Positions 1-64,000 of a stretch of DNA of 64,000 nucleotides are shown in pieces; position 1 is the first letter of the stretch; each line of letters begins with the position of its first letter. The DNA comes from Patescibacteria group bacterium (lineage in GTDB: Bacteria > Patescibacteriota > Minisyncoccia > Phycocordibacterales > UBA918): positions 115,728 through 179,727 of the forward strand of contig JAIELQ010000007.1 of the NCBI GenBank assembly GCA_019752815.1, read 5' to 3'. The notes beneath the pieces are model-generated. The model made no database searches. It was not told the origin of the DNA and was given only the letters and a program-made list of their open reading frames with translations. The translations under genes and the position numbers were made by a program.

Positions 1-2224
1 TAATAGTGAGTGGTTTGATGCCGGGTTTGATTATAGACAACGCGTTCGAGTTGTTAACACCGATGCAAGTAGCTATGCTAGTACCGCCGTCAAGTTAACA
101 GTTGCTTACGATAGCAATATGCAATCGGACTTTGACGATTTACGATTTACCGCAGGCGACGGACTCACGACTGTACCATTCTGGATAGAGCGAGTCGTTG
201 CGAGTACCGAAGCTATAGTTTGGGTGCGTATGCCACTCTTGCCGGCAAATGATATCGGAACCGTATTTATGTACTATGGTAGTTCAACGGTAGGTAGTCA
301 GAGTAACGGACCGAGTACGTTTGATGCCTTTGATGATTTCGAGGATAACAACATTACAGAATACAGTGGTGATACTGGACTCTTCCAGACTGATACCGCT
401 CCAGTCTATGGTGGAACGTATGCACTTGAGGCCTTCAACAAGAGTGCTCGAACAACAGATGGTATCTTCCGAACATCTATGACGGTATCACAAGGACAGA
501 TTATTCGATGGATGCAGTATCTTGATACGACGGCCGGTTCAGGGGATGAGGCTTGTACTTTGTTTGGCGTGCAGTCACCAGGAACAAACAATAACAACTA
601 TGCAGTTTGTTTGGAACAGTTTGGTATAGATCGTATTGCAATTTCTCGAAATGTGAGTGATAACGATGTGTCGGGAACGGTGCTGGCCTCGACTACCGCT
701 ACATTTACCACTGGTTGGTATGAAGTCGAGGTTGATTGGCGTACCAATAATTCAATTAATGCCGTTGTCCGGACTGCTGCCGGTGCACTCGTTGCTACCG
801 CTTCAACAACTGATGCTACGTATACCAGTGGCGGTATTGGATTTAGTTTTTGGTTCCAAAATGGTGCTTGGGATAGTTATACAGCCAGACCACGAGCCTT
901 ACGGTCACCAGCAGTATTCTTTGGATCAGAACAAACAGATGGCGGGGCTACCTGGGAACGTGCACAAAACGTTGCTGGTAGTGGAGTGACGGGCGCAAAT
1001 AAACGGTTACGGTTTGCAATTGAAAACTCAGGATTGAATATTACTAATCAGACCTTCCGTCTGGAATATGCTCAAAAAGGAGTTGCTCCAAGTTGTGAAG
1101 CAGTCGGAAATGCTAATTACACGGCAGTTCCAAATCAAGCTTCGTGTGGCAGTTCTCCAGTTTGTATGCAGACATCCTCAAATCTGGTTGATAATGACCC
1201 AACAACAGATTTACTCGCGAGTACTTCCGGTGCTTTTGCGGCAGGTAAAGTTATTGAAAGTCCATCAAATGCAACGGTGTCTTACAACTTGAATCAGAAT
1301 ACATACACTGAACTTGAGTACGTTCTGACACCAACAATTAATGCGACGTCATCATATTGTCTACGGGTAACCAACGGGGGAACACCACTTGATTTCTACA
1401 ACAAAGTGGCTGAAATGAATCTTCAATTTGATCCGGTATTTGGACCAGTGTCTCTAAATGGAGGTAGTCCGATATTGCTTACGCCCGGCACTACCACGAG
1501 AATATTTGCAACGGGGACGGTGACTGATCTTAACGGATATACTGATTTGGTAGCCGGTAGTTCCACAATTTATCGAAGTGGAGTGGGGCCATTATGTTCG
1601 TCTAATACAAATAATTGTTACAAGGGAGAAACTTCAGCCAGTTCGTCGTGTTCATTTGTAAACTGTTCTGGTAATACCTGTACACTTTCATGTACTGCAG
1701 ATATATTCTTCAATGCTGAAGCGACTGACAATGTTCCGTTTACGGGAGAGGAGTGGTTAGCCTATCTTGAGGTTCGCGATGCGGGAGGTGCCTACGATTT
1801 TGAATCAGCGATTGGTGTTGAACTTATCACGTTGCGAGCAGCGGCCGTAAATAATGCTATTAACTATGGTTCACTCTCAGTAGCTGATAATACTGGAACA
1901 TTTAACCCAACTACTACTGTTTCAAACGTTGGTAACGTCAGCTTTAACATTGAATTACTTGGTACTGACTTAACCGATGGTGGCAGTTCACGCATTCCAG
2001 CAGAAGAGCAGCGATTTGCAACCTCTACTTTTAACTACAGTGCTTGTGTGAGTTGTGGAGTGATTTCAAGTACGACACCAGCTCTGCTGGCATTGGGATT
2101 AGCAAAACCAACGGTACCAAATCCACCGGTAACGGCGGCAGTGTACTGGGGAATTGCCGTGCCGGCAGGAGTTAATAGTGCACCACACTCTGGTATCAAC
2201 GTGTTCACACCAGTTTCGCCATAA
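1..2224 (+). CDS. Large secreted surface protein, 5' partial (reading frame is open to position 2). DUF2341-like N-terminus followed by concanavalin/LamG-like and Ig-like regions. Paralogue of 6886..8778.
   Basis: Translation upstream of the listed Met continues in frame to the window edge (..NSEWFDAGFDYRQRVRVVNTDASSYASTAVKLTVAYDSN-MQSDFDDLRFTAGDG..WVRMPLLPANDIGTVFMYYGSS). This matches the DUF2341 signature pattern (W.YR..I.I, D.RF, WVK.P.L, IY.YYGN). The C-terminal ~250 aa align with ORF 6886..8778 (NGGSPI.LT, RSGVG, NNCY, EQRFATS, WGIAVP). Confidence 0.7.
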   Translation, partial: NSEWFDAGFDYRQRVRVVNTDASSYASTAVKLTVAYDSNMQSDFDDLRFTAGDGLTTVPFWIERVVASTEAIVWVRMPLLPANDIGTVFMYYGSSTVGSQSNGPSTFDAFDDFEDNNITEYSGDTGLFQTDTAPVYGGTYALEAFNKSARTTDGIFRTSMTVSQGQIIRWMQYLDTTAGSGDEACTLFGVQSPGTNNNNYAVCLEQFGIDRIAISRNVSDNDVSGTVLASTTATFTTGWYEVEVDWRTNNSINAVVRTAAGALVATASTTDATYTSGGIGFSFWFQNGAWDSYTARPRALRSPAVFFGSEQTDGGATWERAQNVAGSGVTGANKRLRFAIENSGLNITNQTFRLEYAQKGVAPSCEAVGNANYTAVPNQASCGSSPVCMQTSSNLVDNDPTTDLLASTSGAFAAGKVIESPSNATVSYNLNQNTYTELEYVLTPTINATSSYCLRVTNGGTPLDFYNKVAEMNLQFDPVFGPVSLNGGSPILLTPGTTTRIFATGTVTDLNGYTDLVAGSSTIYRSGVGPLCSSNTNNCYKGETSASSSCSFVNCSGNTCTLSCTADIFFNAEATDNVPFTGEEWLAYLEVRDAGGAYDFESAIGVELITLRAAAVNNAINYGSLSVADNTGTFNPTTTVSNVGNVSFNIELLGTDLTDGGSSRIPAEEQRFATSTFNYSACVSCGVISSTTPALLALGLAKPTVPNPPVTAAVYWGIAVPAGVNSAPHSGINVFTPVSP

Positions 2225-2249
2225 GCGAGTGCTACAATAATAAAAATCT

Positions 2250-3689
2250 ATGCGCGCACTTTTGTTAATTATCATGTTGTTAATCCTCGGTACCGGTAAT
2301 TTTGTGCATGCCCAAAGTGATGACACAAAAGCTCCCGAGATTTCGAATGTAACCATTGGTACGACGACCGAAGAATCAGTAACGTTAACGTGGCAAACAA
2401 ATGAAAAGGCTGACTCGTCGGTGAACTACGGCCTGCAACCCGACTACGGTATTGTCCGTGTACCGGTAGCTGATAGAACAACGCACTCAGTCACTTTAAA
2501 CAACCTCGAACCGGGACGAGTCTATTATTTCCGGGTGGTGTCGGCTGATGCCGAAGGGAACCAGGGTATTTCTGCTGACTATAAAATCCAAACCGAAGGC
2601 ACTCCTGCCATTGGTGAAGGAGAGAGTGAGTCTGAGCCCGTTGAGGAAATCATTGAACAAATAAAACAAATTCAAAGCGTCCAAAAACTGCAAGAGATTG
2701 TTAATGAAACCATTAAAGCCATTCAGGGTATCTCAGAAGATCTCACGATTGTTGGTCCGCCAACGGTAATACCGGAAACTACCTCAGCCACCGTAAAATG
2801 GGTGACCGATCGTGAAGCTAGTTCGGAGGTGCAGTTTTCGCCGACACAAACGTTTTCAGGTAACTATAACTTCTCCCAATCATCAACGGGAGGAAACACC
2901 ACCGATCACGAAATTCGACTCATTGGACTTGAGCCATTTACCGAATACAGTTTCAAAGTTATTTCAACCGATACCTATAACATTACTGGAGAAAGTAGAA
3001 ATTATACCTTCCGTACCAAAGCCGCGTTGCCTGACATTCGTAATCTGCGCATCGTAAAAGTAGAGGAAAATGCAGCTACCTTAGCCTGGGATACGACGGT
3101 GCCAGCCAAAGCCTTGATTGAGTTTCAGGATTTAACCACCGGAGTGCAAAACTCAGTTGGTCGTCCTACGTTGGCTACGACGCACCAGATGCGTTTAGCT
3201 GATTTGACCCTGGGTACTCGCTATGTGGCCTTTGTGATTGCGGAAAACTCTGGTGGTGACCGGGTGCGCAGTCAGCCAATTCAATTCATTACGGTACGTG
3301 ATATTGCTCCGCCAATTATTACTAACGTGACTAATGAATCAACTATTTTCCCCGGCGGTGAGTCACGGATTCAAACCATTGTAGAGTGGAATACTGACGA
3401 ATCAGCCTCGTGTCTTATGACGTATCGTGAAGGGGTAGCGGGCGGGGTAGATCCAATTACGATTGAAAAGGAAAATGAACAATTCTCAACCACTCACGTG
3501 GAGGTAATTGTTGACTTCGCTCCGGCGACCGTCTATCAATTCTGGCTTAACTGTACTGATGAAGCAAAAAATACTATCCAGTCAGAAAACTTTGTGCTCT
3601 TTACCCCAATTCAAGAGAAAAACATTATCGATTTGATCTTGGAGAACTTCCAGAGTACCTTCGGTTGGGTTAAAAACATCACCAACTAA
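2250..3689 (+). CDS. Secreted multi-FN3 (fibronectin type III / PAP-N-like) repeat protein
   Basis: Signal peptide MRALLLIIMLLILGTGNFVHAQ. At least four FN3-like units with the pattern W.T.E...S.V.YG...Y......H.V.L..L.P.T.Y.FRV.S.D..GN. Acidic linker between units 1 and 2. Confidence 0.7.
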   Translation: MRALLLIIMLLILGTGNFVHAQSDDTKAPEISNVTIGTTTEESVTLTWQTNEKADSSVNYGLQPDYGIVRVPVADRTTHSVTLNNLEPGRVYYFRVVSADAEGNQGISADYKIQTEGTPAIGEGESESEPVEEIIEQIKQIQSVQKLQEIVNETIKAIQGISEDLTIVGPPTVIPETTSATVKWVTDREASSEVQFSPTQTFSGNYNFSQSSTGGNTTDHEIRLIGLEPFTEYSFKVISTDTYNITGESRNYTFRTKAALPDIRNLRIVKVEENAATLAWDTTVPAKALIEFQDLTTGVQNSVGRPTLATTHQMRLADLTLGTRYVAFVIAENSGGDRVRSQPIQFITVRDIAPPIITNVTNESTIFPGGESRIQTIVEWNTDESASCLMTYREGVAGGVDPITIEKENEQFSTTHVEVIVDFAPATVYQFWLNCTDEAKNTIQSENFVLFTPIQEKNIIDLILENFQSTFGWVKNITN

Positions 3690-3699
3690 AGCTTAAAAA

Positions 3700-3780
3700 C
3701 GGCGAACTTCTTTGTCAGGCTGCGGTAAAAGTTTTCTCACCGTACAAGAAGTACGGCTCGCAAACTTTTCCTTGCCTTTC
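3700..3780. repeat. 3'-UTR repeat family, copy A (core GCGAAyTTCT..GCGGTAAAAnTTTCnCTCACCGTAC-loop-GTACGGCTCGCAAAnTTTTCCTTGC)
   Basis: Aligns by eye with copies at 6681-6770 and 35470-35550. Contains the hairpin CCGTAC-AAGAA-GTACGG. Confidence 0.6.
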
Positions 3781-3917
3781 GCGAATTTCACTCGTTTTAA
3801 AGCTTTAGTGATAAGTAAGATATTGATTGCGTCGTCTGAAAAAATTAATGCAAATCTAATATACAAAACTGGGGAGTGAAGCTAAGAACTTGAAGGTAGC
3901 GTGGCATAATATAGTAA

Positions 3918-5240
3918 ATGGCAAAACCGCTCATTACGTGTCGAGATCTTTCGATTATTTATAACAAGGGGAAATCGAACGAGTTTCGGGCTCTTCAGAA
4001 TGTAAATACTGATATTTATGAAGGGGAGTATATTATTCTCTTCGGTGCGTCTGGTTCAGGGAAATCAACCCTGATGTATTCAATTCAAGGTTCACTTCCG
4101 CCCGGAGACGGTACGTTACTTATTCGTGGAGACGACATTTATTCGTATCCACCGTCTGAGCGCGTGTATTTCCAACGGTACGTGATGGGTATTATTTTCC
4201 AGTCGTTTAACTTGATTGGGTCGTTGTCAGTATTGGACAACGTGGCCTTGCCGATGATTTTCTGTGACGCTGATAAGGCAACTCGTAATCGTCGCGCGCA
4301 GTCACTTTTGGACCGTTTTGGGGTGGGGCACGTATCACATAAAATTCCTTCGATGCTCTCAGGAGGTCAGCAACAGCGTGTATCAGTAGCGCGTTCGATG
4401 GTGAACGACCCTAAGATTCTGTTGGCAGATGAACCAACTGGTAACCTCGACTCGGTTTCAACGCAGCAGGTTATGGATAAAATCGACGAGATTAATACGT
4501 TTGACCGTCGTACTATTATTATGGTGTCGCACAATGCGGCGCACTTAAGTTACGCCCACCGGGTGTACTATCTCAAAGACGGCTTTGTGGTGCGTGAAGT
4601 AGTAAACCCCCAGCGAAAACAAATTAAACCGGTACGAGAAGGGGAGACAATCGTAACCGAGCTCGAACAGCTCGCTCGGTTATTCCCGTATGACTCAGTG
4701 GATACACTGCGGGTGAAAAGTATGGTGAACTTCCTAACCCAGGACTACACTTTTAGCCAAATTAACCGTTTAGAACGGACGGTAGGACATTTCATTAAGG
4801 GTAAAATTGATACCGATGCTTTTATTAAAACGCTCATATTGCCAACGGAACAGGGTGGAATAGAGATGCCCGAAGCCACAGCCAAAAAAATGGCCAAACA
4901 AGCAGACTTAATGATTCATCAAGCTGATGATATTCGCCGTTTTAGAGCTAAAAAAGATAATACCGGGGTATTTTTTAGTCAGCACAAGCTCGCAGAACGC
5001 CTCAAAGACCATTTGCTGGGGGTGTACCGCATTAAGTTATCAAAAGACCAAGATACCAATCTCGTTGAATTGATTGCTGACCGGGTAACGGGTGTGTCTG
5101 ACGAACTAGAATTTAACAATCGACTAATGGCTGGTATTAGGTCTCGTGGTCTGGCGTTATCAGAAGGGGAGGCTGATGAGATCACGCGTTACTTTGAGAA
5201 ATTGATTGCGCAGGGTGTCGACGTATCGTACAAGAGTTAG
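3918..5240 (+). CDS. ABC transporter ATP-binding protein (MacB/LolD/FtsE-like) with a ~200-aa C-terminal extension
   Basis: Walker A GASGSGKST, Q-loop, signature LSGGQQQRVSVARSM, Walker B LLADEPTGNLD, H-loop VSHN. Residues ~230-440 have no ABC motifs. Confidence 0.85.
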   Translation: MAKPLITCRDLSIIYNKGKSNEFRALQNVNTDIYEGEYIILFGASGSGKSTLMYSIQGSLPPGDGTLLIRGDDIYSYPPSERVYFQRYVMGIIFQSFNLIGSLSVLDNVALPMIFCDADKATRNRRAQSLLDRFGVGHVSHKIPSMLSGGQQQRVSVARSMVNDPKILLADEPTGNLDSVSTQQVMDKIDEINTFDRRTIIMVSHNAAHLSYAHRVYYLKDGFVVREVVNPQRKQIKPVREGETIVTELEQLARLFPYDSVDTLRVKSMVNFLTQDYTFSQINRLERTVGHFIKGKIDTDAFIKTLILPTEQGGIEMPEATAKKMAKQADLMIHQADDIRRFRAKKDNTGVFFSQHKLAERLKDHLLGVYRIKLSKDQDTNLVELIADRVTGVSDELEFNNRLMAGIRSRGLALSEGEADEITRYFEKLIAQGVDVSYKS

Positions 5241-5365
5241 TCCGGTTTCCAAAATTTGCACATTGCGTTGTCGTCACTGCGGAACTTTTCGTTCCGTCGT
5301 ACGATGGTACGCCTATACGAAAAGTCCTTGTACTCCTAGCACTGTACTCAATTTTGAAAACCTCA
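5241..5365. repeat. 3'-UTR repeat family, copy B (TTCCAAAAtTTGCACATTGCGTTGTCG..CTGCGG.AC.TTTC..CCGTCGTAC-GAT-GGTACG..ACTCCTAGCACTGTACTCAATTTTGAAAA)
   Basis: Near-identical 5' and 3' modules to copy E (11161-11370). Lies between the ABC ATPase and permease genes. Confidence 0.6.
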
Positions 5366-5454
5366 ATACACATATTAATTATAGAATGAGTCATTAAAAT
5401 AAAACCTGTGGGTTGTATCAAGTTACAAATACTCCCTGTGTCATAATAGAGTAA

Positions 5455-6663
5455 ATGCGAATTCAAGACCTCGCCCAACTTTCGACGCGTATGTTCAAGA
5501 CTAACCCGTTGCGTACGTGGTTAACTATTTTAGGTATGGGTGTGGGGACTGGGGCAGTGGTTATTCTGGTAGGACTTGGATTTGGACTGCAGCAAATCAT
5601 TCTCGAACAAATTGTGTTCGGTGAGACACTATTGTCACTCGGTGTATCGGCTACTGGTGCTCAGAATCTTAAACTCACCACCGAAACCGTAACAGCTTTT
5701 GAAAAGAAGCCTGAAGTACTTGATGCGGCGCCTCTAGCGCGGTTTCCTGCCTTGGTAACGTATAAGGGTCTAACCGGGAACGTCTTTATTCAGGGGGTTG
5801 AACCGCCATATCTTCGCTATGCCGGAGTTTCAGCGACTGAAGGAACTGTATTTACTGATGCTGATGCAGGGGACACTAATTCAGTAATGTTGTCACCAGC
5901 CGTACTTAAACTCTTCGGGATTGATGATCCGGCTGCCTTTATCGGCCAGAAGGTAAGTTTCCGTTTGCTTATTCCCGCAGAAGATGGCACTGACACGAAT
6001 ACAGAAGTAGTGATTGATAAAGAGTATACTGTTCGCGGTATTACCAAAGAAGAAGGGGTATTAAATGCCATGATGATGTTGCCTGAACTACGAAACTATG
6101 TCGGTATTGAAGAATACGAACGCATTCAGGTGCGTGTTGATACCAATGAAAACTTACCACTTATTGAAAAGCAACTAATTGAAGAGGGGTACCGAGTAAC
6201 TGCGCTGTCTAAAACCGTAGAACAAGCGTCAAAAATTTTCCAGGGGGTGCAGGCGGTCCTGGCTACTTTTGGTGGAATTGCACTTTTGGTATCAGCGATT
6301 GGGATGTTCAATACCATGACGGTAACCCTGCTCGAGCGGACAAAAGAGATTGGAATCATGCGTACCATCGGTGCGTCACCTAATGACGTAAAATATTTAT
6401 TCGTGTCAGAATCAGTGGTGGTAGGTTTTATGGGTGGGCTTACTGGTGTGGCTATGGGGGTGACTTTGGGGCTGACCATTAATCTCTTTTTAAACGTCGT
6501 GGCCGGTCAATTTGGCGGACAATCAGTTAATCTTTTCTCATTTCCTTTAGGATTCCTCAGTTTCATTATTGTTTTCTCTGCGTGCGTGGGGTACCTAACC
6601 GGAATTTTTCCGGCACGGCGAGCGTCATCACTTAATCCCCTAGACGCCATTCGCTATGAATAG
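5455..6663 (+). CDS. ABC transporter permease, FtsX/MacB family
   Basis: N-terminal TM, large extracytoplasmic domain, then a C-terminal 3-TM FtsX domain (MFNTMTVTLLERTKEIGIMRTIGASPNDV...). Immediately downstream of the ABC ATPase. Confidence 0.8.
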   Translation: MRIQDLAQLSTRMFKTNPLRTWLTILGMGVGTGAVVILVGLGFGLQQIILEQIVFGETLLSLGVSATGAQNLKLTTETVTAFEKKPEVLDAAPLARFPALVTYKGLTGNVFIQGVEPPYLRYAGVSATEGTVFTDADAGDTNSVMLSPAVLKLFGIDDPAAFIGQKVSFRLLIPAEDGTDTNTEVVIDKEYTVRGITKEEGVLNAMMMLPELRNYVGIEEYERIQVRVDTNENLPLIEKQLIEEGYRVTALSKTVEQASKIFQGVQAVLATFGGIALLVSAIGMFNTMTVTLLERTKEIGIMRTIGASPNDVKYLFVSESVVVGFMGGLTGVAMGVTLGLTINLFLNVVAGQFGGQSVNLFSFPLGFLSFIIVFSACVGYLTGIFPARRASSLNPLDAIRYE

Positions 6664-6790
6664 TCTGGAACTCACAAGTGGCGAATTTCTGCGTTGTGCC
6701 GCGGTAAAATTTCGCTCACCGTATGAATATACGACTCGCAAAATTTTCCTTGCACGCCTTGAACTCCACTCACTTGAGAATCCCAGACAA
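6664..6790. repeat. 3'-UTR repeat family, copy C
   Basis: GCGAATTTCTGCG..GCGGTAAAATTTCGCTCACCGTAT-GAAT-ATACGACTCGCAAAATTTTCCTTGCACGCCTTG. Hairpin arms covary relative to copies A and F. Confidence 0.6.
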
Positions 6791-6885
6791 CGAAATAAGA
6801 TTTTATATTACAAAGAGTGAGTAAGTGTGTGTATAACTTGGGTATAGTTTGGGGGATATCAGCTAAAATGAAGTAGTAAATTATT

Positions 6886-8778
6886 ATGACGTACAACAAA
6901 CAAGAACTACCGCGGTATGTAGAGACCGCAGGAAAAATAACCGTTTTAACAGCATTAACAGGAGTATTAATCTTTGCCTTTGTTTTCATTTTAAACATTG
7001 GTAAAACCGAGTTACAAAAAGCCGAAGCTCAATCAGGGACGGCCACCACCACCCTAACCGTACTTAACACGCCGCCCGTATGGACGGTAGGTCAAGAAGG
7101 TCGTGAGGAAATTCCCTCATCAACCAGTACGCCAACCAACTCGGGTGATACGGTATCCTGGATTGGGCGAGCTACTGATGCAAACAACGCACCGTATTTC
7201 TTGATTGTGTGTAGTACCTCGGCCACACCAACTGCCCAACAGTCAACTTCTACCCTTGGAACCAACCCTCCAATATGTTCTGCCGGTACTCGCTTTGCTG
7301 TTTCTACCTCTACAGTCTCAGGACAGCAAGCTCGCGCTGCCACTACCACAACTGAAGTAGCTCCATTTTCTGAATCTAATGCCTGGTGGGCTTGGGTGTG
7401 TGACGATGACCCGGTTAATCCACGTTGCAGTACGACATCATCACAGGGCACCACCGCAACTAACTCCTCACCATTTAATGTCAATCGTCGTCCAGTATTT
7501 ACTACTTTTAACAACGGTGGACCAACTAATCCAGGTGGAACAGTTCAATTCTTATCCTCATCAACAGACCCTGACGTAGTTGATGCTGAAGACACCATTT
7601 TCCTTACTGTTTGTGGAAGTGCCGGTTTCAGTACAACAACCCTAAGTTGTACTGGCGTGACGGTTGCTTCGACATCAGTACCTGGTTCTTTGGCAAACGC
7701 TACAACTTCACGAGTATTGCCAGCGATTATTCAAGACGATAACAACTACGCAGCATTCCCATACGTTCATGATCAGCACGGTCACGTTGCTTCAGGAGGT
7801 GCTCAAGGTGTCAACGTGCCGTATACTGTCAGTAATGTAGCCCCGACCGTAGCAGGAGGTACGCTCAGTCTTAACGGAGGCTCACCGATAACTCTTACTA
7901 ACCCAGGTGCTCAAACCACAGGCTTCACGCTCGCATACACAGTCGCTGATGCTAATAGTTGTGATGCGGTTGGTGGAGGTAACGCTGATGAAATTACCGG
8001 TTATGTTGCGTCAGTATTTCGTTCTGGCGTAGGCACATCCACCTGTAACGGTTCAGCTGGTAGCTATAACCCAAATAACTGTTATCCGAGTGGTGTTGCC
8101 ACATCAACATGGAACTTAGCTTGTACCGCTTCAACTACCAGTTGTACTGCAGGAGGAGCTGATGACACTATCATTTACAATTGTACGTTCCCGCTTTGGT
8201 TCATTGCAGACCCAACCAACGGGACATCGACAGATACCAACTTCCACCTTCAACACTGGGCAGCTGGGGTAGCGGGTGTCGACAATAACAACGCTACCGG
8301 AAGTATGTCGACTTCGACAACACCGGTTGAGCTTAATAGTCTGGTGGCGATTGGTTTACAAACAAACTTGATTGCGTACTCACAACTCGAACCGGGAACT
8401 AACATGCCAACCCTCAGTGCATCAACAACATTGCGCGTACTTGGGAATACTGGTCTAAACCAATTACTCGGAGGAGATTCAATGTGTGGAACGTACTCAC
8501 CAGGTAACCCTTGTCCAGTTTCAGCTACAACTACTATCCCGCAATCAGAGCAGCGCTATGCGACTTCAGCAGTTGCGTATGGATCTGGAACACCACTACA
8601 ACCTACTTCAACACCAGGTCTGTTGCTTAACCAAATTCCAAAACCTACCAGTACCTCAACACCAGCCACTGGTCAAACATTCTGGGGTATCGCAGTACCT
8701 GGCTCGATTTCACTCGCTGGGTCTTATACAGGACAAAACACCTTCACTGGAGCGGTTTCTTCACCAGCCACCTGGTAG
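6886..8778 (+). CDS. Membrane-anchored Thr/Ser-rich surface protein, paralogue of the C-terminal half of ORF 1..2224
   Basis: N-terminal TM (ITVLTALTGVLIFAFVFIL). The C-terminal ~260 aa share colinear motifs with ORF1 (NGGSPITLT, FRSGVG, NPNNCY, EQRYATS, FWGIAVP). Confidence 0.6.
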   Translation: MTYNKQELPRYVETAGKITVLTALTGVLIFAFVFILNIGKTELQKAEAQSGTATTTLTVLNTPPVWTVGQEGREEIPSSTSTPTNSGDTVSWIGRATDANNAPYFLIVCSTSATPTAQQSTSTLGTNPPICSAGTRFAVSTSTVSGQQARAATTTTEVAPFSESNAWWAWVCDDDPVNPRCSTTSSQGTTATNSSPFNVNRRPVFTTFNNGGPTNPGGTVQFLSSSTDPDVVDAEDTIFLTVCGSAGFSTTTLSCTGVTVASTSVPGSLANATTSRVLPAIIQDDNNYAAFPYVHDQHGHVASGGAQGVNVPYTVSNVAPTVAGGTLSLNGGSPITLTNPGAQTTGFTLAYTVADANSCDAVGGGNADEITGYVASVFRSGVGTSTCNGSAGSYNPNNCYPSGVATSTWNLACTASTTSCTAGGADDTIIYNCTFPLWFIADPTNGTSTDTNFHLQHWAAGVAGVDNNNATGSMSTSTTPVELNSLVAIGLQTNLIAYSQLEPGTNMPTLSASTTLRVLGNTGLNQLLGGDSMCGTYSPGNPCPVSATTTIPQSEQRYATSAVAYGSGTPLQPTSTPGLLLNQIPKPTSTSTPATGQTFWGIAVPGSISLAGSYTGQNTFTGAVSSPATW

Positions 8779-8781
8779 TTA

Positions 8782-8990
8782 TAGAACTTCCAGAAAGGGC
8801 ACACTTCTTCGTTGGATAATAAAAAATACGCCTCAATGTACAAATGTACACCTCGGCGTATTTTTTATTATCCTTCTTACAGAAGCTGTCCACTCATTGG
8901 CCAGATTGTTTCTCAAGTTCACAACCTGGCTCAATGAGTCTTGCGGAAGCTTTGTGCTTCCTCACTCGAATTGTACTCCTTTCTGAAAGT
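8782..8990. repeat. 3'-UTR repeat family, copy D (long modular form)
   Basis: Starts AGAACTTCCAGAAAGGGCACA as in copies B/E. Shares an internal module (CTTCTTACAGAAGCTGTCCACTCATTGG ... CTCAATGAGTCTTG) and a 3' module (CACTC..TACTCCTTTCTGAAAG) with copy E. Confidence 0.55.
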
Positions 8991-9013
8991 CCCGTTACCT
9001 AATAAAAAACAAT

Positions 9014-9051
9014 AACCACCGTTATCAGACGGTGGTTGTTGCTTTTTGTTG
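9014..9051 (+). terminator. Rho-independent terminator
   Basis: AACCACCGT-TATCAG-ACGGTGGTT followed by GTTGCTTTTTGTTG. Confidence 0.6.
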
Positions 9052-9079
9052 AAATATTTTTGATAATAGTATCACCTGC

Positions 9080-10045
9080 ATGAAGTTAATTTTTGGAACA
9101 TCTCTTTTTCAACTAAGCGCGTTAGTTGTCATCTTATATTTTGCGTTTGGTACTTTGGTAGCGAGTGCTAGCTTCGGTATCACACCGCCGTATGTTCGCA
9201 ATACGAGTCTCACCCGTAACTCAACATATGAGCAACAAATTCTTTTGGTACGAGGAGACCCAAATATGCCCCTCAACGCACAGATTGTAGTTGATGCCCC
9301 TGAGATTCAAGACTGGATTGAAATCGTTGAAGGGACGACAATTTTACTTCCACGTGGTGAACAAAAAGTACCAATGACCGTACGGATTAAAGTACCGAGT
9401 GATGCTGACTATCGTGAGTACGAAGGTAAAATTCGTATCAGAACACAACCAACGAATGATCAGGTGGCTGATGGTGTGGTCAGTATTTCTCTTGGTGCCC
9501 AAGTTGATATCAACTTAAATGTTATCGATAGAGTCATTGAGGATTTTCGTGTGCGTAAAATTGATGTCTCAGATCTTGATGCAGGGCACAAATTAGGCTG
9601 GTTATTTTTCCCTGGAAAAATTAATTTTACGATGTCACTTGAAAACACAGGTAACGTAAACATTGCACCGTCAAAAGTGCAGTTCCGAATTTTTGATCGA
9701 ACTGGAGCAGTATTGCTTGAAGAGACACAACATACTGGTAAGCTTAAAAAAATTGCGCCATACGCCACTGAAGATGTGACCGCCCATCTACCTACCAGAC
9801 TTCCCGCTGGAAGTTACATGGCCCGATATGCGATTTATAACAACGATGAGGTTAAACAAGAAGGGGAGTTGAACTTAAGTATTCTCCCGTACGGTACGCT
9901 ACAAACTGCTGGTTATGGCTTTGGGGGGCTATCTATTCCACATAAAATCTCTATTTTGTTGCCACTCTTTGCCTTCATTATCATTGTGCTCTACGCCATT
10001 TACTATCGTCGCAAAGGCCGTAAAGACGATACCCTTATAAACTAG
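9080..10045 (+). CDS. Secreted two-domain beta-sandwich protein with C-terminal TM anchor and basic tail. Paralogue of 28503 and 29458 (architecture reminiscent of DUF916/DUF3324 cell-surface proteins).
   Basis: Signal/TM at the N-terminus. Motif W.EI..G...LP.G....P; a second domain has ENTGNVNI. C-terminal TM LLPLFAFIIIVLYAIYY plus RRKGRKDD. Confidence 0.55.
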   Translation: MKLIFGTSLFQLSALVVILYFAFGTLVASASFGITPPYVRNTSLTRNSTYEQQILLVRGDPNMPLNAQIVVDAPEIQDWIEIVEGTTILLPRGEQKVPMTVRIKVPSDADYREYEGKIRIRTQPTNDQVADGVVSISLGAQVDINLNVIDRVIEDFRVRKIDVSDLDAGHKLGWLFFPGKINFTMSLENTGNVNIAPSKVQFRIFDRTGAVLLEETQHTGKLKKIAPYATEDVTAHLPTRLPAGSYMARYAIYNNDEVKQEGELNLSILPYGTLQTAGYGFGGLSIPHKISILLPLFAFIIIVLYAIYYRRKGRKDDTLIN

Positions 10046-10046
10046 T

Positions 10047-11162
10047 ATGAAATGGTTCGTCCCTTTCTTTCAACTACTAGCCGTAGTCATTATATTTGGT
10101 AGTGAAGTACATGCGCAGATTGAAACTGTTGGTGTGGCAACTACTACTATCACGTTAAGTATTTGTGGAAACAGTCTGGTTGATTCATCAGAAGACTGTG
10201 ATGTTCCTGGCGAAACTGGTGTCTATAGTACAACTATCGTTGGTAGACAATGTACCCCAACGTGTAAATTTGGTCCGTATTGTGGTGATGGTATTTTGCA
10301 GACCCAATTTACTGAAGAGTGTGACGACGGCAATAACACGAGTCTCGATTTCTGTTCTGCTACCTGCAAAATTGAACCAGCTGGCTCCGGTGGAGGGGGA
10401 AGTTCAGGCGGAGGTGGCGGGTCTGGCGGTGGTGAGCGCGATCTTGGTGACACCCAGATTAGTGTGACTGGTATCGGGTATCCAAGTCAGACGATAAACT
10501 TTTTGCTCGATACAAAATCTATTGGTTCGGTACGAGCCAATAGTTCAGGTCGTTTTGAGTTTGCGGCCGATGCGTCTCCGGGAACAGCTACATTAGGTGT
10601 ATGGGCTGTAGATTCCGCTGGTAAACGTTCTATTACGCTCAATAACACCTTTGACGTCACTCAGGGCGCAGTTACGAACGTGAGTGGTCTTATCTTGCCA
10701 CCGACCATTTCAGTAGCCAACCCAAATGTTATTCCAGGCAGTATTATTGCTATTACCGGGCAAAGTATTCCATCAGTAAAAGTTGATGTGCACTTTAATA
10801 ACAGTGAAATCGTTGAGTCGGTCACGAGTGGAGCTGACGGTAAATATACATTAAATTTTAATTCTACTCGTTTGCGTAACGCTGAATACACCATCAAAGC
10901 TCGTTCCGTCTCAGGTGTGGCACCACTATTAACACAAAGTAGTTTCAGTACATCACTTCAACTTTTTGTCGGTGTTGATGGGCGAGCCACCTCACCATCA
11001 GACCTTAGTCGTGATGGAAAAGTTAACCTAGTAGACTTCTCGATTTTGATCTTCTGGTGGCAAACCGCCGGCGGTGATTCTAATCCACCAGCTGACATTA
11101 ACGGTAATGGTCGGGTGAGTTTGGAAGACTTTTCTATCCTCCTCTTTAACTGGACCGGCTAG
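10047..11162 (+). CDS. Secreted protein: Myxococcus-type cysteine-rich repeat, Gly/Ser linker, Ig-like domains, C-terminal dockerin-like double repeat
   Basis: Signal peptide. Cysteine-rich motif CGDGILQTQFTEECDDGNNTSLDFCSATCKIE (the CGxG..EECDDGN..CSxTC pattern). Linker GSGGGGSSGGGGGSGGGE. C-terminal DLSRDGKVNLVDFSILIF and DINGNGRVSLEDFSILLFNW match the Ca-binding DxNxDGxVNxxD dockerin pattern. Confidence 0.65.
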   Translation: MKWFVPFFQLLAVVIIFGSEVHAQIETVGVATTTITLSICGNSLVDSSEDCDVPGETGVYSTTIVGRQCTPTCKFGPYCGDGILQTQFTEECDDGNNTSLDFCSATCKIEPAGSGGGGSSGGGGGSGGGERDLGDTQISVTGIGYPSQTINFLLDTKSIGSVRANSSGRFEFAADASPGTATLGVWAVDSAGKRSITLNNTFDVTQGAVTNVSGLILPPTISVANPNVIPGSIIAITGQSIPSVKVDVHFNNSEIVESVTSGADGKYTLNFNSTRLRNAEYTIKARSVSGVAPLLTQSSFSTSLQLFVGVDGRATSPSDLSRDGKVNLVDFSILIFWWQTAGGDSNPPADINGNGRVSLEDFSILLFNWTG

Positions 11163-11370
11163 AACTTCCAAAAATGGCACATTGCGTTGTCGCTGCTGCG
11201 GTACATTTTCCTCCACCGTACAGCGGTACGTTTCCAGAAAATGTCCTTGCTTCTTACAGAAGCTGTCCACTCATTCGGTATTTTTTACAAAATCCCTCAA
11301 TGAGTCTTGAGAAAGCAAAGCAGTTTGCTTTCTCACTCCTAGCACTGCACTCAGTTTTGAAAATTCTACT
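11161..11370. repeat. 3'-UTR repeat family, copy E (long modular form)
   Basis: AACTTCCAAAAATGGCACATTGCGTTGTCGCTGCTGCGGTACATTTTCCTCCACCGTAC-AGCG-GTACG... 5' half matches copy B; internal and 3' modules match copies D and B. Confidence 0.6.
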
Positions 11371-11452
11371 CAACGTGTGATTCTGACGTTTGGTGATATG
11401 CGAGATTTTGTAGTGATTCATTTTTAACTAGACCGGGTAACAATTAATTTTA

Positions 11453-11830
11453 GTTCGAGTCCCTGTCAGGCAGCGAGTAGAAAAGACATTCTTCGGGATG
11501 TTTTTTCGTATCGCTGCCTGACAGGCGCAGCTTTCTGAAAGAAAGCGTCTGCGCGAACTCGAAGCCGTTGCCAGCTCTTTTGAAAAAAGAGCGACAACGG
11601 GTACTGAACATGTAATGTTCGAGTCCCTGTCAGGCAACAATCGGCAGACCACAAATGTGAATACATTTGTGGCCTTTGCCGTTGCTAGTATGACAGGGGC
11701 TCGAAAGACGTAAGCCGGGGCCCCTCTGGGCCGGCGAGTCGGGGTCGAAAGCACTTACTAGAATTGGAACGAAGTGAACAATTTTAGTTATTGACTTGTG
11801 ACCGAGTCCCTGTCAGTCATAAAAAATCGG
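11453..11830. other. Densely structured non-coding block: three direct copies of GTTCGAGTCCCTGTCAGGCA (tRNA T-arm/acceptor 3'-end-like), each with an inverted partner. Several long nested hairpins. Candidate structured ncRNA(s) or att-site remnants.
   Basis: Copies at 11453-11472, 11617-11636 and 11802-11819. Perfect 15-bp inverted repeat 11462-11476/11511-11525. Hairpins at 11525-11554, 11565-11600 and 11621-11705. GC-rich hairpin GCCGGGGCCC-CTCT-GGGCCGGC at 11714-11735. Confidence 0.5.
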
Positions 11831-11900
11831 CTAGGAATTTACTAGTCGAATTCTTTATAATTTGTTATGCTCTGATTAGAAACAGCAAAGGGGTTGCAAG

Positions 11901-12350
11901 ATGACATCTGACAGCCCTTTTGAGGGTAAAATTGTGATTGTGTCGTACACAGAGTGTAATTTAGACACGGAAGACACTGCGTGTCTTGTGTATAGAGTTG
12001 AGCAAGGGAAACTCGTACCGTTACTTGGAGTTCTTGATTTGCCAGACGGCTTGCATTGGCATCGAAATGATTATGATCAATACGATGTTGCGATCGCTGT
12101 CATCAAGAGAACTGGCAGTCTCGAGGTTTTTGTTCCAAACTATTTTATTCCTGGGAAGCAATTTTTTGGTCAAGAGTTTGGATTTGTCGAACTCAGTGAA
12201 GGGCTAAATGATAAAAATGAGATTGAAGAGTGGTGTGAATATGATGGTTTCTTATATAATTGGGAAATGCTCAGATTGCTTGAGGAGCACCAGATTAAAG
12301 TCAGGTATATTGACCCAAAAACGATGCACGTCATTCCAGAAGAAAATTAA
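11901..12350 (+). CDS. Hypothetical cytoplasmic protein
   Basis: 149-aa ORF, no recognisable motifs. Followed by hairpin CGGCAC-GCT-GTGCCG and an AT tract (12353-12380). Confidence 0.45.
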   Translation: MTSDSPFEGKIVIVSYTECNLDTEDTACLVYRVEQGKLVPLLGVLDLPDGLHWHRNDYDQYDVAIAVIKRTGSLEVFVPNYFIPGKQFFGQEFGFVELSEGLNDKNEIEEWCEYDGFLYNWEMLRLLEEHQIKVRYIDPKTMHVIPEEN

Positions 12351-12541
12351 GTCGGCACGCTGTGCCGGCTTATTAATTTTATAATATATAAATCCAAATA
12401 TCGTCCCAGACGGCTAGCACAACAACTTTAGCTACATCTAGAAAAATGTAAAAGTTTAAGTCACCAATTTAAAAATAGAAAACCTGACGAGTATGAGTCG
12501 TCAGGTTTAGTTTTTCTTGTCAGCCATGGATTAATTTCGTT

Positions 12542-13111
12542 CTATAGCCAATCTGAATTCTTTTCGGTCCAGATATCAATCAGGGCCTCTTGATGTCCCA
12601 ATTGTACATAAAGTGTACAGAAGTCAGTGGTTGCCGCCGATTTTGTATCATAGAATCGTTTGACGGAGAAAGAAAAAGTCATAGCCACTTTAGTGTGTGC
12701 TTGAAGTACCGAAATGTATCGACGTGAAGTCTCATGCAAATAGGCTTTGTACTGGAGGGCATCAATACCCCCATACAGTGATATTGGGGTATTGAATGTA
12801 ATGAAATTCATCACAATTGTGATAATCACTGCCGCTGCAAATACTGCGAGAGCACCACCTACTGCCAGTTGCCCAATTTGTCTGAACTCAAAGAAAAAAA
12901 ACAGTCCGCCACACATACACACAATCACACTTGCTATATACGCCGCGATCGTTGCACCAGCCAGTTTCTCTTGGTGGACCAGTAGATAAAATCGCCACCA
13001 AGATTCATGTGCCCGTTGCACAGTATTCTGTGCTCTGGTACGTTCCTGGTACGAGATGGGATTAATGTGCACTTCTGCCAGTAACGAAGCGAGGTCTTTA
13101 TGTATCATCAC
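12542..13111 (-). CDS. Hypothetical membrane protein (2 TM helices)
   Basis: 189-aa ORF with hydrophobic segments AAYIASVIVCMCGGLFFFF and LAVFAAAVIITIVMNFITF. Confidence 0.45.
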   Translation of the reverse strand: MMIHKDLASLLAEVHINPISYQERTRAQNTVQRAHESWWRFYLLVHQEKLAGATIAAYIASVIVCMCGGLFFFFEFRQIGQLAVGGALAVFAAAVIITIVMNFITFNTPISLYGGIDALQYKAYLHETSRRYISVLQAHTKVAMTFSFSVKRFYDTKSAATTDFCTLYVQLGHQEALIDIWTEKNSDWL

Positions 13112-13445
13112 AGTGGAACTCCTAAGAATGAACAGAGAGGCACTTTGCCCCGATGTAACAAAAATACGATATTTTACAAAAAAAGCAATATTGCAAATTT
13201 AAAAAACTAACTTCAAGCTAATTGAAATCTTTACTTTATTTATAAAAATTTATGTAAAAAAGTCCTAACATCGTCCCAAACAGCCAGTAAAAAAATTAGG
13301 TTGACCCGGACAGAGTTCTTTTCTTGAGGGTGGTGATTTATTGGTAAAAATATTTTTCACCTTATTTCGTTTAGATTTAAACCCTTGGTTTTATTGCTTT
13401 GTAATTACTAGAAATGTATATGTAGTGTGCTATTATTTTCAAATT

Positions 13446-14417
13446 ATGTTTATTACAATCGTTTTGTTTGTTGTTGGATTTATTATTTTAGTGAAGGGGG
13501 CGGATATGTTGGTGAGTGGAGCGTCCTCCTTGGCGGCGAGGCTCGGTGTATCGGCGTTGGTTATTGGTTTGACGATTGTCGCGTTCGGCACATCAGCTCC
13601 TGAGCTGATTGTGAACTTGCTTGCGAGTTTGCAAGGAAATACTGATATTGCGATTGGAAATATTTTAGGGAGTAATATTGTAAATATTCTTTTGATCTTG
13701 GGTATTTGTGCAGTGATGTACCCACTCTCAGTAGGAAAAGGCACTACCTGGAAGGAGATTCCCTTTGCGCTCTTAGCTGTTGTAATGTTGGGTTGTTTGG
13801 CTCTTGATCAAATGCTCGGCGGGGCAGAATCTTCACTAATTTCATTTGGTGATGGTTTGGTGCTGATCGGTTTCTTTGCGATATTTTTGTACTATATCTT
13901 TTCGATTGCAAAAGAGGATGCTGGACAGATGGAATCAGTGAAGACTGATGCAGTGCCAGCGCAATCATTAGTACGTTCTGTTACCTTGATTGCTATCGGT
14001 CTATCCGGGTTAGTTATAGGCGGAAAGTGGATTGTCGACGGTGCAGTTTTCTTTGCAACTGCGTTAGGAGTGAGTGAATCATTAATTGGCTTGACGATTG
14101 TGGCTGTAGGTACATCACTGCCTGAACTGGCAACTTCAGTGGCTGCTGTGTATCGACGAAACATTGATATTGCAGTTGGAAACATTGTGGGTTCCAACAT
14201 TTTTAACATATTTTGGATCTTGGGCGTGTCTGCGGTGATTACCCCGCTACCTTTTTCTGAACAATTTACCATTGATCTACTCGTTACATTTGGAGCCACA
14301 CTACTGTTATTCCTGGTCTTATTTGTTGGTCGGAAACATACTATTGAACGTTGGCAGGGAGTCTTGTTTATCGTTCTCTACGTTGCCTATGTCGCATATT
14401 TAATTGGGCGAGGGTAA
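13446..14417 (+). CDS. Ca2+/Na+ antiporter, CaCA family (YrbG-like)
   Basis: Duplicated alpha-repeats GTSAPEL..GNILGSNIVNILLILG and GTSLPEL..GNIVGSNIFNIFWILG. Start reassigned to the internal Met (MFITIVLFVVGFIILVKGADMLVSGAS). The upstream 35 codons of the listed ORF are AT-rich leader. Confidence 0.8.
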   Translation: MFITIVLFVVGFIILVKGADMLVSGASSLAARLGVSALVIGLTIVAFGTSAPELIVNLLASLQGNTDIAIGNILGSNIVNILLILGICAVMYPLSVGKGTTWKEIPFALLAVVMLGCLALDQMLGGAESSLISFGDGLVLIGFFAIFLYYIFSIAKEDAGQMESVKTDAVPAQSLVRSVTLIAIGLSGLVIGGKWIVDGAVFFATALGVSESLIGLTIVAVGTSLPELATSVAAVYRRNIDIAVGNIVGSNIFNIFWILGVSAVITPLPFSEQFTIDLLVTFGATLLLFLVLFVGRKHTIERWQGVLFIVLYVAYVAYLIGRG

Positions 14418-14488
14418 AAGATTAGTCTAAGAAAGTACATAGTACAGAGAATCACTATATCGCCACACTCTTAGTGTTGAGTATGTAA

Positions 14489-14532
14489 AAGCTTCAAGTC
14501 TCGGGAAAGAGAAGTGAAGCTTTTTGTTTTTT
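14489..14532 (+). terminator. Rho-independent terminator
   Basis: AAGCTTCA-(18-nt loop)-TGAAGCTT followed by TTTGTTTTTT. Confidence 0.7.
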
Positions 14533-15031
14533 GTAGTATAAAAAGTCATACCACAGTTATTGGGTGCAGGTTTTAAAGTATAGAAACAATTACAGAACGT
14601 TCATTGGGTTGTATATGAGTGCTGGACAATGTATCTTGCGGGTTATAGTTTTGGTATGACTTAGAGTTATTTTTTTGTTAATTTATTTTTTGCGTTTATG
14701 CTGGTAGTAGTGATCGTGGTTTTTTAAAAAATGATAAATCTTTTTTACTCGTATAGGCTTTGTTTGTGTATAAGTATCTCTAAAAAAAAATCCATCGGGC
14801 TACAATGAGAGGGTACTTGTTTTGGGGGTATCACTTAGGATGCCATAGCTGCTTCACTGTAGCTAAATGACCTTCAGCCGGGAGTTCCGAAACAGGTATG
14901 CTTACGATTCTATATAGGTAATCGGTGTGGAGACCAATTACCGGTATTTATCTTTATGGTAAATAGCTTTTATATACGTCTTTGTACATGTATATGGAGG
15001 CAATGGTAGGCTAATACAACGTAGAGAATAT

Positions 15032-16174
15032 ATGAGTAGAACGAATACCACGTTCGGACTACTCCAAGCTATTGCAGCGATAGCAGCCTTTGCCATACTT
15101 CTATGGTCAATTGGTTTGCCATCATTCCGTTTTGCGGAAGCTGCAAGTGTCACGTCGCTTAGCGACACCCTCTCAGATTCTGCTCCTGCAGTTGGATCTG
15201 ATCACACTATCAACTTTATTACACCAAGTGGTGTAGCAAACGGTAGTACGATTGTTGTAGATTTTTCTGATGGACCATTTGTGGTTGGTTCAGTTAACTT
15301 CACAGACATTGACGTCTTTGATGACGCCACCAGTCTCGATGTTGCTGCAAACTGCTCTGGTACAGAACAAATCGGTGCGTCCTTTTCTGGGTCAGTCCTC
15401 ACACTTGAATTTTGTTCAGGTGATGGCGGATCACTCCCTACATCAGGCACAACGACAATCTTGATTGGTGAAAATGCTGCTGGAGGAAATGCCCAATTAA
15501 CTAACCCATCAGTTGGATCGTATGAAATCAATCTAACCGTTGGAGCAAGTGATATTGGCTCAACTCGAGTAGCGATTATTGCACCAGTTGTAGTGACGGC
15601 TGCTGTGGATACGAGCTTTACCTTTACGGTAGCGGGTCTTCCAGGCGGTACCGATGTGAACTCGTTGGTAACAACAGGGACATCAACTGCAACTGCAATT
15701 GCATTTGGTGCACTGACAGATGGTAATGCATCTTCTGCTGCTCAACGATTAAGTGTTTCAACAAACGCTAGTTATGGTTTTGCAGTAACTGTGCAGGCAG
15801 ATCAACAACTGACTTCGTCAGCCGGAGCAGATATTGATGGATTTATCGACGGTGCATTTACGAATACTCCGGTATCATGGACATCACCAACACCGATAAT
15901 TTCAGATGAAGATACGTGGGGTCACTGGGGTCTAACCACCAATGATGCAACGTTCGGACTCTCTGACCCGTTTGATGTAGGAGGAGCTGGCAATCGTTTT
16001 GTTTCAGCTTCAACTACACCAGTACAGATATTTCGACATGATGGACCAGCTGACGGTACAACCCAAGATATTGGGCGAGCCGATGTGGGTTATCAAGTAG
16101 AAATCTCAGGTTTGCAGGAAGCAGGAACAGATTACACCGCTACGCTGACATACGTAGCAACTCCAGTATTCTAA
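15032..16174 (+). CDS. Secreted/anchored Thr/Ser/Gly-rich surface protein (candidate abundant cell-surface structural protein)
   Basis: N-terminal hydrophobic segment FGLLQAIAAIAAFAILLWSIGL. Low-complexity beta-rich composition. Preceded by a ~600-bp AT-rich leader and followed by a strong terminator. Confidence 0.55.
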   Translation: MSRTNTTFGLLQAIAAIAAFAILLWSIGLPSFRFAEAASVTSLSDTLSDSAPAVGSDHTINFITPSGVANGSTIVVDFSDGPFVVGSVNFTDIDVFDDATSLDVAANCSGTEQIGASFSGSVLTLEFCSGDGGSLPTSGTTTILIGENAAGGNAQLTNPSVGSYEINLTVGASDIGSTRVAIIAPVVVTAAVDTSFTFTVAGLPGGTDVNSLVTTGTSTATAIAFGALTDGNASSAAQRLSVSTNASYGFAVTVQADQQLTSSAGADIDGFIDGAFTNTPVSWTSPTPIISDEDTWGHWGLTTNDATFGLSDPFDVGGAGNRFVSASTTPVQIFRHDGPADGTTQDIGRADVGYQVEISGLQEAGTDYTATLTYVATPVF

Positions 16175-16206
16175 ACGAATAGTGGATCCAAGCTTGGAGT
16201 ACAAGC

Positions 16207-16246
16207 AAAAAACCCTATCTCCCACCACGAGTAGGGTTTTTGCTTT
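16207..16246 (+). terminator. Rho-independent terminator
   Basis: AAAACCCTA-(loop)-TAGGGTTTTT followed by GCTTTGTGT. Confidence 0.65.
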
Positions 16247-16274
16247 GTGTACAAGATCATAAAAGCTCGTAGAT

Positions 16275-17312
16275 ATGGGCTATACTAGAACTACTATGAG
16301 GTATATTTTGTTGGCGGTTGTGTTTCTTGTCTCAGCTTCGATGGTTGAGGCAGCGACACTGTATATGGACCCTAATACAGTCAGTCTTAATCGTGGTGAC
16401 GCTGCTAAAATTTCCATCAGACTCGATACCGACGAGGCAGCGGGTGAGTGTATTAACGCAATTGATGCGGTGATTTCTTATAGTGACAATATTATTCCGG
16501 TTGATATTTCAGTGGGAAAATCTATTTTGCCAATTTGGGTAGAAAATCCAGTCATTAACAAAGAAAATAACACTATTAGTTTTGCTGGTGGTATCCCGAA
16601 TGGGTATTGTGGACGAGTACAAGGAGATCCAAATCTTACCAACACCCTCGTGGAAATTTTTTTTAGAGCACCCGGTATGCAAGTGGGTGGTGGTGAAGCT
16701 CGTTCACAAGCAACAGTGCAATTTACCGATGAAACAACAGCGTATTTAAATGATGGAGCCGGAACACCTGCGAGTTTACAAAAAATTGGTGCTAATTTTA
16801 CGCTCGGCGACAATGTAGGAAGTGAAATTCTCGATCCGTGGAGTGGTGATGTGCAATCAGATGATGCTCCGCCAGAGGAGTTTAGTGCTAGTGTTGAAAT
16901 GATTGATAACAAATGGTTTGTAGTGTTTAACACCACTGATAAACAAACAGGAATCAGTCATTATGAAGTCATTGAAGAAACCTATTCACAATCAAAGCTT
17001 TTTGACTTTGGAGCGGCCACAGCGCCTGGGGTCGAAACACGTAGTCCCCATTTATTAAAAGATCAGTCACGTAACAGTGTTGTCCGGGTACGAGCTATCG
17101 ATAAAGCTGGTAATGAGTATGTAGCTACCGTGCCCGTTGATGAGTCGGCTCGTCGCTTTTCGATTACGCCGGAGCTTATGGTCATGGCAGGTATTGCAAT
17201 TACGGGAGTGCTGATACTACTAGGCCTCGTGTACTGGTTCATCAGACGGCGTAGAGCAAAAAAGAATACGCTTGCTAATTTAGAAGAAAGTGATTCTGGT
17301 GTATTAGAATAA
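16275..17312 (+). CDS. Cohesin-like domain surface protein with C-terminal TM anchor and basic tail
   Basis: Signal peptide, then ATLYMDPNTVSLNRGDAAKISIRLDTDE...AIDAVISYSDNIIPVDISVG..ISFAGGIPNGY (cohesin-like beta-sandwich pattern). C-terminal TM MVMAGIAITGVLILLGLVYWFI plus RRRRAKK. Confidence 0.6.
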   Translation: MGYTRTTMRYILLAVVFLVSASMVEAATLYMDPNTVSLNRGDAAKISIRLDTDEAAGECINAIDAVISYSDNIIPVDISVGKSILPIWVENPVINKENNTISFAGGIPNGYCGRVQGDPNLTNTLVEIFFRAPGMQVGGGEARSQATVQFTDETTAYLNDGAGTPASLQKIGANFTLGDNVGSEILDPWSGDVQSDDAPPEEFSASVEMIDNKWFVVFNTTDKQTGISHYEVIEETYSQSKLFDFGAATAPGVETRSPHLLKDQSRNSVVRVRAIDKAGNEYVATVPVDESARRFSITPELMVMAGIAITGVLILLGLVYWFIRRRRAKKNTLANLEESDSGVLE

Positions 17313-17316
17313 AAAT

Positions 17317-19068
17317 ATGAATATCGAACTATCTACCTTTGTACAAAAAGTCTTCATCCGAGTACTTCTTGTGGGAATAATCTTATTTGCGCTTCCTGTA
17401 CTCACCCAGGCTGCGACGTTGTCAGTTTCTCCTGGAACGGGAGTGTATAAAACTGGCGCCACGTTTACTGTAACAGTATTTGTAAACACTGCGGGTGTGC
17501 CGGTAAATGCCGCTGATGGAACACTTTCATTTAATCCTCGTGAACTATCGGTTGTTTCAGTATCCCGAGCGTCATCAATTTTTAATCTTTGGACTACGGA
17601 ACCAGCTTTCTCAAATTCAGCTGGTACGGTGTCATTTTCTGGTGGTGTGCCAACAGGCTACACTGGTAGTGCGGCAAATGTGCTGTCGGTAACATTTAGG
17701 TCTCTTACCTCGGGTGCTGCCCGCGTGTCTCTGACTGGAGCATCCGTCTTGGCAGCTGATGGACGAGGCACTAATGTTCTTACCGGGATGAGCGGAGGTA
17801 CGTATACACTATCAGCAGTAGAGTCGCAGCCGGCACCAGAAGTAATTGTTGAGTATGTGCCACCTGCAAATACCCCAAATGCACCGGTAATTACCTCAGC
17901 GACACATCCAGATCAAAATAGCTGGTCTAAAGAAACAACCGCCGTGTTTAATTGGACAGTGCCTGCCGGTGTAACAGCAGTACGAACAGGACTGGATAAA
18001 AGTCCGGTAGCGATTCCAACCAAAGTCTACGATAGTCCTATTCGAACTTTGACAATCCCTGACTTGGATCAAGGGGTGTCGTATCTGCACGTTCAGTTTA
18101 GAAATGCCGACGGTTGGGGTAAGGTTGCGCATTACAAATTGTCAGTTGACTCTGAAAAGCCTGAATCGTTTACCATCACGTTACCTGAAGATGCTGATCT
18201 CTCAAGTCCAACACAAACCCTTAATCTAGCTATCGTAGATAAAGCATCACCGGTCACAAAATTTAAAGTTCAGCTTGATGGTGGTGAGGCATATGACCAC
18301 ACCGCTTCGGGAACTAACCCTACGCTTGAGCTACCTAATCTAACGCCAGGTTACCATACAGTCGTTGTTGAAGGGTTCGATAGTGCGGGTAATTCCTTAA
18401 TCGCGACATTTTCATTTAGTATTACCGCTTTTGATAAACCACTCATAACTGAGTATCCAGCTACCCTCAATTCAGGAGTGACACCAGTTATACGTGGTAC
18501 TACCAAGGCAAATGCAACAGTAAAAGGTGTACTGACAGACGTGCAAGGTGTGGAAACTATTCTGGAAGGTGTAGCTGACGGCAGTGGTGTGTTTACCATT
18601 ATTCCTACCGATTCACTTAAGACTGGACGATATTCGCTTGTAGTAACCGCTACCGATGTTTCTGGTGGGCAAAGTGAACCGTCAGATACGGTAACGATAG
18701 TTGTATCTGAGCCAGGATATGTAGCAGTTGGGTCGTTTTTGATTAGTTTCTTTTCAATCCTTATACCACTCATTGCTCTGGTTGTATTGACGTGGTTGAC
18801 ACTCATCTATTCAATACGAAAAATGGGTCGCATGCGGGCACGGGTTATAGTAGAATCTGAAGAGGCAGCCATGATGCTCGCGACCGAGTTCAGACATTTG
18901 GATCAAGTCATTGCAGAGCAAGAAGCCGCCCTTATAGCTTCGCACAAAACGAAAAAGTTAACCAAAGCCGAAGAAACAATGTTTGCTGAACTTAAGTCGA
19001 CCATCGCTGAAGCCAAGCGTCGAGTCGGAAAAGAAGTTGATGATGTTACCCATGTATTCAAAAAATAA
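17317..19068 (+). CDS. Cohesin-like domain surface protein with Ig-like repeats and C-terminal TM anchor / cytoplasmic coiled-coil tail
   Basis: Signal peptide, then ATLSVSPGTGVYKTGATFTVTVFVNTAGVPVNAADGTLSFNPRELSVVSVS..VSFSGGVPTGY, colinear with the N-termini of 16275 and 19751. TM FLISFFSILIPLIALVVLTWL followed by a charged helical tail. Confidence 0.6.
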   Translation: MNIELSTFVQKVFIRVLLVGIILFALPVLTQAATLSVSPGTGVYKTGATFTVTVFVNTAGVPVNAADGTLSFNPRELSVVSVSRASSIFNLWTTEPAFSNSAGTVSFSGGVPTGYTGSAANVLSVTFRSLTSGAARVSLTGASVLAADGRGTNVLTGMSGGTYTLSAVESQPAPEVIVEYVPPANTPNAPVITSATHPDQNSWSKETTAVFNWTVPAGVTAVRTGLDKSPVAIPTKVYDSPIRTLTIPDLDQGVSYLHVQFRNADGWGKVAHYKLSVDSEKPESFTITLPEDADLSSPTQTLNLAIVDKASPVTKFKVQLDGGEAYDHTASGTNPTLELPNLTPGYHTVVVEGFDSAGNSLIATFSFSITAFDKPLITEYPATLNSGVTPVIRGTTKANATVKGVLTDVQGVETILEGVADGSGVFTIIPTDSLKTGRYSLVVTATDVSGGQSEPSDTVTIVVSEPGYVAVGSFLISFFSILIPLIALVVLTWLTLIYSIRKMGRMRARVIVESEEAAMMLATEFRHLDQVIAEQEAALIASHKTKKLTKAEETMFAELKSTIAEAKRRVGKEVDDVTHVFKK

Positions 19069-19076
19069 TTACTGCT

Positions 19077-19754
19077 ATGAAAATTAATTTAAACCGCCTG
19101 ACTACCATTCTGATTATCTGTGTGATTGTACTCATTGTCGTATTCCTCACCCTGCACGCTTCTACATCAGGCCAAAACAGTAAAGTAACTGCGACGCTAG
19201 ATGCTGCAATACTTATTCAAAAAGACAATCTGGCAGATCTGGCCGATATTACCCGAGTTAATGGTGCAGATGCCACAACTGACCGTATTATTACCGATTG
19301 TAGTGCTGGTGAACGTGAACGATTTGATACACTGCTTGATAAATTACAAGGAAATATCTCCAAAGATGAATTAAACGAACTCAATACCTTGTTTTATGCC
19401 TGCGGTAGTTTTTTTGCTGATAGAAAAGCGGTGGTGGCTACTAAATTACTGCGTGAGGTTGAGGTGCTTTCCGATTATCTTGATTTACGGAGTATTGTAA
19501 CGAGTAAAAGTTCTGAAGGGTCATCCCAACTAGAGGCATGGAAGAAGCTTGCTGAGTCTGAACTCAAAACCGCGGAATATTTTAAGGAGCTAGTTTTATT
19601 GCAAGGAAAAATCATCGTACTTTTAAGTAGTGGACAAACACCGACCTCGCCTGAGGTGTTGGCAACGCTCAGTCAGGTGAGTACGATACGAGGACAAATG
19701 CTTGTCTTAGGTAATCAAATTGAAGTTCTAAAAACCGAGGCGTTAACACTATGA
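19077..19754 (+). CDS. Membrane-anchored coiled-coil protein of unknown function
   Basis: N-terminal TM LTTILIICVIVLIVVFL; remainder helical. 4-nt start/stop overlap with the next gene (ATGA). Confidence 0.5.
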   Translation: MKINLNRLTTILIICVIVLIVVFLTLHASTSGQNSKVTATLDAAILIQKDNLADLADITRVNGADATTDRIITDCSAGERERFDTLLDKLQGNISKDELNELNTLFYACGSFFADRKAVVATKLLREVEVLSDYLDLRSIVTSKSSEGSSQLEAWKKLAESELKTAEYFKELVLLQGKIIVLLSSGQTPTSPEVLATLSQVSTIRGQMLVLGNQIEVLKTEALTL

Positions 19755-20509
19755 AATTCTTACGGAGAGCTTTACAAAAAGTATTTCCAACCTTGGGATT
19801 AAAAAACTCTCCGACGGTTCGCTACGCGTTCTCTTTTTTGTTTGTATTTGCAGCTGTTGCCTCTATTGCAGCCGTTTCAGGGACAAAAGGTTCCTATGTG
19901 AAGGTGGTACCAAGCGCTAACATGGTTGAGGTGAACACACAGTTCAATTTGGAAGTGTACGTATTTGCTGATGCGCCAATTAATGCGGTTGATCTCAGTG
20001 TATTGTATCCAGAAGCTCAGGTAGAAGTGCTCGGTATTGATAAAGGAGAGTCGGTAATCACACTTTGGACAGAAGAACCTCATGTGAAAGACGGTGCCGT
20101 GGTTTTGCGTGGTGGGACATACAAACGAGGTTTTGTTGGTGAGCATAAAATAGCTACCATTAACCTTAAAGCCAAAACAGCCGGTAGTGCTCAGTTTCTG
20201 GCAGGAACAGTCATGTTGCTTGCAGGTGATGGTAAGGGAACAAGTATCAAGGCCGATACTACCCGAGCGAAAATCGTCACTACTGTGTACCCCGCAGGTC
20301 AAAAACCAACCGGTCCTATGACACTTGAAGGGGAAGTGAGCTTCCTCGTAGTTACAGATATTGATGGCGATGGTTCAGTGACACTGACTGATATCAGCTC
20401 ATTTATGGCAAATTGGACCTCAAAGGAGCGACAATTTGATTTTAACAATGATGGACAGATGACGTTTCGGGATTTTTCTATAATTTTGTTTGATTATTTT
20501 TCAAAGTAA
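19751..20509 (+). CDS. Protein with an N-terminal cohesin-like domain and a C-terminal dockerin-like double repeat
   Basis: Cohesin-like: YVKVVPSANMVEVNTQFNLEVYVFADAPINAVDLSVLYPEAQVEVLGI..LRGGTY. Dockerin-like: DIDGDGSVTLTDISSFMANW ... DFNNDGQMTFRDFSIILFDYF (Ca-binding positions 1,3,5,9,12 = D,D,D,T,D and D,N,D,T,D). Confidence 0.6.
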   Translation: MKFLRRALQKVFPTLGLKNSPTVRYAFSFLFVFAAVASIAAVSGTKGSYVKVVPSANMVEVNTQFNLEVYVFADAPINAVDLSVLYPEAQVEVLGIDKGESVITLWTEEPHVKDGAVVLRGGTYKRGFVGEHKIATINLKAKTAGSAQFLAGTVMLLAGDGKGTSIKADTTRAKIVTTVYPAGQKPTGPMTLEGEVSFLVVTDIDGDGSVTLTDISSFMANWTSKERQFDFNNDGQMTFRDFSIILFDYFSK

Positions 20510-20602
20510 GTCGGAATGGTGATGAGATTTATGTTGATAAAAAAGCGTTTTAGTTGCGTGATACCTGATATTATGTACTAGATGGGAAATTTATAACGGA
20601 CC

Positions 20603-22273
20603 GTGAATCCGTTATATAAACAATTGGCTGAAAAGAAAGTGAACAAGGCCAACCATAATCAAAAGAATATTCGACCACGTCAGGTAATCCTCTACCGTAA
20701 CGTGTTTTATTCCCGTGTATCTTCTGCGGTGGTTTTGTTGTTGTGTCTATCTTTCCTCTTACAACCAATCGAACGCGTATTTGCCTCCGAAACTACTCCT
20801 ATTGATTCAGAAACGAGCGCTACTATCAATTTGGCAGTTGATGCTGGTTTGTCTGATTCAACACCTGAAGCACCAACTGAAGCTTCCGAAACGACATCAA
20901 CTGATGTTGTGTCTTCAGATGCTCCTGAAACTAATGTAGCTAATGCGGACGATGGTTCTTCTAACACTGTAACTGAAGATGTTAGTGAAGTCAGTGATCA
21001 GCTGGTTGGTGAGACTGATGTTGCCGACGGTGCTGATTCAAAAGATACTAGTGAAAGTAGTAACGATGAATCAAGTACCACGACAGTCTTTACTGACGAA
21101 GAAATTCAAGACCTTATTAATCCTGAAGATGAACTTCCTCCTGCCGAATTAGAAGTAGGTACCACGACTGCGACTAGTACTGAAATTCCAGTGGCGGTGA
21201 CAACTGTACACAGTGATGCGGTGATGCAATTTAATCGTAATGATTGTGTAACGGTTGAGGACGGCTCATTCTATTGTCAGAGTAAAAAAGAAGAAGCAGA
21301 ACAGGGAACCGACGGCATGTATGCGTTGCAAGATAAAGATGGTGATCTTGAAATATTTTTACAAAAAAATGGTGAGTTGGCTCAGCTGACATTTAATACC
21401 GTTGATGATGCTGCGCCAGTATTTGACACTAAATCAAATACTATTGTTTGGCATCGGTTGGTGGATGAGCGCTACCAAATCATTTCCTATGATTTAGAGA
21501 GTGAACGCGAAGTGCAGCTAACTGCTGATAACGTAAACAATATGGAACCGAGCCGTTCAGGTAATTTTACAGTTTGGCAACGATGGAACGACACTAACTG
21601 GGATATTGTATTGTACGATGGTACTGAAACAAAATTCCTGACTGATAGCCTCCAGCACGACATTGCTCCGAATGTAAAAGGTGATTTAGTGATGTGGAAT
21701 CGTTTGGCGTCAGATAACACGCAGACAATTGAATTATTTGATATTGTGACGGGTGAATTTACCACGATTACCGATGAAGAGGGTGGAGCGTTGTCCAATC
21801 CTCGTATGGTATTAGTTTACGAAACGGAATTTGCTAATGGGGACGTGGTAACTAAAGGTTACAATGTTGAAACCGGAGAAGTGACGCCACTCGCAAATGA
21901 TCCGGCTGAATTACCAGAAGAATTACCTGAACCAGATGCTACCGGTGAAACAAGAGCGCTCGTGCAGCCAAAGAATCCAACCAAAGAAGACGCAGAGATA
22001 AGCGAAGATGTTTTTCCCGGTATCGATAGTGACCCAAACCTTTCTGGAACTTCAACTGCATCCTCTACCTACTCACCACAGTCAGGTGATTTGCATATTG
22101 CATCTTCCAGTTCGTACATTGCCGGCAGTACACCAAATACGGGAACAAATACCGAAACAATCGCTGATATGACGCTCGATCTCACGCCTCCGGTTTTGCT
22201 GCCAGCTGATATTCCTCAGGATCTGGTGGTGCCACCGTTTGTGCCCGACGTTTCAATAGAAACTAGCGAGTAG
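20603..22273 (+). CDS. Highly acidic Ser/Thr/Asp/Glu-rich membrane-anchored protein
   Basis: TM AVVLLLCLSFLL near the N-terminus. Long D/E/S/T low-complexity N-terminal third. Beta-propeller-like W-containing repeats in the middle (WHRLVDERYQI, WQRWNDTNWDI, MWNRLASDNTQTI). Confidence 0.5.
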   Translation: MNPLYKQLAEKKVNKANHNQKNIRPRQVILYRNVFYSRVSSAVVLLLCLSFLLQPIERVFASETTPIDSETSATINLAVDAGLSDSTPEAPTEASETTSTDVVSSDAPETNVANADDGSSNTVTEDVSEVSDQLVGETDVADGADSKDTSESSNDESSTTTVFTDEEIQDLINPEDELPPAELEVGTTTATSTEIPVAVTTVHSDAVMQFNRNDCVTVEDGSFYCQSKKEEAEQGTDGMYALQDKDGDLEIFLQKNGELAQLTFNTVDDAAPVFDTKSNTIVWHRLVDERYQIISYDLESEREVQLTADNVNNMEPSRSGNFTVWQRWNDTNWDIVLYDGTETKFLTDSLQHDIAPNVKGDLVMWNRLASDNTQTIELFDIVTGEFTTITDEEGGALSNPRMVLVYETEFANGDVVTKGYNVETGEVTPLANDPAELPEELPEPDATGETRALVQPKNPTKEDAEISEDVFPGIDSDPNLSGTSTASSTYSPQSGDLHIASSSSYIAGSTPNTGTNTETIADMTLDLTPPVLLPADIPQDLVVPPFVPDVSIETSE

Positions 22274-22341
22274 TGTGGTGTAATACCGGCTCTCTACAGG
22301 TAGTAGTTTGTAGGGTACGCAAAGCATGAGAAAATAAACCC

Positions 22342-25300
22342 ATGGGGAGGTATCCTTCGTTTTTTAATTGTGTACGTACGCATAAATGCGTGAGCGCTTT
22401 TCTGCTTCTTTTGACTATCGGTGCGCAATTTACGTTTCTGGAATTCTTATTGCCCAGAATTGCTCAAGCTGCGGTTGTTACTATCGATGCAACGGTCAGT
22501 CTCACGGCCACGGAACATCTCTTTGCTGGATCACAAACTGTATTTACGACAGATCAAATTGGCTATAAATTCTATGTTGATTCATCAGGTGTTTGTGCGT
22601 ATAGCAAAACCACTGATGGTGGTAATTCCTGGGGAGGGGCAGTCACAGTAGATAGTAAAACAGATTGTACGAGTATTGCAGTTTGGTACGATCGCTGGAC
22701 TCCTGGCGATGCCGGTAATAATATTCATATTTCAACCATGAACGTCGCTAATGCGACTGATGTGATTTGGTACAATCGTCTCGATACTAGTTCAGATACT
22801 CTTTTGTCAGGTACAACTCCTATTAATACCGTCAGTAATTCTGCACAGGTACCTACCTATGTTGCTGGTACTAATGAACAAACTATTAGTAAAAGCACTA
22901 CCGGTGTTCTGTACATCGCAGCTTCAGATGCCTCGGATTCATTTGTTATCCAATGTAGTACAGGCTGTAACACTACAACCAATTGGACCCAAGCCGGTAC
23001 AAACTTTATGGATTTGGACAACGACTGGAACCTCCTGATGCCAATCCTCGGCGGTAACATGTTGCTTATTAACCGGGATATTTCAGCAGACGATATCCGA
23101 ACTCGAGTTTGGAACGGCAGTACTTGGTCCGGCAGTTGGACTGCGGTTGATTCAGCAGCAGTGGAGGGGGCAACCTATGATATTGCAATGGCTGCTACCC
23201 AAGACCATTCCTCGGGCGATATTTATCTTGCCTACGCAGCTGATAACGATAGTTATACTGTCCTTGACCATGATGTACGGACTGCCAAATACGTCAGCGG
23301 CTCTTGGACTTCTACAGCTAATATTTTTACAAATTCTACACGTGGTTTAACTGGTATTGCAATTTCGCTTGATACCAACCTGGGAGTAATTTATGTCGCG
23401 TATGGATTACGTACTACGCCCGCAACGGCCACTACAGGTAACATTTACTATTCAACGTCAACGAGTGCCATGTCATCATGGAGTGCAGAACAAGGACCGG
23501 TGAATACCACACCTGGAGATCTCTATGGTATTGATATGAATATCATGAGTGACGAGCGAATTTATGCGACGTGGCAAGACCCAGCACCGGATGATATTTT
23601 TGGTGAGACAATAGCAAACATTGCGCCAGTAACAAAAGTATCTACGCTAGGAACTCCGGCCACGAGTGTGTCGGCGAGCACTAGTAATTTCTATACTGGT
23701 GGAGCATTTTTAATCAAAGAAAGCCAGGTCAGTCGTAATGTCACCGACATTACTATTTCTGAAAATGGAACAGTTGACGGGAGTGGTGCTATTAAAAATA
23801 TAAAACTATTTTATGATTTGGATACCAGTGCGCCCTATGATTGTGTGAGTGAAACATACTCTGGCCTGGAAACACAATTTGGTAGTACCGATGTAAATGG
23901 TTTTACTGGAGCAGATGGTGTGTCATCCTTTAATGGTTTAGTTAATATCACTCCCACTCAGGCGATGTGCGTCTATACAGTAGTTGATGTGCTTGATGCT
24001 GCACTCAGTGCTTCCACGTTACGGGTATTTATTGACAATCCAGGTTCTGATGTGTTGGTTTCGGGTGGCGGGTTAGTTACACCAGACACCCCAGTTGCAT
24101 TTGTTTCTGGCACCACAATTAACAACGATACACTTACGCAAACGCATTATCACTGGCGAAATGATAACGGAAATGAAACCGCTGCAACGTCTGCTACCGG
24201 CGGAATTGCTGATACGCCAATTCCCGCGCTGCTTCAAAACACTCCGCGGCGACTTCGTGTACAAGTTTCAAACGAAGGTTCGCTCGCCAGTCCCGCTACC
24301 CAATTTCGGTTAGAGTATGCCGAAGCTGCGCCAACTTGTGCTGCGGCGAGCGGGTGGACTGATGTGAATGCCACCAATGATGCCTGGAATATGTTTGACT
24401 CCACCTTTGTACCTAATGGTTCAAATACCACTGATATTTCAGTAGCGAGCGGGGGGATGGTAAATGAAAATACTACTTTCCTTACCCCCAATGGTGGTCA
24501 ACTTGATACTACTTCACAAACAGGCCCATTAACCTTAACTGCTACAAATTTCGTTGAGTTAGAATATTCGATTGTGGCCTCTAGTAGTGCTCCACAGGGT
24601 ACAACCTATTGTTTTAGAGTTACCAGTGCGGGGACAGTATTACCAGTCTACAGTGTCTACCCACAGGTAACAGTATCAGCAGATGTTTCGGTAAGTGCTA
24701 TTGGCACCCAGGCATCATCGGCCATTATTCCAACTACAAATTTTCAAGTTGGCGGTACGTTTGTGTTTACTGAAAATGTTAGCTCTCGTAATCTCACCAG
24801 TATAACAATTACTGAAACGGGTTCAGTTAATGGTGCGACCAGCTTGGATAATATTCGTTTACGGTATGATCTCGATACTACAGCTCCGTACAACTGTGCT
24901 AGTGAATCATATGCGGGAACAGAGACACAGTTCGGCGCAACTGACACCGATGGCTTTTCGGGTCCTAACGGCAGCTCCACTTTTACTGGCTCTGTGTCAC
25001 TTACCACCACTCAGGCGGTATGTATGTATACAGTTTTTGACATTACCAGTGCCGCCAATAATGGGGAAGATATTCAAATAGAAATTGCTAATGGCGGGAA
25101 TGATGTTGTTGTTTCTGCTGGAGCGGTTGGTCCAACTACACCGGTGTTGCTTGCTGGCACTACTACCTTGTCAGGAGCAATTTTAGCGCAAACAGGGTAC
25201 CACTGGCGTACTGATTCTGGCAGTGAAACTACCGCACCCTCAGCAACAGCAGGAAATCAGAATACCCAACTCATTGAACATGCAGCCAGTAGTTCGATAC

Positions 25301-28300
25301 GTCTTCGTTTAGGGGTAAGTAACGAAGGAGCAGCAACCTCAACGGGCGCTCAGTACCAGCTAGAGTATGGTCCAAAAATTACCACCTGTAGTGCAGTGAG
25401 TGTGTGGACGAGTGTTGATGCTGCTAATGATGACTGGAATATGTTCAATTCAGTCAATATTACTGATGGTGCAAACACCACAAACATCGCTACGAGTACC
25501 GGTGGAGTAAGTGATGGTAATACTACGTTTGTTACTCCTAATGGTGGAGTGAAGGATACAAGTGCGGTGACGGGAGGAATAACACTCACCTCAACGCAGT
25601 TTACCGAGCTCGAATTCAGTATTACTTCAACCGGGATTACGGGCAGTGACGTCGTGTACTGTTTTCGAGTGACTAATCTCGGGACTGAACTTAATCAGTA
25701 TGATAATTATGCTGAAGTTAGAACAGCCCCAAAACGTGATTTTAAAGTGCAGCGTGGAGTGACTAACGTCACAGGTACCGGAGTAACGCTCACTGCTGGT
25801 GTGAACTATACAGCACCGCAAGCGTCATCAAGCGCGTTTGTACGAATCACTAATACCCAGATGACTGGTGCAGGACGCAATGCTGGCGGTGCTGCTCAGA
25901 ACGCAGATGACGTTACTGCGTACATTAGTAATCCTGGTAACATCATGACGAGTTTTACAATCAGTCGACCACCAGCTGCCATCGGCAATACCCAAGTATA
26001 TTGGGAAATTATCGAATTTATTGGTGCCACTAGTACCGATAACGAAATGAAGGTTCTCAGTGCAGCCACAGTGGGGATGGTCAGCGCATCAACAAGTGCG
26101 ACCGGTACGGTTGTAACCGGCGTGACTGATGACACAGATATAGTTGTGTATATTACCGGAATTGAAAATCGCGATATAGGACGAAACTTCTATTATGCGG
26201 GGGCAGTCACTGCCGAGTGGGATGCAGCTCTTAATCGACCAGTATTTAGACGAGGTGCGGGCGGAGCTATTATCAACGTTAGTTATGCGGTAGTGGAATA
26301 TACTGGTATTAACTGGAATATCCAACGTGTTGAACACACTTATGCATCGAGTACCATAATTGAAACGGAAACAATTACACCCGTTAATAGTTTAGCGCGA
26401 ACGTTTATTCATGCTCAAAAAAGAATTAATGGATTAGGAAATGTTAATAATTATGGTCACGAAGTCTGGCTCTCGAGTATCGGGGCGGTGTCATTTAAAT
26501 TAGAGGATGCAGCAACGACACCTGCTTCGCATACTTCAGTGGTGTGGGTTATTGAAAATCAACAAACGAGTGCCGGTGCCATGAGAGTGCAACGAAGTAA
26601 CGGTAACACTACCGACGGAACCGAACCAGTAGCTCTTTCGATTCCAATTTTTACCCCACTGAATACAATTACCAATGCATCCATTTTTGGTACTTCTCGG
26701 GCAGTGGGGGCAAACTCAAACTTTCCAATCCCTATGGCAGGCTTGAGTATTACTTCCACTTCGTCCTACCTACTGTGGCGCAGTGAAGCCACCGCTGCAC
26801 TTCTTACGTACCGAACCGAAATTGTTGAGTGGCCAATAAATGGGTTGGCAGTTCGACAAAATTACTATCGTATATACGCAGATAACAACTCGTTACTGCC
26901 GACAGATCCGTGGCCGCCCGGACCAAGTGACCTTGGTGAAAATACGCCACTCTCTATTGCCGATCAACCACTGGGTGAAGCCGATCGGGTACGACTACGT
27001 ATGTCATTGCGTGTAACTAATGCAAACTTGCCGGTGGGACTCTACGATTTTAAATTACAGTACGGACTACGGTTAACTTCTTGTTCGGCTGTAGCTGGGT
27101 GGACTGATGTAGGGGCTGCCAGCAGTTCAGCTATTTGGCGTGGGTATAATGCGACTGGTACAACCAATGGAGCAGATCTGTCGGTAAATCCGCCAATATT
27201 CGGTGATTTAGTGCTGTCTGTTTCAGATATTGCTGGTAGCTATGTTGAGGAAAATCCAGCACCAGCAAATCCGTTTGGTGCTGACCCAAACCGTGATATC
27301 GAGTATGATTTTCAACTTTCTCATAACGGTGCCATGGAGCGCAGTGTGTACTGTTTCCGAATGGTGCGGGGTGACGGTACGACACTTGATGGATACTTAA
27401 ATTACCCGCAAATCCGGACAGCTGGTTTTACACCACAAACACAGAACTGGCGTTGGTACGATGATGCTACTAATGAGACTCCGACTACACCGTTGTCTGC
27501 CGAAACAGTAGCTCCGATTGAAATTCAAAACGATAATACACTCGCGCTTCGGGTTACTGTCGGTGAAGCCAAAAACGTGCGTGGTCAAAATGTAAAGTTT
27601 AAAGTGCAGTATGATGAAAACCCTAATTTTACAAATCCGCGTGATGTCACGGCTACTTCTACGTGTACCGCTACTTCTACCTGGTGCTATGCGGTAGGTG
27701 GTGGCGCTGATAACGCTACGATTACTACCAAAGTCCTAACCGATGCCGACAGCTGTACTAGTAGTGTCGGGGAAGGTTGTGGTACACACAACAGTTCTGG
27801 TGTGTTTGTGCTCGGTGATACACACGAACCCGGTGCTAACCGTGAGTATGCGTTTTACCTCAGGCAAGTTTTGGCGCGTACTGGTGTGGTGTACTACTTT
27901 AGATTGTATGACACTTTGAATGAAGTTCCTGTCGTTCTTAAGTCCGGTAGTGTGTATCCCAGTACGGTAGCAGAGACTGCGAAACTTTCGCTTACTATTT
28001 CTGGTCTGCCTTCAGGCACTACTACTGCTGGCGTTGTTACTACTGCCACTTCGACACCATCTACCATCAATTTTGGTACTATTCCAATTAATACACCCTG
28101 GTATTCAGCCCATAGAATTTCTGTAACTACCAATGCTATTGATGGGTATCGAGTTTTGAGTTACGCCCGGCAACAGCTCTTGAATAGTTATGGTACAGCT
28201 ATTAATTCCGTCACGGGCACCAATGCTGCCCCAACTAGTTGGGCAGTGGGTTGCCAGATTTCTGCTCCGGGGTGTATAGGCTACCACACGAGCGATGCTA

Positions 28301-28497
28301 CATTGGCAGGCGGCTCAACCCGATTTTCACCATTAGATAGCTATGCGGGACTACAAACCACGCCACAAGAAGTGATGTATAGCTCTCTTCCCGCCGATGA
28401 TGTACATGATATTCTATACAGAGTAAGTGTCACTAACAGTCAACCGGCCGGCACCTACGAAACGGAAATTGTCTATTTGGCAGTGCCGACGTACTAA
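22342..28497 (+). CDS. Giant (2051 aa) membrane-anchored surface protein: BNR/Asp-box beta-propeller region followed by four ~160-aa repeats
   Basis: N-terminal TM. BNR motif YSKTTDGGNSWGG. Four internal repeats each contain [H/N]W[R]..D......[QK][FY][RQK][LV][EQ]Y......C.A...W[T]..[DG] and end [EY][LDA][EF][FY].......[Y]CFR[VM][TV]..G..L..Y.(N)YP. Confidence 0.7.
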   Translation: MGRYPSFFNCVRTHKCVSAFLLLLTIGAQFTFLEFLLPRIAQAAVVTIDATVSLTATEHLFAGSQTVFTTDQIGYKFYVDSSGVCAYSKTTDGGNSWGGAVTVDSKTDCTSIAVWYDRWTPGDAGNNIHISTMNVANATDVIWYNRLDTSSDTLLSGTTPINTVSNSAQVPTYVAGTNEQTISKSTTGVLYIAASDASDSFVIQCSTGCNTTTNWTQAGTNFMDLDNDWNLLMPILGGNMLLINRDISADDIRTRVWNGSTWSGSWTAVDSAAVEGATYDIAMAATQDHSSGDIYLAYAADNDSYTVLDHDVRTAKYVSGSWTSTANIFTNSTRGLTGIAISLDTNLGVIYVAYGLRTTPATATTGNIYYSTSTSAMSSWSAEQGPVNTTPGDLYGIDMNIMSDERIYATWQDPAPDDIFGETIANIAPVTKVSTLGTPATSVSASTSNFYTGGAFLIKESQVSRNVTDITISENGTVDGSGAIKNIKLFYDLDTSAPYDCVSETYSGLETQFGSTDVNGFTGADGVSSFNGLVNITPTQAMCVYTVVDVLDAALSASTLRVFIDNPGSDVLVSGGGLVTPDTPVAFVSGTTINNDTLTQTHYHWRNDNGNETAATSATGGIADTPIPALLQNTPRRLRVQVSNEGSLASPATQFRLEYAEAAPTCAAASGWTDVNATNDAWNMFDSTFVPNGSNTTDISVASGGMVNENTTFLTPNGGQLDTTSQTGPLTLTATNFVELEYSIVASSSAPQGTTYCFRVTSAGTVLPVYSVYPQVTVSADVSVSAIGTQASSAIIPTTNFQVGGTFVFTENVSSRNLTSITITETGSVNGATSLDNIRLRYDLDTTAPYNCASESYAGTETQFGATDTDGFSGPNGSSTFTGSVSLTTTQAVCMYTVFDITSAANNGEDIQIEIANGGNDVVVSAGAVGPTTPVLLAGTTTLSGAILAQTGYHWRTDSGSETTAPSATAGNQNTQLIEHAASSSIRLRLGVSNEGAATSTGAQYQLEYGPKITTCSAVSVWTSVDAANDDWNMFNSVNITDGANTTNIATSTGGVSDGNTTFVTPNGGVKDTSAVTGGITLTSTQFTELEFSITSTGITGSDVVYCFRVTNLGTELNQYDNYAEVRTAPKRDFKVQRGVTNVTGTGVTLTAGVNYTAPQASSSAFVRITNTQMTGAGRNAGGAAQNADDVTAYISNPGNIMTSFTISRPPAAIGNTQVYWEIIEFIGATSTDNEMKVLSAATVGMVSASTSATGTVVTGVTDDTDIVVYITGIENRDIGRNFYYAGAVTAEWDAALNRPVFRRGAGGAIINVSYAVVEYTGINWNIQRVEHTYASSTIIETETITPVNSLARTFIHAQKRINGLGNVNNYGHEVWLSSIGAVSFKLEDAATTPASHTSVVWVIENQQTSAGAMRVQRSNGNTTDGTEPVALSIPIFTPLNTITNASIFGTSRAVGANSNFPIPMAGLSITSTSSYLLWRSEATAALLTYRTEIVEWPINGLAVRQNYYRIYADNNSLLPTDPWPPGPSDLGENTPLSIADQPLGEADRVRLRMSLRVTNANLPVGLYDFKLQYGLRLTSCSAVAGWTDVGAASSSAIWRGYNATGTTNGADLSVNPPIFGDLVLSVSDIAGSYVEENPAPANPFGADPNRDIEYDFQLSHNGAMERSVYCFRMVRGDGTTLDGYLNYPQIRTAGFTPQTQNWRWYDDATNETPTTPLSAETVAPIEIQNDNTLALRVTVGEAKNVRGQNVKFKVQYDENPNFTNPRDVTATSTCTATSTWCYAVGGGADNATITTKVLTDADSCTSSVGEGCGTHNSSGVFVLGDTHEPGANREYAFYLRQVLARTGVVYYFRLYDTLNEVPVVLKSGSVYPSTVAETAKLSLTISGLPSGTTTAGVVTTATSTPSTINFGTIPINTPWYSAHRISVTTNAIDGYRVLSYARQQLLNSYGTAINSVTGTNAAPTSWAVGCQISAPGCIGYHTSDATLAGGSTRFSPLDSYAGLQTTPQEVMYSSLPADDVHDILYRVSVTNSQPAGTYETEIVYLAVPTY

Positions 28498-28502
28498 CTC
28501 CT

Positions 28503-29480
28503 ATGAAATACTTATTCCTTATTTGTCTTTTCTTTGCTTCAGTTCAGCCTATCTTGGCTGCTAATTATGCGGTTTCGCCGCTTTTGATTGAAAATACTAT
28601 CGAGCCGCGTGACATGTTTGAAGAGACTGTTAAAATAACCAATACCACTGATCGTAAGGTGCGGATTTTTCCAACAGTAAACGAAATTACTATTGGTGAA
28701 GGAGGTGAGGTAAAATCATTTGTTCCGGCGTCAATGAGTGACAATACAACTAGTATTACGAGCTGGATTGCGGTCACTCGTGGTCGAGTAGAAATTAATC
28801 CTGGTGAGACGATAAAAATTCCTATATCGTTTACTATCAATCCCAATGCAGTAGCAGGCGAGTACCATGCATTTATTGGTTTTGCTGAAGGTTCAAAACG
28901 TGATGAAGCCGAAGCGCTTGTGACCTCGGGTCGAGCACCGGGAGTGGTGGTGCGATTGTCACTTGTTGAAAAACGCACTGAATACCTGAGGCTGAACCGA
29001 TTTACCGTTGATCGATTTGTTACCGAATCAAATGATGCTGTTGTGAGTTATGAATTAGAAAATGTTGGCGGTCTACCAATAACACCAAATGGCGAAATCA
29101 TTTTCTATAACAATCGCGGGGTGGAAATAAATGCATTGCCTGTTAATCCAGAAGAAAGATCCATTAACCCACAAAGTAAAGTAACGTTTGAGCAAACTAT
29201 TCCAGAGCTCGGTGTGATTGGTCGCCACAAAGCTCTCTTAAATGTTGAGTATGGTACCGCAATGCGAGCTAACTTATACGATACAACCTATTTTAATGTG
29301 GTACCGGTACTGTATTTGGCACTTATCTTTGGTTTTCTATTACTCACATCATTACTACTTGCTTTATGGTATCATCGGTCGAAAACACGAATTAACGATC
29401 TTGATGAAGAGGTGTCGGTGTATGTTCGTAGTGGAATTGTTGGGGCAGAAAAAGACCATGATATCAATCTTAAAAAATAG
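28503..29480 (+). CDS. Secreted two-domain beta-sandwich protein with C-terminal TM anchor (paralogue of 9080 and 29458)
   Basis: Signal peptide MKYLFLICLFFASVQPILA. Motifs W.AV..G...I.PGET..IP.S.T, ENVGGLPI, C-terminal TM LALIFGFLLLTSLLLALWY. Confidence 0.55.
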   Translation: MKYLFLICLFFASVQPILAANYAVSPLLIENTIEPRDMFEETVKITNTTDRKVRIFPTVNEITIGEGGEVKSFVPASMSDNTTSITSWIAVTRGRVEINPGETIKIPISFTINPNAVAGEYHAFIGFAEGSKRDEAEALVTSGRAPGVVVRLSLVEKRTEYLRLNRFTVDRFVTESNDAVVSYELENVGGLPITPNGEIIFYNNRGVEINALPVNPEERSINPQSKVTFEQTIPELGVIGRHKALLNVEYGTAMRANLYDTTYFNVVPVLYLALIFGFLLLTSLLLALWYHRSKTRINDLDEEVSVYVRSGIVGAEKDHDINLKK

Positions 29481-31110
29481 CGCACTACTGATTTTTATAC
29501 TTGTAGGAGTATTTACAGTACCCCTAGTAACGTTAGCGCAGTCTGATCGTACTCAAACACTCAGTGTCTCACCAACTCTGTTTCAAATGTCGGCTAACCC
29601 AAGCCAGTCTTGGACCAGTGAAATTAGAGTAGTTAACGTCAATGATTACCCGATTACCGTATATCCGCAAGTGGTGAACTTCGCCCCATCGGGTGAGACC
29701 GGGACTGGTTCACTCATCCCAATCTTTGCAGAAGAAACCCAAGGAAAGACATTGGCAGAATGGGTAACTCTATCCCAGAGTGAAGTACTTATCCTTCCAC
29801 AACAAACTGTAACTATTCCATTTTCAGTAACAGTTGTTGATGACGCAGCTCCCGGTGGACACTACGCCGCTATCTTGGTAGGTACAAAACCACCGGCACG
29901 TACTAATGAAGCTGCTCAAGTGCAGACAGCACAATTTGTTACAGCGCTCATTTTTGTGCGCGTCTCAGGTGATGTTCTTGAAGCAGGAAATATTCGTGAA
30001 TTTACTACTGCAAAAACTATTAACTCAGAGCCGAACATACAGTTTGATGTTCGCTTTGAAAATACAGGCAATGTTCATTTGCAACCACAAGGAGATATTA
30101 CCATTACAAATATGTGGGGGAGTCAGCGTGGGGTTATTCCAATTAATTACCAAACACACTTTGGTAATGTACTCCCTAACAGTATACGAAAATTTAGTTT
30201 TACGTGGACAGGTGAACAGTCGTCGTATGATATTGGTCGTTTTAAAGCAATTGCTACATTGGGGTATGGGGAAGATACCAAAAATTTCGCCACCAGTACG
30301 ACCTATTTCTGGGTAATTCCTCTAAAACAAATTGCCTTTGTTCTAGGAGGGCTGCTTCTATTGTTTTGGTTCTTGAGTTTTGCAATTAAAATGTATATCA
30401 AACGCATGTTGACGTTGGCTGGACTTGATCCAGTCGCTCGACAGGCTACTTCAAGTCAAAAATATAGTGCCTACAGCACACACGCTGCTGTGCCAGCCAA
30501 GACAGTCATAATTCGTCGGTATCAAACCGTTACCGGACCAGTGAGGCATAGTATGTTTGAGTTAGTGCAAAATTTAAAATCCGCCAAAGCTATTAGTGAA
30601 GTAATTAAAATTATCATTACGTTTTTAATACGAAATAAAATCTTTATTTTGTTTATGGTTGTAATTGGAGGTTTATGCATGGTAACGTTTTGGTTTTTTG
30701 GTGATATGAATACAAAATCTCGTCCATATGATGTGAGTATTGTTAATCCAGATGCTACCGTAGTGATTTCGTCTGATGAAATACTTTATCGATCATTACC
30801 CGAATACGAGTTACCTGCTGGGGAGATGCAGATTGAAAAACCTTCATTTAAGGTCGAGCTTATAAATGCCAGTGGTGAGCCCGGTTTGGCTGCCAAAGCA
30901 AAACGAAAACTTGAGGCGTATGGGTATGATGTCACGACGATATCTAATGAACTAGGACGATCGGATACAAAATCAGTAATTATTTTTAATCAAGCCAATC
31001 AAGCAGCTGCACTAGAATTGAGTAAAAAACTTAATGGTGCGCTACTGTCGGTTGATGCGGGCATTTCTCCTGACCTTATTCGTGTCTATATCGGTACGGA
31101 CAATCGCTAA
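29458..31110 (+). CDS. Secreted two-domain beta-sandwich protein with TM anchor and additional C-terminal domain (paralogue of 9080 and 28503)
   Basis: Start moved to the internal Met (MISILKNSALLIFILVGVFTVPLVTLAQSD). The listed 29242 start would overlap the preceding gene by 239 nt. Motifs W..L.....L.P..T..IPFS.T, ENTGNVHL. TM FVLGGLLLLFWFLSF, then a second TM and a ~150-aa C-terminal domain. Confidence 0.55.
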   Translation: MISILKNSALLIFILVGVFTVPLVTLAQSDRTQTLSVSPTLFQMSANPSQSWTSEIRVVNVNDYPITVYPQVVNFAPSGETGTGSLIPIFAEETQGKTLAEWVTLSQSEVLILPQQTVTIPFSVTVVDDAAPGGHYAAILVGTKPPARTNEAAQVQTAQFVTALIFVRVSGDVLEAGNIREFTTAKTINSEPNIQFDVRFENTGNVHLQPQGDITITNMWGSQRGVIPINYQTHFGNVLPNSIRKFSFTWTGEQSSYDIGRFKAIATLGYGEDTKNFATSTTYFWVIPLKQIAFVLGGLLLLFWFLSFAIKMYIKRMLTLAGLDPVARQATSSQKYSAYSTHAAVPAKTVIIRRYQTVTGPVRHSMFELVQNLKSAKAISEVIKIIITFLIRNKIFILFMVVIGGLCMVTFWFFGDMNTKSRPYDVSIVNPDATVVISSDEILYRSLPEYELPAGEMQIEKPSFKVELINASGEPGLAAKAKRKLEAYGYDVTTISNELGRSDTKSVIIFNQANQAAALELSKKLNGALLSVDAGISPDLIRVYIGTDNR

Positions 31111-31182
31111 CTCTGTCTATAGTAGAGATAAAAAATGTTATACTTTAAAGAGTAGAACGTTATCCGTATAAAATATTACGTT

Positions 31183-31662
31183 ATGTCAAATCGAACAATT
31201 GTGCTGTTTGTAGCTCTTTTTGCACTTATTGTTGTCGGAATGTTTTTGTTTACCTATTTTTACCAAAAAAATACTGAGCCAGTAGCCTTACCCTCTGATC
31301 CAGCTGCGACCACCACTCAGAATAGTTATGGAGTTACTCGCATTGACGGCAAACATTTCTTTATCAATGGAGTGCACACCATTGTAGGTGAATTAGCTTT
31401 GCCTACTCCGTGTGGTTTACTCACTACTGAGTCCAGGGTGGCAGAATCGTTCCCTGAGCAAGTAACCTTTACGTTTGAAGTGGTTAATACGACCGAAGTC
31501 TGTGCGCAGGTGATCACTAATCAACGATTCAAAATTGATGCGTCTGCCAGTGACCAAGCGAACCTCACCGCAACATTCATGGGCAAGCCAGTTGAGTTAA
31601 ACTTGGTAGAAGCAGAGCCAGGTGAAACACCAGAGCAGTTCGAGTTGTATATTAAGGGCTAA
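31183..31662 (+). CDS. Small membrane-anchored secreted protein
   Basis: N-terminal TM IVLFVALFALIVVGMFLF. 159 aa. Confidence 0.45.
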   Translation: MSNRTIVLFVALFALIVVGMFLFTYFYQKNTEPVALPSDPAATTTQNSYGVTRIDGKHFFINGVHTIVGELALPTPCGLLTTESRVAESFPEQVTFTFEVVNTTEVCAQVITNQRFKIDASASDQANLTATFMGKPVELNLVEAEPGETPEQFELYIKG

Positions 31663-31714
31663 TACGACTGTAGTTTTAAAGTGTCCAGTCTCGTGAAAAT
31701 ATCTGAGGTAGCGT

Positions 31715-32275
31715 ATGATTACTAACATGAATCGAAAAAATCTCTTAGTGCTTGCAGTAATAATTGCAGTCATAGTATTGGTGGGTGGGGCGACATATTA
31801 TATTCGCACCACTGCTATTAAAGAGGCGCAAAACGAAGCTAACAAAACACTCTTTAGTGATGAGGATCAGGCAGTATTTCTTGATTCACAGAGTAATCCA
31901 ATCGAACTAGATACCTACGAAAATACTGTTTTAGTAGTAAATGTCTGGGCCAGCTGGAGCCCGTATACTGAGATTGAATTCCCAATTCTTAATGAGATCG
32001 CAACCCAATACAAAGATCGGGGAGTAAAAGTATTAGCGATGAATCGCAAAGAAAATCAAAACCAAATTGAACGGTATCTCGCTTCCATTCCAAAATACGA
32101 CAACATCGAACAAATTATTGATGTAAACGATTTCTTTTATGCCGGTGTAGATGGGTACGCAATGCCAGAAACTATTATTTATGATACAGACGGAAAAATC
32201 ATTCAACACATTCGGGGGGTAGTAGTAAAAAGTGAACTAGAAACCATTCTCAATACTATTCTCGAACAACAATAA
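31715..32275 (+). CDS. Thioredoxin-fold (TlpA/redoxin-like) membrane-anchored protein with degenerate active site
   Basis: N-terminal TM. The redoxin motif VVNVWASWSPYT sits where W-A-S-W-C-x-x-C is expected; both cysteines are replaced (SPYT). Confidence 0.55.
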   Translation: MITNMNRKNLLVLAVIIAVIVLVGGATYYIRTTAIKEAQNEANKTLFSDEDQAVFLDSQSNPIELDTYENTVLVVNVWASWSPYTEIEFPILNEIATQYKDRGVKVLAMNRKENQNQIERYLASIPKYDNIEQIIDVNDFFYAGVDGYAMPETIIYDTDGKIIQHIRGVVVKSELETILNTILEQQ

Positions 32276-32335
32276 GTAATACCCGTTTTTAAGTTTCATC
32301 AAGCTAGCCCCTAACAGCGATGCTTGCTATAGTAC

Positions 32336-33394
32336 ATGTATATGCAGCATACCCGTGCAGTTGAGTTTGCGTTTTTCTATGGAGCCCTCGCTATTGTGGG
32401 ATATATGGTGTGGCAAATTTTTGCTCCATTTATTACCGCCTTAGCCCTGTCTGCTATTATTGTGGTTATTTGTTACCCTTTATATGAGTTTATTTTAAAG
32501 TACCTCTCTCGAAAAAATCGTTCCATTGCAGCTTTTTTTACAACAATTATTGTGTTTGCATGTGTGGTGGTCCCGGTTTTTCTCATTTCTACCTTGCTCG
32601 TTAACGAATTCTTATCGTTCTACCGTACGATTGATGTAACGACACAGATGCCACTTGATAATGCGCTCAATAGTATAGAGTCAAAAATTCAAACGTTAAT
32701 ACCCGGCTTTGATCTAAATATTTCTGAACAACTCAAAACCAGTATCGGCTGGTTTACGCAAAATATCGGCTCAATTTTTGCTGGCACTGTATCATTTATC
32801 TTTGCCTTTTTGATCGCACTTCTGGGCTCATTTTACTTGTTCCGTGATGGTACGAAACTGGTTAATTGGATAATATCTGTAAGTCCATTAAAGGATACGG
32901 AAGATACGGCTATCTTTAATCGGGTGGCAGATTCTGTTCGTTCTGTAGTTACAGGAACCGTTCTCGTCGCGATAATCCAAGGGCTCTTAGCCGCGATTGG
33001 GTTTAGTATATTTGGAATTGATCGAGCAGTATTATGGGGTTCCATCGCTGCCTTTGGGGCATTGCTCCCAGGTATTGGAACAGCGGGAATCATGATACCT
33101 GCTGTTGCGTACTTATTCTTTACCGGCATGATTGGGAATGCTGCGGGACTCTTGATATGGGGTGTTGCCATGATAGTGATCGTCGATAACTTTATCGGTC
33201 CGCAATTAATGAGTCGGGGAAGTAATTTACACCCGTTTATTGTTTTGGTATCGGTCCTCGGTGGGGTATCATTATTTGGGCCTATTGGGTTTATTTTAGG
33301 TCCAGTGTGTATCAGTTTGTTTATGGTATTACTCGAAATTTACGGTGTGTACATGGACGCCGACCCTAAAACCACAGTCAAGAAACGAAAATAA
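32336..33394 (+). CDS. AI-2E family transporter (UPF0118/PerM-like)
   Basis: Eight predicted TM segments. Signature LLPGIGTAGIMIPAVAYLFFTG .. GPIGFILGP. Confidence 0.75.
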   Translation: MYMQHTRAVEFAFFYGALAIVGYMVWQIFAPFITALALSAIIVVICYPLYEFILKYLSRKNRSIAAFFTTIIVFACVVVPVFLISTLLVNEFLSFYRTIDVTTQMPLDNALNSIESKIQTLIPGFDLNISEQLKTSIGWFTQNIGSIFAGTVSFIFAFLIALLGSFYLFRDGTKLVNWIISVSPLKDTEDTAIFNRVADSVRSVVTGTVLVAIIQGLLAAIGFSIFGIDRAVLWGSIAAFGALLPGIGTAGIMIPAVAYLFFTGMIGNAAGLLIWGVAMIVIVDNFIGPQLMSRGSNLHPFIVLVSVLGGVSLFGPIGFILGPVCISLFMVLLEIYGVYMDADPKTTVKKRK

Positions 33395-33399
33395 TTTTT

Positions 33400-33828
33400 A
33401 TGCTAGAAAAACGTAATATTGAAGCCTTTCTTAAAGTAAACGGTATTCCTCCGACAGCCAAAGATGAAGAAATCCGCTCCGTGTTGCTTAGTGCACGTTG
33501 GAATAACAATGAAGTAGATACGGCCTTGATGGTGCTCAAGGAAAATATCAAAAGTAACGAAACACACGTCGATACACTTCATAAAGTTTTTAATTCAGAC
33601 GATAGATTGTCCGCTTCAGAAATATCTAAATTACTCGGGATCGACGTCACGTTGTCTGACAATGATGTGAACGACCTAAATGCCAAACATCAGCTTTCAC
33701 AAAATAGTACTGCAGTTATTACTTTTATTCTTTCGATTGTCATTGCTGTATCGAGCATAGGGTATTTAATGTACAAAGAACAAGCTGGTGTTTTTCACAG
33801 CACTGATACCTCTATCAATGTCAAATAA
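33400..33828 (+). CDS. Hypothetical protein with C-terminal TM
   Basis: 142-aa ORF. TM AVITFILSIVIAVSSIGYLMY. Confidence 0.4.
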   Translation: MLEKRNIEAFLKVNGIPPTAKDEEIRSVLLSARWNNNEVDTALMVLKENIKSNETHVDTLHKVFNSDDRLSASEISKLLGIDVTLSDNDVNDLNAKHQLSQNSTAVITFILSIVIAVSSIGYLMYKEQAGVFHSTDTSINVK

Positions 33829-34888
33829 GTATTTGTTATTTCCACTGTTTGGTGTCGCTGTGCCGATCCTTCTGTACCTTGCTGTGACTGAGATTCGTGC
33901 TCGAATGGAAGTTGAGCTACCAGCAGTTGGTACACTTGAAGAAAAAAAATTCCCGCAAGAACGTGCGTCACAAGAAATAGTATTTACTGGTGATGTGTTG
34001 CTTGCTCGAAATATTGAACAATTAATTAGACGCAAAGGTGATCTGTACCCGTTTATAAAAATGACTCAAATTTTTGGCGGTGCACAAACCGTGATTGGAA
34101 ATTTTGAATCAGCAATTTTAGAAAATCATGTTCCTACTCCTGCCTACGTCACTACGTTTTCGACTGATAAAAACATAATACCCCTATTAGTCGAAGCTGG
34201 CTTCACTAATCTTTCTTTAGCTAACAATCATTCCTTTGATTATGGAGCTGAAACATTTGCACATACGGTAACGACACTAGCTGACGCTCGTTTGTTACCG
34301 TTTGGACATCCACAAAATAGTACCAGTTCACTCACTACCACATTCACTTCTGGTGATTACACTATTGGTTTGTTGGCACTTAATCAGGTATTTGTGTCAT
34401 TGCCCTGGACGGCTATCGAAGCATCTTTGGTGGAATTAGCTCAGGTCAGTGATTACCAAGTTGCATATATTCACTGGGGTGACGAGTATGTACTGAAGCA
34501 TAATCAAACCCAAGAAGATACCGCTCGACGGTTAATTGATCTAGGAATTGATGCAGTGGTGGGTCATCACCCGCACGTGACTCAAGATATTGCTGTATAT
34601 AATGGCAAACCAATATTTTACTCATTAGGGAATTTTTTGTTTGACCAATATTTTTCGGTCGATGTTCAACAAGGGTTGGTTCTAAAATTAAAATTAGCTA
34701 CATCTACCGCTGAGTTTACTCTAGTGCCAATTAGTAGTGAGGGAACACCCTCTCAGCCACATCTGATGCCTGAAGTTGAGGCTAGTCTGTTTCTTAAGAA
34801 TCTAGCCCGGCGCAGTGACCCCCTGTATGCAGAAAATATAGCCCAGGGTAAGCTTATTTTGCCAATTAACCTTGCAACTTATCCGTAA
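33788..34888 (+). CDS. CapA/PgsA-like metallophosphoesterase (poly-gamma-glutamate capsule synthesis family)
   Basis: N-terminal TM, then FTGDVLLARNIE .. ANNHSFDYG .. HWGDEY .. GHHPHVTQ. 5' end overlaps the previous ORF, so the start is uncertain. Confidence 0.65.
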   Translation: MFFTALIPLSMSNKYLLFPLFGVAVPILLYLAVTEIRARMEVELPAVGTLEEKKFPQERASQEIVFTGDVLLARNIEQLIRRKGDLYPFIKMTQIFGGAQTVIGNFESAILENHVPTPAYVTTFSTDKNIIPLLVEAGFTNLSLANNHSFDYGAETFAHTVTTLADARLLPFGHPQNSTSSLTTTFTSGDYTIGLLALNQVFVSLPWTAIEASLVELAQVSDYQVAYIHWGDEYVLKHNQTQEDTARRLIDLGIDAVVGHHPHVTQDIAVYNGKPIFYSLGNFLFDQYFSVDVQQGLVLKLKLATSTAEFTLVPISSEGTPSQPHLMPEVEASLFLKNLARRSDPLYAENIAQGKLILPINLATYP

Positions 34889-34898
34889 AACGGTATGA

Positions 34899-35459
34899 TT
34901 GCACCATAAATTATTGTATATGTTTAACAAATTTGAACTCTTAGGAATTGGCGCCAGTATCATGTCCATGGCGGTAGCGCTGTATCTCATTAATCTTGAG
35001 ACCTCAGTGTTAAGTACAGCTGATACCGATACGCAGCTCGCCCAATCAGCAGTTGTTACCGTGGGTAACGGTAGTGACGAACAAACAGAGTTACGAAATG
35101 CATTACTAGAAGGCACTAATCAAAATGGTACTGTGGAAAAATTAATTATCGATGATGTAGTAGTGGGGGGAGGAACTGAGGCTAAAACGGGAGACACCGT
35201 GTCAGTGCACTATGTTGGTACATTACCGAATGGTCAAGAATTTGATAACTCAAACAAACGAGGTGAAGCCTTTGAATTTACCTTGGGTGAAGGTCGCGTG
35301 ATCAAGGGCTGGGAAGAAGGAGTGGTTGGTATGAAGGTGGGCGGTAAGCGTATCTTGGTGATTCCGTCAGATTTGGCGTATGGGGATTCAGGTTACGGCC
35401 CAATCCCACCTAAAGCTACTCTAGTATTCTCAATCGAACTGCTGGGGGTTAATGAGTAA
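34899..35459 (+). CDS. FKBP-type peptidyl-prolyl cis-trans isomerase with N-terminal TM anchor
   Basis: C-terminal FKBP domain GDTVSVHYVGTLPNGQEFDNS..FEFTLGEGRVIKGWEEGVVGMKVGGKRILVIPSDLAYGDSG. Confidence 0.85.
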   Translation: MHHKLLYMFNKFELLGIGASIMSMAVALYLINLETSVLSTADTDTQLAQSAVVTVGNGSDEQTELRNALLEGTNQNGTVEKLIIDDVVVGGGTEAKTGDTVSVHYVGTLPNGQEFDNSNKRGEAFEFTLGEGRVIKGWEEGVVGMKVGGKRILVIPSDLAYGDSGYGPIPPKATLVFSIELLGVNE

Positions 35460-35469
35460 AATCACTTCA

Positions 35470-35550
35470 TCTGCTGTGTTGTGGTGCGCAAATTTTTGTT
35501 CACCTTACGAAAAGTAAGGCTCACGAAAAATTTACTTCCACGCCTTGCAT
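35470..35550. repeat. 3'-UTR repeat family, copy F
   Basis: GCGCAAATTTTTGTTCACCTTAC-GAAAA-GTAAGGCTCACGAAAAATTTACTTCCACGCCTTG. Hairpin arms carry compensatory changes (CCTTAC/GTAAGG versus CCGTAC/GTACGG in copy A). Confidence 0.55.
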
Positions 35551-35590
35551 CTAAAGCAATTTAACTCATTAACCTGAGTTGATAGCAAGA

Positions 35591-35632
35591 ACACAAAACC
35601 ACTGACCTTCGGTCAGTGGTTTTGTGTTCTGG
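35591..35632. terminator. 17-bp perfect hairpin (probable bidirectional/intrinsic terminator)
   Basis: ACACAAAACCACTGACC-TTCG-GGTCAGTGGTTTTGTGT. Confidence 0.55.
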
Positions 35633-35676
35633 TAGCCTGTATTAATGATAATTATCGTGTATAGTAGCGGGTACAA

Positions 35677-36921
35677 ATGGCCAAACCAGTCACATTTAAA
35701 ATTGAAGCCAAGGGCAAAGGCAACCTCGCGCGCGCTGGGGTCATTTCTACGCCTCACGGAGACATCCAAACTCCAGCTTTTGTAGTAGTTGGAACCAAAG
35801 CGAGCGTCAAGAGTCTCATGCCCGAAGATTTAGCCCAGTACGTCGGTAATCAAGTCACGCTCGCTAACACCTACCACTTATTTCTCCAACCCGGACATGA
35901 GGTAATTAAGGAAGCGGGTGGCCTCCATAAATTTGCCAATTGGCAAATGCCAACCATGACTGATTCAGGCGGGTTTCAGGTATTTAGTCTCGGTGCTGCC
36001 TTTGGTAAGGGGGTAACTAAATTTGCGACCGGTGAAGCTGATGGTGACACCGGCGTACCATCCCGTGCCAGTTTAAATGTGTACAGTCAAAAATTTGCCG
36101 CTGATCACGGGAAACTCTGCATTATTGATGAAGACGGCGTAACCTTCACCTCACACCTTGATGGATCAATGCATCGCTTTACCGCTGAACGTTCCATTGA
36201 TATCCAACACGCTATTGGAGCCGATATTATCATTGCCTTTGATGAGTGTACCAGTCCCACTGCGGATAAAGACTATCAAAAAGAAGCCATGGACCGCACC
36301 CACCGTTGGGCCAAACGCAGTGTAATGGCCCACAAGCAAAACTACGATGCCTTAAAGAAACAAGGTCTTTATGGTGTGGTGCAAGGAGGGCAGTTCCTCG
36401 ACCTGCGGCAAGAATCAGCCCGTGTACTATCTGACATGGATTTTGATGGGTTTGGTATCGGCGGTAGTTTCTCCAAAGACGATTTGGGAGATAGCTTGCG
36501 CGTAGTAAATGAAATTTTACCTGAGGACAAACCCCGACACCTTCTCGGTATCGGTGAACCCGAAGACATCGTGCAGGGGGTACTCATGGGCTGCGATACC
36601 TTTGACTGCGTCGCTGCCACCCGCATCGGCCGCACCGGCACCATTTATGTGATGACCGGCGCCATGAAAACTACTCCCTGTGGCACCTTTACCTACCCTG
36701 AAACCAAAAAAATCAGCGTCACCAACGCCAAATACAAAACCGACCACAGTCTGATTGATCCATTAAGTACCGGTTACGTAGCTCAAACCTATACCAAGGC
36801 ATATTTGTCACACCTCTTCCGCGCCGGTGAAATCCTCGGCCCCCACCTAGCCTCCATCCATAACCTAAACTTCATAGTAAACTTCACCAAAAATTTACGC
36901 GAGCAGTTATTAAGAGTATAA
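35677..36921 (+). CDS. tgt: Queuine tRNA-ribosyltransferase
   Basis: Zn-binding/catalytic region GCDTFDCVAATRIGRTG. TGT-family pattern through GGFQVFSLG .. DECTSP .. GIGEPEDI. Confidence 0.8.
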   Translation: MAKPVTFKIEAKGKGNLARAGVISTPHGDIQTPAFVVVGTKASVKSLMPEDLAQYVGNQVTLANTYHLFLQPGHEVIKEAGGLHKFANWQMPTMTDSGGFQVFSLGAAFGKGVTKFATGEADGDTGVPSRASLNVYSQKFAADHGKLCIIDEDGVTFTSHLDGSMHRFTAERSIDIQHAIGADIIIAFDECTSPTADKDYQKEAMDRTHRWAKRSVMAHKQNYDALKKQGLYGVVQGGQFLDLRQESARVLSDMDFDGFGIGGSFSKDDLGDSLRVVNEILPEDKPRHLLGIGEPEDIVQGVLMGCDTFDCVAATRIGRTGTIYVMTGAMKTTPCGTFTYPETKKISVTNAKYKTDHSLIDPLSTGYVAQTYTKAYLSHLFRAGEILGPHLASIHNLNFIVNFTKNLREQLLRV

Positions 36922-36928
36922 TGACTGT

Positions 36929-37171
36929 ATGAATACTTCTGAACGTAAGTTAATTGATTTGACAGTGGAGCTTGTTGAAAAACAACTTAACTCATTTGAC
37001 GATATTATTGATGCTAACAAGAAATTAAGAGCCATAGCTCAAAATAATACTGAAAATAAAAATTACGAAGAAGTTTTAGATTTGCTGGCAAAAGGAATCA
37101 GCTCTTGGTTAGATGAAACCTCAAATTTTGTAAATGCACGTGCAAAACTGTATGAGGATGAGAAAAACTAA
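36929..37171 (+). CDS. Small hypothetical protein (80 aa)
   Basis: ORF only. Confidence 0.35.
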   Translation: MNTSERKLIDLTVELVEKQLNSFDDIIDANKKLRAIAQNNTENKNYEEVLDLLAKGISSWLDETSNFVNARAKLYEDEKN

Positions 37172-37173
37172 AT

Positions 37174-37491
37174 ATGAAAGACAATCCACAAATTATTTTA
37201 GCTGATTATGATAAAAAGTACTCTAGTCTTAAATCAATCAACTCACAATCAAAAAAGTATAATCCAAATGAGCATAAAGATAGAACTCGTGCAGACATAG
37301 CGCTACATGTGGTCAAATGGTATTTCTACTTAATTGGAGGCGTGCTTTTTTTGGGACCAATTTTTAACCATGTTGCTAAACCTGAAGCTTTTTTGGATAT
37401 AGCCAATATCATAACCGTTCTTGCTGGCATGATCAGTGCTCCGTTTGGTTTTGTAGTTGGATATTATTTTAAAGATTCTGAAAAAAATTAA
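37174..37491 (+). CDS. Small hypothetical membrane protein (105 aa)
   Basis: Two hydrophobic helices (WYFYLIGGVLFLGPIF, ITVLAGMISAPFGFVVGYYF). Confidence 0.4.
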   Translation: MKDNPQIILADYDKKYSSLKSINSQSKKYNPNEHKDRTRADIALHVVKWYFYLIGGVLFLGPIFNHVAKPEAFLDIANIITVLAGMISAPFGFVVGYYFKDSEKN

Positions 37492-37493
37492 TT

Positions 37494-39635
37494 GTGAAAT
37501 TCGAAATTTCTACAGACAAAACACCAGCGGGGGATCAGCCTAAGGCTATTGAACAACTGGTGGCGGGGGTGCGGGCTGGGAAAAAACACCAGACTCTTTT
37601 AGGTGTGACTGGGTCAGGCAAGACATTTACTGGGGCCAACGTCATTGTCCAAATCCAAAAACCAACCCTGGTGATTGCTCACAACAAGACCCTCGCTGCT
37701 CAGTTGGCGCAGGAATACCGTGATTTCTTCCCAAACAATGCGGTGCATTACTTTGTATCGTATTACGACTACTACCAACCGGAAGCGTATATGCCAACGT
37801 CTGACACCTTTATTGAAAAGGAATCACAAGTAAACGAAGAAATTGACCGTCTCCGTCACGCTTCAACTCAGGCACTCCTAACCCGACAAGATGTAATCAT
37901 CGTGGCCTCTGTGTCCTGTATATACGGTTTGGGTTCACCAGCACAGTATCTTAAAAAACACCTGCAAATTAAACGTGGGTTTGAAACGACGCGGACTGAA
38001 TTACTGCGTATCTTGATAGATATGTACTTTGAACGTACCAATGCCGATTTACTTCCTGGACATTTCCGTGCAGTAGGAAATACGGTGGAAATCATGCCAA
38101 CAAACGAACGGATGATCTACCGTCTCGGGTTTTCAGGTAATACCGTTTCTTCTATCACAAAAATCGACGGTGTGAGTCGTTCAATAATTGATGAACCAGA
38201 AGTCTTTTTCTTGTTTCCAGCCAAACACTTTGTGACACCTGAAGACGAACGCAAGGTAGCAATTCAGGAAATCCAACTTGACCTCGATGAGCAACTAAAA
38301 AAATTCAAAAAAGAAGGGAAGTTACTTGAAGCTGAACGATTACGTCGTCGCACCAACCACGATCTCGCAATGATGCGTGAGATTGGATATTGTAACGGGA
38401 TTGAAAACTACTCTCGGCATTTTGATAGACGAAAACCAGGTGAAGCACCCTATACGCTGTTGTCATACTTTCCACATAAAGAAGACGGTACGCCAGACTT
38501 TCTCACGATCATTGACGAATCTCACGTTACGCTACCGCAACTAAACGGTATGTATGCGGGTGACCGCAGTCGTAAAGATACGTTGGTGGAATTCGGGTTC
38601 CGGTTGCCTTCAGCTGTAGATAACCGCCCACTTAAATATGCCGAGTTTGACGAGCGAATTGGTCAACGTATCTATACTTCAGCAACACCCGGCCGTTTAG
38701 AATACGAGCTCTGTTGCCCAATGGCCTGTCCACCAATCCAAAAGGCGGGGGAAGTGAAGTCTTTGCGTTCTGATTGGGTAAAAGGTTTTGATTTGAAGGT
38801 CTGTCTCGAACAGGGAAATGTAGTTGAGCAAATTATTCGTCCGACCGGTTTGATTGATCCTGAAATTGATTTGCGCAAGGTAAACCAAATCGGTGACTAT
38901 CCCGGGCAAATCAAGGACTTTATCGCCGAAGCCGAACGCGTGATTAAAGGCGGCGGACGAGTACTCACCACCACTCTCACCAAAAAAATGGCCGAGGACC
39001 TCGCCGAATTTTTGACTGAGAAAAAAATCAATACTAAATACATCCACAGTGATATAAAAACAATTGAACGAATCGAAATCCTTACTGATTTTCGCAAGGG
39101 AAAGTTCGATTGTTTGGTGGGAGTGAACTTGCTCCGTGAAGGACTCGACCTGCCTGAGGTAGAACTAGTGGCCATTTTAGATGCCGACAAAGCCGGCTTC
39201 CTCCGCAGTGAAACTGCTCTTATTCAAACTATTGGTCGCGCCGCTCGTAACGTACTGGGTCGGGTGATTTTGTATGCTGACGAAATGACTGATGCCCTAA
39301 CCTACGCGATTAACGAAACCAATCGCCGTCGCGCAATTCAAGTGGCCTACAATACGAAACATGGCATAACCCCCACCACCATTGCCAAGGAAATTAAGTC
39401 CATCACCGACCAAATGCGTACCGAACACGATGAAACAGTCGAGACGCTACTTAGAGTAGATGTTGAATTGTTCAAACGTAACCCCGCCAAGGTATTAAAG
39501 GAAAAACGTCAGCAGATGGAGGACGCAGTAGCGATTCTTGATTTTGAAACCGCTGCTATCATTCGCGATGAAATCGCCTATTTTGAAGAACAAGCCGGGG
39601 GTACAAAGATCAAGAAAAAGAAAGGATTATTCTAG
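37494..39635 (+). CDS. uvrB: Excinuclease ABC subunit B
   Basis: Walker A GVTGSGKTFT, helicase motifs DESH, C-terminal UVR domain AAIIRDEIAYFEEQ. Confidence 0.9.
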   Translation: MKFEISTDKTPAGDQPKAIEQLVAGVRAGKKHQTLLGVTGSGKTFTGANVIVQIQKPTLVIAHNKTLAAQLAQEYRDFFPNNAVHYFVSYYDYYQPEAYMPTSDTFIEKESQVNEEIDRLRHASTQALLTRQDVIIVASVSCIYGLGSPAQYLKKHLQIKRGFETTRTELLRILIDMYFERTNADLLPGHFRAVGNTVEIMPTNERMIYRLGFSGNTVSSITKIDGVSRSIIDEPEVFFLFPAKHFVTPEDERKVAIQEIQLDLDEQLKKFKKEGKLLEAERLRRRTNHDLAMMREIGYCNGIENYSRHFDRRKPGEAPYTLLSYFPHKEDGTPDFLTIIDESHVTLPQLNGMYAGDRSRKDTLVEFGFRLPSAVDNRPLKYAEFDERIGQRIYTSATPGRLEYELCCPMACPPIQKAGEVKSLRSDWVKGFDLKVCLEQGNVVEQIIRPTGLIDPEIDLRKVNQIGDYPGQIKDFIAEAERVIKGGGRVLTTTLTKKMAEDLAEFLTEKKINTKYIHSDIKTIERIEILTDFRKGKFDCLVGVNLLREGLDLPEVELVAILDADKAGFLRSETALIQTIGRAARNVLGRVILYADEMTDALTYAINETNRRRAIQVAYNTKHGITPTTIAKEIKSITDQMRTEHDETVETLLRVDVELFKRNPAKVLKEKRQQMEDAVAILDFETAAIIRDEIAYFEEQAGGTKIKKKKGLF

Positions 39636-39651
39636 TTATCAAATTTTATGT

Positions 39652-39966
39652 ATGACATGCCAATACACACTACACTTTTCAGAAAACGGTAAAGTATGGT
39701 TTAGATGTCATGGAATCGATGTAAAGCAGCTAAAAGATGAGTTCTTTGCACTAGGTCATAAATATAATTTTGCTTACATCACAAAATTCAATGATGACAA
39801 AATCTTACATAAGTTTGATGCTGAAGGTAACCGATTTTCAAACACGTTAAGAAAAAAACGGAAAAATAATCCTGATTCATATAGTCATCCTATCGGAAAA
39901 GATTCTTCCGGAAAAATGCATTTTAGAACAAAAATGAGAATTGCTCCAAAAAAGAAGTTAAGGTGA
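39652..39966 (+). CDS. Small hypothetical basic protein
   Basis: ORF only. Start moved to the internal Met, because the listed 39538 start overlaps uvrB by 98 nt. Confidence 0.3.
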   Translation: MTCQYTLHFSENGKVWFRCHGIDVKQLKDEFFALGHKYNFAYITKFNDDKILHKFDAEGNRFSNTLRKKRKNNPDSYSHPIGKDSSGKMHFRTKMRIAPKKKLR

Positions 39967-40033
39967 ATATCTCTAAATTATCAGCAAGATATATAAGTAT
40001 GAAGTTCAAATCAATAATGATAATATTGTAAAT

Positions 40034-40210
40034 ATGGAAACGACAACAGTGATGTTTTGGGCATTTGTATTAGTTCTTGGGCTCACCTTGTTATCATCAT
40101 TTTCAGACTCAGGTAAAAGTGCATCAAAAGGTTGTGCTAAAGATGATTTTGAATGTCAGTACTATAACAATGAATTGGATCAACGTGATCCACAAGTTTG
40201 GGGAAGGTAA
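40034..40210 (+). CDS. Possible 58-aa small membrane protein (below the ORF-track cutoff)
   Basis: METTTVMFWAFVLVLGLTLLSSFSDSGKSASKGCAKDDFECQYYNNELDQRDPQVWGR. One TM. Confidence 0.25.
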   Translation: METTTVMFWAFVLVLGLTLLSSFSDSGKSASKGCAKDDFECQYYNNELDQRDPQVWGR

Positions 40211-40299
40211 TCTTGAAACTTCCTGAATATTATATCCTCTGTTATAATTATCACTACCAACCACCAGCGACATCTGGTGGCGTAACTATGTTATAGACT

Positions 40300-42954
40300 A
40301 TGGCAAAAATCCCCGAAAAAAAGTTAAATACTGATAAAACGCAAGCTAAAACCTCTGAACGGGAGAACAAGATTATTGTGCGTGGTGCGCGAACCCACAA
40401 CCTCAAAAACATCACGGTTGAAATGCCGCGGGGGAAAATGATTGCCATTACCGGACCATCTGGGTCTGGCAAGTCGTCGCTCGCGTTTGATACTATTTTT
40501 GCTGAGGGGCAACGACGCTATGTTGAATCACTCTCACCCTATGCGCGCCAATTTCTTAATAAAATGCAGAAACCAGACGTGGACGAAATTAGTGGTCTCT
40601 CACCAGCCATTTCGATTGACCAAAAATCTGCCTCCCGTAACCCACGTTCAACGGTAGCTACTATCACCGAAATCTACGACTATCTCCGTATTTTATATGC
40701 TCGGGTTGGTCAGCCATACTGTCTCGATATCGACATCCCCATTCAAAAGCTCTCCCAAGATGAAATTCTCGGCATTATCCTAAAATCAATCGAGAGTAAA
40801 GAGGTAGTAGCCGCTACCAAAAAAGAATCAGAAAAAGTTCTTGGCATCCAGGTGAGCAAGGGCCGCGTATCAATCTTTGCCCCAGTGGTAGTAGGACGAA
40901 AAGGCGAATACTACCAATTACTCTATGACCTACTCGGTAAAGGGTTCGAAACCGTTAAAATTGACGGTGAGATTAAACAGCTCCGTGAAAAAATTGTACT
41001 CACCAAAACTAAACGTCATGATATCGACGTCTTGGTGGATGAAATCTACGTTTCTGAATTTACCGACGACCCCAAAGGTTCACATGAACGATTATCTGAA
41101 GCAGTGGAAGTCGCTCTGTCAGTTGCCGGTGGGTTGGTTAAAATCGAAAGTCCGGGCGGGGAAGTCCGCACGCTGTCCGCTAAATTTATCTGTCCGGTAG
41201 ATGGCTCATCATTTCCTGAGGTTGAACCACGGTTATTTTCTTTTAACTCTCCGTATGGTGCTTGTCCTGAATGTAATGGTCTTGGGGTGGTGGGTATTTT
41301 CCAATCAGACACCTGTCCGGTATGTACGGGTGCGCGGTTACGCCCAGAGGCACTACGAGTGTACTTAGGTGGAGATGGGAAAAAGGACCTCGGTATCAAT
41401 ATTGTCGGCTTTACTGCTATGACGGTAAAAGACGCCACCAAGTTTATTGATGAACTACAACTGAGTCCAAAACAACACGAAATCGCCTGGCCGGCGTTGC
41501 GCGAGATTATTGATCGCTTGGAATTTATGAATAACGTCGGTATTGAATACCTGACGCTTGATCGCCGAGCCAACACCCTCTCGGGTGGCGAGGCCCAACG
41601 TATTCGTCTGGCGTCACAACTAGGTTCGGGACTTGTGGGAGCACTCTATGTGCTTGATGAACCAACCATTGGTCTCCATCAACGTGATAACGACCGTTTG
41701 ATTGGAACCCTCTCTGAACTACGTGATTTAGGCAATACTATAATTGTCGTTGAGCATGATGAAGACACAATTTACGCGGCTGACTATTTGGTAGATATTG
41801 GACCGGGAGCTGGAATCCACGGTGGTAATGTAGTGGTCTCAGGGTACCTGGAGGAACTATTGTCCGCCAAAACGAATCCGTCTGGATCAGTAACCCTTGA
41901 TTACCTGCGTGGTACCAAGAAAATTGCCGTGCCTGAACGACGTACCGGTGAAAAGGGTCATATCCGTATCAAAGGAGGTAAAGCCTTTAACATCAAAAAC
42001 CTCAACGTCGATATTCCTTTAGGTCGTTTGATTTGTATCACTGGTGTATCTGGTTCTGGTAAATCTACCTTCATGTATGAAATTGTTGACCGTAATCTTA
42101 AGGGGCGGTTAGAGAAAAAATTCCGCACCGCCAAAACCTACAACTGTGCTGAGTTCACGGGTACCGAATATCTCGGTCGTTCAATTCTGATTGATCAGTC
42201 ACCAATCGGCAGAACTCCGCGCAGTAACCCCGCAACGTACACCGGGGCCTTCTCTCATATTCGTGACATGTTCGCCAATAGTAGTGAAGCCAAAGCCCGC
42301 GGGTGGAAACCAGGCCGGTTTTCTTTTAACGTCAAAGGAGGTCGGTGTGAAGCCTGTCAGGGGAACGGCGTGATTGCGGTCGAAATGCACTTCTTACCAA
42401 CGGTGTTTGTGGAGTGTGATGTCTGTGAGGGTAAACGCTTCACCAAAGAAACCCTTGAGGTCACCTACCGCAAAAAGAATATCCATGAAGTACTTGAAAT
42501 GACAATCGAAGAAGCATTTGTTTTCTTTAAAGACGTACCTGCCATCGAAGAACGTCTCAAATCACTTCTTGATGTAGGTCTCTCGTATCTCAAATTGGGA
42601 CAAAGTGCTACTACCTTGTCAGGTGGAGAGGCCCAGCGGGTTAAAATTGCGTCAGAGTTGTACCGTCCACACACGCAAAAAACTATCTACCTCCTTGATG
42701 AACCGACGATCGGTCTACACTACGAAGACGTTAAAAAACTGATTGAAATTCTGCAAGAGTTAGTTAATCAGGGTAACACCGTGATGGTAATTGAACACAG
42801 TCTCGATGTGATTAAATCAGCTGACTACGTAATTGATATCGGCCCCGAGGGTGGAGCCGGTGGTGGAACAATCGTCGCCAAAGGCACTCCCGAGGAAGTG
42901 GCCGAGAATCCCAAGTCTCACACTGGGAAGTATCTTAAAATGCATTTGTGGTAA
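40300..42954 (+). CDS. uvrA: Excinuclease ABC subunit A
   Basis: Two ABC modules (GPSGSGKSS / [17 protein letters not shown] x2). Zn-finger cysteines [14 protein letters not shown] and CEAC..C. Confidence 0.9.
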
Positions 42955-42958
42955 AAAA

Positions 42959-42986
42959 TCAGCAGGCGCGAGCCTGCTGATTGCGT
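42959..42986. terminator. Hairpin between convergent genes
   Basis: CAGCAGGC-GCGA-GCCTGCTG. Confidence 0.45.
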
Positions 42987-43306
42987 TAAATGTTCTTTAT
43001 GTATTGGTCGCAGAATTTTACGTATGAGGAATACGCCTCTTGGGTATGTAGTAGGGAATTCCAGCGTGGGTCAGTTACACCGCATGCATAATACTCGGGG
43101 AGCGTGTCGTCATGAACCGGTGGTTCACCATACACTGCCTGAAATATCATCAGCCATACGACGCTATCGTGCGCACGGTTGTAGTTTTCATCAAGGGTTC
43201 TTTTCCTAAAGTCTTGAGTTGCGTGCATTGCTGCAAAGACAGGAAAAAAATTTTCATCAGCTTGGTCGCTTGAGATCCTAGATTCTTTCATCGGTCTGTC
43301 CTTCAT
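42986..43306 (-). CDS. Hypothetical protein
   Basis: 106-aa ORF, no motifs. Confidence 0.35.
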   Translation of the reverse strand: MKDRPMKESRISSDQADENFFPVFAAMHATQDFRKRTLDENYNRAHDSVVWLMIFQAVYGEPPVHDDTLPEYYACGVTDPRWNSLLHTQEAYSSYVKFCDQYIKNI

Positions 43307-43449
43307 CAGAGCTTTCTAAAAAATAATGGTAACATAATTTTAATTATTTTTTACTACCCACAGATTTGGGGATCAAGTGTTGTGAACTTGCACCACACAT
43401 TGCAAAGGTGTAAGGTACAGATTAGAACAGTAGCAGCGAGGGAAAGAAA

Positions 43450-43740
43450 ATGAAAGTTCATCGACCATCTCTGGGACGACCTACACGCGGACTCACATTG
43501 TCTCAACTGTACGCTCGGCCTGGTAAAGGTAATTCACTCACCTGTTTCGCGGTATTTGCTCTGTATGACTGGCGTGAAAATATTCCACCCATACCAAGCA
43601 AAATGAGTCGTGGTGACAGGCGCGAACTGATCTTTCATCTGGCTAGGTGTGTTCACCTCGATGTGCTCGATATGATGGCCGTGATCCTGCTCAAGTTGCG
43701 TGAAGAGCGAGCAAAGGACGCCAAAAGACGCACTGCATAA
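43450..43740 (+). CDS. Hypothetical basic protein
   Basis: 96-aa ORF, no motifs. Confidence 0.3.
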   Translation: MKVHRPSLGRPTRGLTLSQLYARPGKGNSLTCFAVFALYDWRENIPPIPSKMSRGDRRELIFHLARCVHLDVLDMMAVILLKLREERAKDAKRRTA

Positions 43741-43808
43741 CACACAGCCGCCCCGTCATGATTCGCTGGGGCGGTTTCTACATTTTATGCTACAGTTGGT
43801 ACGCCAAT

Positions 43809-45044
43809 ATGGAAAAGGAAAAACTTTCAAAACTTAAACTACCAGACGCACCCGGAGTGTATTTCTTTTTGGGTGCTCGTAAGGAAATTTTATATATCGG
43901 AAAAGCCACCTCACTACGAAGTCGTGTACGGAGTTATTTTGCAAATGATATTGTTGAAAAACGTTCACCACTTATCGAGCAAATGGTGGCACTCGCCAAA
44001 ACGGTTGAACACACCGTGACCGACAGTGTGCTCGAGGCCCTGATTCTCGAAACTAATCTCATTCGTAGTCACAAGCCAAAATACAACACCAAGAGCAAAG
44101 ACGACAAATCATATAATCACCTGATTATTACCAACGAAGAGTGGCCACGAGTCTTGGTAGTACGGGGTAAAGACTTAACCGAAAAATACAGTAGTGAAGA
44201 AATCAAATACCATTTTGGACCATTTCCCTCTGGCTCACTATTCCGTGAAGCCATCAAAATCGTCCGTAAACTCTTCCAATTTTACGACACCAAAGAGGCG
44301 GTAGATGCGCCGTTATCAAAATTTGCGCGCGGTAAAATTGACTTCAATCGTCAAATTGGTCTGTATCCTGATCAGCAAAACCGGGCTGAATATTTGCGTA
44401 CCATCCGTCACATCAAACTATTTTTTGAAGGTAAAAAGCATAAAATTCTCGCTGAACTAGAGCGTGAGATGATGAAACATGCAAAACTCGAACAGTTTGA
44501 AGAAGCTGGTCGACTCAAAAAGAAAATCTTTGCTCTTAATCATATTCAAGACATAGCTCTGATCAAAACTGAACATCACGTCTACCGTGACGAAAAATCA
44601 GTCCGCATCGAAGCCTACGACATTGCCCATATGGCTGGTAAAGACATGGTGGGAGTAATGACGGTCGTTGAAAGCGGGGAAGCGAATAAAAACGAATACC
44701 GCAAATTTAAAATCAAAACCTTAACTGATGCGAATGACCCGGCCGCCTTGCGCGAGGTCTTGCGTCGTCGTCTCGAACACACCGAATGGCCCTATCCGCA
44801 GATAATTGTAGCTGACGGTAACATTATTCAAAAAAACGCTATCGAAGGCGTGCTCAAAGAATTTAATATGTCGATTCCCGTAGTAGCGGTAGTAAAAGAC
44901 GAACGCCACAAAGCCAGCCGTCTGATGGGTCCAGAAATGCTCCTCAAACAACACAAACTCGAAGTCCTTCTCGCCAACTCCGAGGCCCACCGTTTCGCTA
45001 TCAACTACTTCCGTAAAGCCCAACGAACCAGGGCTCTCCAGTAA
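43809..45044 (+). CDS. uvrC: Excinuclease ABC subunit C, short form (GIY-YIG + UVR + RNaseH-like domains; no C-terminal HhH)
   Basis: GIY-YIG motif GVYFFLGARKEILYIGKATSLRSRVRSY. UVR-like helix EQFEEAGRLKKKIFAL. ~410 aa, against ~600 for canonical UvrC. Start chosen at MEKEKLSKL. Confidence 0.7.
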   Translation: MEKEKLSKLKLPDAPGVYFFLGARKEILYIGKATSLRSRVRSYFANDIVEKRSPLIEQMVALAKTVEHTVTDSVLEALILETNLIRSHKPKYNTKSKDDKSYNHLIITNEEWPRVLVVRGKDLTEKYSSEEIKYHFGPFPSGSLFREAIKIVRKLFQFYDTKEAVDAPLSKFARGKIDFNRQIGLYPDQQNRAEYLRTIRHIKLFFEGKKHKILAELEREMMKHAKLEQFEEAGRLKKKIFALNHIQDIALIKTEHHVYRDEKSVRIEAYDIAHMAGKDMVGVMTVVESGEANKNEYRKFKIKTLTDANDPAALREVLRRRLEHTEWPYPQIIVADGNIIQKNAIEGVLKEFNMSIPVVAVVKDERHKASRLMGPEMLLKQHKLEVLLANSEAHRFAINYFRKAQRTRALQ

Positions 45045-45062
45045 ACGACGGTAGTGAATATT

Positions 45063-45091
45063 ATTGACAAAACATAATTTATGTAATATAA
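45063..45091 (+). promoter_or_regulatory. Consensus sigma-70-type promoter
   Basis: TTGACA (45063-45068), 17-nt spacer, TATAAT (45086-45091). Confidence 0.6.
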
Positions 45092-45158
45092 TAGAAATGA
45101 TGCTAATTGCGTCCCTATGGGTATAAACCCGTAGGTCACTCCTAATTGGAGAAGTCGA

Positions 45159-45515
45159 ATGTACACGTTGAAAATCCCGGCGTCCCAGCTGCAAGCCATC
45201 CGCGAAACCGACAGGATGGTGTCTGAGGTAGTGAGACGGACAGGTGAAGATCTGTCCCCGCTCTTGCATGTTTCGGTTTCAATTGGTGTCTTGACTTCTG
45301 CCTTTGGTACTCCTTGTTGTATCATAAAAACATCAGGGGCGGTAGCCACCGGCAGAGTTCTCATTGATACCAAATCGGTAATCGAATTGAAAAAAGAGCA
45401 TGAAATCTGGTTGCCGTTAAATGGAAACCTGCTGCTTGGCAATGAACATTTCACCTTTAGCTACAGAGGGGATGTGATGTACATGATTCGTACCTTGGAG
45501 CAATTCCCCAGCTAG
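45159..45515 (+). CDS. Hypothetical 118-aa protein (stand-alone transcription unit)
   Basis: Bracketed by the consensus promoter and by terminator GCCGCCTTCA-TCAT-TGAAGGCGGC+TTGTTTTTT (45538-45574). The leader contains hairpins, one covering the GGAG Shine-Dalgarno. Confidence 0.5.
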   Translation: MYTLKIPASQLQAIRETDRMVSEVVRRTGEDLSPLLHVSVSIGVLTSAFGTPCCIIKTSGAVATGRVLIDTKSVIELKKEHEIWLPLNGNLLLGNEHFTFSYRGDVMYMIRTLEQFPS

Positions 45516-45537
45516 CAAGGGATATAAAGATATAAGA

Positions 45538-45574
45538 GGGCCGCCTTCATCATTGAAGGCGGCTTGTTTTTTAT
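45538..45574 (+). terminator. Rho-independent terminator
   Basis: GCCGCCTTCA-TCAT-TGAAGGCGGC followed by TTGTTTTTTAT. Confidence 0.7.
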
Positions 45575-45657
45575 ATACTCTAAATTGTGTACAACTATTG
45601 ATATGCACCGGTTTAAAACTTATAACAATCTCATTGGTACTATGATAAAATTGAGAC

Positions 45658-46629
45658 ATGTTAGCGACCCGGGTTGCAGTTGTCCGTGGAGGACCTAGTT
45701 CAGAATATGAAGTGTCGATGTCTACCGGCACTGGGGTAATTGATGCGCTTAAAAAACTCGGCTACACCGTGTCCGATATTACCGTGTCTAAAAAAGGGGA
45801 GTGGCTCGTCAATGGATTGGTTAAAAAACCAGAACAGGCTCTTATGACTACGGACGTCGTATTTATAGCGATGCACGGCGCATATGGAGAAGACGGAACG
45901 GTGCAACGTATCTGTGAACGCCTGCATATCCCATTTACCGGCAGTAACTCATTCCCATCAAGTCTTGCGTTCAACAAAGACAACACCAAACGCGCCTTAC
46001 TTCCGCACAATATCAAGACTCCTAAACACGTCAAAATCACCGACAAAATGATTGATGATATTGAGGGGTTAACCTATCTGATTAAAAACTCATTTGGTCC
46101 TGAATATGTACTCAAACCAATCAGTAGTGGTTCATCACATGGCATTATCATGGTAGATGGCAGTAGTGCACTCGGCAATGCCATAGCCCAGATGGCGGAA
46201 ACAGACGGTGAGTTCATGATCGAAGAACGTATTCGTGGACGTGAAGCCACCTGTGCCTTACTGGAAAATTTCCGAGACCAGGCACTCTATGTACTGCCCG
46301 CAATTGAAATTATCCCACCCGACACTCACGACTTTTTTGCCGCTGATGTGAAATACAACGGTGCCACTACCGAATTGGTGCCGGGCCGATTTTCATTCAC
46401 TGAAAAATCAGCTATCGCCGACGTCGCGTCGATTGTACATACCGTTCTTGGGTTAACCCAGTACTCCCGGTCTGATTTTATGATTCGTGACGGGGAAGTA
46501 TTCTTCCTCGAAGTGAACACCTTACCGGGTCTCACCCCCCAGTCACTGTTTCCAAAAGCGGCCGAAGCAGTCGGTCTGTCATTCAACGGTTTAATCGATC
46601 ATCTCGTTAAAACAGCTCGTGTCTATTAA
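45658..46629 (+). CDS. ddl: D-alanine--D-alanine ligase
   Basis: VAVVRGGPSSEYEVSMSTG N-terminal motif. ATP-grasp motifs (EERIRGRE, FFLEVNTLPGLT). Confidence 0.85.
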   Translation: MLATRVAVVRGGPSSEYEVSMSTGTGVIDALKKLGYTVSDITVSKKGEWLVNGLVKKPEQALMTTDVVFIAMHGAYGEDGTVQRICERLHIPFTGSNSFPSSLAFNKDNTKRALLPHNIKTPKHVKITDKMIDDIEGLTYLIKNSFGPEYVLKPISSGSSHGIIMVDGSSALGNAIAQMAETDGEFMIEERIRGREATCALLENFRDQALYVLPAIEIIPPDTHDFFAADVKYNGATTELVPGRFSFTEKSAIADVASIVHTVLGLTQYSRSDFMIRDGEVFFLEVNTLPGLTPQSLFPKAAEAVGLSFNGLIDHLVKTARVY

Positions 46630-46632
46630 TCT

Positions 46633-46965
46633 ATGAGTAAATCACTTACGAAACGAAAACTAGCCACTAAACTAAAATCCCTGCACCCTGATTGGGAATT
46701 ATCAAAAGCTGGTACCAGTATCTCGCGGAAATACTTATTCCCGAGCTACATGCGTGGGTTTATGTTTGTCACAAAAGTTTCAGTGCATTCAGAAGTATCA
46801 AACCATCACCCGGAGGTACATCTAACATACAATTACGTAAAAATTACCCTCACGACCCATGATGCCAAATCAGTGACATTAGCTGATTTTGAGTTGGCTG
46901 CAAAATTTGACGACCTCTATACATTATCCACCGCCATTCCAATTAGACCTCACAATCACTATTAA
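46633..46965 (+). CDS. Pterin-4a-carbinolamine dehydratase (PCD/DCoH)
   Basis: Motif EVSNHHPEVHLTYNYVKITLTTHD (the [E/D]-x-x-x-H-H-P pattern). Confidence 0.7.
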   Translation: MSKSLTKRKLATKLKSLHPDWELSKAGTSISRKYLFPSYMRGFMFVTKVSVHSEVSNHHPEVHLTYNYVKITLTTHDAKSVTLADFELAAKFDDLYTLSTAIPIRPHNHY

Positions 46966-46987
46966 TCTGCCGTATAATTATTTGTAT

Positions 46988-47602
46988 ATGAATCTAAACA
47001 TCGAAGGTACCAAACACGAAAAAGCTGTATTAGTAATATTGTCGTACGTTGTAGGATTTACCGCTGGATTTATTGTTTTTGGCGTGACGCAATCATCGCC
47101 ACTAGAATCTGCACCGATTATTAACGTCACAGAAGCACCGGCCGCCGAAATGGTTACAGGAGTTCCTGAAGTGTCAACCACAGAAACGCCTGAACTCGAA
47201 ACGTCAGATATGTCACAACAAGTGATGTACACAGGCGGTCGCTTGATGGCCAATAGCAATGGCGCCAGCGTGCTCCTCTCAGCTCAAATTCAAACTGTTG
47301 ATCCAGAAACTGCCAAAGACCTCGCGAGTCAGGGTGTGCACGAATCTCTTCCGCAATACCTAGCCTCAGACGATGGTAATTTCATTTACTACTGTGAACA
47401 ACACTCTGGTGAAGATACCTGTGTCAATTTCATCTACCAAGTCAGTGATCAATCAATCAAGTACGTAACGGCTGATGGAGTAAAACTTCGTTCAACACCA
47501 ATGGATGCCAAAGCAGCCTATTGGGAGGGAGCAACCCTAGTCATCGGTGCAAATCGCTCAATGACCCCAGACACCCCCTGGAAACTCAGTAGCGCCCAAT
47601 AA
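46988..47602 (+). CDS. Membrane-anchored hypothetical protein
   Basis: Start moved to the internal Met before TM AVLVILSYVVGFTAGFIVFGV. The listed start overlaps the PCD gene. Confidence 0.45.
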   Translation: MNLNIEGTKHEKAVLVILSYVVGFTAGFIVFGVTQSSPLESAPIINVTEAPAAEMVTGVPEVSTTETPELETSDMSQQVMYTGGRLMANSNGASVLLSAQIQTVDPETAKDLASQGVHESLPQYLASDDGNFIYYCEQHSGEDTCVNFIYQVSDQSIKYVTADGVKLRSTPMDAKAAYWEGATLVIGANRSMTPDTPWKLSSAQ

Positions 47603-47608
47603 GTCACC

Positions 47609-47637
47609 TTGACTTAAACCCTGTTAATGAGTAATAT
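47609..47637 (+). promoter_or_regulatory. Probable promoter of tRNA-Ala
   Basis: TTGACT (47609-47614), 17-nt spacer, TAATAT (47632-47637), ~35 nt upstream of the tRNA. Confidence 0.5.
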
Positions 47638-47672
47638 ACTTGTCACATTTGCCCAGGCAGATATGACAACAA

Positions 47673-47745
47673 GGGCCCGTAGCTCACTTGGTAGAGCGCC
47701 TCATTTGCACTGAGGAGGCAGGGAGTTCGAATCTTCTCGGGTCCA
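47673..47745 (+). tRNA. tRNA-Ala (anticodon TGC)
   Basis: Cloverleaf: acceptor GGGCCCG/CGGGTCC with a G3:U70 wobble (the Ala identity element). D-arm GCTC-ACTTGGTA-GAGC. Anticodon stem CCTCA/TGAGG with loop TTTGCAC. T-loop TTCGAAT. Discriminator A. CCA not encoded. Confidence 0.9.
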
Positions 47746-49354
47746 CTATACGCAACTTTTCAGGAGTTGCATCAGAAGCTAGGTTGTAAATACACGATAA
47801 AACGGGGTTCGAAAAGCCCTCGTTTTTCGTATATACAAGACCCTCTGGAAAGACTAAGTTTTGGAACCCGCGACGGAACTCTGGTGTTAAATCAAGCCAG
47901 AGACGAGAAATACTTTGTACAGCAACGTTAAAGTACTCCTTTTCAAATTCTGCCTCAAGGAGATCTATCGCGTCTTCGTGCAATGTGATTTTTGTCGTGA
48001 GTAGTTCCAATTCTAGTGCTGCGAGGCGCTCCTTTACCATTTCTGGTGTGTAGAGTCCTGATTCAGCTAACTCGTAGATTTTAAACCGTTTTGCCTTTAC
48101 TTCGTTTACCTTTGATTCTTGATCTACGTATTCTTGTCGTAGCTTACCGAGTAGTTCAGTTTGTCGTAGTGCAATCACAGCATTCATGTACTCAAGTAGA
48201 TCTGGTGATGGTGTGATGCGATTAAGTAGCTGCATGAAATCAGCTTCAAGGGTTGCTTTACGGATTACTTTATTCTTTAGCGGACACCCTTTCTGATAGC
48301 AGTGATAGCTGGGATAGTAATTGCCACTGCGACCACGAGACGAACTAGCGGTCATTTGCTGATCACAGACACTACAGCGAACTAGCCGACGGAGTGGAAA
48401 GTCCTCGTTGTCTCGATTTTTGATGATTTTCTTATTGCTTCGTTTACCATCGCGCACTGCAATAATTTCATCCAGTTCTTCCTGAGAGATCATTGGAGTG
48501 TGTTTTCCTGGATAGTATTTGTCGTCATCTGCACAATACAGCTTGCCTGCATAATAATCGAGATAGTGATACAGAATTCGATCAATTAATTGTGGTGAAG
48601 CAAGTATGCCAGCTATTTCAGCAAAGTTGTTTGCCTCGAAGTAGTTACGCATGTCCGTTGCGGTAAATTGTTGCAGGCGATAGCTACGCAGTGCCTCTTG
48701 AACCATAGGAAATAGCACAGGGTGAATTGGGTCAGGAGTAGTCTTTTTGGCACCATTCTTTTTGTTTTGTTTGTTGATATAACCGACAGGAGGCTTATAC
48801 GGATAAATGCCCTCACGAATTCGATCTTGAAGGCCGTTGCGACAACGTAACGCTCGGATGTTGTTATCAAATTCAGCAAAGCCCGCAAGCATTGTTTCCA
48901 TAAGCTTACCCATTGGTCCGTCATTAATAGCCTCAGTGACAGAGTGAAGGGTGGTCCCGTATTTAATGAGAGCGGCTTTAACTGCGAAGTGATCTTCAGT
49001 GTTACGAGCAAAACGGTCAATCTTCCATACTACGAACGCAGCAATCTGTCCCTTATGAACGCGACAGTAATCAATCGCACTTAGTAACTGTTTACGGTCT
49101 GTGGTTTTAGCACTTTCGCCTTTTTCTATGAATGGATCACACGCAAGTATGAGTCCTTGTTTATCAAGATAATCCTTACAAGCGCGCACCTGTGCATCCA
49201 GTGAGGTGCCATCAATTTGTTCTACGTCACTAACACGCACATAGACGATAGCCAGGTTTGTATTAGCTTTGAGTAATTTCTTTGTTTTTTTATTTCGAGT
49301 GTATAACTTAGTTTTCATGATTATTGTGTTTAATAAGCCAAAAGGCGGTCCCAA
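47684..49354 (-). CDS. Large serine recombinase (integrase)
   Basis: N-terminal resolvase catalytic domain (AIVYVRVSDVEQ...S..R), recombinase domain, Zn-ribbon CSVCDQQM..YHCYQKGC, C-terminal coiled-coil. The last 20 codons are the antisense of the tRNA-Ala gene. Start could be the second Met (MKTKLYT, 49318). Confidence 0.8.
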   Translation of the reverse strand: MGPPFGLLNTIIMKTKLYTRNKKTKKLLKANTNLAIVYVRVSDVEQIDGTSLDAQVRACKDYLDKQGLILACDPFIEKGESAKTTDRKQLLSAIDYCRVHKGQIAAFVVWKIDRFARNTEDHFAVKAALIKYGTTLHSVTEAINDGPMGKLMETMLAGFAEFDNNIRALRCRNGLQDRIREGIYPYKPPVGYINKQNKKNGAKKTTPDPIHPVLFPMVQEALRSYRLQQFTATDMRNYFEANNFAEIAGILASPQLIDRILYHYLDYYAGKLYCADDDKYYPGKHTPMISQEELDEIIAVRDGKRSNKKIIKNRDNEDFPLRRLVRCSVCDQQMTASSSRGRSGNYYPSYHCYQKGCPLKNKVIRKATLEADFMQLLNRITPSPDLLEYMNAVIALRQTELLGKLRQEYVDQESKVNEVKAKRFKIYELAESGLYTPEMVKERLAALELELLTTKITLHEDAIDLLEAEFEKEYFNVAVQSISRLWLDLTPEFRRGFQNLVFPEGLVYTKNEGFSNPVLSCIYNLASDATPEKLRIVDPRRFELPASSVQMRRSTK

Positions 49355-49466
49355 CCCGTATCACACCACCTTGGGCAGTATGAATAAGTCAGTGACCGCC
49401 CATTGGACGCGAGGCAATATACCTCTAACTAGTTGATGTGATAAATGATTGATTGAATAATAGCAC

Positions 49467-49928
49467 CTATTTCTTTTTCAGTCGGCTGTGGATTATTTTG
49501 TGCTTATTTTCTAACGATTTAGTAGCCTTGGTTGCTGTTGCACCCTTACTTTTTCGCAGCTTCAATCCAACTTCTTCAATGAAGGATTCTTTTGAGGTGA
49601 CTATATTCGAGCTTAAATGAAGAGTAATTTTATGTTCTCCCAAAGCAGTGAAGAATTGTGTTGATTTAGTTTCATCACGAAATAGTCTGTTATATGAAGT
49701 AACCACTAGTGCACCCAATGTCTCTGTACGGATGAGAGCGAGTAAGTCAACAAGACCAGGCCTCCGTTTATCAATTGAAGAGCCCACATCAATAAAGCAG
49801 TCCACAATAGTTAGGTCGTTTGTCTTACAGTATGCGATACACTCCTTTATCTGATTACTAATATGTTCTATTGGTTTCTCTGAACTGGAGCGAATATATA
49901 GAGCAGTTTTTACTAATTTCTTTTTCAT
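49467..49928 (-). CDS. Small serine recombinase / resolvase catalytic-domain protein
   Basis: ALYIRSSSEK (catalytic Ser context) .. VVTSYNRLFRD. 153 aa, no obvious C-terminal HTH. Confidence 0.5.
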   Translation of the reverse strand: MKKKLVKTALYIRSSSEKPIEHISNQIKECIAYCKTNDLTIVDCFIDVGSSIDKRRPGLVDLLALIRTETLGALVVTSYNRLFRDETKSTQFFTALGEHKITLHLSSNIVTSKESFIEEVGLKLRKSKGATATKATKSLENKHKIIHSRLKKK

Positions 49929-49938
49929 AACAATTTAA

Positions 49939-51735
49939 TTAAAACGGTATACCGTCATCTTCAATGTTTGTAACTACCTCCTCATCGTCATTTTCTTCTT
50001 CACTTACATCAGGTTCGGGACGGTCATCAATGAGTCGAAACATATGTTTACCGTTATCCTTTACCTCAACTGTAATCACTCCATCTTTTTTGAGTTTCGC
50101 TAAGGCAGTGTTCATAGCATGATCACCAATACTAAGTGCGCTTTTAATGTCAGTTCTTGACACCGCCTCGTCGATTCCTGAAAGCATGTGTACAATCTTT
50201 TCGATATTTTCCTGCGTATTTTCCTCCTTTGAAGTATCAACACCCAGATAGGAAAAGTTGATGCTGTTATTTTCACCCATTTGGAAACCAGCTTTGAATG
50301 GCGGTAGTTCTGGCTGAACACGAAGCTTCAACATGCGCACCATAAGATTTTCTGTCCTGCGTTCAATCGCTAAGTGGAAATCAAGTGCGTTAAAGATATC
50401 GGTTGATCCTCGCAGGCTGCCGCTCCCAGCTTTTCGTGTGTGCCCCTGGTCTTTCTTGTGGTGGTGAATAAAGATCACTGAACGCTCTGGAGCAACTAAG
50501 CTTCCTAGAGCTTTCATAACCTGTCGCATCTCTGTAGCGCTATTTTCGTCACGTCCATGCAAACGAACCATTGAGTCCAAGATTATTAGTCGTGGCTTCA
50601 ATGTATCGACATACTTCAACAACTTTGTTCGATGCGCTTCTCGGTCAATCTGCAGTCCTGTATGAGAAAGGAAAACAATATCGTCATGAGCTTCGATATC
50701 CATATTTCGGAATCGTTGTTCAATTATGCGTCGATTATTCTCCTCATCGATCACTAACACTTTACCTGCCGTAGTTCCAAAGTGTCCGAGATACGGAGCC
50801 CCTGTGGCAACAGCTTGTGATAAAGCCAGTGTCATAAACGATTTGTACGAGTTTGATTCTCCCGTAATAGCACCAAGACAACCAAGTGGAATAAGGTCTT
50901 TAGCTACCCATTGAATCGGAGGGAAGTCTTCAGCGTACAGTTCGCGTAGCGTAAATGGCTTTAATACAAATTCTTCAATATCACGCTGTTCAAGTTCGGT
51001 AAGTCGCAACTTTGTAATGCTATTGAATACCTTGCGTAGTTCCACATCTGGTAATGGTTCTGATAGAGCGGTCACGTTCCAAGTAACTACCTCAGGCCAA
51101 GCAACTTTATCCCAACGTTCTGGTCCCATTCGACTAACAATTTCACCTATCTGTTTTGCTGCCGCTTCGTTTCGCATCCCAACAGGAATCAACTCTGATG
51201 TTGCTTCCACAGGCTTATTTTTGAACGTAGAGAGCACTTCAAGCAGTCCTCCTGGGTATATTGGCAAATTAGTAATATCTGGCGCATTTTCACTTGTAAT
51301 CCCATGCCAGCTATATGCTCCTTTACTACTCACGCTTGGAGGCGCAACCACATAGCCGCCATCACCCCGAATATCTGTAAGTTCTGCAATCCGTGTGGCA
51401 TTCTTGGTTACTTTCCCTGGATACTGGTAGTAGAAGTGATATCCGCCACCACCAGTTTTTACAGTAAGCGTTGATGGGTACATTGAGCTATCTCCACCCG
51501 CTTCAACATCTACTACCACTAAGTTTGATATCAGTCCTGTCACAATACCTATCTGAGCCCTCGGAAACTGAGTAAGCCAGGCGTCTACTTCATCATCTGT
51601 CGCAATCCGTTTACTAAATTCACCCCATTTGATGAGTGGCTCTTTATTTTTGTTGAGGGGTATCACTGACCAACCCATTTTCCGATACTTCTTGAATGCT
51701 TCCGCCACTGTTACTGCTGTTACGTAATCGTTCAT
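49939..51735 (-). CDS. Bifunctional primase-polymerase (Prim-Pol) / P-loop helicase replication protein
   Basis: N-terminus WSVIPLNKNKEPLIKWGEF..GIVTG..VVDVE resembles Prim-Pol. Central RecA/DnaB-like P-loop GAITGESNSYKSF and Walker B VLVIDEEN. C-terminal wHTH-like region. Confidence 0.65.
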   Translation of the reverse strand: MNDYVTAVTVAEAFKKYRKMGWSVIPLNKNKEPLIKWGEFSKRIATDDEVDAWLTQFPRAQIGIVTGLISNLVVVDVEAGGDSSMYPSTLTVKTGGGGYHFYYQYPGKVTKNATRIAELTDIRGDGGYVVAPPSVSSKGAYSWHGITSENAPDITNLPIYPGGLLEVLSTFKNKPVEATSELIPVGMRNEAAAKQIGEIVSRMGPERWDKVAWPEVVTWNVTALSEPLPDVELRKVFNSITKLRLTELEQRDIEEFVLKPFTLRELYAEDFPPIQWVAKDLIPLGCLGAITGESNSYKSFMTLALSQAVATGAPYLGHFGTTAGKVLVIDEENNRRIIEQRFRNMDIEAHDDIVFLSHTGLQIDREAHRTKLLKYVDTLKPRLIILDSMVRLHGRDENSATEMRQVMKALGSLVAPERSVIFIHHHKKDQGHTRKAGSGSLRGSTDIFNALDFHLAIERRTENLMVRMLKLRVQPELPPFKAGFQMGENNSINFSYLGVDTSKEENTQENIEKIVHMLSGIDEAVSRTDIKSALSIGDHAMNTALAKLKKDGVITVEVKDNGKHMFRLIDDRPEPDVSEEENDDEEVVTNIEDDGIPF

Positions 51736-51874
51736 ATTCTTCGCCGTGACGCTTCATGAATCCACGAACAACAATGTCTGCCTGTATATCTACTAGGTCA
51801 CGAACTTTTATCAATTCATGTTCAGCTAGACCGAGATGACCCAGCATTTGTCTTGTGACTTCAATTGGTGTCAT
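51644..51874 (-). CDS. Small hypothetical protein (possible excisionase/regulator). Overlaps the 5' end of the listed primase ORF.
   Basis: 76-aa ORF overlapping the listed start of the primase ORF (49939..51735) by 92 nt in another frame. Confidence 0.3.
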   Translation of the reverse strand: MTPIEVTRQMLGHLGLAEHELIKVRDLVDIQADIVVRGFMKRHGEEYERLRNSSNSGGSIQEVSENGLVSDTPQQK

Positions 51875-51933
51875 TTGTTTAGATTAACTATTAATAAGAG
51901 CATGGAGGCCTCCGTGTCTCTTACTTTAATTAT

Positions 51934-52809
51934 CTAGTTAGGTTGGTGAGTCACCTGCGTGTCACCATTTTGGGTGCCGTAATTGCGATAGTATTCTCGG
52001 TTCTTGACTGAAATTAGCTTGTCATCGGTTGGAACCATTCTTTCAACTCGTTCATTAATACCCCTTACACTGTCTCGTATGGCTCTAATTGAAGTCTGAC
52101 GTTGTTCTTCTGCCCAGTCTAAAATTAAAATGTCAGCTAAGACATCATCAGGTACTGATTCACCACTTGGATATTTAAACAGCTCAGTTAAAATTTGGGC
52201 ATCATATAATCCAGTAAACTTAAGCTTCTCCTCATTGATTTGAAGTATTTTACTTTCAACGTTGTAACAAATTGAACAGTCAGCCAGTCCTACTTTCACA
52301 TGCTGGTTATTTCGAGTTCTGTCACAGAGCTTCTGCACATTTGCTAACATTTGAGTCACCTCTGCAGGCATGTCAGGTGGGATCCCTGATTCTGGGTAAC
52401 AGGAGTTGTAGTAGTGCTTTAGCGGTCCTGCAAGCTTACCCATGAATTGAGAAGGACTGATGTTCGGATGAAGTGTAGTAGCTTCTGCAACTGCTGCTGA
52501 AATTGAGCTATACGGTTCTGTCGCTACCTCCTCAAGCGGATATTCTAAAAATAACTCATCTGTTTTATTGATGTTAGCCAGATTTCGATATTTTGCTAAC
52601 AAGTTTTTAAGCGATGGTTGTGCCTCGGTGCTTCTGGTGTAGATAACCTCAGCTTCAAAGCACGCACTGAGACCGTAGTCTTCTGCGAGTTCTACTAAAT
52701 TTGAATATGCAGTAAATAAGTTGACCGTAGAGCGGAGAGCAGCAAATTCAGATAATGAGTCGTTAGGCATAACCAAATCGTACCAGAATTGCGCCTTTTT
52801 ACTACCCAA
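51934..52809 (-). CDS. Hypothetical protein (first gene of leftward module)
   Basis: 291-aa ORF, no recognisable motifs. Confidence 0.45.
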   Translation of the reverse strand: MGSKKAQFWYDLVMPNDSLSEFAALRSTVNLFTAYSNLVELAEDYGLSACFEAEVIYTRSTEAQPSLKNLLAKYRNLANINKTDELFLEYPLEEVATEPYSSISAAVAEATTLHPNISPSQFMGKLAGPLKHYYNSCYPESGIPPDMPAEVTQMLANVQKLCDRTRNNQHVKVGLADCSICYNVESKILQINEEKLKFTGLYDAQILTELFKYPSGESVPDDVLADILILDWAEEQRQTSIRAIRDSVRGINERVERMVPTDDKLISVKNREYYRNYGTQNGDTQVTHQPN

Positions 52810-53090
52810 ATTACAAGACTAGTCTACATCCTGAAAAATAGGAAAATTTTTTATGGCACCCCTCACTTTTTGGGTCCAGATTATTTCCAAACCACCCATA
52901 CCACCAAAAATTGCCTGACATACCGATACATACCCAGTGTCTTATATCTCATAACGTTTCCGAAGTACTCCCCCATACCACATTCACGACACAAGGTTCT
53001 TATGACTTGGGCTATGAAGGAGTAAATTATTTATAGCCATACTTCTTCGCACTACCTACACGGCTTAGTGCGGCGTTAACTACTATCACT

Positions 53091-53432
53091 ATGAAGAAAG
53101 TAAAAGAAGTAATAGAAGAAAGACCTATCAGTACTTACAAGGGTTCAGAGAAGACATTGGAGCTTGTTAAGGAGGCAATTAAAGAGCATCCGCAACTTGG
53201 TCCTAAATACCTTGTAGATTTTGACCCTTATTATTCGGCAATGACTTACAACTCTTGGAAGCGACAGGGTTATGTTCCTGCTAAAGGTTCAATCGGTATT
53301 AAGAGTGTGACGTTCATTGAGTCGCTAGATGAGCAAACAGGTAAGAAGAGTATGATTCCTCGGACAGTGATTCTATTCCATCGTTCGCAGGTTCAAGCAC
53401 TCAGCCCATTTAAACAAAAACAAACAGCATGA
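53091..53432 (+). CDS. Possible ArdC-N-like ssDNA-binding (antirestriction-type) domain protein
   Basis: YYSAMTYNSWKRQGYVPAKGSIGIKSVTF loosely matches the ArdC_N pattern (Y..P.W.TFKQA..LGG.V.KGEKG..IV). Weak assignment. Confidence 0.35.
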   Translation: MKKVKEVIEERPISTYKGSEKTLELVKEAIKEHPQLGPKYLVDFDPYYSAMTYNSWKRQGYVPAKGSIGIKSVTFIESLDEQTGKKSMIPRTVILFHRSQVQALSPFKQKQTA

Positions 53433-53594
53433 GTCGCAAACTAACTGTTGTGTGTGAACGGAGAGCCAAAGATGAGCCTTGCATCAGAATTACCGATAAG
53501 CGTCTTGCTGCAGCTGGCTTCTCACTGGGCGATCTCATTTCAGTAACCATCAAACCAAAGACAGTAATTATCAAACGACTTAACAAATTAAATT

Positions 53595-54164
53595 ATGAAT
53601 AACATCGCAACTCCATACAAACGACGACTACAAGGTCATTATCCACCTGTACGCGTGATTGTCTCCGAACCAAAACCAATCGCCGCACACCCAATAAAGA
53701 GTGAGATAGCAAAGAACCTCGGCACATTTTCCTTTATTGCGACCTTCGAAGAGGATCACGAGGCAATTGCTGCATTCAAGAACGAAGGGCTGATTGCCTA
53801 CAGATGCATTCTTAAGACAGCTGATGGTCAGCGTACACTAGGGATCGGACATGGAATCAACGTGCTCTCAGCAGAAAATCGATACTTAAGTAAAAGTGTG
53901 AAGTGGGCGCATTCAGGCGCATTTATAGCTGCAGTTACCAATGCAGTGAAATTTCCCACACTTGACGGTGTCCCGGTCTCAGATTTCGGAATGGGTAACA
54001 ATGAAATTGCCTCAGCATTTATGGCAACTGAAAAGCAAAAATCCTATTTAAAAGAGTTAATCATGGGCTTGCCTGAAGAAGACGGTCGCGAGGAGTTGAT
54101 TAATAATCTCGACTCGATGACAAAAGAAGATGCTAGCGAATTAATACAACAATTGAAGAATTAA
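53595..54164 (+). CDS. Hypothetical protein
   Basis: 189-aa ORF. Confidence 0.4.
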   Translation: MNNIATPYKRRLQGHYPPVRVIVSEPKPIAAHPIKSEIAKNLGTFSFIATFEEDHEAIAAFKNEGLIAYRCILKTADGQRTLGIGHGINVLSAENRYLSKSVKWAHSGAFIAAVTNAVKFPTLDGVPVSDFGMGNNEIASAFMATEKQKSYLKELIMGLPEEDGREELINNLDSMTKEDASELIQQLKN

Positions 54165-54249
54165 CATTAAAGCCGTGTTTCCTCAGCGAGACACGGCTTT
54201 TTTTGTTCTAATGCATTAAAAATGCTGTTTAAATGATATTATATTAAGC

Positions 54250-55590
54250 ATGATTAGTGAACTCGACACCATAAAAAATACAGTAACCAAAACTTTTACA
54301 GACTTTGGTATTTCTGTGGATGTAATAAAGGCGTATGAGGGTATCAACCATATTCACCTACATCTGGTCCCAACGAAGCCGGTTCGCATGCATGAGATTA
54401 GGGGTTATCTTGATGACTTACGTTTTGCTCTTGGTCGTCATGTAGTAAAGATAGAGGCACCGGTTAAAAATAAAAATGAAGTGAAGATTAGCGTTCTGAA
54501 AGACAAGCGAGGAACAACAGTTAATTGGGCTACATTACAGGAATGTTTGTTACCAGATAGTTCGCCATTAACTGTACCGTTCGGCATTACTGAAGAAAAT
54601 AAAACGCTTCTAGTTGATATTTTTACACTCCCGCATCTACTCGTTGGTGGCAGAATGATTACCGGCAAAACAAACTTTGTACACGGTCTCATAAATTCAC
54701 TTATATTACGTAACTGTCCAGATATACTTCGGTTGATTTTAGTTGATCCAAAACAAGAAGGTATGCCTTTGTATAAGGGACTGCCACATCTCCTTACGCC
54801 CCCAATCGACAGCTCTGAAAAGACAATACTCGCACTTAAGTGGGCCTGTAAAGAAATGGAACGTCGTTACGACATACTTGAGGCGAGTGACTCAGAGGAC
54901 ATTGCAGACTATCACCAAAAAGTATCTGCAGTAGATAAGCGTTCAGAACCAATGCCATACATTGTGTTCGTCATCGATGAACTGGCCGAAGTCATGGCCG
55001 ATTATGGAGATGAGGCAGAAAAGCTTATGCGAAGACTTGCTGTGATGGCTCGTGGCGCTGGTATTCATATGATCCTCACTACAGCTAGCAACGAACCCCG
55101 GATATTGCGAGGTACACTGCGTGCAAACATTTTTAGTGCTTTAAGCTTCGGTGCTGATTCACAAGCTGCCTCTGAGGCGTTTATATATCAAGCCGGTGCA
55201 GAAGAACTCATAGGCAGAGGAGTCGGTCTGTTTATTTCATTTGATTATACAACTGCAATTGAACTGCAAACTGGTTTAATTGATGAAAAGGAAATTAAGG
55301 AAAACGTTTTGAAGGTAAAACGTCGACACGGAGTGGTGGACGACAATAATATTGATTTAAAGACCCTCGCCGACTACAATCTCACTATTTTTGCCTTTGA
55401 TGAAGAGGATGATTTGTACGAGGACGCCAAGAAAGCGGTGATAGAAGCGGGTAAAGCGTCCACTTCATACATTCAGCGTAAGCTACGTATCGGTTATTCG
55501 CGAGCAGCTAGATTAATCGATCTTCTCGAAGAACGAGGCGTGATCGGTCCAGCTGATGGTGCGTCACCACGAGAAATATTGGAAGATTAA
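54250..55590 (+). CDS. FtsK/SpoIIIE-family DNA translocase (TraB/Tcp-like)
   Basis: Walker A GGRMITGKTN, Walker B VFVIDELAEVM. C-terminal FtsK-gamma-like winged helix YIQRKLRIGYSRAARLIDLLEERGVIGP. Confidence 0.75.
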   Translation: MISELDTIKNTVTKTFTDFGISVDVIKAYEGINHIHLHLVPTKPVRMHEIRGYLDDLRFALGRHVVKIEAPVKNKNEVKISVLKDKRGTTVNWATLQECLLPDSSPLTVPFGITEENKTLLVDIFTLPHLLVGGRMITGKTNFVHGLINSLILRNCPDILRLILVDPKQEGMPLYKGLPHLLTPPIDSSEKTILALKWACKEMERRYDILEASDSEDIADYHQKVSAVDKRSEPMPYIVFVIDELAEVMADYGDEAEKLMRRLAVMARGAGIHMILTTASNEPRILRGTLRANIFSALSFGADSQAASEAFIYQAGAEELIGRGVGLFISFDYTTAIELQTGLIDEKEIKENVLKVKRRHGVVDDNNIDLKTLADYNLTIFAFDEEDDLYEDAKKAVIEAGKASTSYIQRKLRIGYSRAARLIDLLEERGVIGPADGASPREILED

Positions 55591-55598
55591 TAAAATAG

Positions 55599-56186
55599 AT
55601 GAATACCAGAATTTCTAGTTACGACGAACAAATACACCGGCACCGATTTGCCTCATGGTGTGCTTCGCGTGCGGCTTCAGTAAGAAATAAATGCATGTTT
55701 TCAGCAAAAACAGGGCAAGAAATTATTGAAGCATCTAAACTTTCGCAAGTTTCATTTGGTTGGGAAAATTTACCTTTTTCAAATCAAAAGGAGTTTGATA
55801 CTTGGCACTCTAGAATGCGCGAGTCTATTTGTCTCACAGCTAGCAAAAATTTAAATGTTAATGGAAAATGCACACACGGTATAGCAGCAAAACTCATTAA
55901 TATTTACTTAAAGACAATTTTTGTTGTGGGTGTACACGGTAAATTGAATTCAAGTCAAACCACACTATTAAATCTTATTCATCCTCCAATTGACCGAACC
56001 TTACTTAATGAATTGGCTAAAAATAACATAGGAGGTTATAGATCCGAATGGAGAAAATTTATAAAAATCGGGTTTAGTAGTTTTACGTCAACGCAATACG
56101 AAAATGTTATTGAACTAGTTATAAAGTCCAATAATGGGAACCCATTATGGATGATTGAAGAGCATTTTAAAGGTTATCAAAAATGA
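55599..56186 (+). CDS. Hypothetical protein
   Basis: 195-aa ORF, no motifs. Confidence 0.4.
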   Translation: MNTRISSYDEQIHRHRFASWCASRAASVRNKCMFSAKTGQEIIEASKLSQVSFGWENLPFSNQKEFDTWHSRMRESICLTASKNLNVNGKCTHGIAAKLINIYLKTIFVVGVHGKLNSSQTTLLNLIHPPIDRTLLNELAKNNIGGYRSEWRKFIKIGFSSFTSTQYENVIELVIKSNNGNPLWMIEEHFKGYQK

Positions 56187-56596
56187 ACATCTATCTGGAC
56201 ATTGACGGCACGATGATTCATGAAGATCATTGGGATACAGAGAATCAAGCCGCTGCAGGTCTAGCTGAGTTCATTATTGCCCTGAGGCCACACAACACAT
56301 ATTGGCTTACAACACACTGCCGAGATGGTAATCCAGAACGACCGCGAGAAATCATGAAGCGTTTTGTACCACCAGAGCTACACGCAGATATAGACCGCAT
56401 CAAGCCAACTGTTTGGGATACGATGAAAACACAAGGTATTGATTGGTCCCGAGACTTTATTTGGTTTGATAATGACATCTCACCGTTTGAATGGGAGAAA
56501 ATTGAACAAGGCACTGAAGGTCAGCAGGCTATTGAAGTGAACTTGAAACTGAACCCGAAGCAATTACTTGAGATAGCGAGGGACGTCCTTAGTTAG
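56183..56596 (+). CDS. Small HAD-superfamily-like protein
   Basis: N-terminal YLDIDGTMI (DxDGT motif I). Only 137 aa. Confidence 0.4.
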   Translation: MNIYLDIDGTMIHEDHWDTENQAAAGLAEFIIALRPHNTYWLTTHCRDGNPERPREIMKRFVPPELHADIDRIKPTVWDTMKTQGIDWSRDFIWFDNDISPFEWEKIEQGTEGQQAIEVNLKLNPKQLLEIARDVLS

Positions 56597-56597
56597 T

Positions 56598-57659
56598 ATG
56601 GAAACTCATCTCCGTTCAAAGCAGTACTACGAAGATCGCTATGATCGAATGACCGTAGAGGACTGCCGACGGAGTGAAAGCTTTTTCTTGAGGAGTACCG
56701 ATGGTGACACTGATAATATTGAAGAAAAACTAAAGGCTGGTATCCGAGAAGTAGCTTGGGAAATCAAGAGAGTTCACCTAACCTTAGACTGGTACAGCAA
56801 GCGCGAATCTACTATCAATGAGTGGATGCAGAAGGACCAAGCGCGGGACACGATGCTTGCTGTAGCACAACCGCCAAGAAACGTATTCTGTTCGACGTGT
56901 GCTGAGAGAATGAATGAGGACAGTCGCACTACTTGGGATAGAGGTAGTAAGGAGCAGGTATTGTTTTTCATGCGCTGCGTCGCTGGTCACCTGCCAATGA
57001 AAGGTGTATTTGAAGATGGTGTCGAGCTGGTTATAGAAGATAAACTTTGTCCAAAATGTAGCGCTGTATTGAACAGCAGTCGCTTACCGAGTAAAAAGGG
57101 TGCGATTAAAACAAAAATATCCTGTTCGGCTTGTAATTTCGAAGAAGTAGATGAATTTGCATTAAGCAGTAATGAACCGGCAGAGGATCCAAGTTATGAG
57201 GCAGACCGACTACGCTTCTGTCTTACTGGTGAAAGTTTAAAGAAGGCACAAGATGAGGCATTTAGGATGGAGCAAATGAGCCGTTTGGTAGAGGGGTGGA
57301 AGCACGAGGAGGAACATCAGGCAGAGTACAAAGCAGTATCCGAACTAGAAAAATTGACTATACCGCAAGTAAAACAGCGAATTAGTGACCTTATCGAAGG
57401 AAAGAACTACTTAAATCTAGTATTTGAAAAACCGAGTATTGAGCGGTACGTCTCACTAGAATTCAGTGTGGAAGAAATGAAAACGGACAATCAGCGGATG
57501 AGCATCAGCAATCTCCAAAAGTTGTTAAAAATGGCATTTGCGGACACGAATTGGCGCCTAATGACTGAGGGTATTAGTTATCGCTTGGGGCTCCTGACAG
57601 GCAGAATTCGGGCTTATGAATCAAAGGAAGATCTACTCAAACTGGTAACGAAAAAGTAG
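56598..57659 (+). CDS. Hypothetical Zn-ribbon-containing protein
   Basis: Cys pairs CSTC .. C..H, CPKC, CSAC. Helical C-terminal half. Confidence 0.4.
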   Translation: METHLRSKQYYEDRYDRMTVEDCRRSESFFLRSTDGDTDNIEEKLKAGIREVAWEIKRVHLTLDWYSKRESTINEWMQKDQARDTMLAVAQPPRNVFCSTCAERMNEDSRTTWDRGSKEQVLFFMRCVAGHLPMKGVFEDGVELVIEDKLCPKCSAVLNSSRLPSKKGAIKTKISCSACNFEEVDEFALSSNEPAEDPSYEADRLRFCLTGESLKKAQDEAFRMEQMSRLVEGWKHEEEHQAEYKAVSELEKLTIPQVKQRISDLIEGKNYLNLVFEKPSIERYVSLEFSVEEMKTDNQRMSISNLQKLLKMAFADTNWRLMTEGISYRLGLLTGRIRAYESKEDLLKLVTKK

Positions 57660-57693
57660 TTATTTGACACATATACTTATAACACAGTGATAA

Positions 57694-58725
57694 TTGAGGA
57701 AACCCATCCAAAATGCTAATCTGTATAGACATATGGCCTTTATTTTTAGTGGTGGTAAACGGTATAATTTAATTCCTTTTGATACTGAAGCGGAGTTTGA
57801 AAAGGCTGTCATCGAACATGCTGTTGAATTGTTTGGTCCCAACACGTTTTACCTTGATGCTAAAAGGTTAATCGCCCGGAGGGGTGAATGGAAAGGTGGT
57901 ATTCCAGATGGTTTTCTCATTGATTTATCAGACCCAACTGAACCGCATCTCTATTTTGTTGAAAACGAACTAGCTTCTCATGATGTGTATAGGCACGTAG
58001 CAGAGCAAGTAGCTCGTTTTTTGGCCATTGCAGTTACCGATGCTATCCAACTACGTGCCATTCTTGCTAATCACATTCGAGCCAACAAAGAATTACTAGC
58101 ACAAATTGAAACGCACATTAAAGAGGCACAATTTCATAACCTTGATAATCTTCTTAATGTACTCACAGAGAAGCCAGCACGTGTTGTCGTAGTGATTGAC
58201 GAAGAGACTGAGGATCTTAACCAAGTACTCTCGGTTTTTCAACGTCGGCCAGACGTGGCAGTGCTGCAGCGATTTACAAGCGACAGTGAGTCTATGTATT
58301 GGTGCCAGCCAATGCGTGATGATGCTGAAGTGCTTGTGACTAATGGACAGACAACAGCCGCTCCAGCACTCCGAGAGTTTGACACAATAGTTTGTCCAGC
58401 ACATAAGGAAGGTTTTGAATCTGCATTCATCAAGCAAGATGCTTGGTGGGCTATCAGACTTTCACAAGAAGCACGCGAACGCATAAATTACTTAGCGATT
58501 TATCAAAAAGCACCCATTGGAGCAGTGACACACGTGGCTGAAATTGAACGGATTGAGCCGTATAAGAACTCCGGCAAGTTTATTGTTTACGTCAAGAATA
58601 AGCGAACAATCGGTCCGATTAAACTTGATGGCGGAGGAAAGCGTGGCATTGCACCGCAAGGACCACGATTTACCACAATAGAAAAGCTCAAGCAAGCAAA
58701 AAAACTAAGTGACCTTTGGAAGTAA
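57694..58725 (+). CDS. Restriction-endonuclease-fold (PD-(D/E)xK-like) protein with a C-terminal beta-barrel-like domain
   Basis: GIPDGFLIDLSDPTEPHLYFVENELASHD resembles the G.PD..-D..-(E/V)E.K core of Mrr/NucS/DUF4263-type nucleases (Lys position not conserved). The C-terminal ~90 aa (VTHVAEIERIEPYKNSGKFIVYVKNKRTIGPIKL) resemble EVE/PUA-like modules. Both assignments are tentative. Confidence 0.4.
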   Translation: MRKPIQNANLYRHMAFIFSGGKRYNLIPFDTEAEFEKAVIEHAVELFGPNTFYLDAKRLIARRGEWKGGIPDGFLIDLSDPTEPHLYFVENELASHDVYRHVAEQVARFLAIAVTDAIQLRAILANHIRANKELLAQIETHIKEAQFHNLDNLLNVLTEKPARVVVVIDEETEDLNQVLSVFQRRPDVAVLQRFTSDSESMYWCQPMRDDAEVLVTNGQTTAAPALREFDTIVCPAHKEGFESAFIKQDAWWAIRLSQEARERINYLAIYQKAPIGAVTHVAEIERIEPYKNSGKFIVYVKNKRTIGPIKLDGGGKRGIAPQGPRFTTIEKLKQAKKLSDLWK

Positions 58726-58736
58726 TTAATATTTTT

Positions 58737-60632
58737 ATGAAAGAGCAAAACATCACAAAAAACATCACCTCTCCGCAAGTTACGCTCGAGGCGCTCCAGC
58801 GTGATTTTGCGCATTGTTTTGATAAGGATGGGGATTTTGACATTGAAAAGTTCAAACGTGAAATTGCTGGCGCTGAGGTGAATTTTTCTAAGGAAAGCTA
58901 CGGCATGGACTGGCTAGGAAAGAGCTATGCGCGAGTACGAGCTACCGATCCGGCCACTACGTTACTCAAGGAAGATGTTGCTTGGAATAGTAAAGAAGAA
59001 AACAAAAACTCAGAGAATCTCCTCATCAAGGGCGACAACCTCGAGGTCCTCAAGCATTTATCTAACGCCTATCACGAACAGATAAAAATGATTTATATCG
59101 ACCCACCATACAACACGGGTACTGATGGGTTTGTGTACGAAGACGACCGCAAGTTTACTCCAGAAGAATTTGCTGAGTTAGCTGGCGTTGACCTAGAACA
59201 AGCCAAGCGTATTTTGGACTTTGTAGATAGTAAGAGTAACTCGCACAGTGCATGGCTTTCGTTTATGTACCCGCGACTTTATATCGCACGTCAGTTGCTA
59301 AAAGACGATGGGGTAATCTTCGTGAGTATTGATGACAATGAGGTAGCGCAGTTGAAGATTTTAATGAACGAGGTTTTTGGAGAAACAAATTTCATTGCGC
59401 ATTTAATATGGAAAAACAAGAAGGGTGGTGGTAATGATTCAAAATATATAGCTATAGAACATGAATCAATTTTAGTATTTGCTAAATCAAAAAATGATCT
59501 TGAGAGACTATTTCATAGATACACTGATGAATACAAAAAGCGATATAAGGAAGAAGACGAGGACGGTTTATTCTTTTGGGATACTTTTAAACGCAAATCA
59601 GGAAAGCAGTACTATTCAATAAAATGTCCAGATGGTTCCACACTCGAGAAGGATGAGTTTGGTAACCCAATAAGTTGGCTGCGATCAGAATCCACCTTTA
59701 AGAAAGACCTTAAACGAGGTGAAATTAGAATTGTTAAAATTGGAGACCAGTGGTCAGTACAGTTCAAGCAAAGACTTCCTGAAGGAAAAAAGCCGCGGAG
59801 CATCTTAGATTCTTTTGGAACTACTAGTGACGGTTCAGATGAGTGTTTTGACTTATTTAAAAAACACATTTTTAGTAACCCAAAGCCGACTAGCCTGATC
59901 TCTCATATGTTAGATATCGTTTCTGAGTCAAACGACATTATCCTTGACTTCTTTGGGGGCTCTGGCACTACTGCTGATGCAGTAATGCGACTCAATACAG
60001 AAGATAGCGGGAGTCGAAAATTTTTAGTTGTACAAATCAGTGAAAAAATTGACCCAATAAAAAATAAAGTTGCATACGATTTTGTAAAAAGCGAACTTAA
60101 AATCAAAGAACCGAATATCTTTGACATTACCAAAGAACGACTTGTACGCGCAGCTAAAAAAATAAAAGAAGAACATAAAGATAGTGAACATATCGCTAGC
60201 GTTGATTTTGGCTTCAAAATATTTGAAACCGTACCTCAATGGGATGGGTATGTCGATGAGCCAACGGAATACGATAACAATCTAAAAATATTTGATGTAG
60301 CAAAGTTAAAAGACAACGATATCGCGACACTCCTCACCACTTGGAAAACTTACGATAGCATCCCACTCACGACATCACTTACAGAGGTTGATCTTGGAGG
60401 ATACACAGGCTACTACAACGATAATAAGTTGTACCTTGTTCATGCTGGTTTTACTGCAAAGCACCTCACTGCGTTGCTGAAGATGATCGATACAGACACC
60501 ACATTCAGTCCTGCAACAATCATTATCTTCGGGTATCACTTTGACAGTGCTCGTATGCGTGAACTTGCTGAGAACGTAAAGAGCTACGCAAACAAGAAAA
60601 GTATCGATATCGAGTGCATCACACGCTACTAG
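58737..60632 (+). CDS. Type III restriction-modification system methyltransferase (Mod)
   Basis: DPPY motif IYIDPPYNTG precedes FxGxG motif LDFFGGSGTTADAV (beta-class N6/N4 MTase order). Central target-recognition region. Start placed at MKEQNITKN to avoid overlap. Confidence 0.8.
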   Translation: MKEQNITKNITSPQVTLEALQRDFAHCFDKDGDFDIEKFKREIAGAEVNFSKESYGMDWLGKSYARVRATDPATTLLKEDVAWNSKEENKNSENLLIKGDNLEVLKHLSNAYHEQIKMIYIDPPYNTGTDGFVYEDDRKFTPEEFAELAGVDLEQAKRILDFVDSKSNSHSAWLSFMYPRLYIARQLLKDDGVIFVSIDDNEVAQLKILMNEVFGETNFIAHLIWKNKKGGGNDSKYIAIEHESILVFAKSKNDLERLFHRYTDEYKKRYKEEDEDGLFFWDTFKRKSGKQYYSIKCPDGSTLEKDEFGNPISWLRSESTFKKDLKRGEIRIVKIGDQWSVQFKQRLPEGKKPRSILDSFGTTSDGSDECFDLFKKHIFSNPKPTSLISHMLDIVSESNDIILDFFGGSGTTADAVMRLNTEDSGSRKFLVVQISEKIDPIKNKVAYDFVKSELKIKEPNIFDITKERLVRAAKKIKEEHKDSEHIASVDFGFKIFETVPQWDGYVDEPTEYDNNLKIFDVAKLKDNDIATLLTTWKTYDSIPLTTSLTEVDLGGYTGYYNDNKLYLVHAGFTAKHLTALLKMIDTDTTFSPATIIIFGYHFDSARMRELAENVKSYANKKSIDIECITRY

Positions 60633-60638
60633 CATAAT

Positions 60639-63563
60639 ATGGCAGGCTTTAATTTTGAGAAAAATCTAGAACATCAATCACACGCTGTGGCAGCGACAGT
60701 GGGGGTATTTGATGGTGTAGCTGTGGAGCAAGCAATTGGTGTATCAGCTCAGTTTGCAAACCCACGCTTTACTGCCACATCACATGAAATAGCAAATAAT
60801 GTCGCGGCTATGCGGACACGTTTTGCTGTATCTGATGGCACGGTTGACGGCACCAGCACCATTATCGATATCATGATGGAGACAGGTACCGGTAAGACGT
60901 ATACGTACACCAAGACTATGTTCGAAATGAACAAACTCTTTGGTATCTTTAAATTTGTGATTGTGGTCCCGACACTGCCGATTAAAGCCGGTACTATTAA
61001 CTTTTTACGCTCACAGAGCACTCGAGAGCACTTCAAAGAACAGTACGGTAAGCAACTGCAGCTTCATATCGTCGAGAGTCAAAAATCTGGCAAAAGTAAA
61101 AAATCAGTCATTCCGACAGCAGTACAGAGTTTTGTGGGTGCCGGTAGCTACGAACGCAATCATATTCAAGTGCTCGTTATTAATGCTGGTATGGTCAACT
61201 CGGACACTATGCAGAAGCGCTTTGATACGAGTCTCTTTGACCAACACGCAGTGCCATTTGATGCTATAGCTGCAACGCGGCCAATCATGATTATTGATGA
61301 ACCGCATAAGTTTGCTAAAGACAATAAAACTTGGAGTAATCTTGAGCGTATGCGTCCACAGTACACCATACGCTACGGTGCTACCTTCCCAGAGACGGAA
61401 CTAAAGAAGAAAAACTCACTCGGCAAAACGGTGAAAGTGTCAGTTAAGGATTATCATAATTTGGTCTATACCCTCACTGCTGTTGATTCTTTTAATAAGA
61501 ACCTCGTGAAGGGCGTGATCGGTCACGTAGCAGAGTTTGAAGCAGGAAGGAATGCACTTGTAAAACTCATTTCGCTTACTGGGACAGAGGCTAAATTTGA
61601 ACTGACTGAGGGTAACAGAAAGTCTACTCGTACCCTAGGAAAGAAAGACACTCTCTCCAAAGTGCATGTAGCGATGGAAGGACTTACCATTGAAAACATG
61701 AATAAGTCGTGTGTAGTGCTCTCAAACGGACTCGAACTCAAGAAAGGCGACAAGCTAAATCCATACTCATATGCTGAAACACTACAAGAGTCGATGATCA
61801 AAAAAGCAGTGAAGAATCATTTTGAGTTGGAATATGACTTGCTCCAGCGTGATACACGTATCAAGCCACTGACACTCTTTTTCATTGATAATATTGATGA
61901 GTATCGTGGTAAAGATGGCTACATAAGGAAAACTGTTGAAAAACATATTAAAGCGGAAGCAAAGCGTCTTTTAACCCAATCATGTACGCCTGCATACAAA
62001 ACTTTTCTCGAGGCAACTCTAACCAGTATTTCTGATTCACACGGCGGTTATTTCTCACAAGATAATACCGATAGTGACGAAAAAATAGAAAAGGAAGTTA
62101 ACGAGATCCTTCACGACAAGGAGGAAATTCTTCGTATTGACAATACTCGTCGTTTCATTTTTTCAAAGTGGACTCTGCGCGAAGGCTGGGACAATCCAAA
62201 CGTATTTCAGATATGCAAGCTCCGCAGTAGTGGCTCGGATATTTCAAAACTGCAGGAAGTAGGTCGTGGTTTGCGTCTACCTGTTAATGAGTACGGAAAT
62301 CGGGAGAAGGACGAGCAGTTCTTCCTCCACTATTTTGTCGACTTTACAGAAAATGATTTTGTAAATCAATTAGTCGCTGAAATTAATAAAAAATCTGGTG
62401 CAATATCTCGTGCTGCTGTGTATGAACGACTAACTGACGAGATGGTCGCACAAATAGTAGAGAAATACAGTGTTACTGAAGAATCACTTCTTGAGACGCT
62501 CGATAAAAACAACGTAATTACTCGTAGCAATCAATTCAAAGATGGAGGACTTGCTTATATTCAATCTAACTATAGCCTCATCTTTGAAGGTGTAGACAGC
62601 AACAAGATTCGTAAAGCGAACGATGTGAAGAAGCGTGTGACAGTACGAACAGAGAAGTACACAGCCCTTCAAGAGCTCTGGGAAAAACTGAATGAAAAAG
62701 TAATATTGGAGTACAAGATTGACGATGAAGAAAAATTTAAGACGCTGTTTGTTAACTTCTTAAAGCAGTCGGCTGCTGCGTTTAAAGCTGATAGTGTTCG
62801 TAGTCGAATAGAACGAGTAGTCATTGAGGATGGGCAAGCAGTACGACAGAGCGAAGTAGGTCTTAAAGATTCTGAACTAACCTCACTCACGACCATGAAT
62901 TATGGTGCATTCTTGCGCCAACTCGGTGAAGCCTTACACATGAACATTGCAACACTGCACGGATCGTTCAAGACAGCAAAAATAAACCCGACGCCGTTCT
63001 TGAACCAGACAACCATCCGAATTATTAAGCAAAAGTTTGATGCGTTCCTTCTATATAACGCGATTGATGCTTTTACCATCGAGTATCAGCGAGTCACCAA
63101 TACAATTCATCCAACCAAGTTCACAAACAAAGAGGGTAAAGTTGTACGTGATGCTGCCTCTGCTGACGTGGGTGTTATGAGTAGCACCGACAGAGTCGCT
63201 CCCAACTACTTCTTTAACGAACTATTTTTTGATAGTGAACTAGAAAAACAGAATATCATCACAAACATCACTGAAGTGCTTGTTTTCACAAAGATTCCGA
63301 AGAACTCAATAAAAATTCCCGTAGCAGGTGGTAAAAGTTACTCCCCAGACTTTGCGTACGTACTTAATTTTAAGGACGGACAAAAAAAGCTCTACTTCAT
63401 AGTTGAAACAAAAAACACAACTGAGGAGGGCTTGCGTGATGAAGAGCGAGCCAAAATTAAACATGCAGAGAAGTTTTTTGGTGGAAAGGTAAAGATTAAG
63501 TTTAAGACGCAATTTGAACAAGACAAAATAGTTGATCTGATACAACAACTTACTGTAAGTTAA
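60639..63563 (+). CDS. Type III restriction enzyme Res subunit (SF2 helicase + PD-(D/E)xK endonuclease)
   Basis: Walker A METGTGKTYT, DEAH-box IIDEPHKF, SF2 motif VI QEVGRGLR. C-terminal SPDFAYVL...IVETKNT nuclease motif. Confidence 0.8.
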   Translation: MAGFNFEKNLEHQSHAVAATVGVFDGVAVEQAIGVSAQFANPRFTATSHEIANNVAAMRTRFAVSDGTVDGTSTIIDIMMETGTGKTYTYTKTMFEMNKLFGIFKFVIVVPTLPIKAGTINFLRSQSTREHFKEQYGKQLQLHIVESQKSGKSKKSVIPTAVQSFVGAGSYERNHIQVLVINAGMVNSDTMQKRFDTSLFDQHAVPFDAIAATRPIMIIDEPHKFAKDNKTWSNLERMRPQYTIRYGATFPETELKKKNSLGKTVKVSVKDYHNLVYTLTAVDSFNKNLVKGVIGHVAEFEAGRNALVKLISLTGTEAKFELTEGNRKSTRTLGKKDTLSKVHVAMEGLTIENMNKSCVVLSNGLELKKGDKLNPYSYAETLQESMIKKAVKNHFELEYDLLQRDTRIKPLTLFFIDNIDEYRGKDGYIRKTVEKHIKAEAKRLLTQSCTPAYKTFLEATLTSISDSHGGYFSQDNTDSDEKIEKEVNEILHDKEEILRIDNTRRFIFSKWTLREGWDNPNVFQICKLRSSGSDISKLQEVGRGLRLPVNEYGNREKDEQFFLHYFVDFTENDFVNQLVAEINKKSGAISRAAVYERLTDEMVAQIVEKYSVTEESLLETLDKNNVITRSNQFKDGGLAYIQSNYSLIFEGVDSNKIRKANDVKKRVTVRTEKYTALQELWEKLNEKVILEYKIDDEEKFKTLFVNFLKQSAAAFKADSVRSRIERVVIEDGQAVRQSEVGLKDSELTSLTTMNYGAFLRQLGEALHMNIATLHGSFKTAKINPTPFLNQTTIRIIKQKFDAFLLYNAIDAFTIEYQRVTNTIHPTKFTNKEGKVVRDAASADVGVMSSTDRVAPNYFFNELFFDSELEKQNIITNITEVLVFTKIPKNSIKIPVAGGKSYSPDFAYVLNFKDGQKKLYFIVETKNTTEEGLRDEERAKIKHAEKFFGGKVKIKFKTQFEQDKIVDLIQQLTVS

Positions 63564-63572
63564 TAATTTATT

Positions 63573-64000
63573 GTGGTGTTATCAAAATCAAATTATCTTA
63601 CATTCCTCAAGCATCCGGCATGGTTGTGGTTGATTGCGCATGAACCCGACAAAATTCCTAAACATGATGCTGACACACTAGCTATCTTTTCTGCAGGACA
63701 TCGCTTTGAAGAGTATGCAGAACATTTATTTATTGATGGATATGCGCTTGGGTATAACGTGAGCGGACACTTTGACTGGAAACTTTACCAATCGTTACCA
63801 GAGCGCACCGCTGAGGCTCTACAAGGAGAACACAAGCTATTGTTCCAAGGTCGGATAGAGGTAGACGGGCTTACCTGTATTTTTGATGTATTGGAACGTA
63901 CCGCTATGGGCACGTTTAATCTATATGAAATTAAATCAAGTAGTAGTGCTAAGCGAGAGCATGAATACGACTTGGCTTTCCAGACGTACGTGCTAGAAAA
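63573..64000 (+). CDS. PD-(D/E)xK-family nuclease-like protein (Cas4/DUF2779-like), 3' partial
   Basis: Frame open from GTG 63573 to the window end. IFDVLER .. FNLYEIKSS fits a D..(E)xK nuclease core. No stop before 64000. Confidence 0.4.
   Translation, partial: MVLSKSNYLTFLKHPAWLWLIAHEPDKIPKHDADTLAIFSAGHRFEEYAEHLFIDGYALGYNVSGHFDWKLYQSLPERTAEALQGEHKLLFQGRIEVDGLTCIFDVLERTAMGTFNLYEIKSSSSAKREHEYDLAFQTYVLE

Follow-up and report, generated by a model that had tools for sequence, protein, structure and literature searches.

A dispersed, stop-codon-anchored hairpin repeat of Ca. Kaiserbacteria and related Patescibacteria, with pairing selected on the strand opposite the mRNA

Results

The 64-kb window (the whole stretch of DNA analysed) contains six copies of a hairpin repeat, A to F, each of which starts at the stop codon of an upstream ORF on the + strand (Table 1). 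Covariance model CM R1, run over the whole window with filters off, returns only these six, which are the elements listed in a preliminary description of the locus. Copies D and E score only 34 bits each because the inserted module truncates the match to the model. The shared core GCGGTA..TCACCGTAC-loop-GTACGG..TCCTTGC had been described correctly, and a strict core pattern matches copies A, B, C and E and 0/100 shuffles. A module search confirmed the long modules shared by D and E; the sequence 'ACTCCTAGCACTG.ACTCA.TTTTGAAAA', reported as a further module, is present but is the 3' arm of one subfamily. The placement of one copy between an ABC ATPase gene and its permease (MacB/FtsX) is borne out by Pfam, and the copies do sit at gene 3' ends, some of them within apparent operons. 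The repeat is present at ~13% of the gene 3' ends in the window.

Table 1. Copies of the repeat, their parts and neighbouring terminators in the 64-kb window.
Feature	Position	Strand	Relation to genes or composition	Evidence
Copy A, short form	3682..3812	+	Foot helix CTAAAGCTT/AAGCTTTAG encloses TAA stop 3687-3689 of Fn3-domain gene 2250-3689	CM R1 119 bits; fold; stop position
Copy B, short form, 'type 1' arms GGCACATTGCG../..CTCCTAGCACTGYACTC	5238..5368	+	Starts at TAG stop of ABC ATPase gene 3918-5240; MacB/FtsX permease gene 5455-6663 downstream	CM R1 75 bits; Pfam
Copy C, short form	6661..6790	+	Starts at TAG stop of MacB/FtsX permease gene	CM R1 120 bits; synteny
Copy D, long rearranged form	8779..8992	+	Follows TAG stop 8776-8778	CM R1 34 bits; fold; module search
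Copy D, 5' arm	8779-8815			
Copy D, substituted apex	8816-8872		Perfect 19-bp A/T-flanked hairpin in place of the apex	
Copy D, three-hairpin insert module	8872-8965			
Copy D, 3' arm	8966-8992			
Copy E, long form	11157..11369	+	Starts at TAG stop 11160-11162 of dockerin/Big_6 gene	CM R1 34 bits; module search
Copy E, 5' arm and core	11157-11249			
Copy E, three-hairpin insert module	11250-11336			
Copy E, 3' arm	11337-11369			
Copy F, divergent short form	35445..35576	+	Foot helix GGTTAATGAG/CTCATTAACC takes in last codons and TAA stop 35457-35459 of FKBP gene	CM R1 67 bits
Canonical terminator hairpin and T run	9003..9049	+	Downstream of copy D, outside the repeat	Context
Canonical bidirectional-type terminator	35584..35634	+	8 nt past copy F	Context

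Beyond a 6-bp hairpin, the full ~130 nt of each copy form a single rod-shaped imperfect palindrome. Small conserved internal loops divide the rod into five to seven short helices, with CCGTAC-loop-GTACGG at the apex, and an optional side module of three hairpins (~90 nt) is present in some copies. The foot has the consensus TARAAC...GTTYTA at a frequency of ~50-60%. Covariation is overwhelming in every helix except one mis-specified inner helix: 82-88% of cells are paired versus 57-70% in shuffles, 0/500 shuffles match the observed values, and slid-helix controls drop to 33-47%. These data support a genuine repeat family under structural selection, as had been proposed from a covarying hairpin. 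The hairpin then cited, however, is the apical one, which is nearly invariant across the wider family, and most covariation resides in the outer and middle helices; conservation is highest at the apex and lowest at the termini and outer helix. That the 130 nt are one long hairpin, that covariation lies outside the apex and that pairing favours the opposite strand had all been overlooked.

CM R1 identified 100 distinct copies and 60 more in a second, metagenomic set. Beyond the window there are ~160 copies in at least 17 Patescibacteria MAGs, mostly Ca. Kaiserbacteria, and in metagenomes; 58 genome loci and 51 metagenome loci were found. Two copies occur in Desulfuromonadales, between purH and purD, and viral contigs gave no match to the strict pattern. 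At the gathering threshold, Rfam 15 yields tRNA-Ala alone from the whole window, and E-value scans of 3600-11900 and five loci returned chance-level hairpin matches only. The repeat, scattered over the genomes of Ca. Kaiserbacteria and related Patescibacteria, is previously undescribed: Rfam 15 and the literature searched hold no such repeat family or structured non-coding element in CPR bacteria.

The rod is anchored on the end of the upstream gene. A co-directional upstream ORF is present in 83/100 copies, and in 80 of these its stop falls at -6 to +15 of the model start; the rod foot is within ~10 nt of that stop in ~80% of copies. Relative to the stop the helix foot ranges from -10 to +13, and it sometimes pairs with the last codons. 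The upstream stops are TAA (53) and TAG (30), with no TGA, and the metagenome copies repeat this placement (44/53; TAA 31, TAG 13, TGA 0); the TGA share of background stops is 6%. Orientation to the upstream gene is near-exclusively of one polarity in genome and metagenome copies, and in convergent gene pairs each gene has a separate copy. Because polarity tracks the gene even there, it is not set by replication direction. The upstream genes are housekeeping genes, ssb, rpsR, atpE, nusG, nusB, pth and ftsA among them, and copies are found within the conserved operons rpsF-ssb-rpsR, atp and purHD. The rod precedes the promoter of the next gene or a separate canonical terminator. The next genes have -10-like boxes 6-10 nt ahead of the ATG without a Shine-Dalgarno sequence, and each gene appears to have an individual promoter and a leaderless mRNA; downstream of the copies, -10-like motifs show no enrichment at any constant spacing.

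Like an intrinsic terminator, the repeat is a hairpin just past the stop whose foot is A-rich on the 5' side and contains T on the 3' side. Unlike one, it has no U tract, extends over 130 nt with conserved loops and often lies ahead of a real terminator. Runs of at least 4 T at the 3' foot occur in just 12/95 copies in sense and 20/95 in antisense, a terminator consensus scan flagged none of the six whole rods, and a separate canonical terminator comes after 21/100 copies. The terminator after copy D is kept in relatives with or without the repeat. An intrinsic terminator was therefore rejected, in agreement with the earlier account. It is very unlikely that the repeat instead ends the sense transcript as a non-canonical, factor-dependent terminator or serves it as a Rho loading site. 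Such a role would fit a sense RNA with 25% C versus 18% G, against the opposite G>C skew of the surroundings, and individual gene promoters. It would also fit the presence of only one convincing canonical terminator within 3600-12000 (9010-9041) and the fact that in intergenic regions A, B, C and E the rod is the only large structure ahead of the next promoter. Rho, however, requires unstructured RNA, whereas this RNA is extensively paired, and the true terminators after many copies, the missing U tract and the copies inside conserved operons argue against termination.

The fold had been assigned to the 3'-UTR RNA that belongs to the upstream gene. Unexpectedly, mismatch types, energies, loop composition and tandem G.A contradict this and favour the complementary strand, which shows that selection for pairing acts on the complement of the mRNA. 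The complement folds better in 155/156 copies (95/96 from genomes and 60/60 from metagenomes), and the mean MFE of the genome copies is -53.6 kcal/mol in antisense versus -39.2 kcal/mol in sense, a difference of which base composition alone accounts for only 4.5 kcal/mol. With DNA folding parameters the antisense strand is favoured in 94/96 copies. The canonical terminators of the same loci show no strand bias. Sense-strand mismatches comprise 250 A.C/C.A versus 100 G.U/U.G, and the antisense fold alone has the tandem G.A motif, together with a G.U closing pair. On the sense strand, pyrimidines make up 65% of the unpaired columns, and the apical loops are A-rich on that strand and T-rich on the favoured one. 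Only 4/96 copies have an antisense helix that runs unbroken to 20 bp, which gives no indication of an RNase III mechanism.

A possible but doubtful alternative is a sense-strand 3'-UTR or intercistronic RNA element that would determine how stable the upstream cistron is. The sense RNA rod would act as a 3'-exonuclease barrier, processing site or protein platform, as proposed for REP and ERIC hairpins, and its G-poor, pyrimidine-rich loops would be selected, for example to avoid G-specific cleavage or to bind a C/U-specific protein. Located between stop and terminator, the element is certainly co-transcribed, and transcribed REPs and MITEs give a general precedent (PMC3733652). The strict polarity, the foot anchored on the stop and sometimes pairing with the last codons, the A-rich apical loops of the sense strand, a sense fold that still averages -39 kcal/mol and the high expression of upstream genes (ssb, rpsR, atpE) are also consistent with it. 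However, the transition intermediates are A.C and not G.U, the sense fold is the weaker one in 155/156 copies, the conserved internal loops are pyrimidine-rich on the sense strand with tandem G.A only on the other, and close relatives do without the element at the same sites.

Copies within a MAG are 55% identical on average and 89% at most (389 pairs), and at ~55% identity there is no sign of recent transposition. Retention is long at some sites (after ssb, rpsR and atpE), with copies after ssb kept between genomes of 60-72% SSB identity, and at other sites copies are gained, lost or swapped. Copy C has orthologs at the same site in relatives L029 and L034, copy F has one in L005, and copy E has a plain short ortholog in L010. 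L010 has no copy in intergenic region D, where L034 holds a plain copy and the window the long copy, and a copy of L017 is missing from L026 despite 96% flank identity. Among close relatives one subtype replaces another at the same site and copies harbour nested modules; tandem doublets and decayed remnants of the 3' arm also occur. This presence/absence polymorphism at orthologous sites is a MITE trait, and the gain, loss and nesting sustain one part of the earlier suggestion of a MITE-like family. A classical MITE of the ERIC, Correia or IS630 type, with conserved terminal inverted repeats between target-site duplications, is not supported: no target-site duplication was found (TA..TA flanks in 12/96 copies), the ends are least conserved and no genome has near-identical copies.

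The REP/BIME unit is a palindrome of 20-40 bp with one end tagged GTAG or CGTC, and REPs lie outside genes, mostly 3' of ORFs in the spaces that separate co-directional or convergent genes, where their transcription is plausible (PMC3733652). The Kaiserbacteria repeat likewise comprises dispersed extragenic palindromes mainly downstream of ORFs, with module mosaics, tandem doublets and long lineage persistence, but each unit spans 130 nt and has conserved internal loops, and the repeat has a single polarity with its foot on the stop codon. The terminal GTAG/CGTC tag is absent from the consensus and from columns conserved at 90% or more, the 64-kb window has no RAYT (Y1 HUH transposase) and, unlike REPIN or an active MITE, the repeat lacks abundant identical 'master' copies. 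With ERIC/IRU, Correia (NEMIS) and hairpin MITEs it shares a ~130-nt imperfect palindrome beside ORFs that is co-transcribed and folds into a long hairpin with a potential influence on the fate of the mRNA (PMC3733652), as well as a patchy occurrence among relatives. It differs from ERIC/Correia MITEs in having no TA or other target duplication and no recent copies, in its most variable termini and most conserved apex, and in its near-exclusive single orientation. The repeat behaves as a mosaic extragenic repeat of the BIME or ERIC kind.

Integron attC sites, such as the ~125-bp chromosomal repeats of Vibrio superintegrons, resemble the repeat in size, in position directly after or overlapping the stop, in fixed polarity to the ORF, in conservation of structure above sequence and in a bottom strand thermodynamically favoured for folding. 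The attC core sites RYYYAAC ... GTTRRRY, however, are not found at the hairpin foot, which shows no RRR/YYY pattern; the conserved nucleotides are apical, not basal, the copies are dispersed rather than arrayed by an integrase (none in the window), and the genes served are housekeeping genes. We consider it rather unlikely that the repeat is a non-autonomous mobile or recombination element whose folded bottom-strand ssDNA is recognised by a structure-specific DNA enzyme. That enzyme would be an HUH/Y1 transposase (cf. REP/REPIN and IS200/IS605 ends) or a tyrosine recombinase (cf. attC bottom strands), and orientation would be fixed by selection against a strong hairpin in mRNA. The strand bias under DNA parameters (94/96), the T-rich apical loops, G.T pairs and tandem G.A of the favoured strand, the likeness to chromosomal attC and the turnover among close relatives, from presence/absence and subtype replacement to nested modules, 3'-arm remnants and tandem doublets, point to such an element. 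There is also the example of an E. coli RAYT, which binds and cleaves single-stranded REP DNA (PMC3733652). Against it stand the absence of near-identical copies within any genome, of target-site duplication, of the GTAG/CGTC tag and of R''/R' core sites, and the poorly conserved ends. The window copies have no integrase or tyrosine recombinase, Y1 transposase or reverse transcriptase nearby, the upstream genes are core housekeeping genes and not cassettes, polarity follows the gene in convergent pairs too, and viral contigs lack the strict pattern.

Discussion

The repeat probably functions either as a direction-dependent 3'-end insulator or as a single-stranded DNA site. We give roughly one chance in three to the element being a direction-dependent insulator at gene 3' ends. 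The sense transcript, G-poor and broken by A.C mismatches and pyrimidine loops, would be passed and tolerated, and the opposite-strand transcript would form a far stronger, near-continuous rod. This antisense rod would cause the RNA to be stalled or processed before it reaches the coding region. Divergent initiation at the AT-rich promoter of the next gene is a possible source of antisense RNA, and the conserved apical core may be a putative factor-binding site. An antisense insulator would be redundant at 21% or more of copies, because a bidirectional-looking terminator already lies between the element and the next promoter. The lack of a positionally enriched -10-like motif downstream also counts against it.

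Bottom-strand DNA folding accounts for the strand bias as well as the insulator model does. The invariance of the apical core and the purH-purD copies of Desulfuromonadales are left unexplained by the insulator model.

A tentative joint reading is that the repeat represents a new strand-specific structure class acting on the strand opposite the mRNA, as a bottom-strand DNA hairpin or as an antisense-RNA 'trap'. The hairpin would serve a structure-specific enzyme in a setting other than an integron or IS; the trap would police pervasive antisense transcription where genes look leaderless and individually promoted. Such a class would be stop-codon-anchored throughout an entire candidate-phylum lineage and would have relatives in Desulfuromonadota.

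The repeat takes up a sizeable share of supposedly minimal genomes, at ~13% of gene 3' ends in the window, which implies a maintained function. The covariance model is ready for annotating CPR genomes. The repeat is an unusually clean case in which comparative data go against the obvious '3'-UTR hairpin' reading, and, if the complementary-strand fold works, it would represent an undocumented mechanism at ordinary gene ends, either directional antisense control or a DNA-hairpin site.

A family of rod-shaped repeats in the window

Mutual alignment holds across all six stretches (copies A-F), and the strict core pattern GCGGWA-N13-CGTAY-N4/5-RTACG-N13-TCCTTG matches four of the copies (A, B, C and E) and has no match in 100 shuffles. 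A covariance model of the family (R1), which was built from relatives and scanned over the whole window with the filters off, returns precisely the six sites of the preliminary description, all on the + strand. The repeat family is genuine and bigger than first described. Every window copy starts at the stop codon of a + strand ORF. The ORFs ahead of the copies encode an Fn3-domain protein, an ABC ATPase, a MacB/FtsX permease, a Big_6/dockerin protein, an FKBP isomerase and a 630-aa protein for which Pfam gives no match. Elsewhere in the window, the ORF run 15032-31110 mostly lacks Pfam matches, the few being Big_13 or LytR_C domains, and includes a 2051-aa ORF without a match (22342-28497). 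A type III restriction-modification pair, an N6_N4 methylase with an EcoP15I C-terminal domain and a ResIII helicase-endonuclease, occupies 58716-63563.

Positions of the rod copies and associated features (window coordinates unless loci of other genomes are named)
Feature	Position	Strand	R1 score (bits)
Copy A	3682-3812	+	119
Copy B	5238-5368	+	75
Copy C	6661-6790	+	120
Copy D (truncated match)	8779-	+	34
Copy E (truncated match)	11157-	+	34
Copy F	35445-35576	+	67
Three-hairpin module, copy D	8872-8965		
Three-hairpin module, copy E	11250-11336		
Three-hairpin module, other genomes	L070, L072, L029, L030, L034, L051, L052, L021, L108		
Canonical terminator after copy D	9003-9049		
Canonical terminator after copy F	35584-35634		
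Gene starts with a -10-like box	3918, 5455, 9080, 31183, 35677, 45658, 54250		

Architecture and covariation of the rod

RNAfold folds the entire ~130 nt of each copy back on itself. The 6-bp hairpin originally singled out is real, but it is only the tip of this rod. From foot to tip, the rod consists of an outer helix of 9-10 bp that often includes the stop codon, a second helix (CAAAAATGG/CATTTTTG-like), two helices of 3 bp each, a 4-bp GCGC-type helix, a GG/CC pair, an A/U-rich helix of 8-10 bp and the apical hairpin CCGTAC/GTACGG. Small internal loops of conserved sequence (YKCGTT, TGC, CTCA/CTCG, TCCTTG and GCCTNG) divide the helices. The most conserved blocks in all copies, CTGCGGT ... 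TCACC ... TCCTT (e.g. window 3720-3775), seem to resemble, and to be ordered as in, the 3´ end of 16S rRNA (CCTGCGGTTGGATCACCTCCTT).

In a gapless seed of 23 sequences, 88% of cells pair compared with 70% in shuffles, double changes occur in 32 of the 47 pairs, and none of 500 shuffles attains any observed covariation measure. When the 3´ partner is shifted by 1-3 columns, pairing falls to 33-47%. Among 105 model matches, 82% of cells pair (57% in shuffles) and 1171 cells carry double changes (381 in shuffles); this alignment was fitted to the model and is biased towards structure, a bias from which the slid controls and the seed result are free. The model mis-specifies a short inner helix (columns 47-52 and 210-215 of the alignment), which pairs poorly, in 32% of cells. 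Covariation is strong in the rod, whereas the apical hairpin to which it had been ascribed is nearly invariant across the family.

Copies D and E contain an extra ~90-nt three-hairpin module, CTTCTTACAGAAG..CCACTCATTGG..CTCAATGAGTC..stem..CTCAC, which is variously written with CTTCYTTACAGRAR as its first element and has a variable third stem ending in CTCAC. It is inserted after TCCTTGC; in copy D the apex is also swapped for a perfect 19-bp hairpin. The module occurs at no fewer than 11 further places in other genomes, mostly at the same spot of the rod. Its occasional occurrence within unrelated hairpins suggests a separate unit that can insert on its own; its first and third hairpins covary. 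A second small repeated module in relatives, GAAACGAGCG(A)TAGCGACTATT..TGTYCCGA-hairpin-CTGGAAC, is inserted in one rod's 5´ arm and recurs in intergenic regions nearby (L010:5159-5485, L010:6668-6947 and L034:6556-6916). The intergenic stretch at window 11430-11900 is very strongly structured (MFE -202 kcal/mol, z -10.9) and contains three direct copies of GTTCGAGTCCCTGTCAGGCA, each part of a long hairpin. This motif resembles the T-loop/acceptor 3´ end of a tRNA; no tRNA is called in the stretch, and the motif is missing from the other loci.

Distribution

Among one-genome-per-species contigs, the core pattern occurs at 58 loci, 55 of which belong to 17 Patescibacteria MAGs, most labelled Ca. 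Kaiserbacteria. Up to 11 exact matches per MAG are spread on many contigs. Two of the remaining loci are from Desulfuromonadales; these copies lie between the purH stop and purD and have the rod shape and conserved loops in common with the family. The third, from Azospirillum (L013), is matched by the core pattern and not by R1, and is attributed to chance. Metagenomes yield 51 additional core-pattern loci and viral contigs none. R1 finds 100 distinct copies in the genome set and 60 in the metagenome set. Rfam 15 holds no corresponding family at gathering or permissive thresholds, and a literature search on repeats and structured RNAs of CPR bacteria turned up no comparable element. The rod family is new to the databases searched.

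Rods are anchored at stop codons within transcripts

A co-directional upstream ORF of at least 70 codons precedes 83 of the 100 genome copies, and in 80 of these the stop lies at -6 to +15 of the model start; the placement is replicated in 44 of 53 metagenome copies. The helix foot lies at -10 to +13 relative to the stop and takes in the last codons of the ORF in some copies. Over both data sets, the stops beside the copies are TAA (84) or TAG (43) and never TGA, which accounts for 6% of the stops of long ORFs in the same loci (roughly 8 expected). TAG is not enriched above background stops. At convergent gene pairs, each gene has one copy and the two face each other (L049, L058 and L041), and tandem doublets are present in L057, L051 and L003. 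The few seemingly reversed copies lie between convergent genes with a short upstream gene.

The upstream proteins include SSB (5 copies), S18 (4), ATP synthase c subunit (4), MacB permease, NUDIX, PurH, NusB, NusG, Pth, FtsA, a sigma factor and more. These diverse housekeeping genes rule out secreted or membrane proteins as a common theme and exclude an integron-cassette context. The window contains no tyrosine recombinase, Y1 transposase or reverse transcriptase; its sole recombinase is a serine recombinase in a tRNA-Ala island, 36 kb from copies A-E and 12 kb from F. In this island (47673-52809), which looks like an integrated mobile element, the tRNA-Ala is adjoined by the large serine recombinase gene and a Prim-Pol/AAA_25 gene on the minus strand, and the GC skew reverses locally.

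The rods have no U tract in either direction, which rules out a terminator in either direction. A separate canonical terminator follows within 110 nt of at least 21 of the 100 copies (8 nt after copy F), which indicates that the rod lies within the transcript and is not itself the terminator, as the preliminary description held.

The complementary strand forms the more stable rod

In the modelled pairs of the sense strand (that of the upstream mRNA), A.C/C.A mismatches outnumber G.U/U.G by 250 to 100; an A.C on one strand is a G.U on the other. The mean RNAfold MFE is -39.2 kcal/mol for the mRNA sense and -53.6 kcal/mol for the complement; the complement has the more favourable energy in 95 of 96 copies (p 2e-17), in 94 of 96 with DNA parameters, and in all 60 independent metagenome copies. 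Composition is ruled out as the sole source of this bias, since same-composition shuffles give a strand difference of just 4.5 kcal/mol compared with the 14.4 observed. Canonical terminators of the same loci are unbiased (6 sense, 4 antisense, 11 equal). On the complement, the median longest uninterrupted helix is 12 bp versus 9 bp on the sense strand, the foot is more continuous, an added G.U pair closes the apical stem, and the loop flanking this stem turns into a tandem G.A motif. Unpaired columns of the sense strand are 65% pyrimidine and only 15% G. The ~90-nt module has the same tendency, more weakly (11 of 13 cases). The usual comparative criterion thus, unexpectedly, places the selected fold on the strand opposite the upstream mRNA.

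The obvious reading, an RNA hairpin in the 3´-UTR, is the one least supported by the comparative data, given the mismatches and fold energies. A serious rival is a 3´ element of the sense RNA in which selection acts on the G-poor loops themselves; it fits the placement of the rods, but not the mismatch spectrum. An independent antisense sRNA gene is unlikely, since there is no conserved antisense promoter (an antisense -10-like box at a fixed downstream distance shows no positional enrichment) and no room in copies such as F. The 3´ foot is ruled out as a promoter -35, with no -10 enrichment at the right spacing. The specific claim of an RNase III-type substrate was dropped; uninterrupted helices of at least 20 bp occur in 0 of 96 sense and 4 of 96 antisense folds.

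Rods turn over without signs of recent spread

The ssb and rpsR copies are present across genomes with an SSB identity of only 60-72% and have a common site-specific signature (ACCCAATCTGC...GGGCA). Within genomes, identity averages 55% and reaches 89% at most (389 pairs); the copies give no sign of recent spread. The window is syntenic with three relatives (protein identity 80-96%). In L010 the stop of the 630-aa gene is followed by 22 nt and a terminator, with no rod between them; at this site L034 has a plain copy and the window has copy D, which is rearranged. The permease site has one subtype in the window and a different one, broken by a foreign module, in L010. Other hairpins replace the rods at two sites in L029, and decayed 3´-arm remnants are found in L034. 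Between L017 and L026, flanks are 96-99% identical and the ssb copies just 65%, differing by compensatory changes, with the identity break beginning at the stop codon; one additional copy is present in L017 only. In one MAG, two copies flanking rpsR (L012:1161-1291 and L012:1565-1695) are identical over the inner ~88 nt and have unrelated outer helices, which suggests gene conversion limited to the conserved core. As to the MITE-like mobility raised at the outset, strict helix extension finds no target-site duplication, TA or other, at the rods.

The family behaves most like BIME or ERIC-type extragenic palindromes, a mosaic class that is found downstream of ORFs and is plausibly transcribed (PMC3733652). 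It lacks the short unit and GTAG/CGTC tag of REPs, the identical copies, conserved termini and target duplication of REPINs and active MITEs, the core sites and integrase-linked arrays of attC sites, and the U tract of intrinsic terminators. We therefore file it among the extragenic palindromes as a variant, whose distinctive features appear to be the anchoring at stop codons, the single polarity and a pairing bias towards the complementary strand.

A bottom-strand DNA hairpin read by a structure-specific enzyme (attC- or REP/IS200-like) is likewise a serious rival, which would suit both the strand bias and the turnover among relatives. However, recent copies and conserved ends are lacking, as is a partner enzyme in the window, and gene-linked polarity is unaccounted for. 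Rod polarity tracks the gene, convergent pairs included, which speaks for a connection with transcription rather than for a DNA explanation tied to replication alone.

A possible directional insulator

Gene starts in the window have a -10-like box 6-10 nt before the ATG, often preceded by TG, and no Shine-Dalgarno sequence, which suggests that each gene, the ABC ATPase/permease pair included, has its own promoter and a leaderless-type mRNA. AT-rich promoters of this kind are known to fire bidirectionally. We prefer to read the rod as a directional insulator at the gene end, to which we give about one chance in three. Such an insulator would be redundant where a bidirectional terminator already intervenes, and it does not account for the invariant core. 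According to the insulator reading, the sense transcript would tolerate the rod, RNA from the other strand would form a far stronger one, and the rod would thereby insulate the gene end in one direction.

Follow-up and report, generated by a model that had tools for sequence, protein, structure and literature searches.

Organization of the block downstream of a dockerin/Ig-domain gene

The block analyzed here occupies positions 11161-11830 of the window, by which we mean the whole 64-kb stretch of DNA that was analyzed, and lies between a gene for a 371-aa dockerin/Ig-domain protein and a gene for a 149-aa protein. We judged the ORFs listed inside the block to be mechanical, in agreement with the initial annotation, which had found none of them credible. 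The high degree of order that it had described was borne out by folding, as the energy of 11430-11830 was far better than that of shuffled sequences (z = -10.9 on the + strand and z = -13.1 on the - strand).

A pattern search located GTTCGAGTCCCTGTCAGGCA as exact + strand copies at 11453-11472 and 11617-11636, with 0 matches expected from 100 shuffles. A third copy, GACCGAGTCCCTGTCAGTCA at 11800-11819, differs from GTTCGAGTCCCTGTCAGGCA by three mismatches. Thus, of the three direct 20-mers originally reported, the first two are exact and the third is inexact, with the part that it shares exactly (CGAGTCCCTGTCAG, 11803-11816) beginning at 11803 and not at 11802. Inverted partners had been placed at 11511 and 11691, and we found both there: TCGCTGCCTGACAGG from 11511 pairs with 11462-11476 to form a perfect 15-bp stem, and TGACAGGGGCTCGAA from 11691 forms with 11618-11646 an arm pair of 29 nt. 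Neither the pattern search nor a covariance model run with filters off detected the motif in the window outside the block, and a REP-like genome-wide motif was rejected on the basis of this single locus within 64 kb. Tandem Repeats Finder detected nothing in the block because its two units, A and B, have just the core repeat in common.

Each unit comprises a copy of a tRNA end (the core), a hairpin resembling a terminator, antisense copies of the core, and additional hairpins, and the unit body ends at the next tRNA-end copy. From upstream to downstream, the features are as follows.

11163-11435, + strand: spacer downstream of the stop codon of the 371-aa dockerin/Ig-domain gene, with moderate structure
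11436-11452, + strand: possible tRNA remnant, degenerate; the tRNA body is missing here
11453-11474, + strand: core 1, the last 21 nt of tRNA-Gln plus one trailing base
11453-11616, + strand: unit A, 164 nt, with a three-way junction, the P4 hairpin, and the arm GTACTGAACATGTAAT
11454-11460/11557-11563, + strand: unit A P1, T-loop paired with its own antisense
11463-11476/11511-11524, + strand: unit A P2a, acceptor end paired with its own antisense
11480-11491/11496-11507, + strand: unit A P2b, terminator-like hairpin with a cUUCGg loop
11525-11554, + strand: unit A P3, hairpin of the three-way junction
11565-11600, + strand: unit A P4, hairpin with a GAAA loop
11601-11616, + strand: unit A arm GTACTGAACATGTAAT, after P4
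11617-11638, + strand: core 2, second exact tRNA-Gln 3' end; a homologous second copy follows the same arm in L014 and L060
11617-11799, + strand: unit B, 183 nt, with a long hairpin, a linker hairpin, and a 61-nt hairpin
11618-11705, + strand: unit B long hairpin, core 2 paired with its antisense at 11691-11705 (z = -8.9)
about 11714-11735, + strand: unit B GC-rich linker hairpin
11743-11803, + strand: unit B conserved 61-nt hairpin, ending in GTGACC
11800-11819, + strand: core 3, partial tRNA-Gln end with 3 mismatches and the exact part CGAGTCCCTGTCAG
11820-11900, + strand: trailer after core 3, with a hairpin resembling a terminator at 11827-11849 and then the conserved leader of the 149-aa gene
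12389-12420, + strand: degenerate second-type site TAAATCCAAATATCGTCCCagacggcta, just after the 149-aa gene
13259-13290, + strand: second-type site AAAGTCCTAACATCGTCCCaaacagccagtaa, made up of a conserved 19-nt arm and a decayed copy of the tRNA-Gln end

Unit A folds with a minimum free energy of -82.2 kcal/mol (z = -10.0) and is 94% identical to positions 7364-7506 of the relative L014, while unit B is homologous to the tRNA-Gln tail of L012, a member of the Saccharibacteria. The first bases of core 3, GACC, are also the foot of the 61-nt hairpin, and the same type of junction, in which GTGACC leads directly into the local tRNA end from position ~57 onward, was observed in L012, L051, and L060. 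Homology of the leader of the 149-aa gene to relatives begins at 11835-11863.

The spacer upstream of core 1 contains hairpins at 11203-11244 and 11308-11335 with fold z values of just -2.7 and -1.9, and R1, our covariance model of the unit family, did not detect a unit there. Local alignment of 11268-11363 with 11487-11586 of unit A scored 42, compared with 23 +/- 4 for shuffled sequences (0/300 shuffles), hinting that the spacer may be an older, decayed unit. Between the spacer and core 1, GGTAACAATTAATTTTAG (11436-11452) aligns with the tRNA sequence GGTACCAGCTATTGGGG and also resembles the pre-tRNA sequence AAACTAAATTAATT of L014; it possibly represents degenerate tRNA-Gln positions ~35-52 or sequence just upstream of the tRNA, two origins that are indistinguishable here.

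Downstream of the block, the AAAGTCCTAACATCGTCCCaaacagccagtaa site closes a two-gene segment that starts at core 3. It has homologues in L046 and L060, with further copies after single genes, and the L060 site at 9280-9308 terminates in an exact copy of L060's own tRNA-Gln end. The TAAATCCAAATATCGTCCCagacggcta site, which alone has no statistical significance, corresponds in position to a better copy that L047 has behind the homologous gene. Neither type-two site has a hairpin. Relatives have the 149-aa gene behind a RelA_SpoT gene or other genes, with a decayed core in L046 only. The 149-aa protein and a 189-aa protein had no match in Pfam, PHROG, or PADLOC, and no integrase domains were found in the flanking ORFs; within the window, a recombinase is encoded no closer than 36 kb, namely a serine recombinase whose 556-aa ORF overlaps tRNA-Ala.

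The repeat as the 3' end of tRNA-Gln

The repeat corresponds to the last 20 nt, from the T-loop to the acceptor end, of Patescibacteria tRNA-Gln. When a 19-mer of it was searched against 185,579 genomes, 16 loci were found, 13 of which lie in Patescibacteria and represent the tRNA-Gln(CUG/UUG) 3' end. Core 1, which comprises G53 and the T-loop, the 3' strand of the T-stem, the 3' strand of the acceptor stem, and the discriminator G, is identical to the tRNA-Gln 3' end in these 13 genomes. The likeness to a tRNA 3' end noted from the sequence at the outset is therefore an exact match to one tRNA identity.

As also proposed at the outset, no copy is a tRNA gene. ARAGORN called no tRNA in the block, where Rfam likewise gave no family at threshold and merely spurious miRNA-type hairpin matches at E <= 10; in the entire window, both programs identified only the tRNA-Ala at 47673. 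With the cloverleaf model RF00005, nothing tRNA-like appeared at E <= 10 in 11100-11950. These negative results and the missing D and anticodon arms after the inverted acceptor strand led us to reject a tmRNA or a permuted or split tRNA, and known ribozymes, riboswitches, Y RNA, 6S RNA, and SRP RNA were rejected since Rfam had no such match at E <= 10. Priming by mature tRNA at a PBS-like site was rejected as well, because the antisense copies complement the trailer of the gene and not CCA.

Of tRNA-Gln, the block retains positions 53-73 only. In L014, an intact tRNA-Gln occupies the position corresponding to core 1 and is followed by sequence 94% identical to 11453-11595 and then by a second core. 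Relative to L014, the 5' 52 nt are missing, consistent with the suggestion that the tRNA has vanished, and we infer from this comparison that the 5' two-thirds of the tRNA was lost in this genome, leaving the stack of units without its gene. Alternatively, an integration or rearrangement possibly carried the 5' part past the left edge of the window. The window has only fragments of tRNA-Gln, and the combination of an intact tRNA with a displaced 3' fragment that has the tRNA's orientation, a feature used by Islander, is present in the homologous loci L014 and L060. On the contig of a near-identical relative of L014, the sequence breaks immediately ahead of the tRNA. Core 2 would be the tRNA's own end prior to the addition of unit A.

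Related units behind other tRNA genes

In related genomes, the same units were found behind tRNA-Gln, tRNA-Asp, tRNA-Thr, tRNA-Met, and tRNA-Leu, in every case with arms and flanking duplications that correspond to the local tRNA. The family is defined by R1, which was built from Gln units only. A unit extends from ~21 nt before the tRNA 3' end to a direct copy of that end, and in its three-way junction the T-loop pairs with its antisense, the acceptor end pairs with its own antisense and encloses a terminator hairpin, and P3 forms the remaining hairpin. By this definition both units in the window are members, with unit A scoring 126 bits and unit B scoring 21.9 bits (E = 0.005). R1 also matched tails of tRNA-Met (45.7 and 35.3 bits), tRNA-Asp (41.7, 39.7, and 29.4 bits), tRNA-Leu (36.1 bits), and tRNA-Thr (32.6 bits), and every non-Gln match begins ~21 nt ahead of the tRNA end; independent members outside the training set scored 29 to 56 bits. 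The comparative sample comprised about 36 tRNA contexts from few lineages, with several alignments of two to five sequences. Antisense to the tRNA's own 3' end was found downstream in 15 of 36 contexts compared with upstream in 2 of 35, and a direct copy of the tRNA's own 3' 14-mer lies 150 to 220 nt downstream in 12 of 36. About 40% of the sampled tRNA genes in related Patescibacteria carry a 150- to 220-nt structured tail that copies their own end in both orientations.

Homology among units extends across tRNA identities. The P4 hairpin and arm of unit A share 86% identity with those of a unit behind tRNA-Asp in L060, as does the 61-nt hairpin of unit B with its counterpart behind tRNA-Thr(CGT) in the same genome; in each case, a copy of the local tRNA end follows. 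In L060 and L061, tRNA-Gln is accompanied by two units and a gene segment; the variant 3' end of this tRNA, GTCCCTGTCCGCCAG, occurs there as four exact copies, and the antisense copies CTGGCGGACAGG bear the changes that match GTCCCTGTCCGCCAG. Units are missing from 7 of the 12 tRNA-Gln loci. L006 and L014 are 96% identical through the last tRNA base and unrelated beyond it, and L016 and L034 have in common only the tRNA and unit, ending at the end of the second core. The tRNA-Gln end in these alignments is a variable junction.

The predicted structure is conserved. In an alignment of the window, L014, and L060, 47 pairs include six double compensatory changes and one broken cell, with 99.3% of cells paired, and just 1 of 500 shuffles did as well. 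Seven of the 23 pairs of the 61-nt hairpin have double compensatory changes across five copies. In 7/7 modules, the sense strand has the more favorable fold, exceeding the antisense strand by 2 to 31 kcal/mol. Compensatory changes and the sense-strand bias fit a selected RNA function and a selfish element equally well.

Comparison of relatives also uncovered the empty site that had been suggested as a check. At tRNA-Thr(GGT), L052 and L055 are empty, and L051, L053, L054, and L056 hold a 207-bp insertion with a 25-nt duplication between flanks that are 100% identical, with empty and filled sites both held by one population. Accordingly, the units act as discrete elements capable of insertion or excision. 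This pair of states fits insertion and precise deletion between the 25-nt repeats alike, and loss is the more likely direction because the filled state is common to L060 and L062. Domain scans and gene tables revealed no recombinase, transposase, or reverse transcriptase in or beside any examined unit. Viral collections scanned with patterns for the core, for each of the two units, and for the second site gave nothing or only chance coding matches, and a phage origin was rejected.

Origin and movement of the units

We consider the block to be an orphaned tRNA-Gln tail with two tandem copies, A of 164 nt and B of 183 nt, of a family of insertions at tRNA 3' ends, with a probability of roughly 0.7. 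We regard as established the nature of the repeat, the existence of intact homologous loci, the occurrence of the family at five tRNA identities with matched arms, the conservation of structure, and the empty/filled polymorphism. The family of small non-coding structured insertions at Patescibacteria tRNA 3' ends seems to be undescribed, as we found no account of such elements in Patescibacteria in the literature. In the model that we favor, an insertion would enter the tRNA gene in the T-loop and duplicate its last ~20 to 25 nt directly at the flanks, so that the tRNA remains whole, and the three direct repeats would be these duplications. Each insertion would add an intrinsic-terminator-like hairpin right after the tRNA end and antisense copies of the duplicated segment, which would be the inverted partners; due to these antisense copies, the tRNA-end copy would fold on the sense strand into a long hairpin or three-way junction, with more conserved hairpins preceding the next tRNA-end copy. 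Stacking would result from serial insertion and unequal recombination, and the 5' two-thirds of the tRNA would have been lost later in this genome. Since the units encode nothing, their movement, presumably by site-specific recombination between the element's own tRNA-end copy and a tRNA gene, was probably catalyzed in trans. Exchange of the simple attP x attB type leaves unexplained, however, why right halves that are 86% identical carry arms and duplications matched to different tRNAs. In RNA, the hairpins may terminate or insulate the tRNA transcript.

The initial annotation had offered a novel structured ncRNA as one candidate, which is supported by helices kept by compensatory changes and the better sense-strand fold, but the units are, in addition, DNA that can be inserted or excised. 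In its most developed form, this idea makes the units functional 3'-trailer RNAs of tRNA genes, like E. coli RtT, that are co-transcribed and released by tRNA-processing enzymes. Arrays would then arise by tandem duplication, the direct repeats would be processing signals and not recombination products, and the antisense would pair with the tRNA end or the next copy as an acceptor-stem mimic. Besides the maintained helices, the steadier sense strand in 7/7 modules, with 11 G-U pairs in L012, the RNA-typical UUCG and GNRA loops, and the recurring CUGC loop of P3 suit this explanation. The antisense can pair with either neighboring core in cloverleaf-like folds (z = -6.3 and -5.5), homology between loci stops exactly at the discriminator of the distal core, and the E. 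coli RtT repeats share the layout, including antisense to the tRNA-Tyr end. However, the tRNA and promoter region are gone from the window, and unit A is nonetheless 94% identical to L014; units are also missing at 7/12 tRNA-Gln loci and variable among close relatives. Because the terminator comes first, most tRNA transcripts would stop short of the antisense segment, and the predicted fold with the antisense destroys the cloverleaf. We view a trailer RNA as unlikely.

Stacked attachment scars at a vanished tRNA had been a further candidate, and its tandem insertions flanked by tRNA-end duplications hold up; units of 160 to 210 bp with conserved structure and no integrase are not ordinary island scars. 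That the block is what remains of islands or prophages integrated at tRNA-Gln by tyrosine or serine integrases, with nearly everything deleted and the hairpins as unrelated leftover terminators, appears highly improbable. Direct repeats of a tRNA 3' end from the T-loop are the classical island signature (PMC4383910, PMC3146451), a restriction-modification island abuts the tRNA-Gln end in L006, gene-bearing segments lie between core-like sites in L060 and the window, and a serine-recombinase element occupies the window's tRNA-Ala. Random deletion remnants would nevertheless display neither homology across genomes and different tRNAs, nor a constant size of 150 to 220 nt, nor antisense arms that covary with the tRNA, nor a complete 207-bp unit present or absent en bloc. 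The attP hairpin of CTX phage and the attC sites of integrons imitate their partner sites in single-strand hairpin integration. A core/antisense hairpin that likewise serves as a recombination site in folded single-stranded DNA, imitating the double-stranded end of a tRNA gene, would produce the observed order of core, loop, inverted core, body, and core, and would fit a conserved structure with target-tracking sequence and the strand-specific stability bias. It is barely credible given that no integron integrase, Xer-type, or rolling-circle/ssDNA replication gene is nearby, the attC core sites RYYYAAC/GTTRRRY are absent, the UUCG and GNRA loops and many G-U pairs suggest RNA, and the second-type sites lack a hairpin. 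An integron attC site itself was rejected, as the arms GTTCGAG...CTCGAA with GTT outermost 5' have the wrong polarity and consensus and no integrase is present.

Among known systems, the closest analogue of the units is the RtT repeats of E. coli tyrT/tyrV (RF00391; rttR/tpr; 178-bp repeats), which are tandem units of ~160 to 180 nt directly behind a tRNA, are bounded by the exact last 19 to 20 nt of the tRNA from the T-loop (AATCCTTCCCCCACCACCA at +160, +338, and +516), and contain antisense to the tRNA end (dG -22.4, z -2.9). The 164- and 183-nt units have the RtT layout of tandem ~170- to 180-nt repeats bounded by the tRNA's last ~19 nt, with the tRNA intact only in relatives. Unlike RtT, the Patescibacteria family occurs at many tRNA identities, is centered on a terminator within a three-way junction, and varies in presence and absence, and we detected no relationship by sequence or model. 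RF00391 had no match in the window, by gathering score or at E <= 10, or in L060 or L051, with the four E. coli copies scoring 133 to 138 bits as a positive control, and R1 gave no convincing match on the E. coli locus (best 13.3 bits, off the repeats).

Integrative islands at tRNA and tmRNA genes are cataloged by Islander (PMC4383910) and are exemplified by the Dehalococcoides ssrA islands, which have 20-bp repeats with a conserved motif upstream of each and whose integrase, a serine recombinase of ~540 aa, is encoded by a gene that overlaps attL (PMC3146451). The units share with such islands and with their non-autonomous derivatives, the cis-mobilizable elements, direct repeats of the last ~20 nt, a T-loop junction, a motif just upstream, tandem stacking, and integrase-less members, and the 556-aa serine recombinase ORF of the window overlaps tRNA-Ala as the Dehalococcoides integrase gene overlaps attL. 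Islands are gene-carrying and kilobases long, whereas the units are 160 to 210 bp, non-coding, and internally conserved, with antisense target copies; the integrase inside the element that Islander looks for is not found in them. To our knowledge, islands do not carry antisense copies of their target.

MITEs and the palindromes of REPINs and IS200/IS605 elements are also small, non-coding, hairpin-forming, multi-copy, and presumably moved in trans. The initial suggestion of a MITE or of IS200/IS605 ends thus stands as far as small, discrete, non-coding insertions are concerned, but the inverted partners are antisense to the target and not terminal inverted repeats: the 182-bp body of the L051 insertion runs from AGACCC to GTGACC with no terminal inverted repeats. 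MITE duplications measure 2 to 10 bp, compared with 25 nt in L051 and at least 20 nt in the window. Taking MITEs and REPINs together, duplications of 20 to 25 nt contrast with 0 to 10, and strict placement at tRNA 3' ends contrasts with dispersed intergenic locations. An IS200/IS605 or REPIN origin is further opposed by the single locus in 64 kb, the long duplication, and the absence of Y1_Tnp from the 40 ORFs of the window that were scanned; the surroundings likewise yielded no Y1/RAYT or DDE partner.

By analogy with the EBS/IBS pairing of group II introns and with IS110 bridge RNA, the element would complement its own target in a manner that differs per copy. Unlike in these systems, no reverse transcriptase, intron domains, or IS110 recombinase was found, and the pairing of 15 to 25 nt is with a target copy inside the unit. 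We tentatively raise, as a distinctly doubtful proposal, that the units form a new target-matched mobile class in which antisense tRNA-end copies, as RNA or folded single-stranded DNA, direct or template insertion, with RtT as a decayed relative. One family would then colonize tRNA-Gln, tRNA-Asp, tRNA-Thr, tRNA-Met, and tRNA-Leu, each time restoring the tRNA and duplicating 20 to 25 nt, and the target-matched arms may point to a guide-like targeting principle. If confirmed, our findings would offer a first way into the mechanism behind the E. coli tyrT repeats, which have been puzzling for 45 years and are alike in layout, extend the so far sparse inventory of mobile DNA in Patescibacteria by a class of very small integrative elements, explain assembly breaks and “tRNA fragments” beside tRNA genes in these genomes, and supply tRNA annotation pipelines with a maskable signature.

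Two minor observations concern other loci. The contig of L006 stops within the restriction-modification island that abuts its tRNA-Gln end, and a related restriction-modification island lies in a Prim-Pol element without a tRNA in L050. In a metagenome scan with the acceptor hairpin pattern, 20 of the hits were unrelated GC-rich hairpins, and L034 was the one locus of use.

Repeat units and their match to the tRNA-Gln 3′ end

Between genes 10047..11162 and 11901..12350 lie two tandem units, each opening with a core, a direct copy of the tRNA-Gln 3′ end:
11453..11616: unit A (164 nt), opening with core 1
11617..11799: unit B (183 nt), opening with core 2
11800: start of core 3

The initial annotation had reported three direct copies of a 20-mer resembling a tRNA 3′ end. 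A pattern search, with zero matches expected, recovered GTTCGAGTCCCTGTCAGGCA exactly at 11453 and 11617, but the copy at 11800, GACCGAGTCCCTGTCAGTCA, carries three mismatches. The inverted partners at 11511 and 11691 were present as described, the first completing a 15-bp stem without mismatches and the second a pair of 29-nt arms. On the + strand, 11430-11830 folds with z = -10.9 relative to shuffled sequence, with unit A at z = -10.0 and the second hairpin at z = -8.9. Neither ARAGORN nor Rfam produced a match to the block, even at E <= 10, in agreement with the earlier judgment that it is not a tRNA. The surrounding genes (dockerin/Ig surface proteins, ABC/MacB, TGT, UvrABC) mark a Patescibacteria chromosome, and the 149-aa neighbor matches a 'Patescibacteria group bacterium' protein at 100% identity.

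In a scan of one genome per species, the 19-mer of the repeat occurred at 16 loci. Thirteen of these represent tRNA-Gln(CUG or UUG) 3′ ends from Nomurabacteria, Paceibacterota, Saccharibacteria, and unclassified Patescibacteria, bearing out the proposed likeness; the other three were chance matches in GC-rich genomes. The repeat begins with G53 and the T-loop, continues along the T-stem and the 3′ strand of the acceptor, and stops at the discriminator. At L014, a comparison locus from another genome, an intact tRNA-Gln(UUG) is followed by a stretch 94% identical to window 11453-11595 and then by a second tRNA-end copy. The 52 nt expected before 11453 are absent from the window, where just a doubtful, decayed resemblance is left, indicating that the vanished tRNA postulated in the initial annotation is real. 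What remains in the window is a relic. Immediately 5′ of the intact tRNA-Gln in L014 (7231-7300) and L006 (7440-7500), we also observed a decayed partial tRNA-Gln copy spanning the D-arm to the T-loop with an 18-nt insertion, showing that the gene itself was tandemly duplicated in that lineage.

Tail units at tRNA-Gln and other tRNA genes

Strong antisense to the tRNA end occurred within 60 nt downstream in four or five of 12 tRNA-Gln loci (-30 to -36 kcal/mol; 0/200 shuffles), and these loci also bear a second direct copy 150-220 nt downstream. The most informative are L060 and L061, whose tRNA-Gln has a different acceptor stem (TGGCGGA/TCCGCCA) and where matching acceptor changes appear in 4/4 direct and 2/2 antisense copies. 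Alignment of the window, L014, and L060 unit 1 yielded 47 base pairs that form a three-way junction of these helices:
T-loop with its antisense
acceptor end with its antisense, enclosing a terminator-like hairpin
a third hairpin, P3

Six of these pairs changed on both sides and one cell was broken, a result equalled by 1 of 500 shuffles, and pairing was abolished when partners were slid. In 7/7 modules tested, the tRNA-sense strand gave a more stable fold than the complementary strand, the difference being 2 to 31 kcal/mol. The tRNA-Gln tail in a Saccharibacterium, L012, is a homologue of unit B.

The tail-unit family is not confined to tRNA-Gln. R1, a covariance model built from three Gln units only and searched without filters, gave matches of 29-46 bits to tails behind tRNA-Met, tRNA-Asp, tRNA-Leu, and tRNA-Thr genes, with every match starting ~21 nt before the tRNA end. 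Tails of other tRNAs fold to the same architecture with arms matching each tRNA, and P3 recurs in them with stem GAAAGC and loop CUGC. Among 36 distinct tRNA contexts in related loci, antisense to the tRNA's own 3′ end (z <= -3) lay downstream in 15/36 and upstream in 2/35, and the own 3′ 14-mer was directly repeated 150-220 nt downstream in 12/36. The right-hand parts of the window units recur as well. P4 plus the arm (GTACTGAACATGTAAT) of unit A shows 86% identity to a unit behind tRNA-Asp in L060, and the 61-nt hairpin of unit B, which ends in GTGACC, shows 86% identity to a hairpin behind tRNA-Thr(CGT). In both places the local tRNA end is then repeated. Five copies of the 61-nt hairpin share 23 common pairs, 7 with double compensatory changes. 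The window relic belongs to a widespread family of tRNA-tail elements, which appears to be undescribed.

L059, L060, and L064 keep one gene order around pyrG (gatC-gatA ... tRNA-Met/Met/Asp/Thr cluster - prfB - ftsE - ftsX - pyrG - tRNA-Gln), and tail units follow 5/6 of the tRNA genes in L060. Among close relatives, contigs end at the tRNA-Gln array (L059); these breaks suggest that tail-unit repeats disturb assembly.

Insertion, proposed movement, and related elements

Tail units behave as discrete insertions. Contigs of one population (identical PyrG protein) with 100% identical flanks fell into two classes at tRNA-Thr(GGT). The terminator lies directly 3′ of the tRNA in L052 and L055 (empty), and 207 extra bases are present in L051, L053, L054, and L056 (filled), of which 182 bp are a unit of the family and the remainder is the 25-nt AATTCTGGGCATTGGCTCCATGAAA occurring a second time, with one mismatch. 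Because the native trailer comes after the distal copy, the unit arose by insertion. L060/L062 share the filled state, so the empty allele may have resulted from precise excision or from deletion between repeats. Other comparisons mark the tRNA-Gln end as a point where variable DNA joins. Identity between L006 and L014 is 96% as far as the final tRNA base, past which no relationship persists and a restriction-modification island lies in L006; L016 and L034 have only the tRNA and unit in common. We also noted an 83-aa HNH_3 endonuclease gene 45 nt 3′ of a tRNA-Gln without a tail unit (L064 7900-8151), and an rve-domain transposase upstream of tRNA-Thr in L051 (1-991) that is absent from the otherwise identical L052/L054.

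The best-supported reading takes units A and B as a stacked pair of copies of one small non-coding element. Such an element would enter its cognate tRNA gene in the T-loop, restore that gene with its own tRNA-end copy, and bring a terminator and antisense clamp; the tRNA body would have been lost later in the window genome. Neither the units examined nor the DNA next to them encodes an enzyme for such movement. Site-specific recombination in trans is the probable mode, judging from T-loop junctions, 20-25-nt segments of identity, and analogy with tRNA/tmRNA islands, among them serine-recombinase islands in which a conserved motif precedes every repeat (PMC4383910, PMC3146451). The conserved structure could serve the element as a terminator or insulator, could be a recombination site in folded DNA, or could serve the host as a processed trailer RNA. 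The proposed mechanism gives no account of units whose near-identical right halves bear arms matched to different tRNAs.

Checked against the definitions of a tRNA gene, MITE, IS200/IS605 or REPIN, integron attC, and integrase-bearing island, the units departed from each in one or more tested features. The initial interpretation was partly right, in that the units are stacked and MITE-like at a vanished tRNA, but they are neither classical MITEs nor IS200/IS605 ends. The units are akin to tRNA-linked repeats and miniature integrative elements; among described cases, the E. coli tyrT/tyrV-distal 178-bp repeat (RtT) comes closest and has the same layout. In the sequence we examined, the 19-nt tRNA-Tyr end recurs at 178-nt spacing, and each repeat behind tyrV (L087, E. 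coli K-12 1287066-1287622) holds GGGGAAGGAT, an antisense match to the T-stem/acceptor end of tRNA-Tyr (dG -22.4 kcal/mol, z = -2.9). To our knowledge, this antisense feature has not been discussed for RtT. However, the Rfam RtT model did not match the Patescibacteria units, nor did R1 match RtT. The family is of interest chiefly for its target-matched arms and this link to RtT.

Cassette-like sites and neighboring genes

A second type of conserved site, ~30 nt, consists of AAAGTTCTRACATCGTCCC joined to a tRNA-Gln end, either decayed or exact, and has no hairpin of its own:
window 12389-12420
window 13259-13290
L060 9280, 9962, 10357
L046 623
L047 1170

These sites come after single small genes in a cassette-like array downstream of tRNA-Gln and flank small gene-bearing segments in L060; their positions point to a putative recombination site.

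Homologues of the 149-aa gene (11901-12350), at 66-79% identity, occur in varied contexts (L038-L045). In one lineage, the homologue lies 139 nt behind a 344-aa RelA_SpoT-domain gene (PADLOC PDC-S33-like), with TIR and methylase genes adjoining; this context suggests a toxin-partner or defense pair. The window lacks the RelA_SpoT gene.

Window 47673-57000 looks like an integrated mobile element at tRNA-Ala(TGC); the tRNA-Ala end has no repeat within the window. A 556-aa large serine recombinase ORF (minus strand) lies directly after the tRNA, overlapping its 3′ end, and is followed by a small resolvase, a Prim-Pol/AAA_25 primase-helicase, and small ORFs. Window 50.0-56.6 kb shows 45-70% protein identity to L050, an element with an Eco57I/MmeI-type restriction-modification system.

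What the first reader, a model, noticed from the sequence alone, without database searches (positions are those of the whole stretch)
16275..20509. Cohesin-like and dockerin-like modules in adjacent surface-protein genes
Three consecutive secreted proteins (16275, 17317, 19751) start, after their signal peptides, with a colinear ~140-aa module. Its pattern is ATL.V.P......G..F.V.V.V......V.A.D..L.F.P..L.V.....S....W......G.V.F.GG.P.GY, which fits the cohesin beta-sandwich. Two proteins carry C-terminal tandem 22-residue repeats with the dockerin Ca-binding signature D-x-[DNS]-x-[DN]-G-x-V-[NTS]-x-x-D-F-S-I-L. Protein 10047..11162 has DLSRDGKVNLVDFSILIF / DINGNGRVSLEDFSILLFNW. Protein 19751..20509 has DIDGDGSVTLTDISSFMANW / DFNNDGQMTFRDFSIILFDYF. 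The 19751 protein carries both modules, like a scaffoldin adaptor. The cohesin-only proteins end in a TM helix plus a basic tail, so they are membrane anchored. This is the parts list of a non-cellulosomal cohesin-dockerin assembly on the surface of what looks like a small-genome episymbiont. Such an assembly could mediate envelope organisation or host attachment.
Basis: partly seen in the sequence, partly recalled or inferred. Interest (0 to 1): 0.65.

Follow-up and report, generated by a model that had tools for sequence, protein, structure and literature searches.

The report
Cohesin–dockerin set in CPR surface locus
Three membrane-anchored proteins with real but divergent cohesin modules and two proteins with real dockerin modules form a fixed part of a 12-gene cell-surface locus conserved across many ultra-small Patescibacteria, so these bacteria probably use the cellulosome's "plug-and-socket" pair to build a surface structure, not to digest cellulose.

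Summary
Minor corrections: gene 19077..19754 lies between the second and third cohesin genes, and protein 17317 has a roughly 85-residue cytoplasmic tail, not a short basic one.

**Cohesin.**
- The isolated module of protein 17317 passes Pfam Cohesin (25.2 bits against a 24.1 cut-off).
- The other two modules are its homologues (hhalign 99.6% and 99.95%).

**Dockerin.** Both dockerins pass Pfam Dockerin_1, and all four Ca-binding loops are canonical.

**Organism and locus.**
- The source is a Patescibacteria MAG whose closest relatives are Ca. Kaiserbacteria.
- Three cohesins plus two dockerins recur, in fixed gene order, in about 80 species-level genomes inside a 12-gene all-secreted locus.
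- The modules are the most conserved parts of their proteins.
- The two TM-anchored cohesin proteins are fused into one protein in other lineages.
- The locus also encodes a 380-aa protein and a 2051-aa giant protein that share a C-terminal domain. That domain matches NCBIfam's CPR Pam-pilin model consistently, but below its cut-off.

**Limits and rating.** Cohesin–dockerin binding, partner pairing and function are inferred, not shown. I rate this a new member of a known kind (non-cellulosomal cohesin–dockerin) in an undescribed conserved context, of moderate interest.

The parts
16275..17312 (+). Protein F (345 aa). Layout: signal peptide (cleavage about VEA|A), N-terminal cohesin-like module (residues ~27-180, nt 16353-16814) with an invariant Cys pair and a conserved insertion, a ~110-aa Ig-like domain, a TM helix (residues ~301-322, nt 17175-17240), and an RRRRAKK tail.
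   Evidence: ORF and hydropathy. Homologous to G by BLASTP E 9e-12 and hhalign 99.6%. The window module does not reach Pfam Cohesin; 6 of 61 orthologs do. The cohesin is the most conserved segment (0.56 vs 0.47 overall). F is fused to G in other lineages.
17317..19068 (+). Protein G (583 aa). Layout: signal peptide, N-terminal cohesin (residues ~33-170, nt 17413-17826), Ig-like region (Big_13), a TM helix (residues ~466-495, nt 18712-18801), and a ~85-residue charged helical cytoplasmic tail.
   Evidence: The isolated module passes Pfam Cohesin at 25.2 bits (cut-off 24.1, E 2e-5), and 60 of 61 orthologs hit it (best 1.6e-12). Big_13 scores 37.7 bits. Hydropathy. The cohesin is the most conserved segment (0.65 vs 0.49).
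19077..19754 (+). Protein H (225 aa). It has an N-terminal TM helix and a helical remainder with no recognisable domain. It lies between G and I and overlaps I by 4 bp (ATGA).
   Evidence: It is conserved in position in 75 of 82 related loci.
19751..20509 (+). Protein I (252 aa). Layout: N-terminal hydrophobic segment (residues 25-43, either a signal anchor or a signal peptide with a long n-region), cohesin (residues ~47-182, nt 19889-20296), a poorly conserved ~20-residue linker, and a dockerin (residues 202-252, nt 20354-20506) with two Ca loops, DIDGDGSVTLTD and DFNNDGQMTFRD.
10047..11162 (+). Protein D (371 aa). Layout: cleavable signal peptide, Cys-rich repeat (DUF4215 / myxo_disulf_rpt), Gly/Ser linker, two Ig-like domains (Big_6 and CarboxypepD_reg-like), and a C-terminal dockerin (residues 317-371, nt 10995-11159) with loops DLSRDGKVNLVD and DINGNGRVSLED. 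It has no TM helix, so it is predicted to be secreted.
   Evidence: Pfam and NCBIfam hits are. The isolated dockerin scores 31.1 bits against a 22.9 cut-off. The dockerin is the most conserved segment (0.86 vs 0.62). Two loops are kept in 52 of 54 orthologs.
15032..16174 (+). Context: protein E (380 aa), the most conserved protein of the locus. It models as a two-β-sandwich protein (NTD 42-182, linker strand 196-202, CTD 234-378). It is a candidate major subunit (distant Pam-pilin-like) of the structure the locus builds.
   Evidence: AF2 model has pLDDT 84. Of the family, 51 of 56 members hit NCBIfam CPR_Pam_pilin_C below its cut-off (best 9.7e-8), and the isolated CTD scores 34.4 bits. There are more than 2100 homologs. 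Foldseek against the PDB gives only generic two-Ig adhesins and pilins.
22342..28497 (+). Context: protein K (2051 aa), a secreted giant protein. Its last ~200 residues are homologous to the linker plus CTD of E. It also contains an internal ~330-aa tandem duplication.
   Evidence: E vs the K C-terminus gives 34% identity over 199 aa, E 3e-14. The K C-terminus hits CPR_Pam_pilin_C over profile positions 3-148 of 148, in the window and in two orthologs (E 6e-6 to 8e-7, below the cut-off). The duplication is shown.
6886..31110 (+). Context: the whole conserved locus, with genes named B to M.
- B 6886..8778
- C 9080..10045
- D 10047..11162
- a window-specific insertion at 11163..15031
- E, F, G, H, I (coordinates given in the other parts)
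- J 20603..22273, with an N-terminal TM and a β-propeller
- K
- L 28503..29480
- M ~29416..31110, with LytR_C

All genes are on the + strand, and every product has a signal peptide or a TM helix.
   Evidence: The order B-C-D-E-F-G-H-I-J-K-L-M is kept in essentially all of about 80 species-level loci wherever the contig reaches. The insertion is shown.

Best explanation
These are genuine but divergent cohesin modules (three) and dockerin modules (two). They are hard-wired into a conserved 12-gene cell-surface locus of Paceibacteria-type Patescibacteria.

**Proposed mechanism.**
- F and G are type-I membrane proteins, fused into one polypeptide in some lineages. Each holds one cohesin at the outer end of an Ig-like stalk.
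- D is a secreted Cys-rich/Ig-like protein. Its C-terminal dockerin plugs, Ca2+-dependently, into one of these cohesins, so D is displayed on the cell.
- I is a small cohesin-plus-dockerin adaptor. It either links a further partner or chains the components together.
- The complex most likely forms the membrane-anchored base or an accessory of the extracellular structure built from the other locus products: the abundant pilin-like E and the 2051-aa K.

**Shown.** Module identity, predicted topology, a fixed inventory of three cohesins and two dockerins, strong purifying selection on the modules, synteny, and the F-G fusion.

**Inferred.** That the modules bind each other, the pairing, the Ca dependence, and the link to a filament or to host attachment.
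For: **Cohesin identity.**
- G passes the Pfam gathering score, and 60 of 61 orthologs hit the model.
- F and I are tied to G by hhalign at 99.6% and 99.95%.

**Dockerin identity.**
- Both pass the Pfam gathering score.
- All four loops are canonical.
- The model shows loop-helix twice.

**Functional coupling.**
- Exactly 3 cohesin and 2 dockerin genes occur per locus across about 80 genomes and about 1.4 Mb of flanks, with no others.
- Gene order is invariant.
- The dockerins are the most conserved segment of D (0.86 vs 0.62) and of I (0.62 vs 0.44). The cohesins are the most conserved segment of F and G.
- The Ca loops are kept in 82/82 and 52/54 orthologs.
- F-G fusion proteins recur (about 29 of 145 top representatives) with the expected TM hairpin. 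In one such locus the dockerin gene D lies directly upstream of the fusion.
- The same cohesin subfamily includes a nine-cohesin, dockerin-bearing scaffoldin-like protein elsewhere.

**Topology.**
Against: - No binding or complex prediction could be run. The structure tool models single chains only and exposes no coordinates or PAE.
- The window's F and I modules do not themselves reach Pfam Cohesin.
- The dockerins are short (27 and 31 residues from loop start to loop start, with about 7 Pfam model positions deleted), and their helices are unusually hydrophobic (FSILIFWW, FSILLFNW).
- Three cohesins against two dockerins leaves at least one socket without a known plug in the locus.
- The rest of the genome was not surveyed for further dockerins.
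- The link to a filament rests on sub-threshold NCBIfam hits and on synteny alone.
Confidence: 0.6

Rival explanations
1. The β-sandwich modules have the cohesin fold and ancestry but do not bind the dockerin-like modules. They bind something else, such as host glycans, peptidoglycan or other locus proteins. The dockerin-like modules are only Ca2+-stabilised EF-hand-type end caps.
For: No interaction was tested. F and I miss the Pfam threshold. The I dockerin also scores above the EF-hand_1 cut-off when isolated (26.8 vs 25.4 bits). The dockerin helices are atypically hydrophobic. Cohesin and dockerin numbers do not match, at 3 vs 2. Many non-cellulosomal dockerin or cohesin modules have no known partner (review cited in PMC9012536).
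Against: Both module types co-occur in a fixed number within about 10 kb in every one of about 80 genomes. They are the most constrained parts of their proteins. Archaeal non-cellulosomal pairs, the best structural match here, are reported to bind specifically (PMC9012536 citing Haimovitz 2008). A nine-cohesin relative carries a dockerin.
Confidence: 0.2
2. The cohesin-TM proteins F and G are primarily pilus-assembly or pilus-anchoring factors of a Pam-type donor-strand pilus, analogous to the membrane-anchored PamR terminator. They would act by β-strand complementation with E/K, with cohesin-dockerin contacts secondary or absent.
For: - E and K carry a domain that consistently matches CPR_Pam_pilin_C.
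- The E model has the NTD, linker strand and CTD layout described for Pam pilins (preprint 10.64898/2026.03.03.709456).
- F and G share PamR's general layout of β-sandwich domains plus a C-terminal TM helix.
- C and L have the signal peptide, β-rich domain and C-terminal TM layout reported for PamC/PamD.
Against: - All Pam hits are far below the curated cut-off (26-34 vs 55 bits).
- No PapD-like or RbmA-like similarity was found for C, L, F or G.
- The preprint mentions neither cohesin, dockerin nor Paceibacteria.
- This reading does not explain the strongly conserved dockerins.
- In one lineage D sits directly before the F-G fusion with no E between them.
Confidence: 0.15
3. A miniature cellulosome-like enzyme complex for polysaccharide degradation.
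For: The module types are those of cellulosomes. A distant relative of the cohesin subfamily lies next to a GH44 gene.
Against: Neither dockerin protein carries any catalytic or carbohydrate-binding domain. There is no multi-cohesin scaffoldin in the window. No CAZyme gene was found in the 64-kb window. Anchoring is by TM helices. The host lineage has genomes of about 1 Mb.
Confidence: 0.03

Closest known systems
Non-cellulosomal cohesin/dockerin proteins of Archaeoglobus fulgidus (PDB 2xdh cohesin)
   Different: It is archaeal. From my own knowledge, it is not part of a large conserved surface-structure operon. Sequence identity is only about 14%. In the present case the cohesins are held by TM helices and occur in a fixed set of 3 cohesins and 2 dockerins.
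Clostridium perfringens cohesin modules on secreted glycoside hydrolases (PDB 2vo8, 2jh2, 2w1n, 2o4e)
   Different: They are carried on large secreted enzymes. Here no enzyme domain is attached, and the cohesins are membrane-anchored.
Single-cohesin cell-surface anchoring proteins and adaptor scaffoldins of cellulosomes (e.g. C. thermocellum OlpA/OlpC, PDB 3ul4 and 4dh2; A. cellulolyticus ScaA adaptor, 3l8q)
   Different: From my own knowledge, those proteins are anchored by SLH domains or by sortase. Here anchoring is by TM helices. Their cargo is enzymes, and they use multi-cohesin scaffoldins; here each protein has a single cohesin, or two in the F-G fusions.
Dockerin/cohesin proteins of ANME archaea and dockerin-type giant proteins of Omnitrophota
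   Same: These are uncultured, partner-dependent or ultra-small organisms in which such modules are proposed to organise extracellular complexes or attachment (PMC9012536; 10.1101/2023.11.21.568195).
   Different: In those organisms the modules are numerous, variable between relatives, and attached to transporter-binding proteins or to huge repeat proteins. Here a small invariant set sits in one syntenic operon.
Pam pilus system of CPR bacteria (Ca. Mycosynbacter amalyticus; preprint 10.64898/2026.03.03.709456)
   Same: This concerns the locus context only. E and K match the CPR_Pam_pilin_C model consistently. E models as NTD, linker strand and CTD. Several signal-peptide, β-domain and C-terminal-TM proteins are present, and no trans-envelope machine is encoded.
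   Different: Scores are below the curated cut-off. The preprint reports Pam pilins mainly in Saccharimonadia and Microgenomatia and mentions neither cohesin, dockerin nor Paceibacteria. No ATP-synthase neighbourhood was found among the window genes I annotated; genes beyond about 47 kb were not scanned.

Membership tests
Cohesin (Pfam PF00963) | Sequence match to the family HMM at or above the gathering score | tested here: met
   - G, isolated module: 25.2 bits vs 24.1, E 2e-5; 60 of 61 orthologs hit. The full-length scan missed it.
- F window module: no hit; 6 of 61 orthologs hit.
- I window module: no hit; 28 of 89 orthologs hit.
- F and I are therefore members only through homology to G (hhalign 99.6% and 99.95%).
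Cohesin (Pfam PF00963) | Nine-stranded β-sandwich (jelly-roll) fold superimposable on solved cohesins | tested here: met
Cohesin (Pfam PF00963) | Binds a dockerin | not testable with these tools
   No multimer prediction or experiment was available. The only support is circumstantial: co-occurrence, conservation and gene fusion.
Dockerin type I (Pfam PF00404) | Sequence match at or above the gathering score (22.9 bits) | tested here: met
   I scores 23.1 bits full-length and 27.7 bits isolated. D scores 26.6 bits full-length and 31.1 bits isolated. Of I's orthologs, 79 of 89 hit the model.
Dockerin type I (Pfam PF00404) | Two tandem Ca-binding loop-helix repeats with D/N/S/T at loop positions 1, 3, 5, 9 and 12 | tested here: met
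   All four loops conform: DLSRDGKVNLVD, DINGNGRVSLED, DIDGDGSVTLTD and DFNNDGQMTFRD. They are kept in 82/82 and 52/54 orthologs. The model places a helix after each loop, at residues 212-224 and 239-251. The repeat spacing of 27-31 residues is shorter than the Pfam model.
Dockerin type I (Pfam PF00404) | Ca2+ binding and Ca-dependent cohesin binding | not testable with these tools
   This needs ITC or pull-down with and without EDTA, or AF3 with Ca2+.
Cellulosome (scaffoldin-based enzyme complex) | Multi-cohesin scaffoldin | tested here: not met
   Each window protein has one cohesin. Relatives have at most F-G two-cohesin fusions in this locus type.
Cellulosome (scaffoldin-based enzyme complex) | Dockerins borne by carbohydrate-active enzymes | tested here: not met
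   D carries Cys-rich and Ig-like domains only, and I carries a cohesin only. No CAZyme was found in the window ORFs that were scanned.
Pam pilus system (CPR) | Pilin matching NCBIfam NF058581 CPR_Pam_pilin_C at its cut-off (55 bits) | tested here: not met
   E scores 26.5 bits full-length and 34.4 bits for the isolated CTD. The K C-terminus scores 26.5 bits over profile positions 3-148 of 148. Of the E family, 51 of 56 members hit at E of 0.01 or better, and it is the only family hit. The match is consistent but sub-threshold, so E and K are distant relatives at best, not curated members.
Pam pilus system (CPR) | Pilin architecture of N-terminal β-sandwich, donor linker strand and truncated Ig-like CTD | tested here: inconclusive
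   The AF2 model of E shows NTD 42-182, strand 196-202 and CTD 234-378, which fits the preprint's description. No PamA/PamB structure was in the PDB copy to compare with, and the Foldseek hits are generic.
Pam pilus system (CPR) | PapD/FimC-like chaperones with a C-terminal TM helix | tested here: inconclusive
   C and L have a signal peptide, a β-rich ectodomain, a C-terminal TM helix and a basic tail. There are only weak Ig/Fn3/WxLIP hints and no PDB sequence hit.

The most novel reading that the evidence does not exclude
The cohesin-dockerin set is the anchoring and assembly hub of a Paceibacteria-specific, Pam-related surface filament.
- The TM-anchored cohesins F and G (one polypeptide in some lineages) hold the dockerin-tagged protein D and the adaptor I at the cell membrane.
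- The donor-strand-type subunit E polymerises there, with the 2051-aa K as the distal adhesin.

This would be the first case of cohesin-dockerin docking used in pilus or appendage biogenesis or anchoring. It would also be a conserved host-attachment apparatus of a major uncultured bacterial class.
Probability: 0.25. Interest if true: 0.75.

Novelty: new member of a known kind. Interest (0 to 1): 0.5.

Why it matters
- **Open question.** Paceibacteria/Parcubacteria are among the most abundant uncultured bacteria, and how they build their envelope and attach to hosts is largely unknown.
- **What this locus offers.** It is one of the few multi-gene surface systems conserved in strict order across many of their species. 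It contains a self-contained, experimentally tractable interaction pair: three sockets and two plugs, all small soluble modules that can be expressed and tested in vitro without cultivating the organism.
- **Annotation gap.** In the source MAG the proteins are annotated only as "hypothetical" or "DUF4215". I found no paper describing cohesin-dockerin in CPR.
- **Wider context.** The result extends the catalogue of non-cellulosomal cohesin-dockerin uses. If the Pam-like reading holds, it also extends the recently described CPR pilus family to a class where it was not reported.

Tried and rejected
1. **Full-length Pfam scan for Cohesin.** It gave no hit for any of the three proteins. This turned out to be a masking effect for G, whose isolated module passes. 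I therefore dropped my provisional conclusion that Pfam does not see a cohesin.
2. **Three-sequence profile against PDB sequences.** The only hits were two C. acetobutylicum cohesin entries at E about 0.9. That is suggestive but not significant. Deeper F and G profiles gave nothing significant by sequence, so fold comparison was needed.
3. **Chaperone identity of C and L.** There was no PDB sequence hit and only weak Ig/Fn3/WxLIP hints. This remains unresolved.
4. **Foldseek of the E model.** It returned only generic two-Ig-domain adhesins and pilins with TM-scores of about 0.2-0.3, so it gives no specific assignment.
5. **AFDB fold search.** The library was not installed.
6. **Na+/Ca2+ exchanger (13341..14417) as a Ca supplier for the dockerins.** Rejected. 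It lies in a 3.9-kb insertion that is absent from all related loci.
7. **Promoter and terminator scan.** It was uninformative: fewer promoter-like sites than in shuffles. The only strong hairpin outside the 3.9-kb insertion lies between B and C.
8. **Cellulosome reading.** Rejected, because there are no enzymes and no scaffoldin.
9. **Co-evolution or mirror-tree pairing of dockerins with cohesins.** Not attempted. The D dockerin is nearly invariant and the domains are short, so any signal would be dominated by phylogeny.
10. **Taxonomic labels.** Some related contigs are deposited as 'uncultured Candidatus Saccharibacteria', Acidimicrobiales or Azotimanducaceae. I treat these as generic labels or binning errors, not as evidence of wider distribution.

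Full report
**1. The observation.** The four ORFs exist as stated.
- The three N-terminal modules are homologous to each other: BLASTP E = 9e-12, 3e-12 and 1e-4, and hhalign on ortholog alignments gives 99.6% and 99.95%.
- A profile of the module finds only these three ORFs among 626 six-frame ORFs of the window.
- A Ca-loop regex finds only the two named proteins, with two loops each and sequences exactly as quoted.
- Corrections. Gene 19077..19754 (225 aa, N-terminal TM) lies between the second and third cohesin genes. Protein 17317 has a roughly 85-residue helical tail after its TM helix. Protein 10047 lies 3.9 kb plus one gene upstream of the cohesin genes.

**2. Are they cohesins?** I name the proteins F (16275), G (17317) and I (19751).
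- Full-length Pfam scans showed no Cohesin hit. The isolated G module does pass the gathering score (25.2 vs 24.1 bits, E 2e-5), and 60 of 61 G orthologs hit Cohesin, best 1.6e-12.
- The window's F and I modules do not reach the threshold. Of their orthologs, 6 of 61 (F) and 28 of 89 (I) do.
- An AlphaFold2 model of I built on 89 orthologs has pLDDT about 90 over residues 48-180.
- Foldseek against the PDB returns cohesins for the top 21 hits (E 3e-8, target TM-score up to 0.82).
- F is a sub-variant with an invariant Cys pair and a conserved insertion.

**3. Are they dockerins?**
- Dockerin_1 is passed by I (23.1 bits full-length, 27.7 isolated) and by D, the 10047 protein (26.6 and 31.1 bits), against a 22.9 cut-off.
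- All four loops carry D/N/S/T at positions 1, 3, 5, 9 and 12, and each is followed by a helix in the model.
- The repeats are closer together than in the Pfam model (27-31 residues), and the helices are unusually hydrophobic.

**4. Organism and distribution.**
- Protein E (15032..16174) is 100% identical to NCBI 'hypothetical protein K2P47_03120 [Patescibacteria group bacterium]' on a 190-kb contig.
- G, I, C, H and L are 'hypothetical protein' in that record, and D is 'DUF4215 domain-containing'.
- A scan of GTDB species genomes with the 252-aa family found 89 loci. The closest is Ca. Kaiserbacteria (81% identity). Others are labelled Nomurabacteria, Paceibacteria and Parcubacteria, and include chromosomes of about 1 Mb.
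- An exhaustive profile search found 8,632 representatives of this cohesin subfamily at 50% clustering.

**5. The locus.**
- In essentially all of about 80 loci the order B-C-D-E-F-G-H-I-J-K-L-M is kept wherever the contig reaches.
- Family-specific HMMs hit only F, G and I orthologs (cohesin) and only D and I orthologs (dockerin) across all flanks. The inventory is therefore fixed at three cohesins and two dockerins.
- The dockerins are the most conserved segments of D (0.86 vs 0.62) and of I (0.62 vs 0.44). The cohesins are the most conserved segments of F and G.
- Both Ca loops are retained in 82/82 orthologs of I and 52/54 orthologs of D.
- C-D, F-G, G-H and H-I are separated by 1, 4, 8 and -4 bp.
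- In other lineages F and G are one polypeptide. P0250 aligns colinearly with F (E 4e-58, including F's TM helix) and then with G (E 7e-129). It is an uninterrupted ORF in the standard code, and a D ortholog with its dockerin lies directly upstream.
- About 29 of the 145 top representatives have this layout of signal peptide, cohesin, TM hairpin, cohesin and TM.
- One relative has nine cohesins plus a dockerin, in a different locus that contains a GH44 gene.

**6. What the locus may build.**
- E is the most conserved protein of the locus, with more than 2,100 homologs.
- Of its family, 51 of 56 members hit NCBIfam CPR_Pam_pilin_C and nothing else, always below the 55-bit cut-off. The isolated CTD scores 34.4 bits.
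- The last ~200 residues of the 2051-aa K are homologous to the E linker plus CTD (E 3e-14). They hit the same model over its full length in three genomes.
- The AF2 model of E (pLDDT 84) has an NTD, a single linker strand and a CTD. This is the layout the Pam-pilus preprint describes.
- C and L have the signal peptide, β-domain and C-terminal TM layout reported for the PamC/PamD chaperones, but I found no sequence support for that assignment.
- The preprint mentions neither cohesin, dockerin nor Paceibacteria.
- I treat the Pam link as a well-motivated lead, not a result.

**7. Mechanism.**
- Best model (confidence 0.6): F and G, anchored by C-terminal TM helices, display cohesins. The secreted D docks onto them through its dockerin. 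I, with one cohesin and one dockerin, acts as an adaptor or chain-former. The complex is part of, or anchors, the structure made from E and K.
- Shown: module identity, topology, invariant inventory, selection on the modules, and the F-G fusion.
- Inferred: binding, pairing, Ca dependence and biological role.
- Rivals:
  - same fold but no mutual binding (0.2);
  - F and G as Pam-type assembly or anchor factors acting by strand complementation (0.15, and partly compatible with the best model);
  - a cellulosome-like enzyme complex (0.03; no enzymes and no scaffoldin).

**8. Novelty.**
- Cohesin-dockerin pairs outside cellulosomes are established, for example in A. fulgidus and ANME archaea; the C. 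perfringens structures turned up as top fold hits.
- Automated pipelines already label some orthologs 'cohesin domain-containing protein [Patescibacteria group bacterium]'.
- I found no paper on such a system in CPR.
- The modules are therefore a new member of a known kind. The undescribed part is their fixed place in a strictly syntenic 12-gene surface locus with Pam-pilin-like proteins.

**9. Limits.**
- No multimer prediction, no coordinates or PAE, and no whole-genome survey for further dockerins were possible.
- F, G, C and L were not modelled.
- Signal-peptide cleavage was judged by eye from AXA motifs and hydropathy.
- The genome scan used two peptide patterns and therefore samples only fairly close relatives.

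Noticed in passing
window 6886..31110 (genes B to M), with the MacB-type ABC pair at 3918..6663 upstream: A 12-gene locus, all on the + strand and all encoding secreted or membrane proteins, is kept in identical order in about 80 species-level Patescibacteria genomes. In 15 of the related loci an FtsX/MacB permease gene lies directly upstream. I could not find this locus described in the literature.
   Followed up: yes
window 15032..16174 (E) and 27742..28494 (C-terminus of K): The 380-aa protein and the 2051-aa giant protein share a C-terminal ~200-aa domain (34% identity, E 3e-14). That domain consistently hits NCBIfam CPR_Pam_pilin_C below its cut-off. This may be a divergent Pam-type pilus in a class where none has been reported.
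   Followed up: partly
window 15032..15142 (first 37 residues of E): The N-terminal signal region of E is far more conserved (0.61, with many near-invariant residues) than the signal peptides of the other locus proteins (0.13-0.21). This hints at a dedicated processing or sorting step.
   Followed up: no
window 11163..15031: A 3.9-kb insertion between D and E carries a 149-aa ORF, a 189-aa membrane ORF on the minus strand, and a Na+/Ca2+ exchanger (PF01699, 227 bits). None of the three genes occurs in any of the related loci, where this gap is 228-2038 bp.
   Followed up: yes
L084:3810-6515 (P0250) and about 28 other representatives: F and G are fused into one two-cohesin membrane protein with an internal TM hairpin in other lineages. 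In L084 the dockerin gene D lies directly upstream of the fusion, with no E gene between them.
   Followed up: yes
L083:4650-11480 (P0249): A 2276-aa relative has nine cohesin modules of this subfamily plus a dockerin hit. It lies in a locus with two further cohesin genes, a GH44 glycoside hydrolase and two cupredoxin genes. This is a scaffoldin-like system in an unidentified organism.
   Followed up: partly
window 23632..25941 (within K): The giant protein contains an internal tandem duplication of about 330 aa (49% identity, E 7e-108).
   Followed up: partly
window 17317..19068: Method caveat: hmmscan of the full-length 583-aa protein reported no Cohesin hit at E of 1 or less, yet the isolated 148-aa module passes the gathering score. 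The same masking occurred for CPR_Pam_pilin_C on the full-length K.
   Followed up: yes
window 28503..29480 (L) and ~29416..31110 (M); also 9080..10045 (C): L and M are paralogs (E about 1e-17), and M adds extra TM helices and a LytR_C domain. C and L share a layout of signal peptide, β-rich ectodomain, C-terminal TM helix and basic tail, which is reminiscent of membrane-anchored pilus chaperones. No sequence evidence for that role was found.
   Followed up: partly
window 9010..9041: A strong terminator-like hairpin (14 bp stem followed by a T-run) lies between genes B and C. It is the only strong such hairpin in the scanned stretch (8700..23000) outside the 3.9-kb insertion.
   Followed up: no
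L014, L074 and the many loci titled 'uncultured Candidatus Saccharibacteria': Contigs carrying the complete Paceibacteria-type locus are deposited under Acidimicrobiales, Azotimanducaceae or generic Saccharibacteria names. These are probably mis-binned or generically labelled records.
   Followed up: no
window 119..3689: Upstream genes encode a DUF2341 protein (701 aa) and a protein with fn3/purple-acid-phosphatase-N-like domains (479 aa). These are further secreted-type proteins, and I did not examine their relation to the locus.
   Followed up: no
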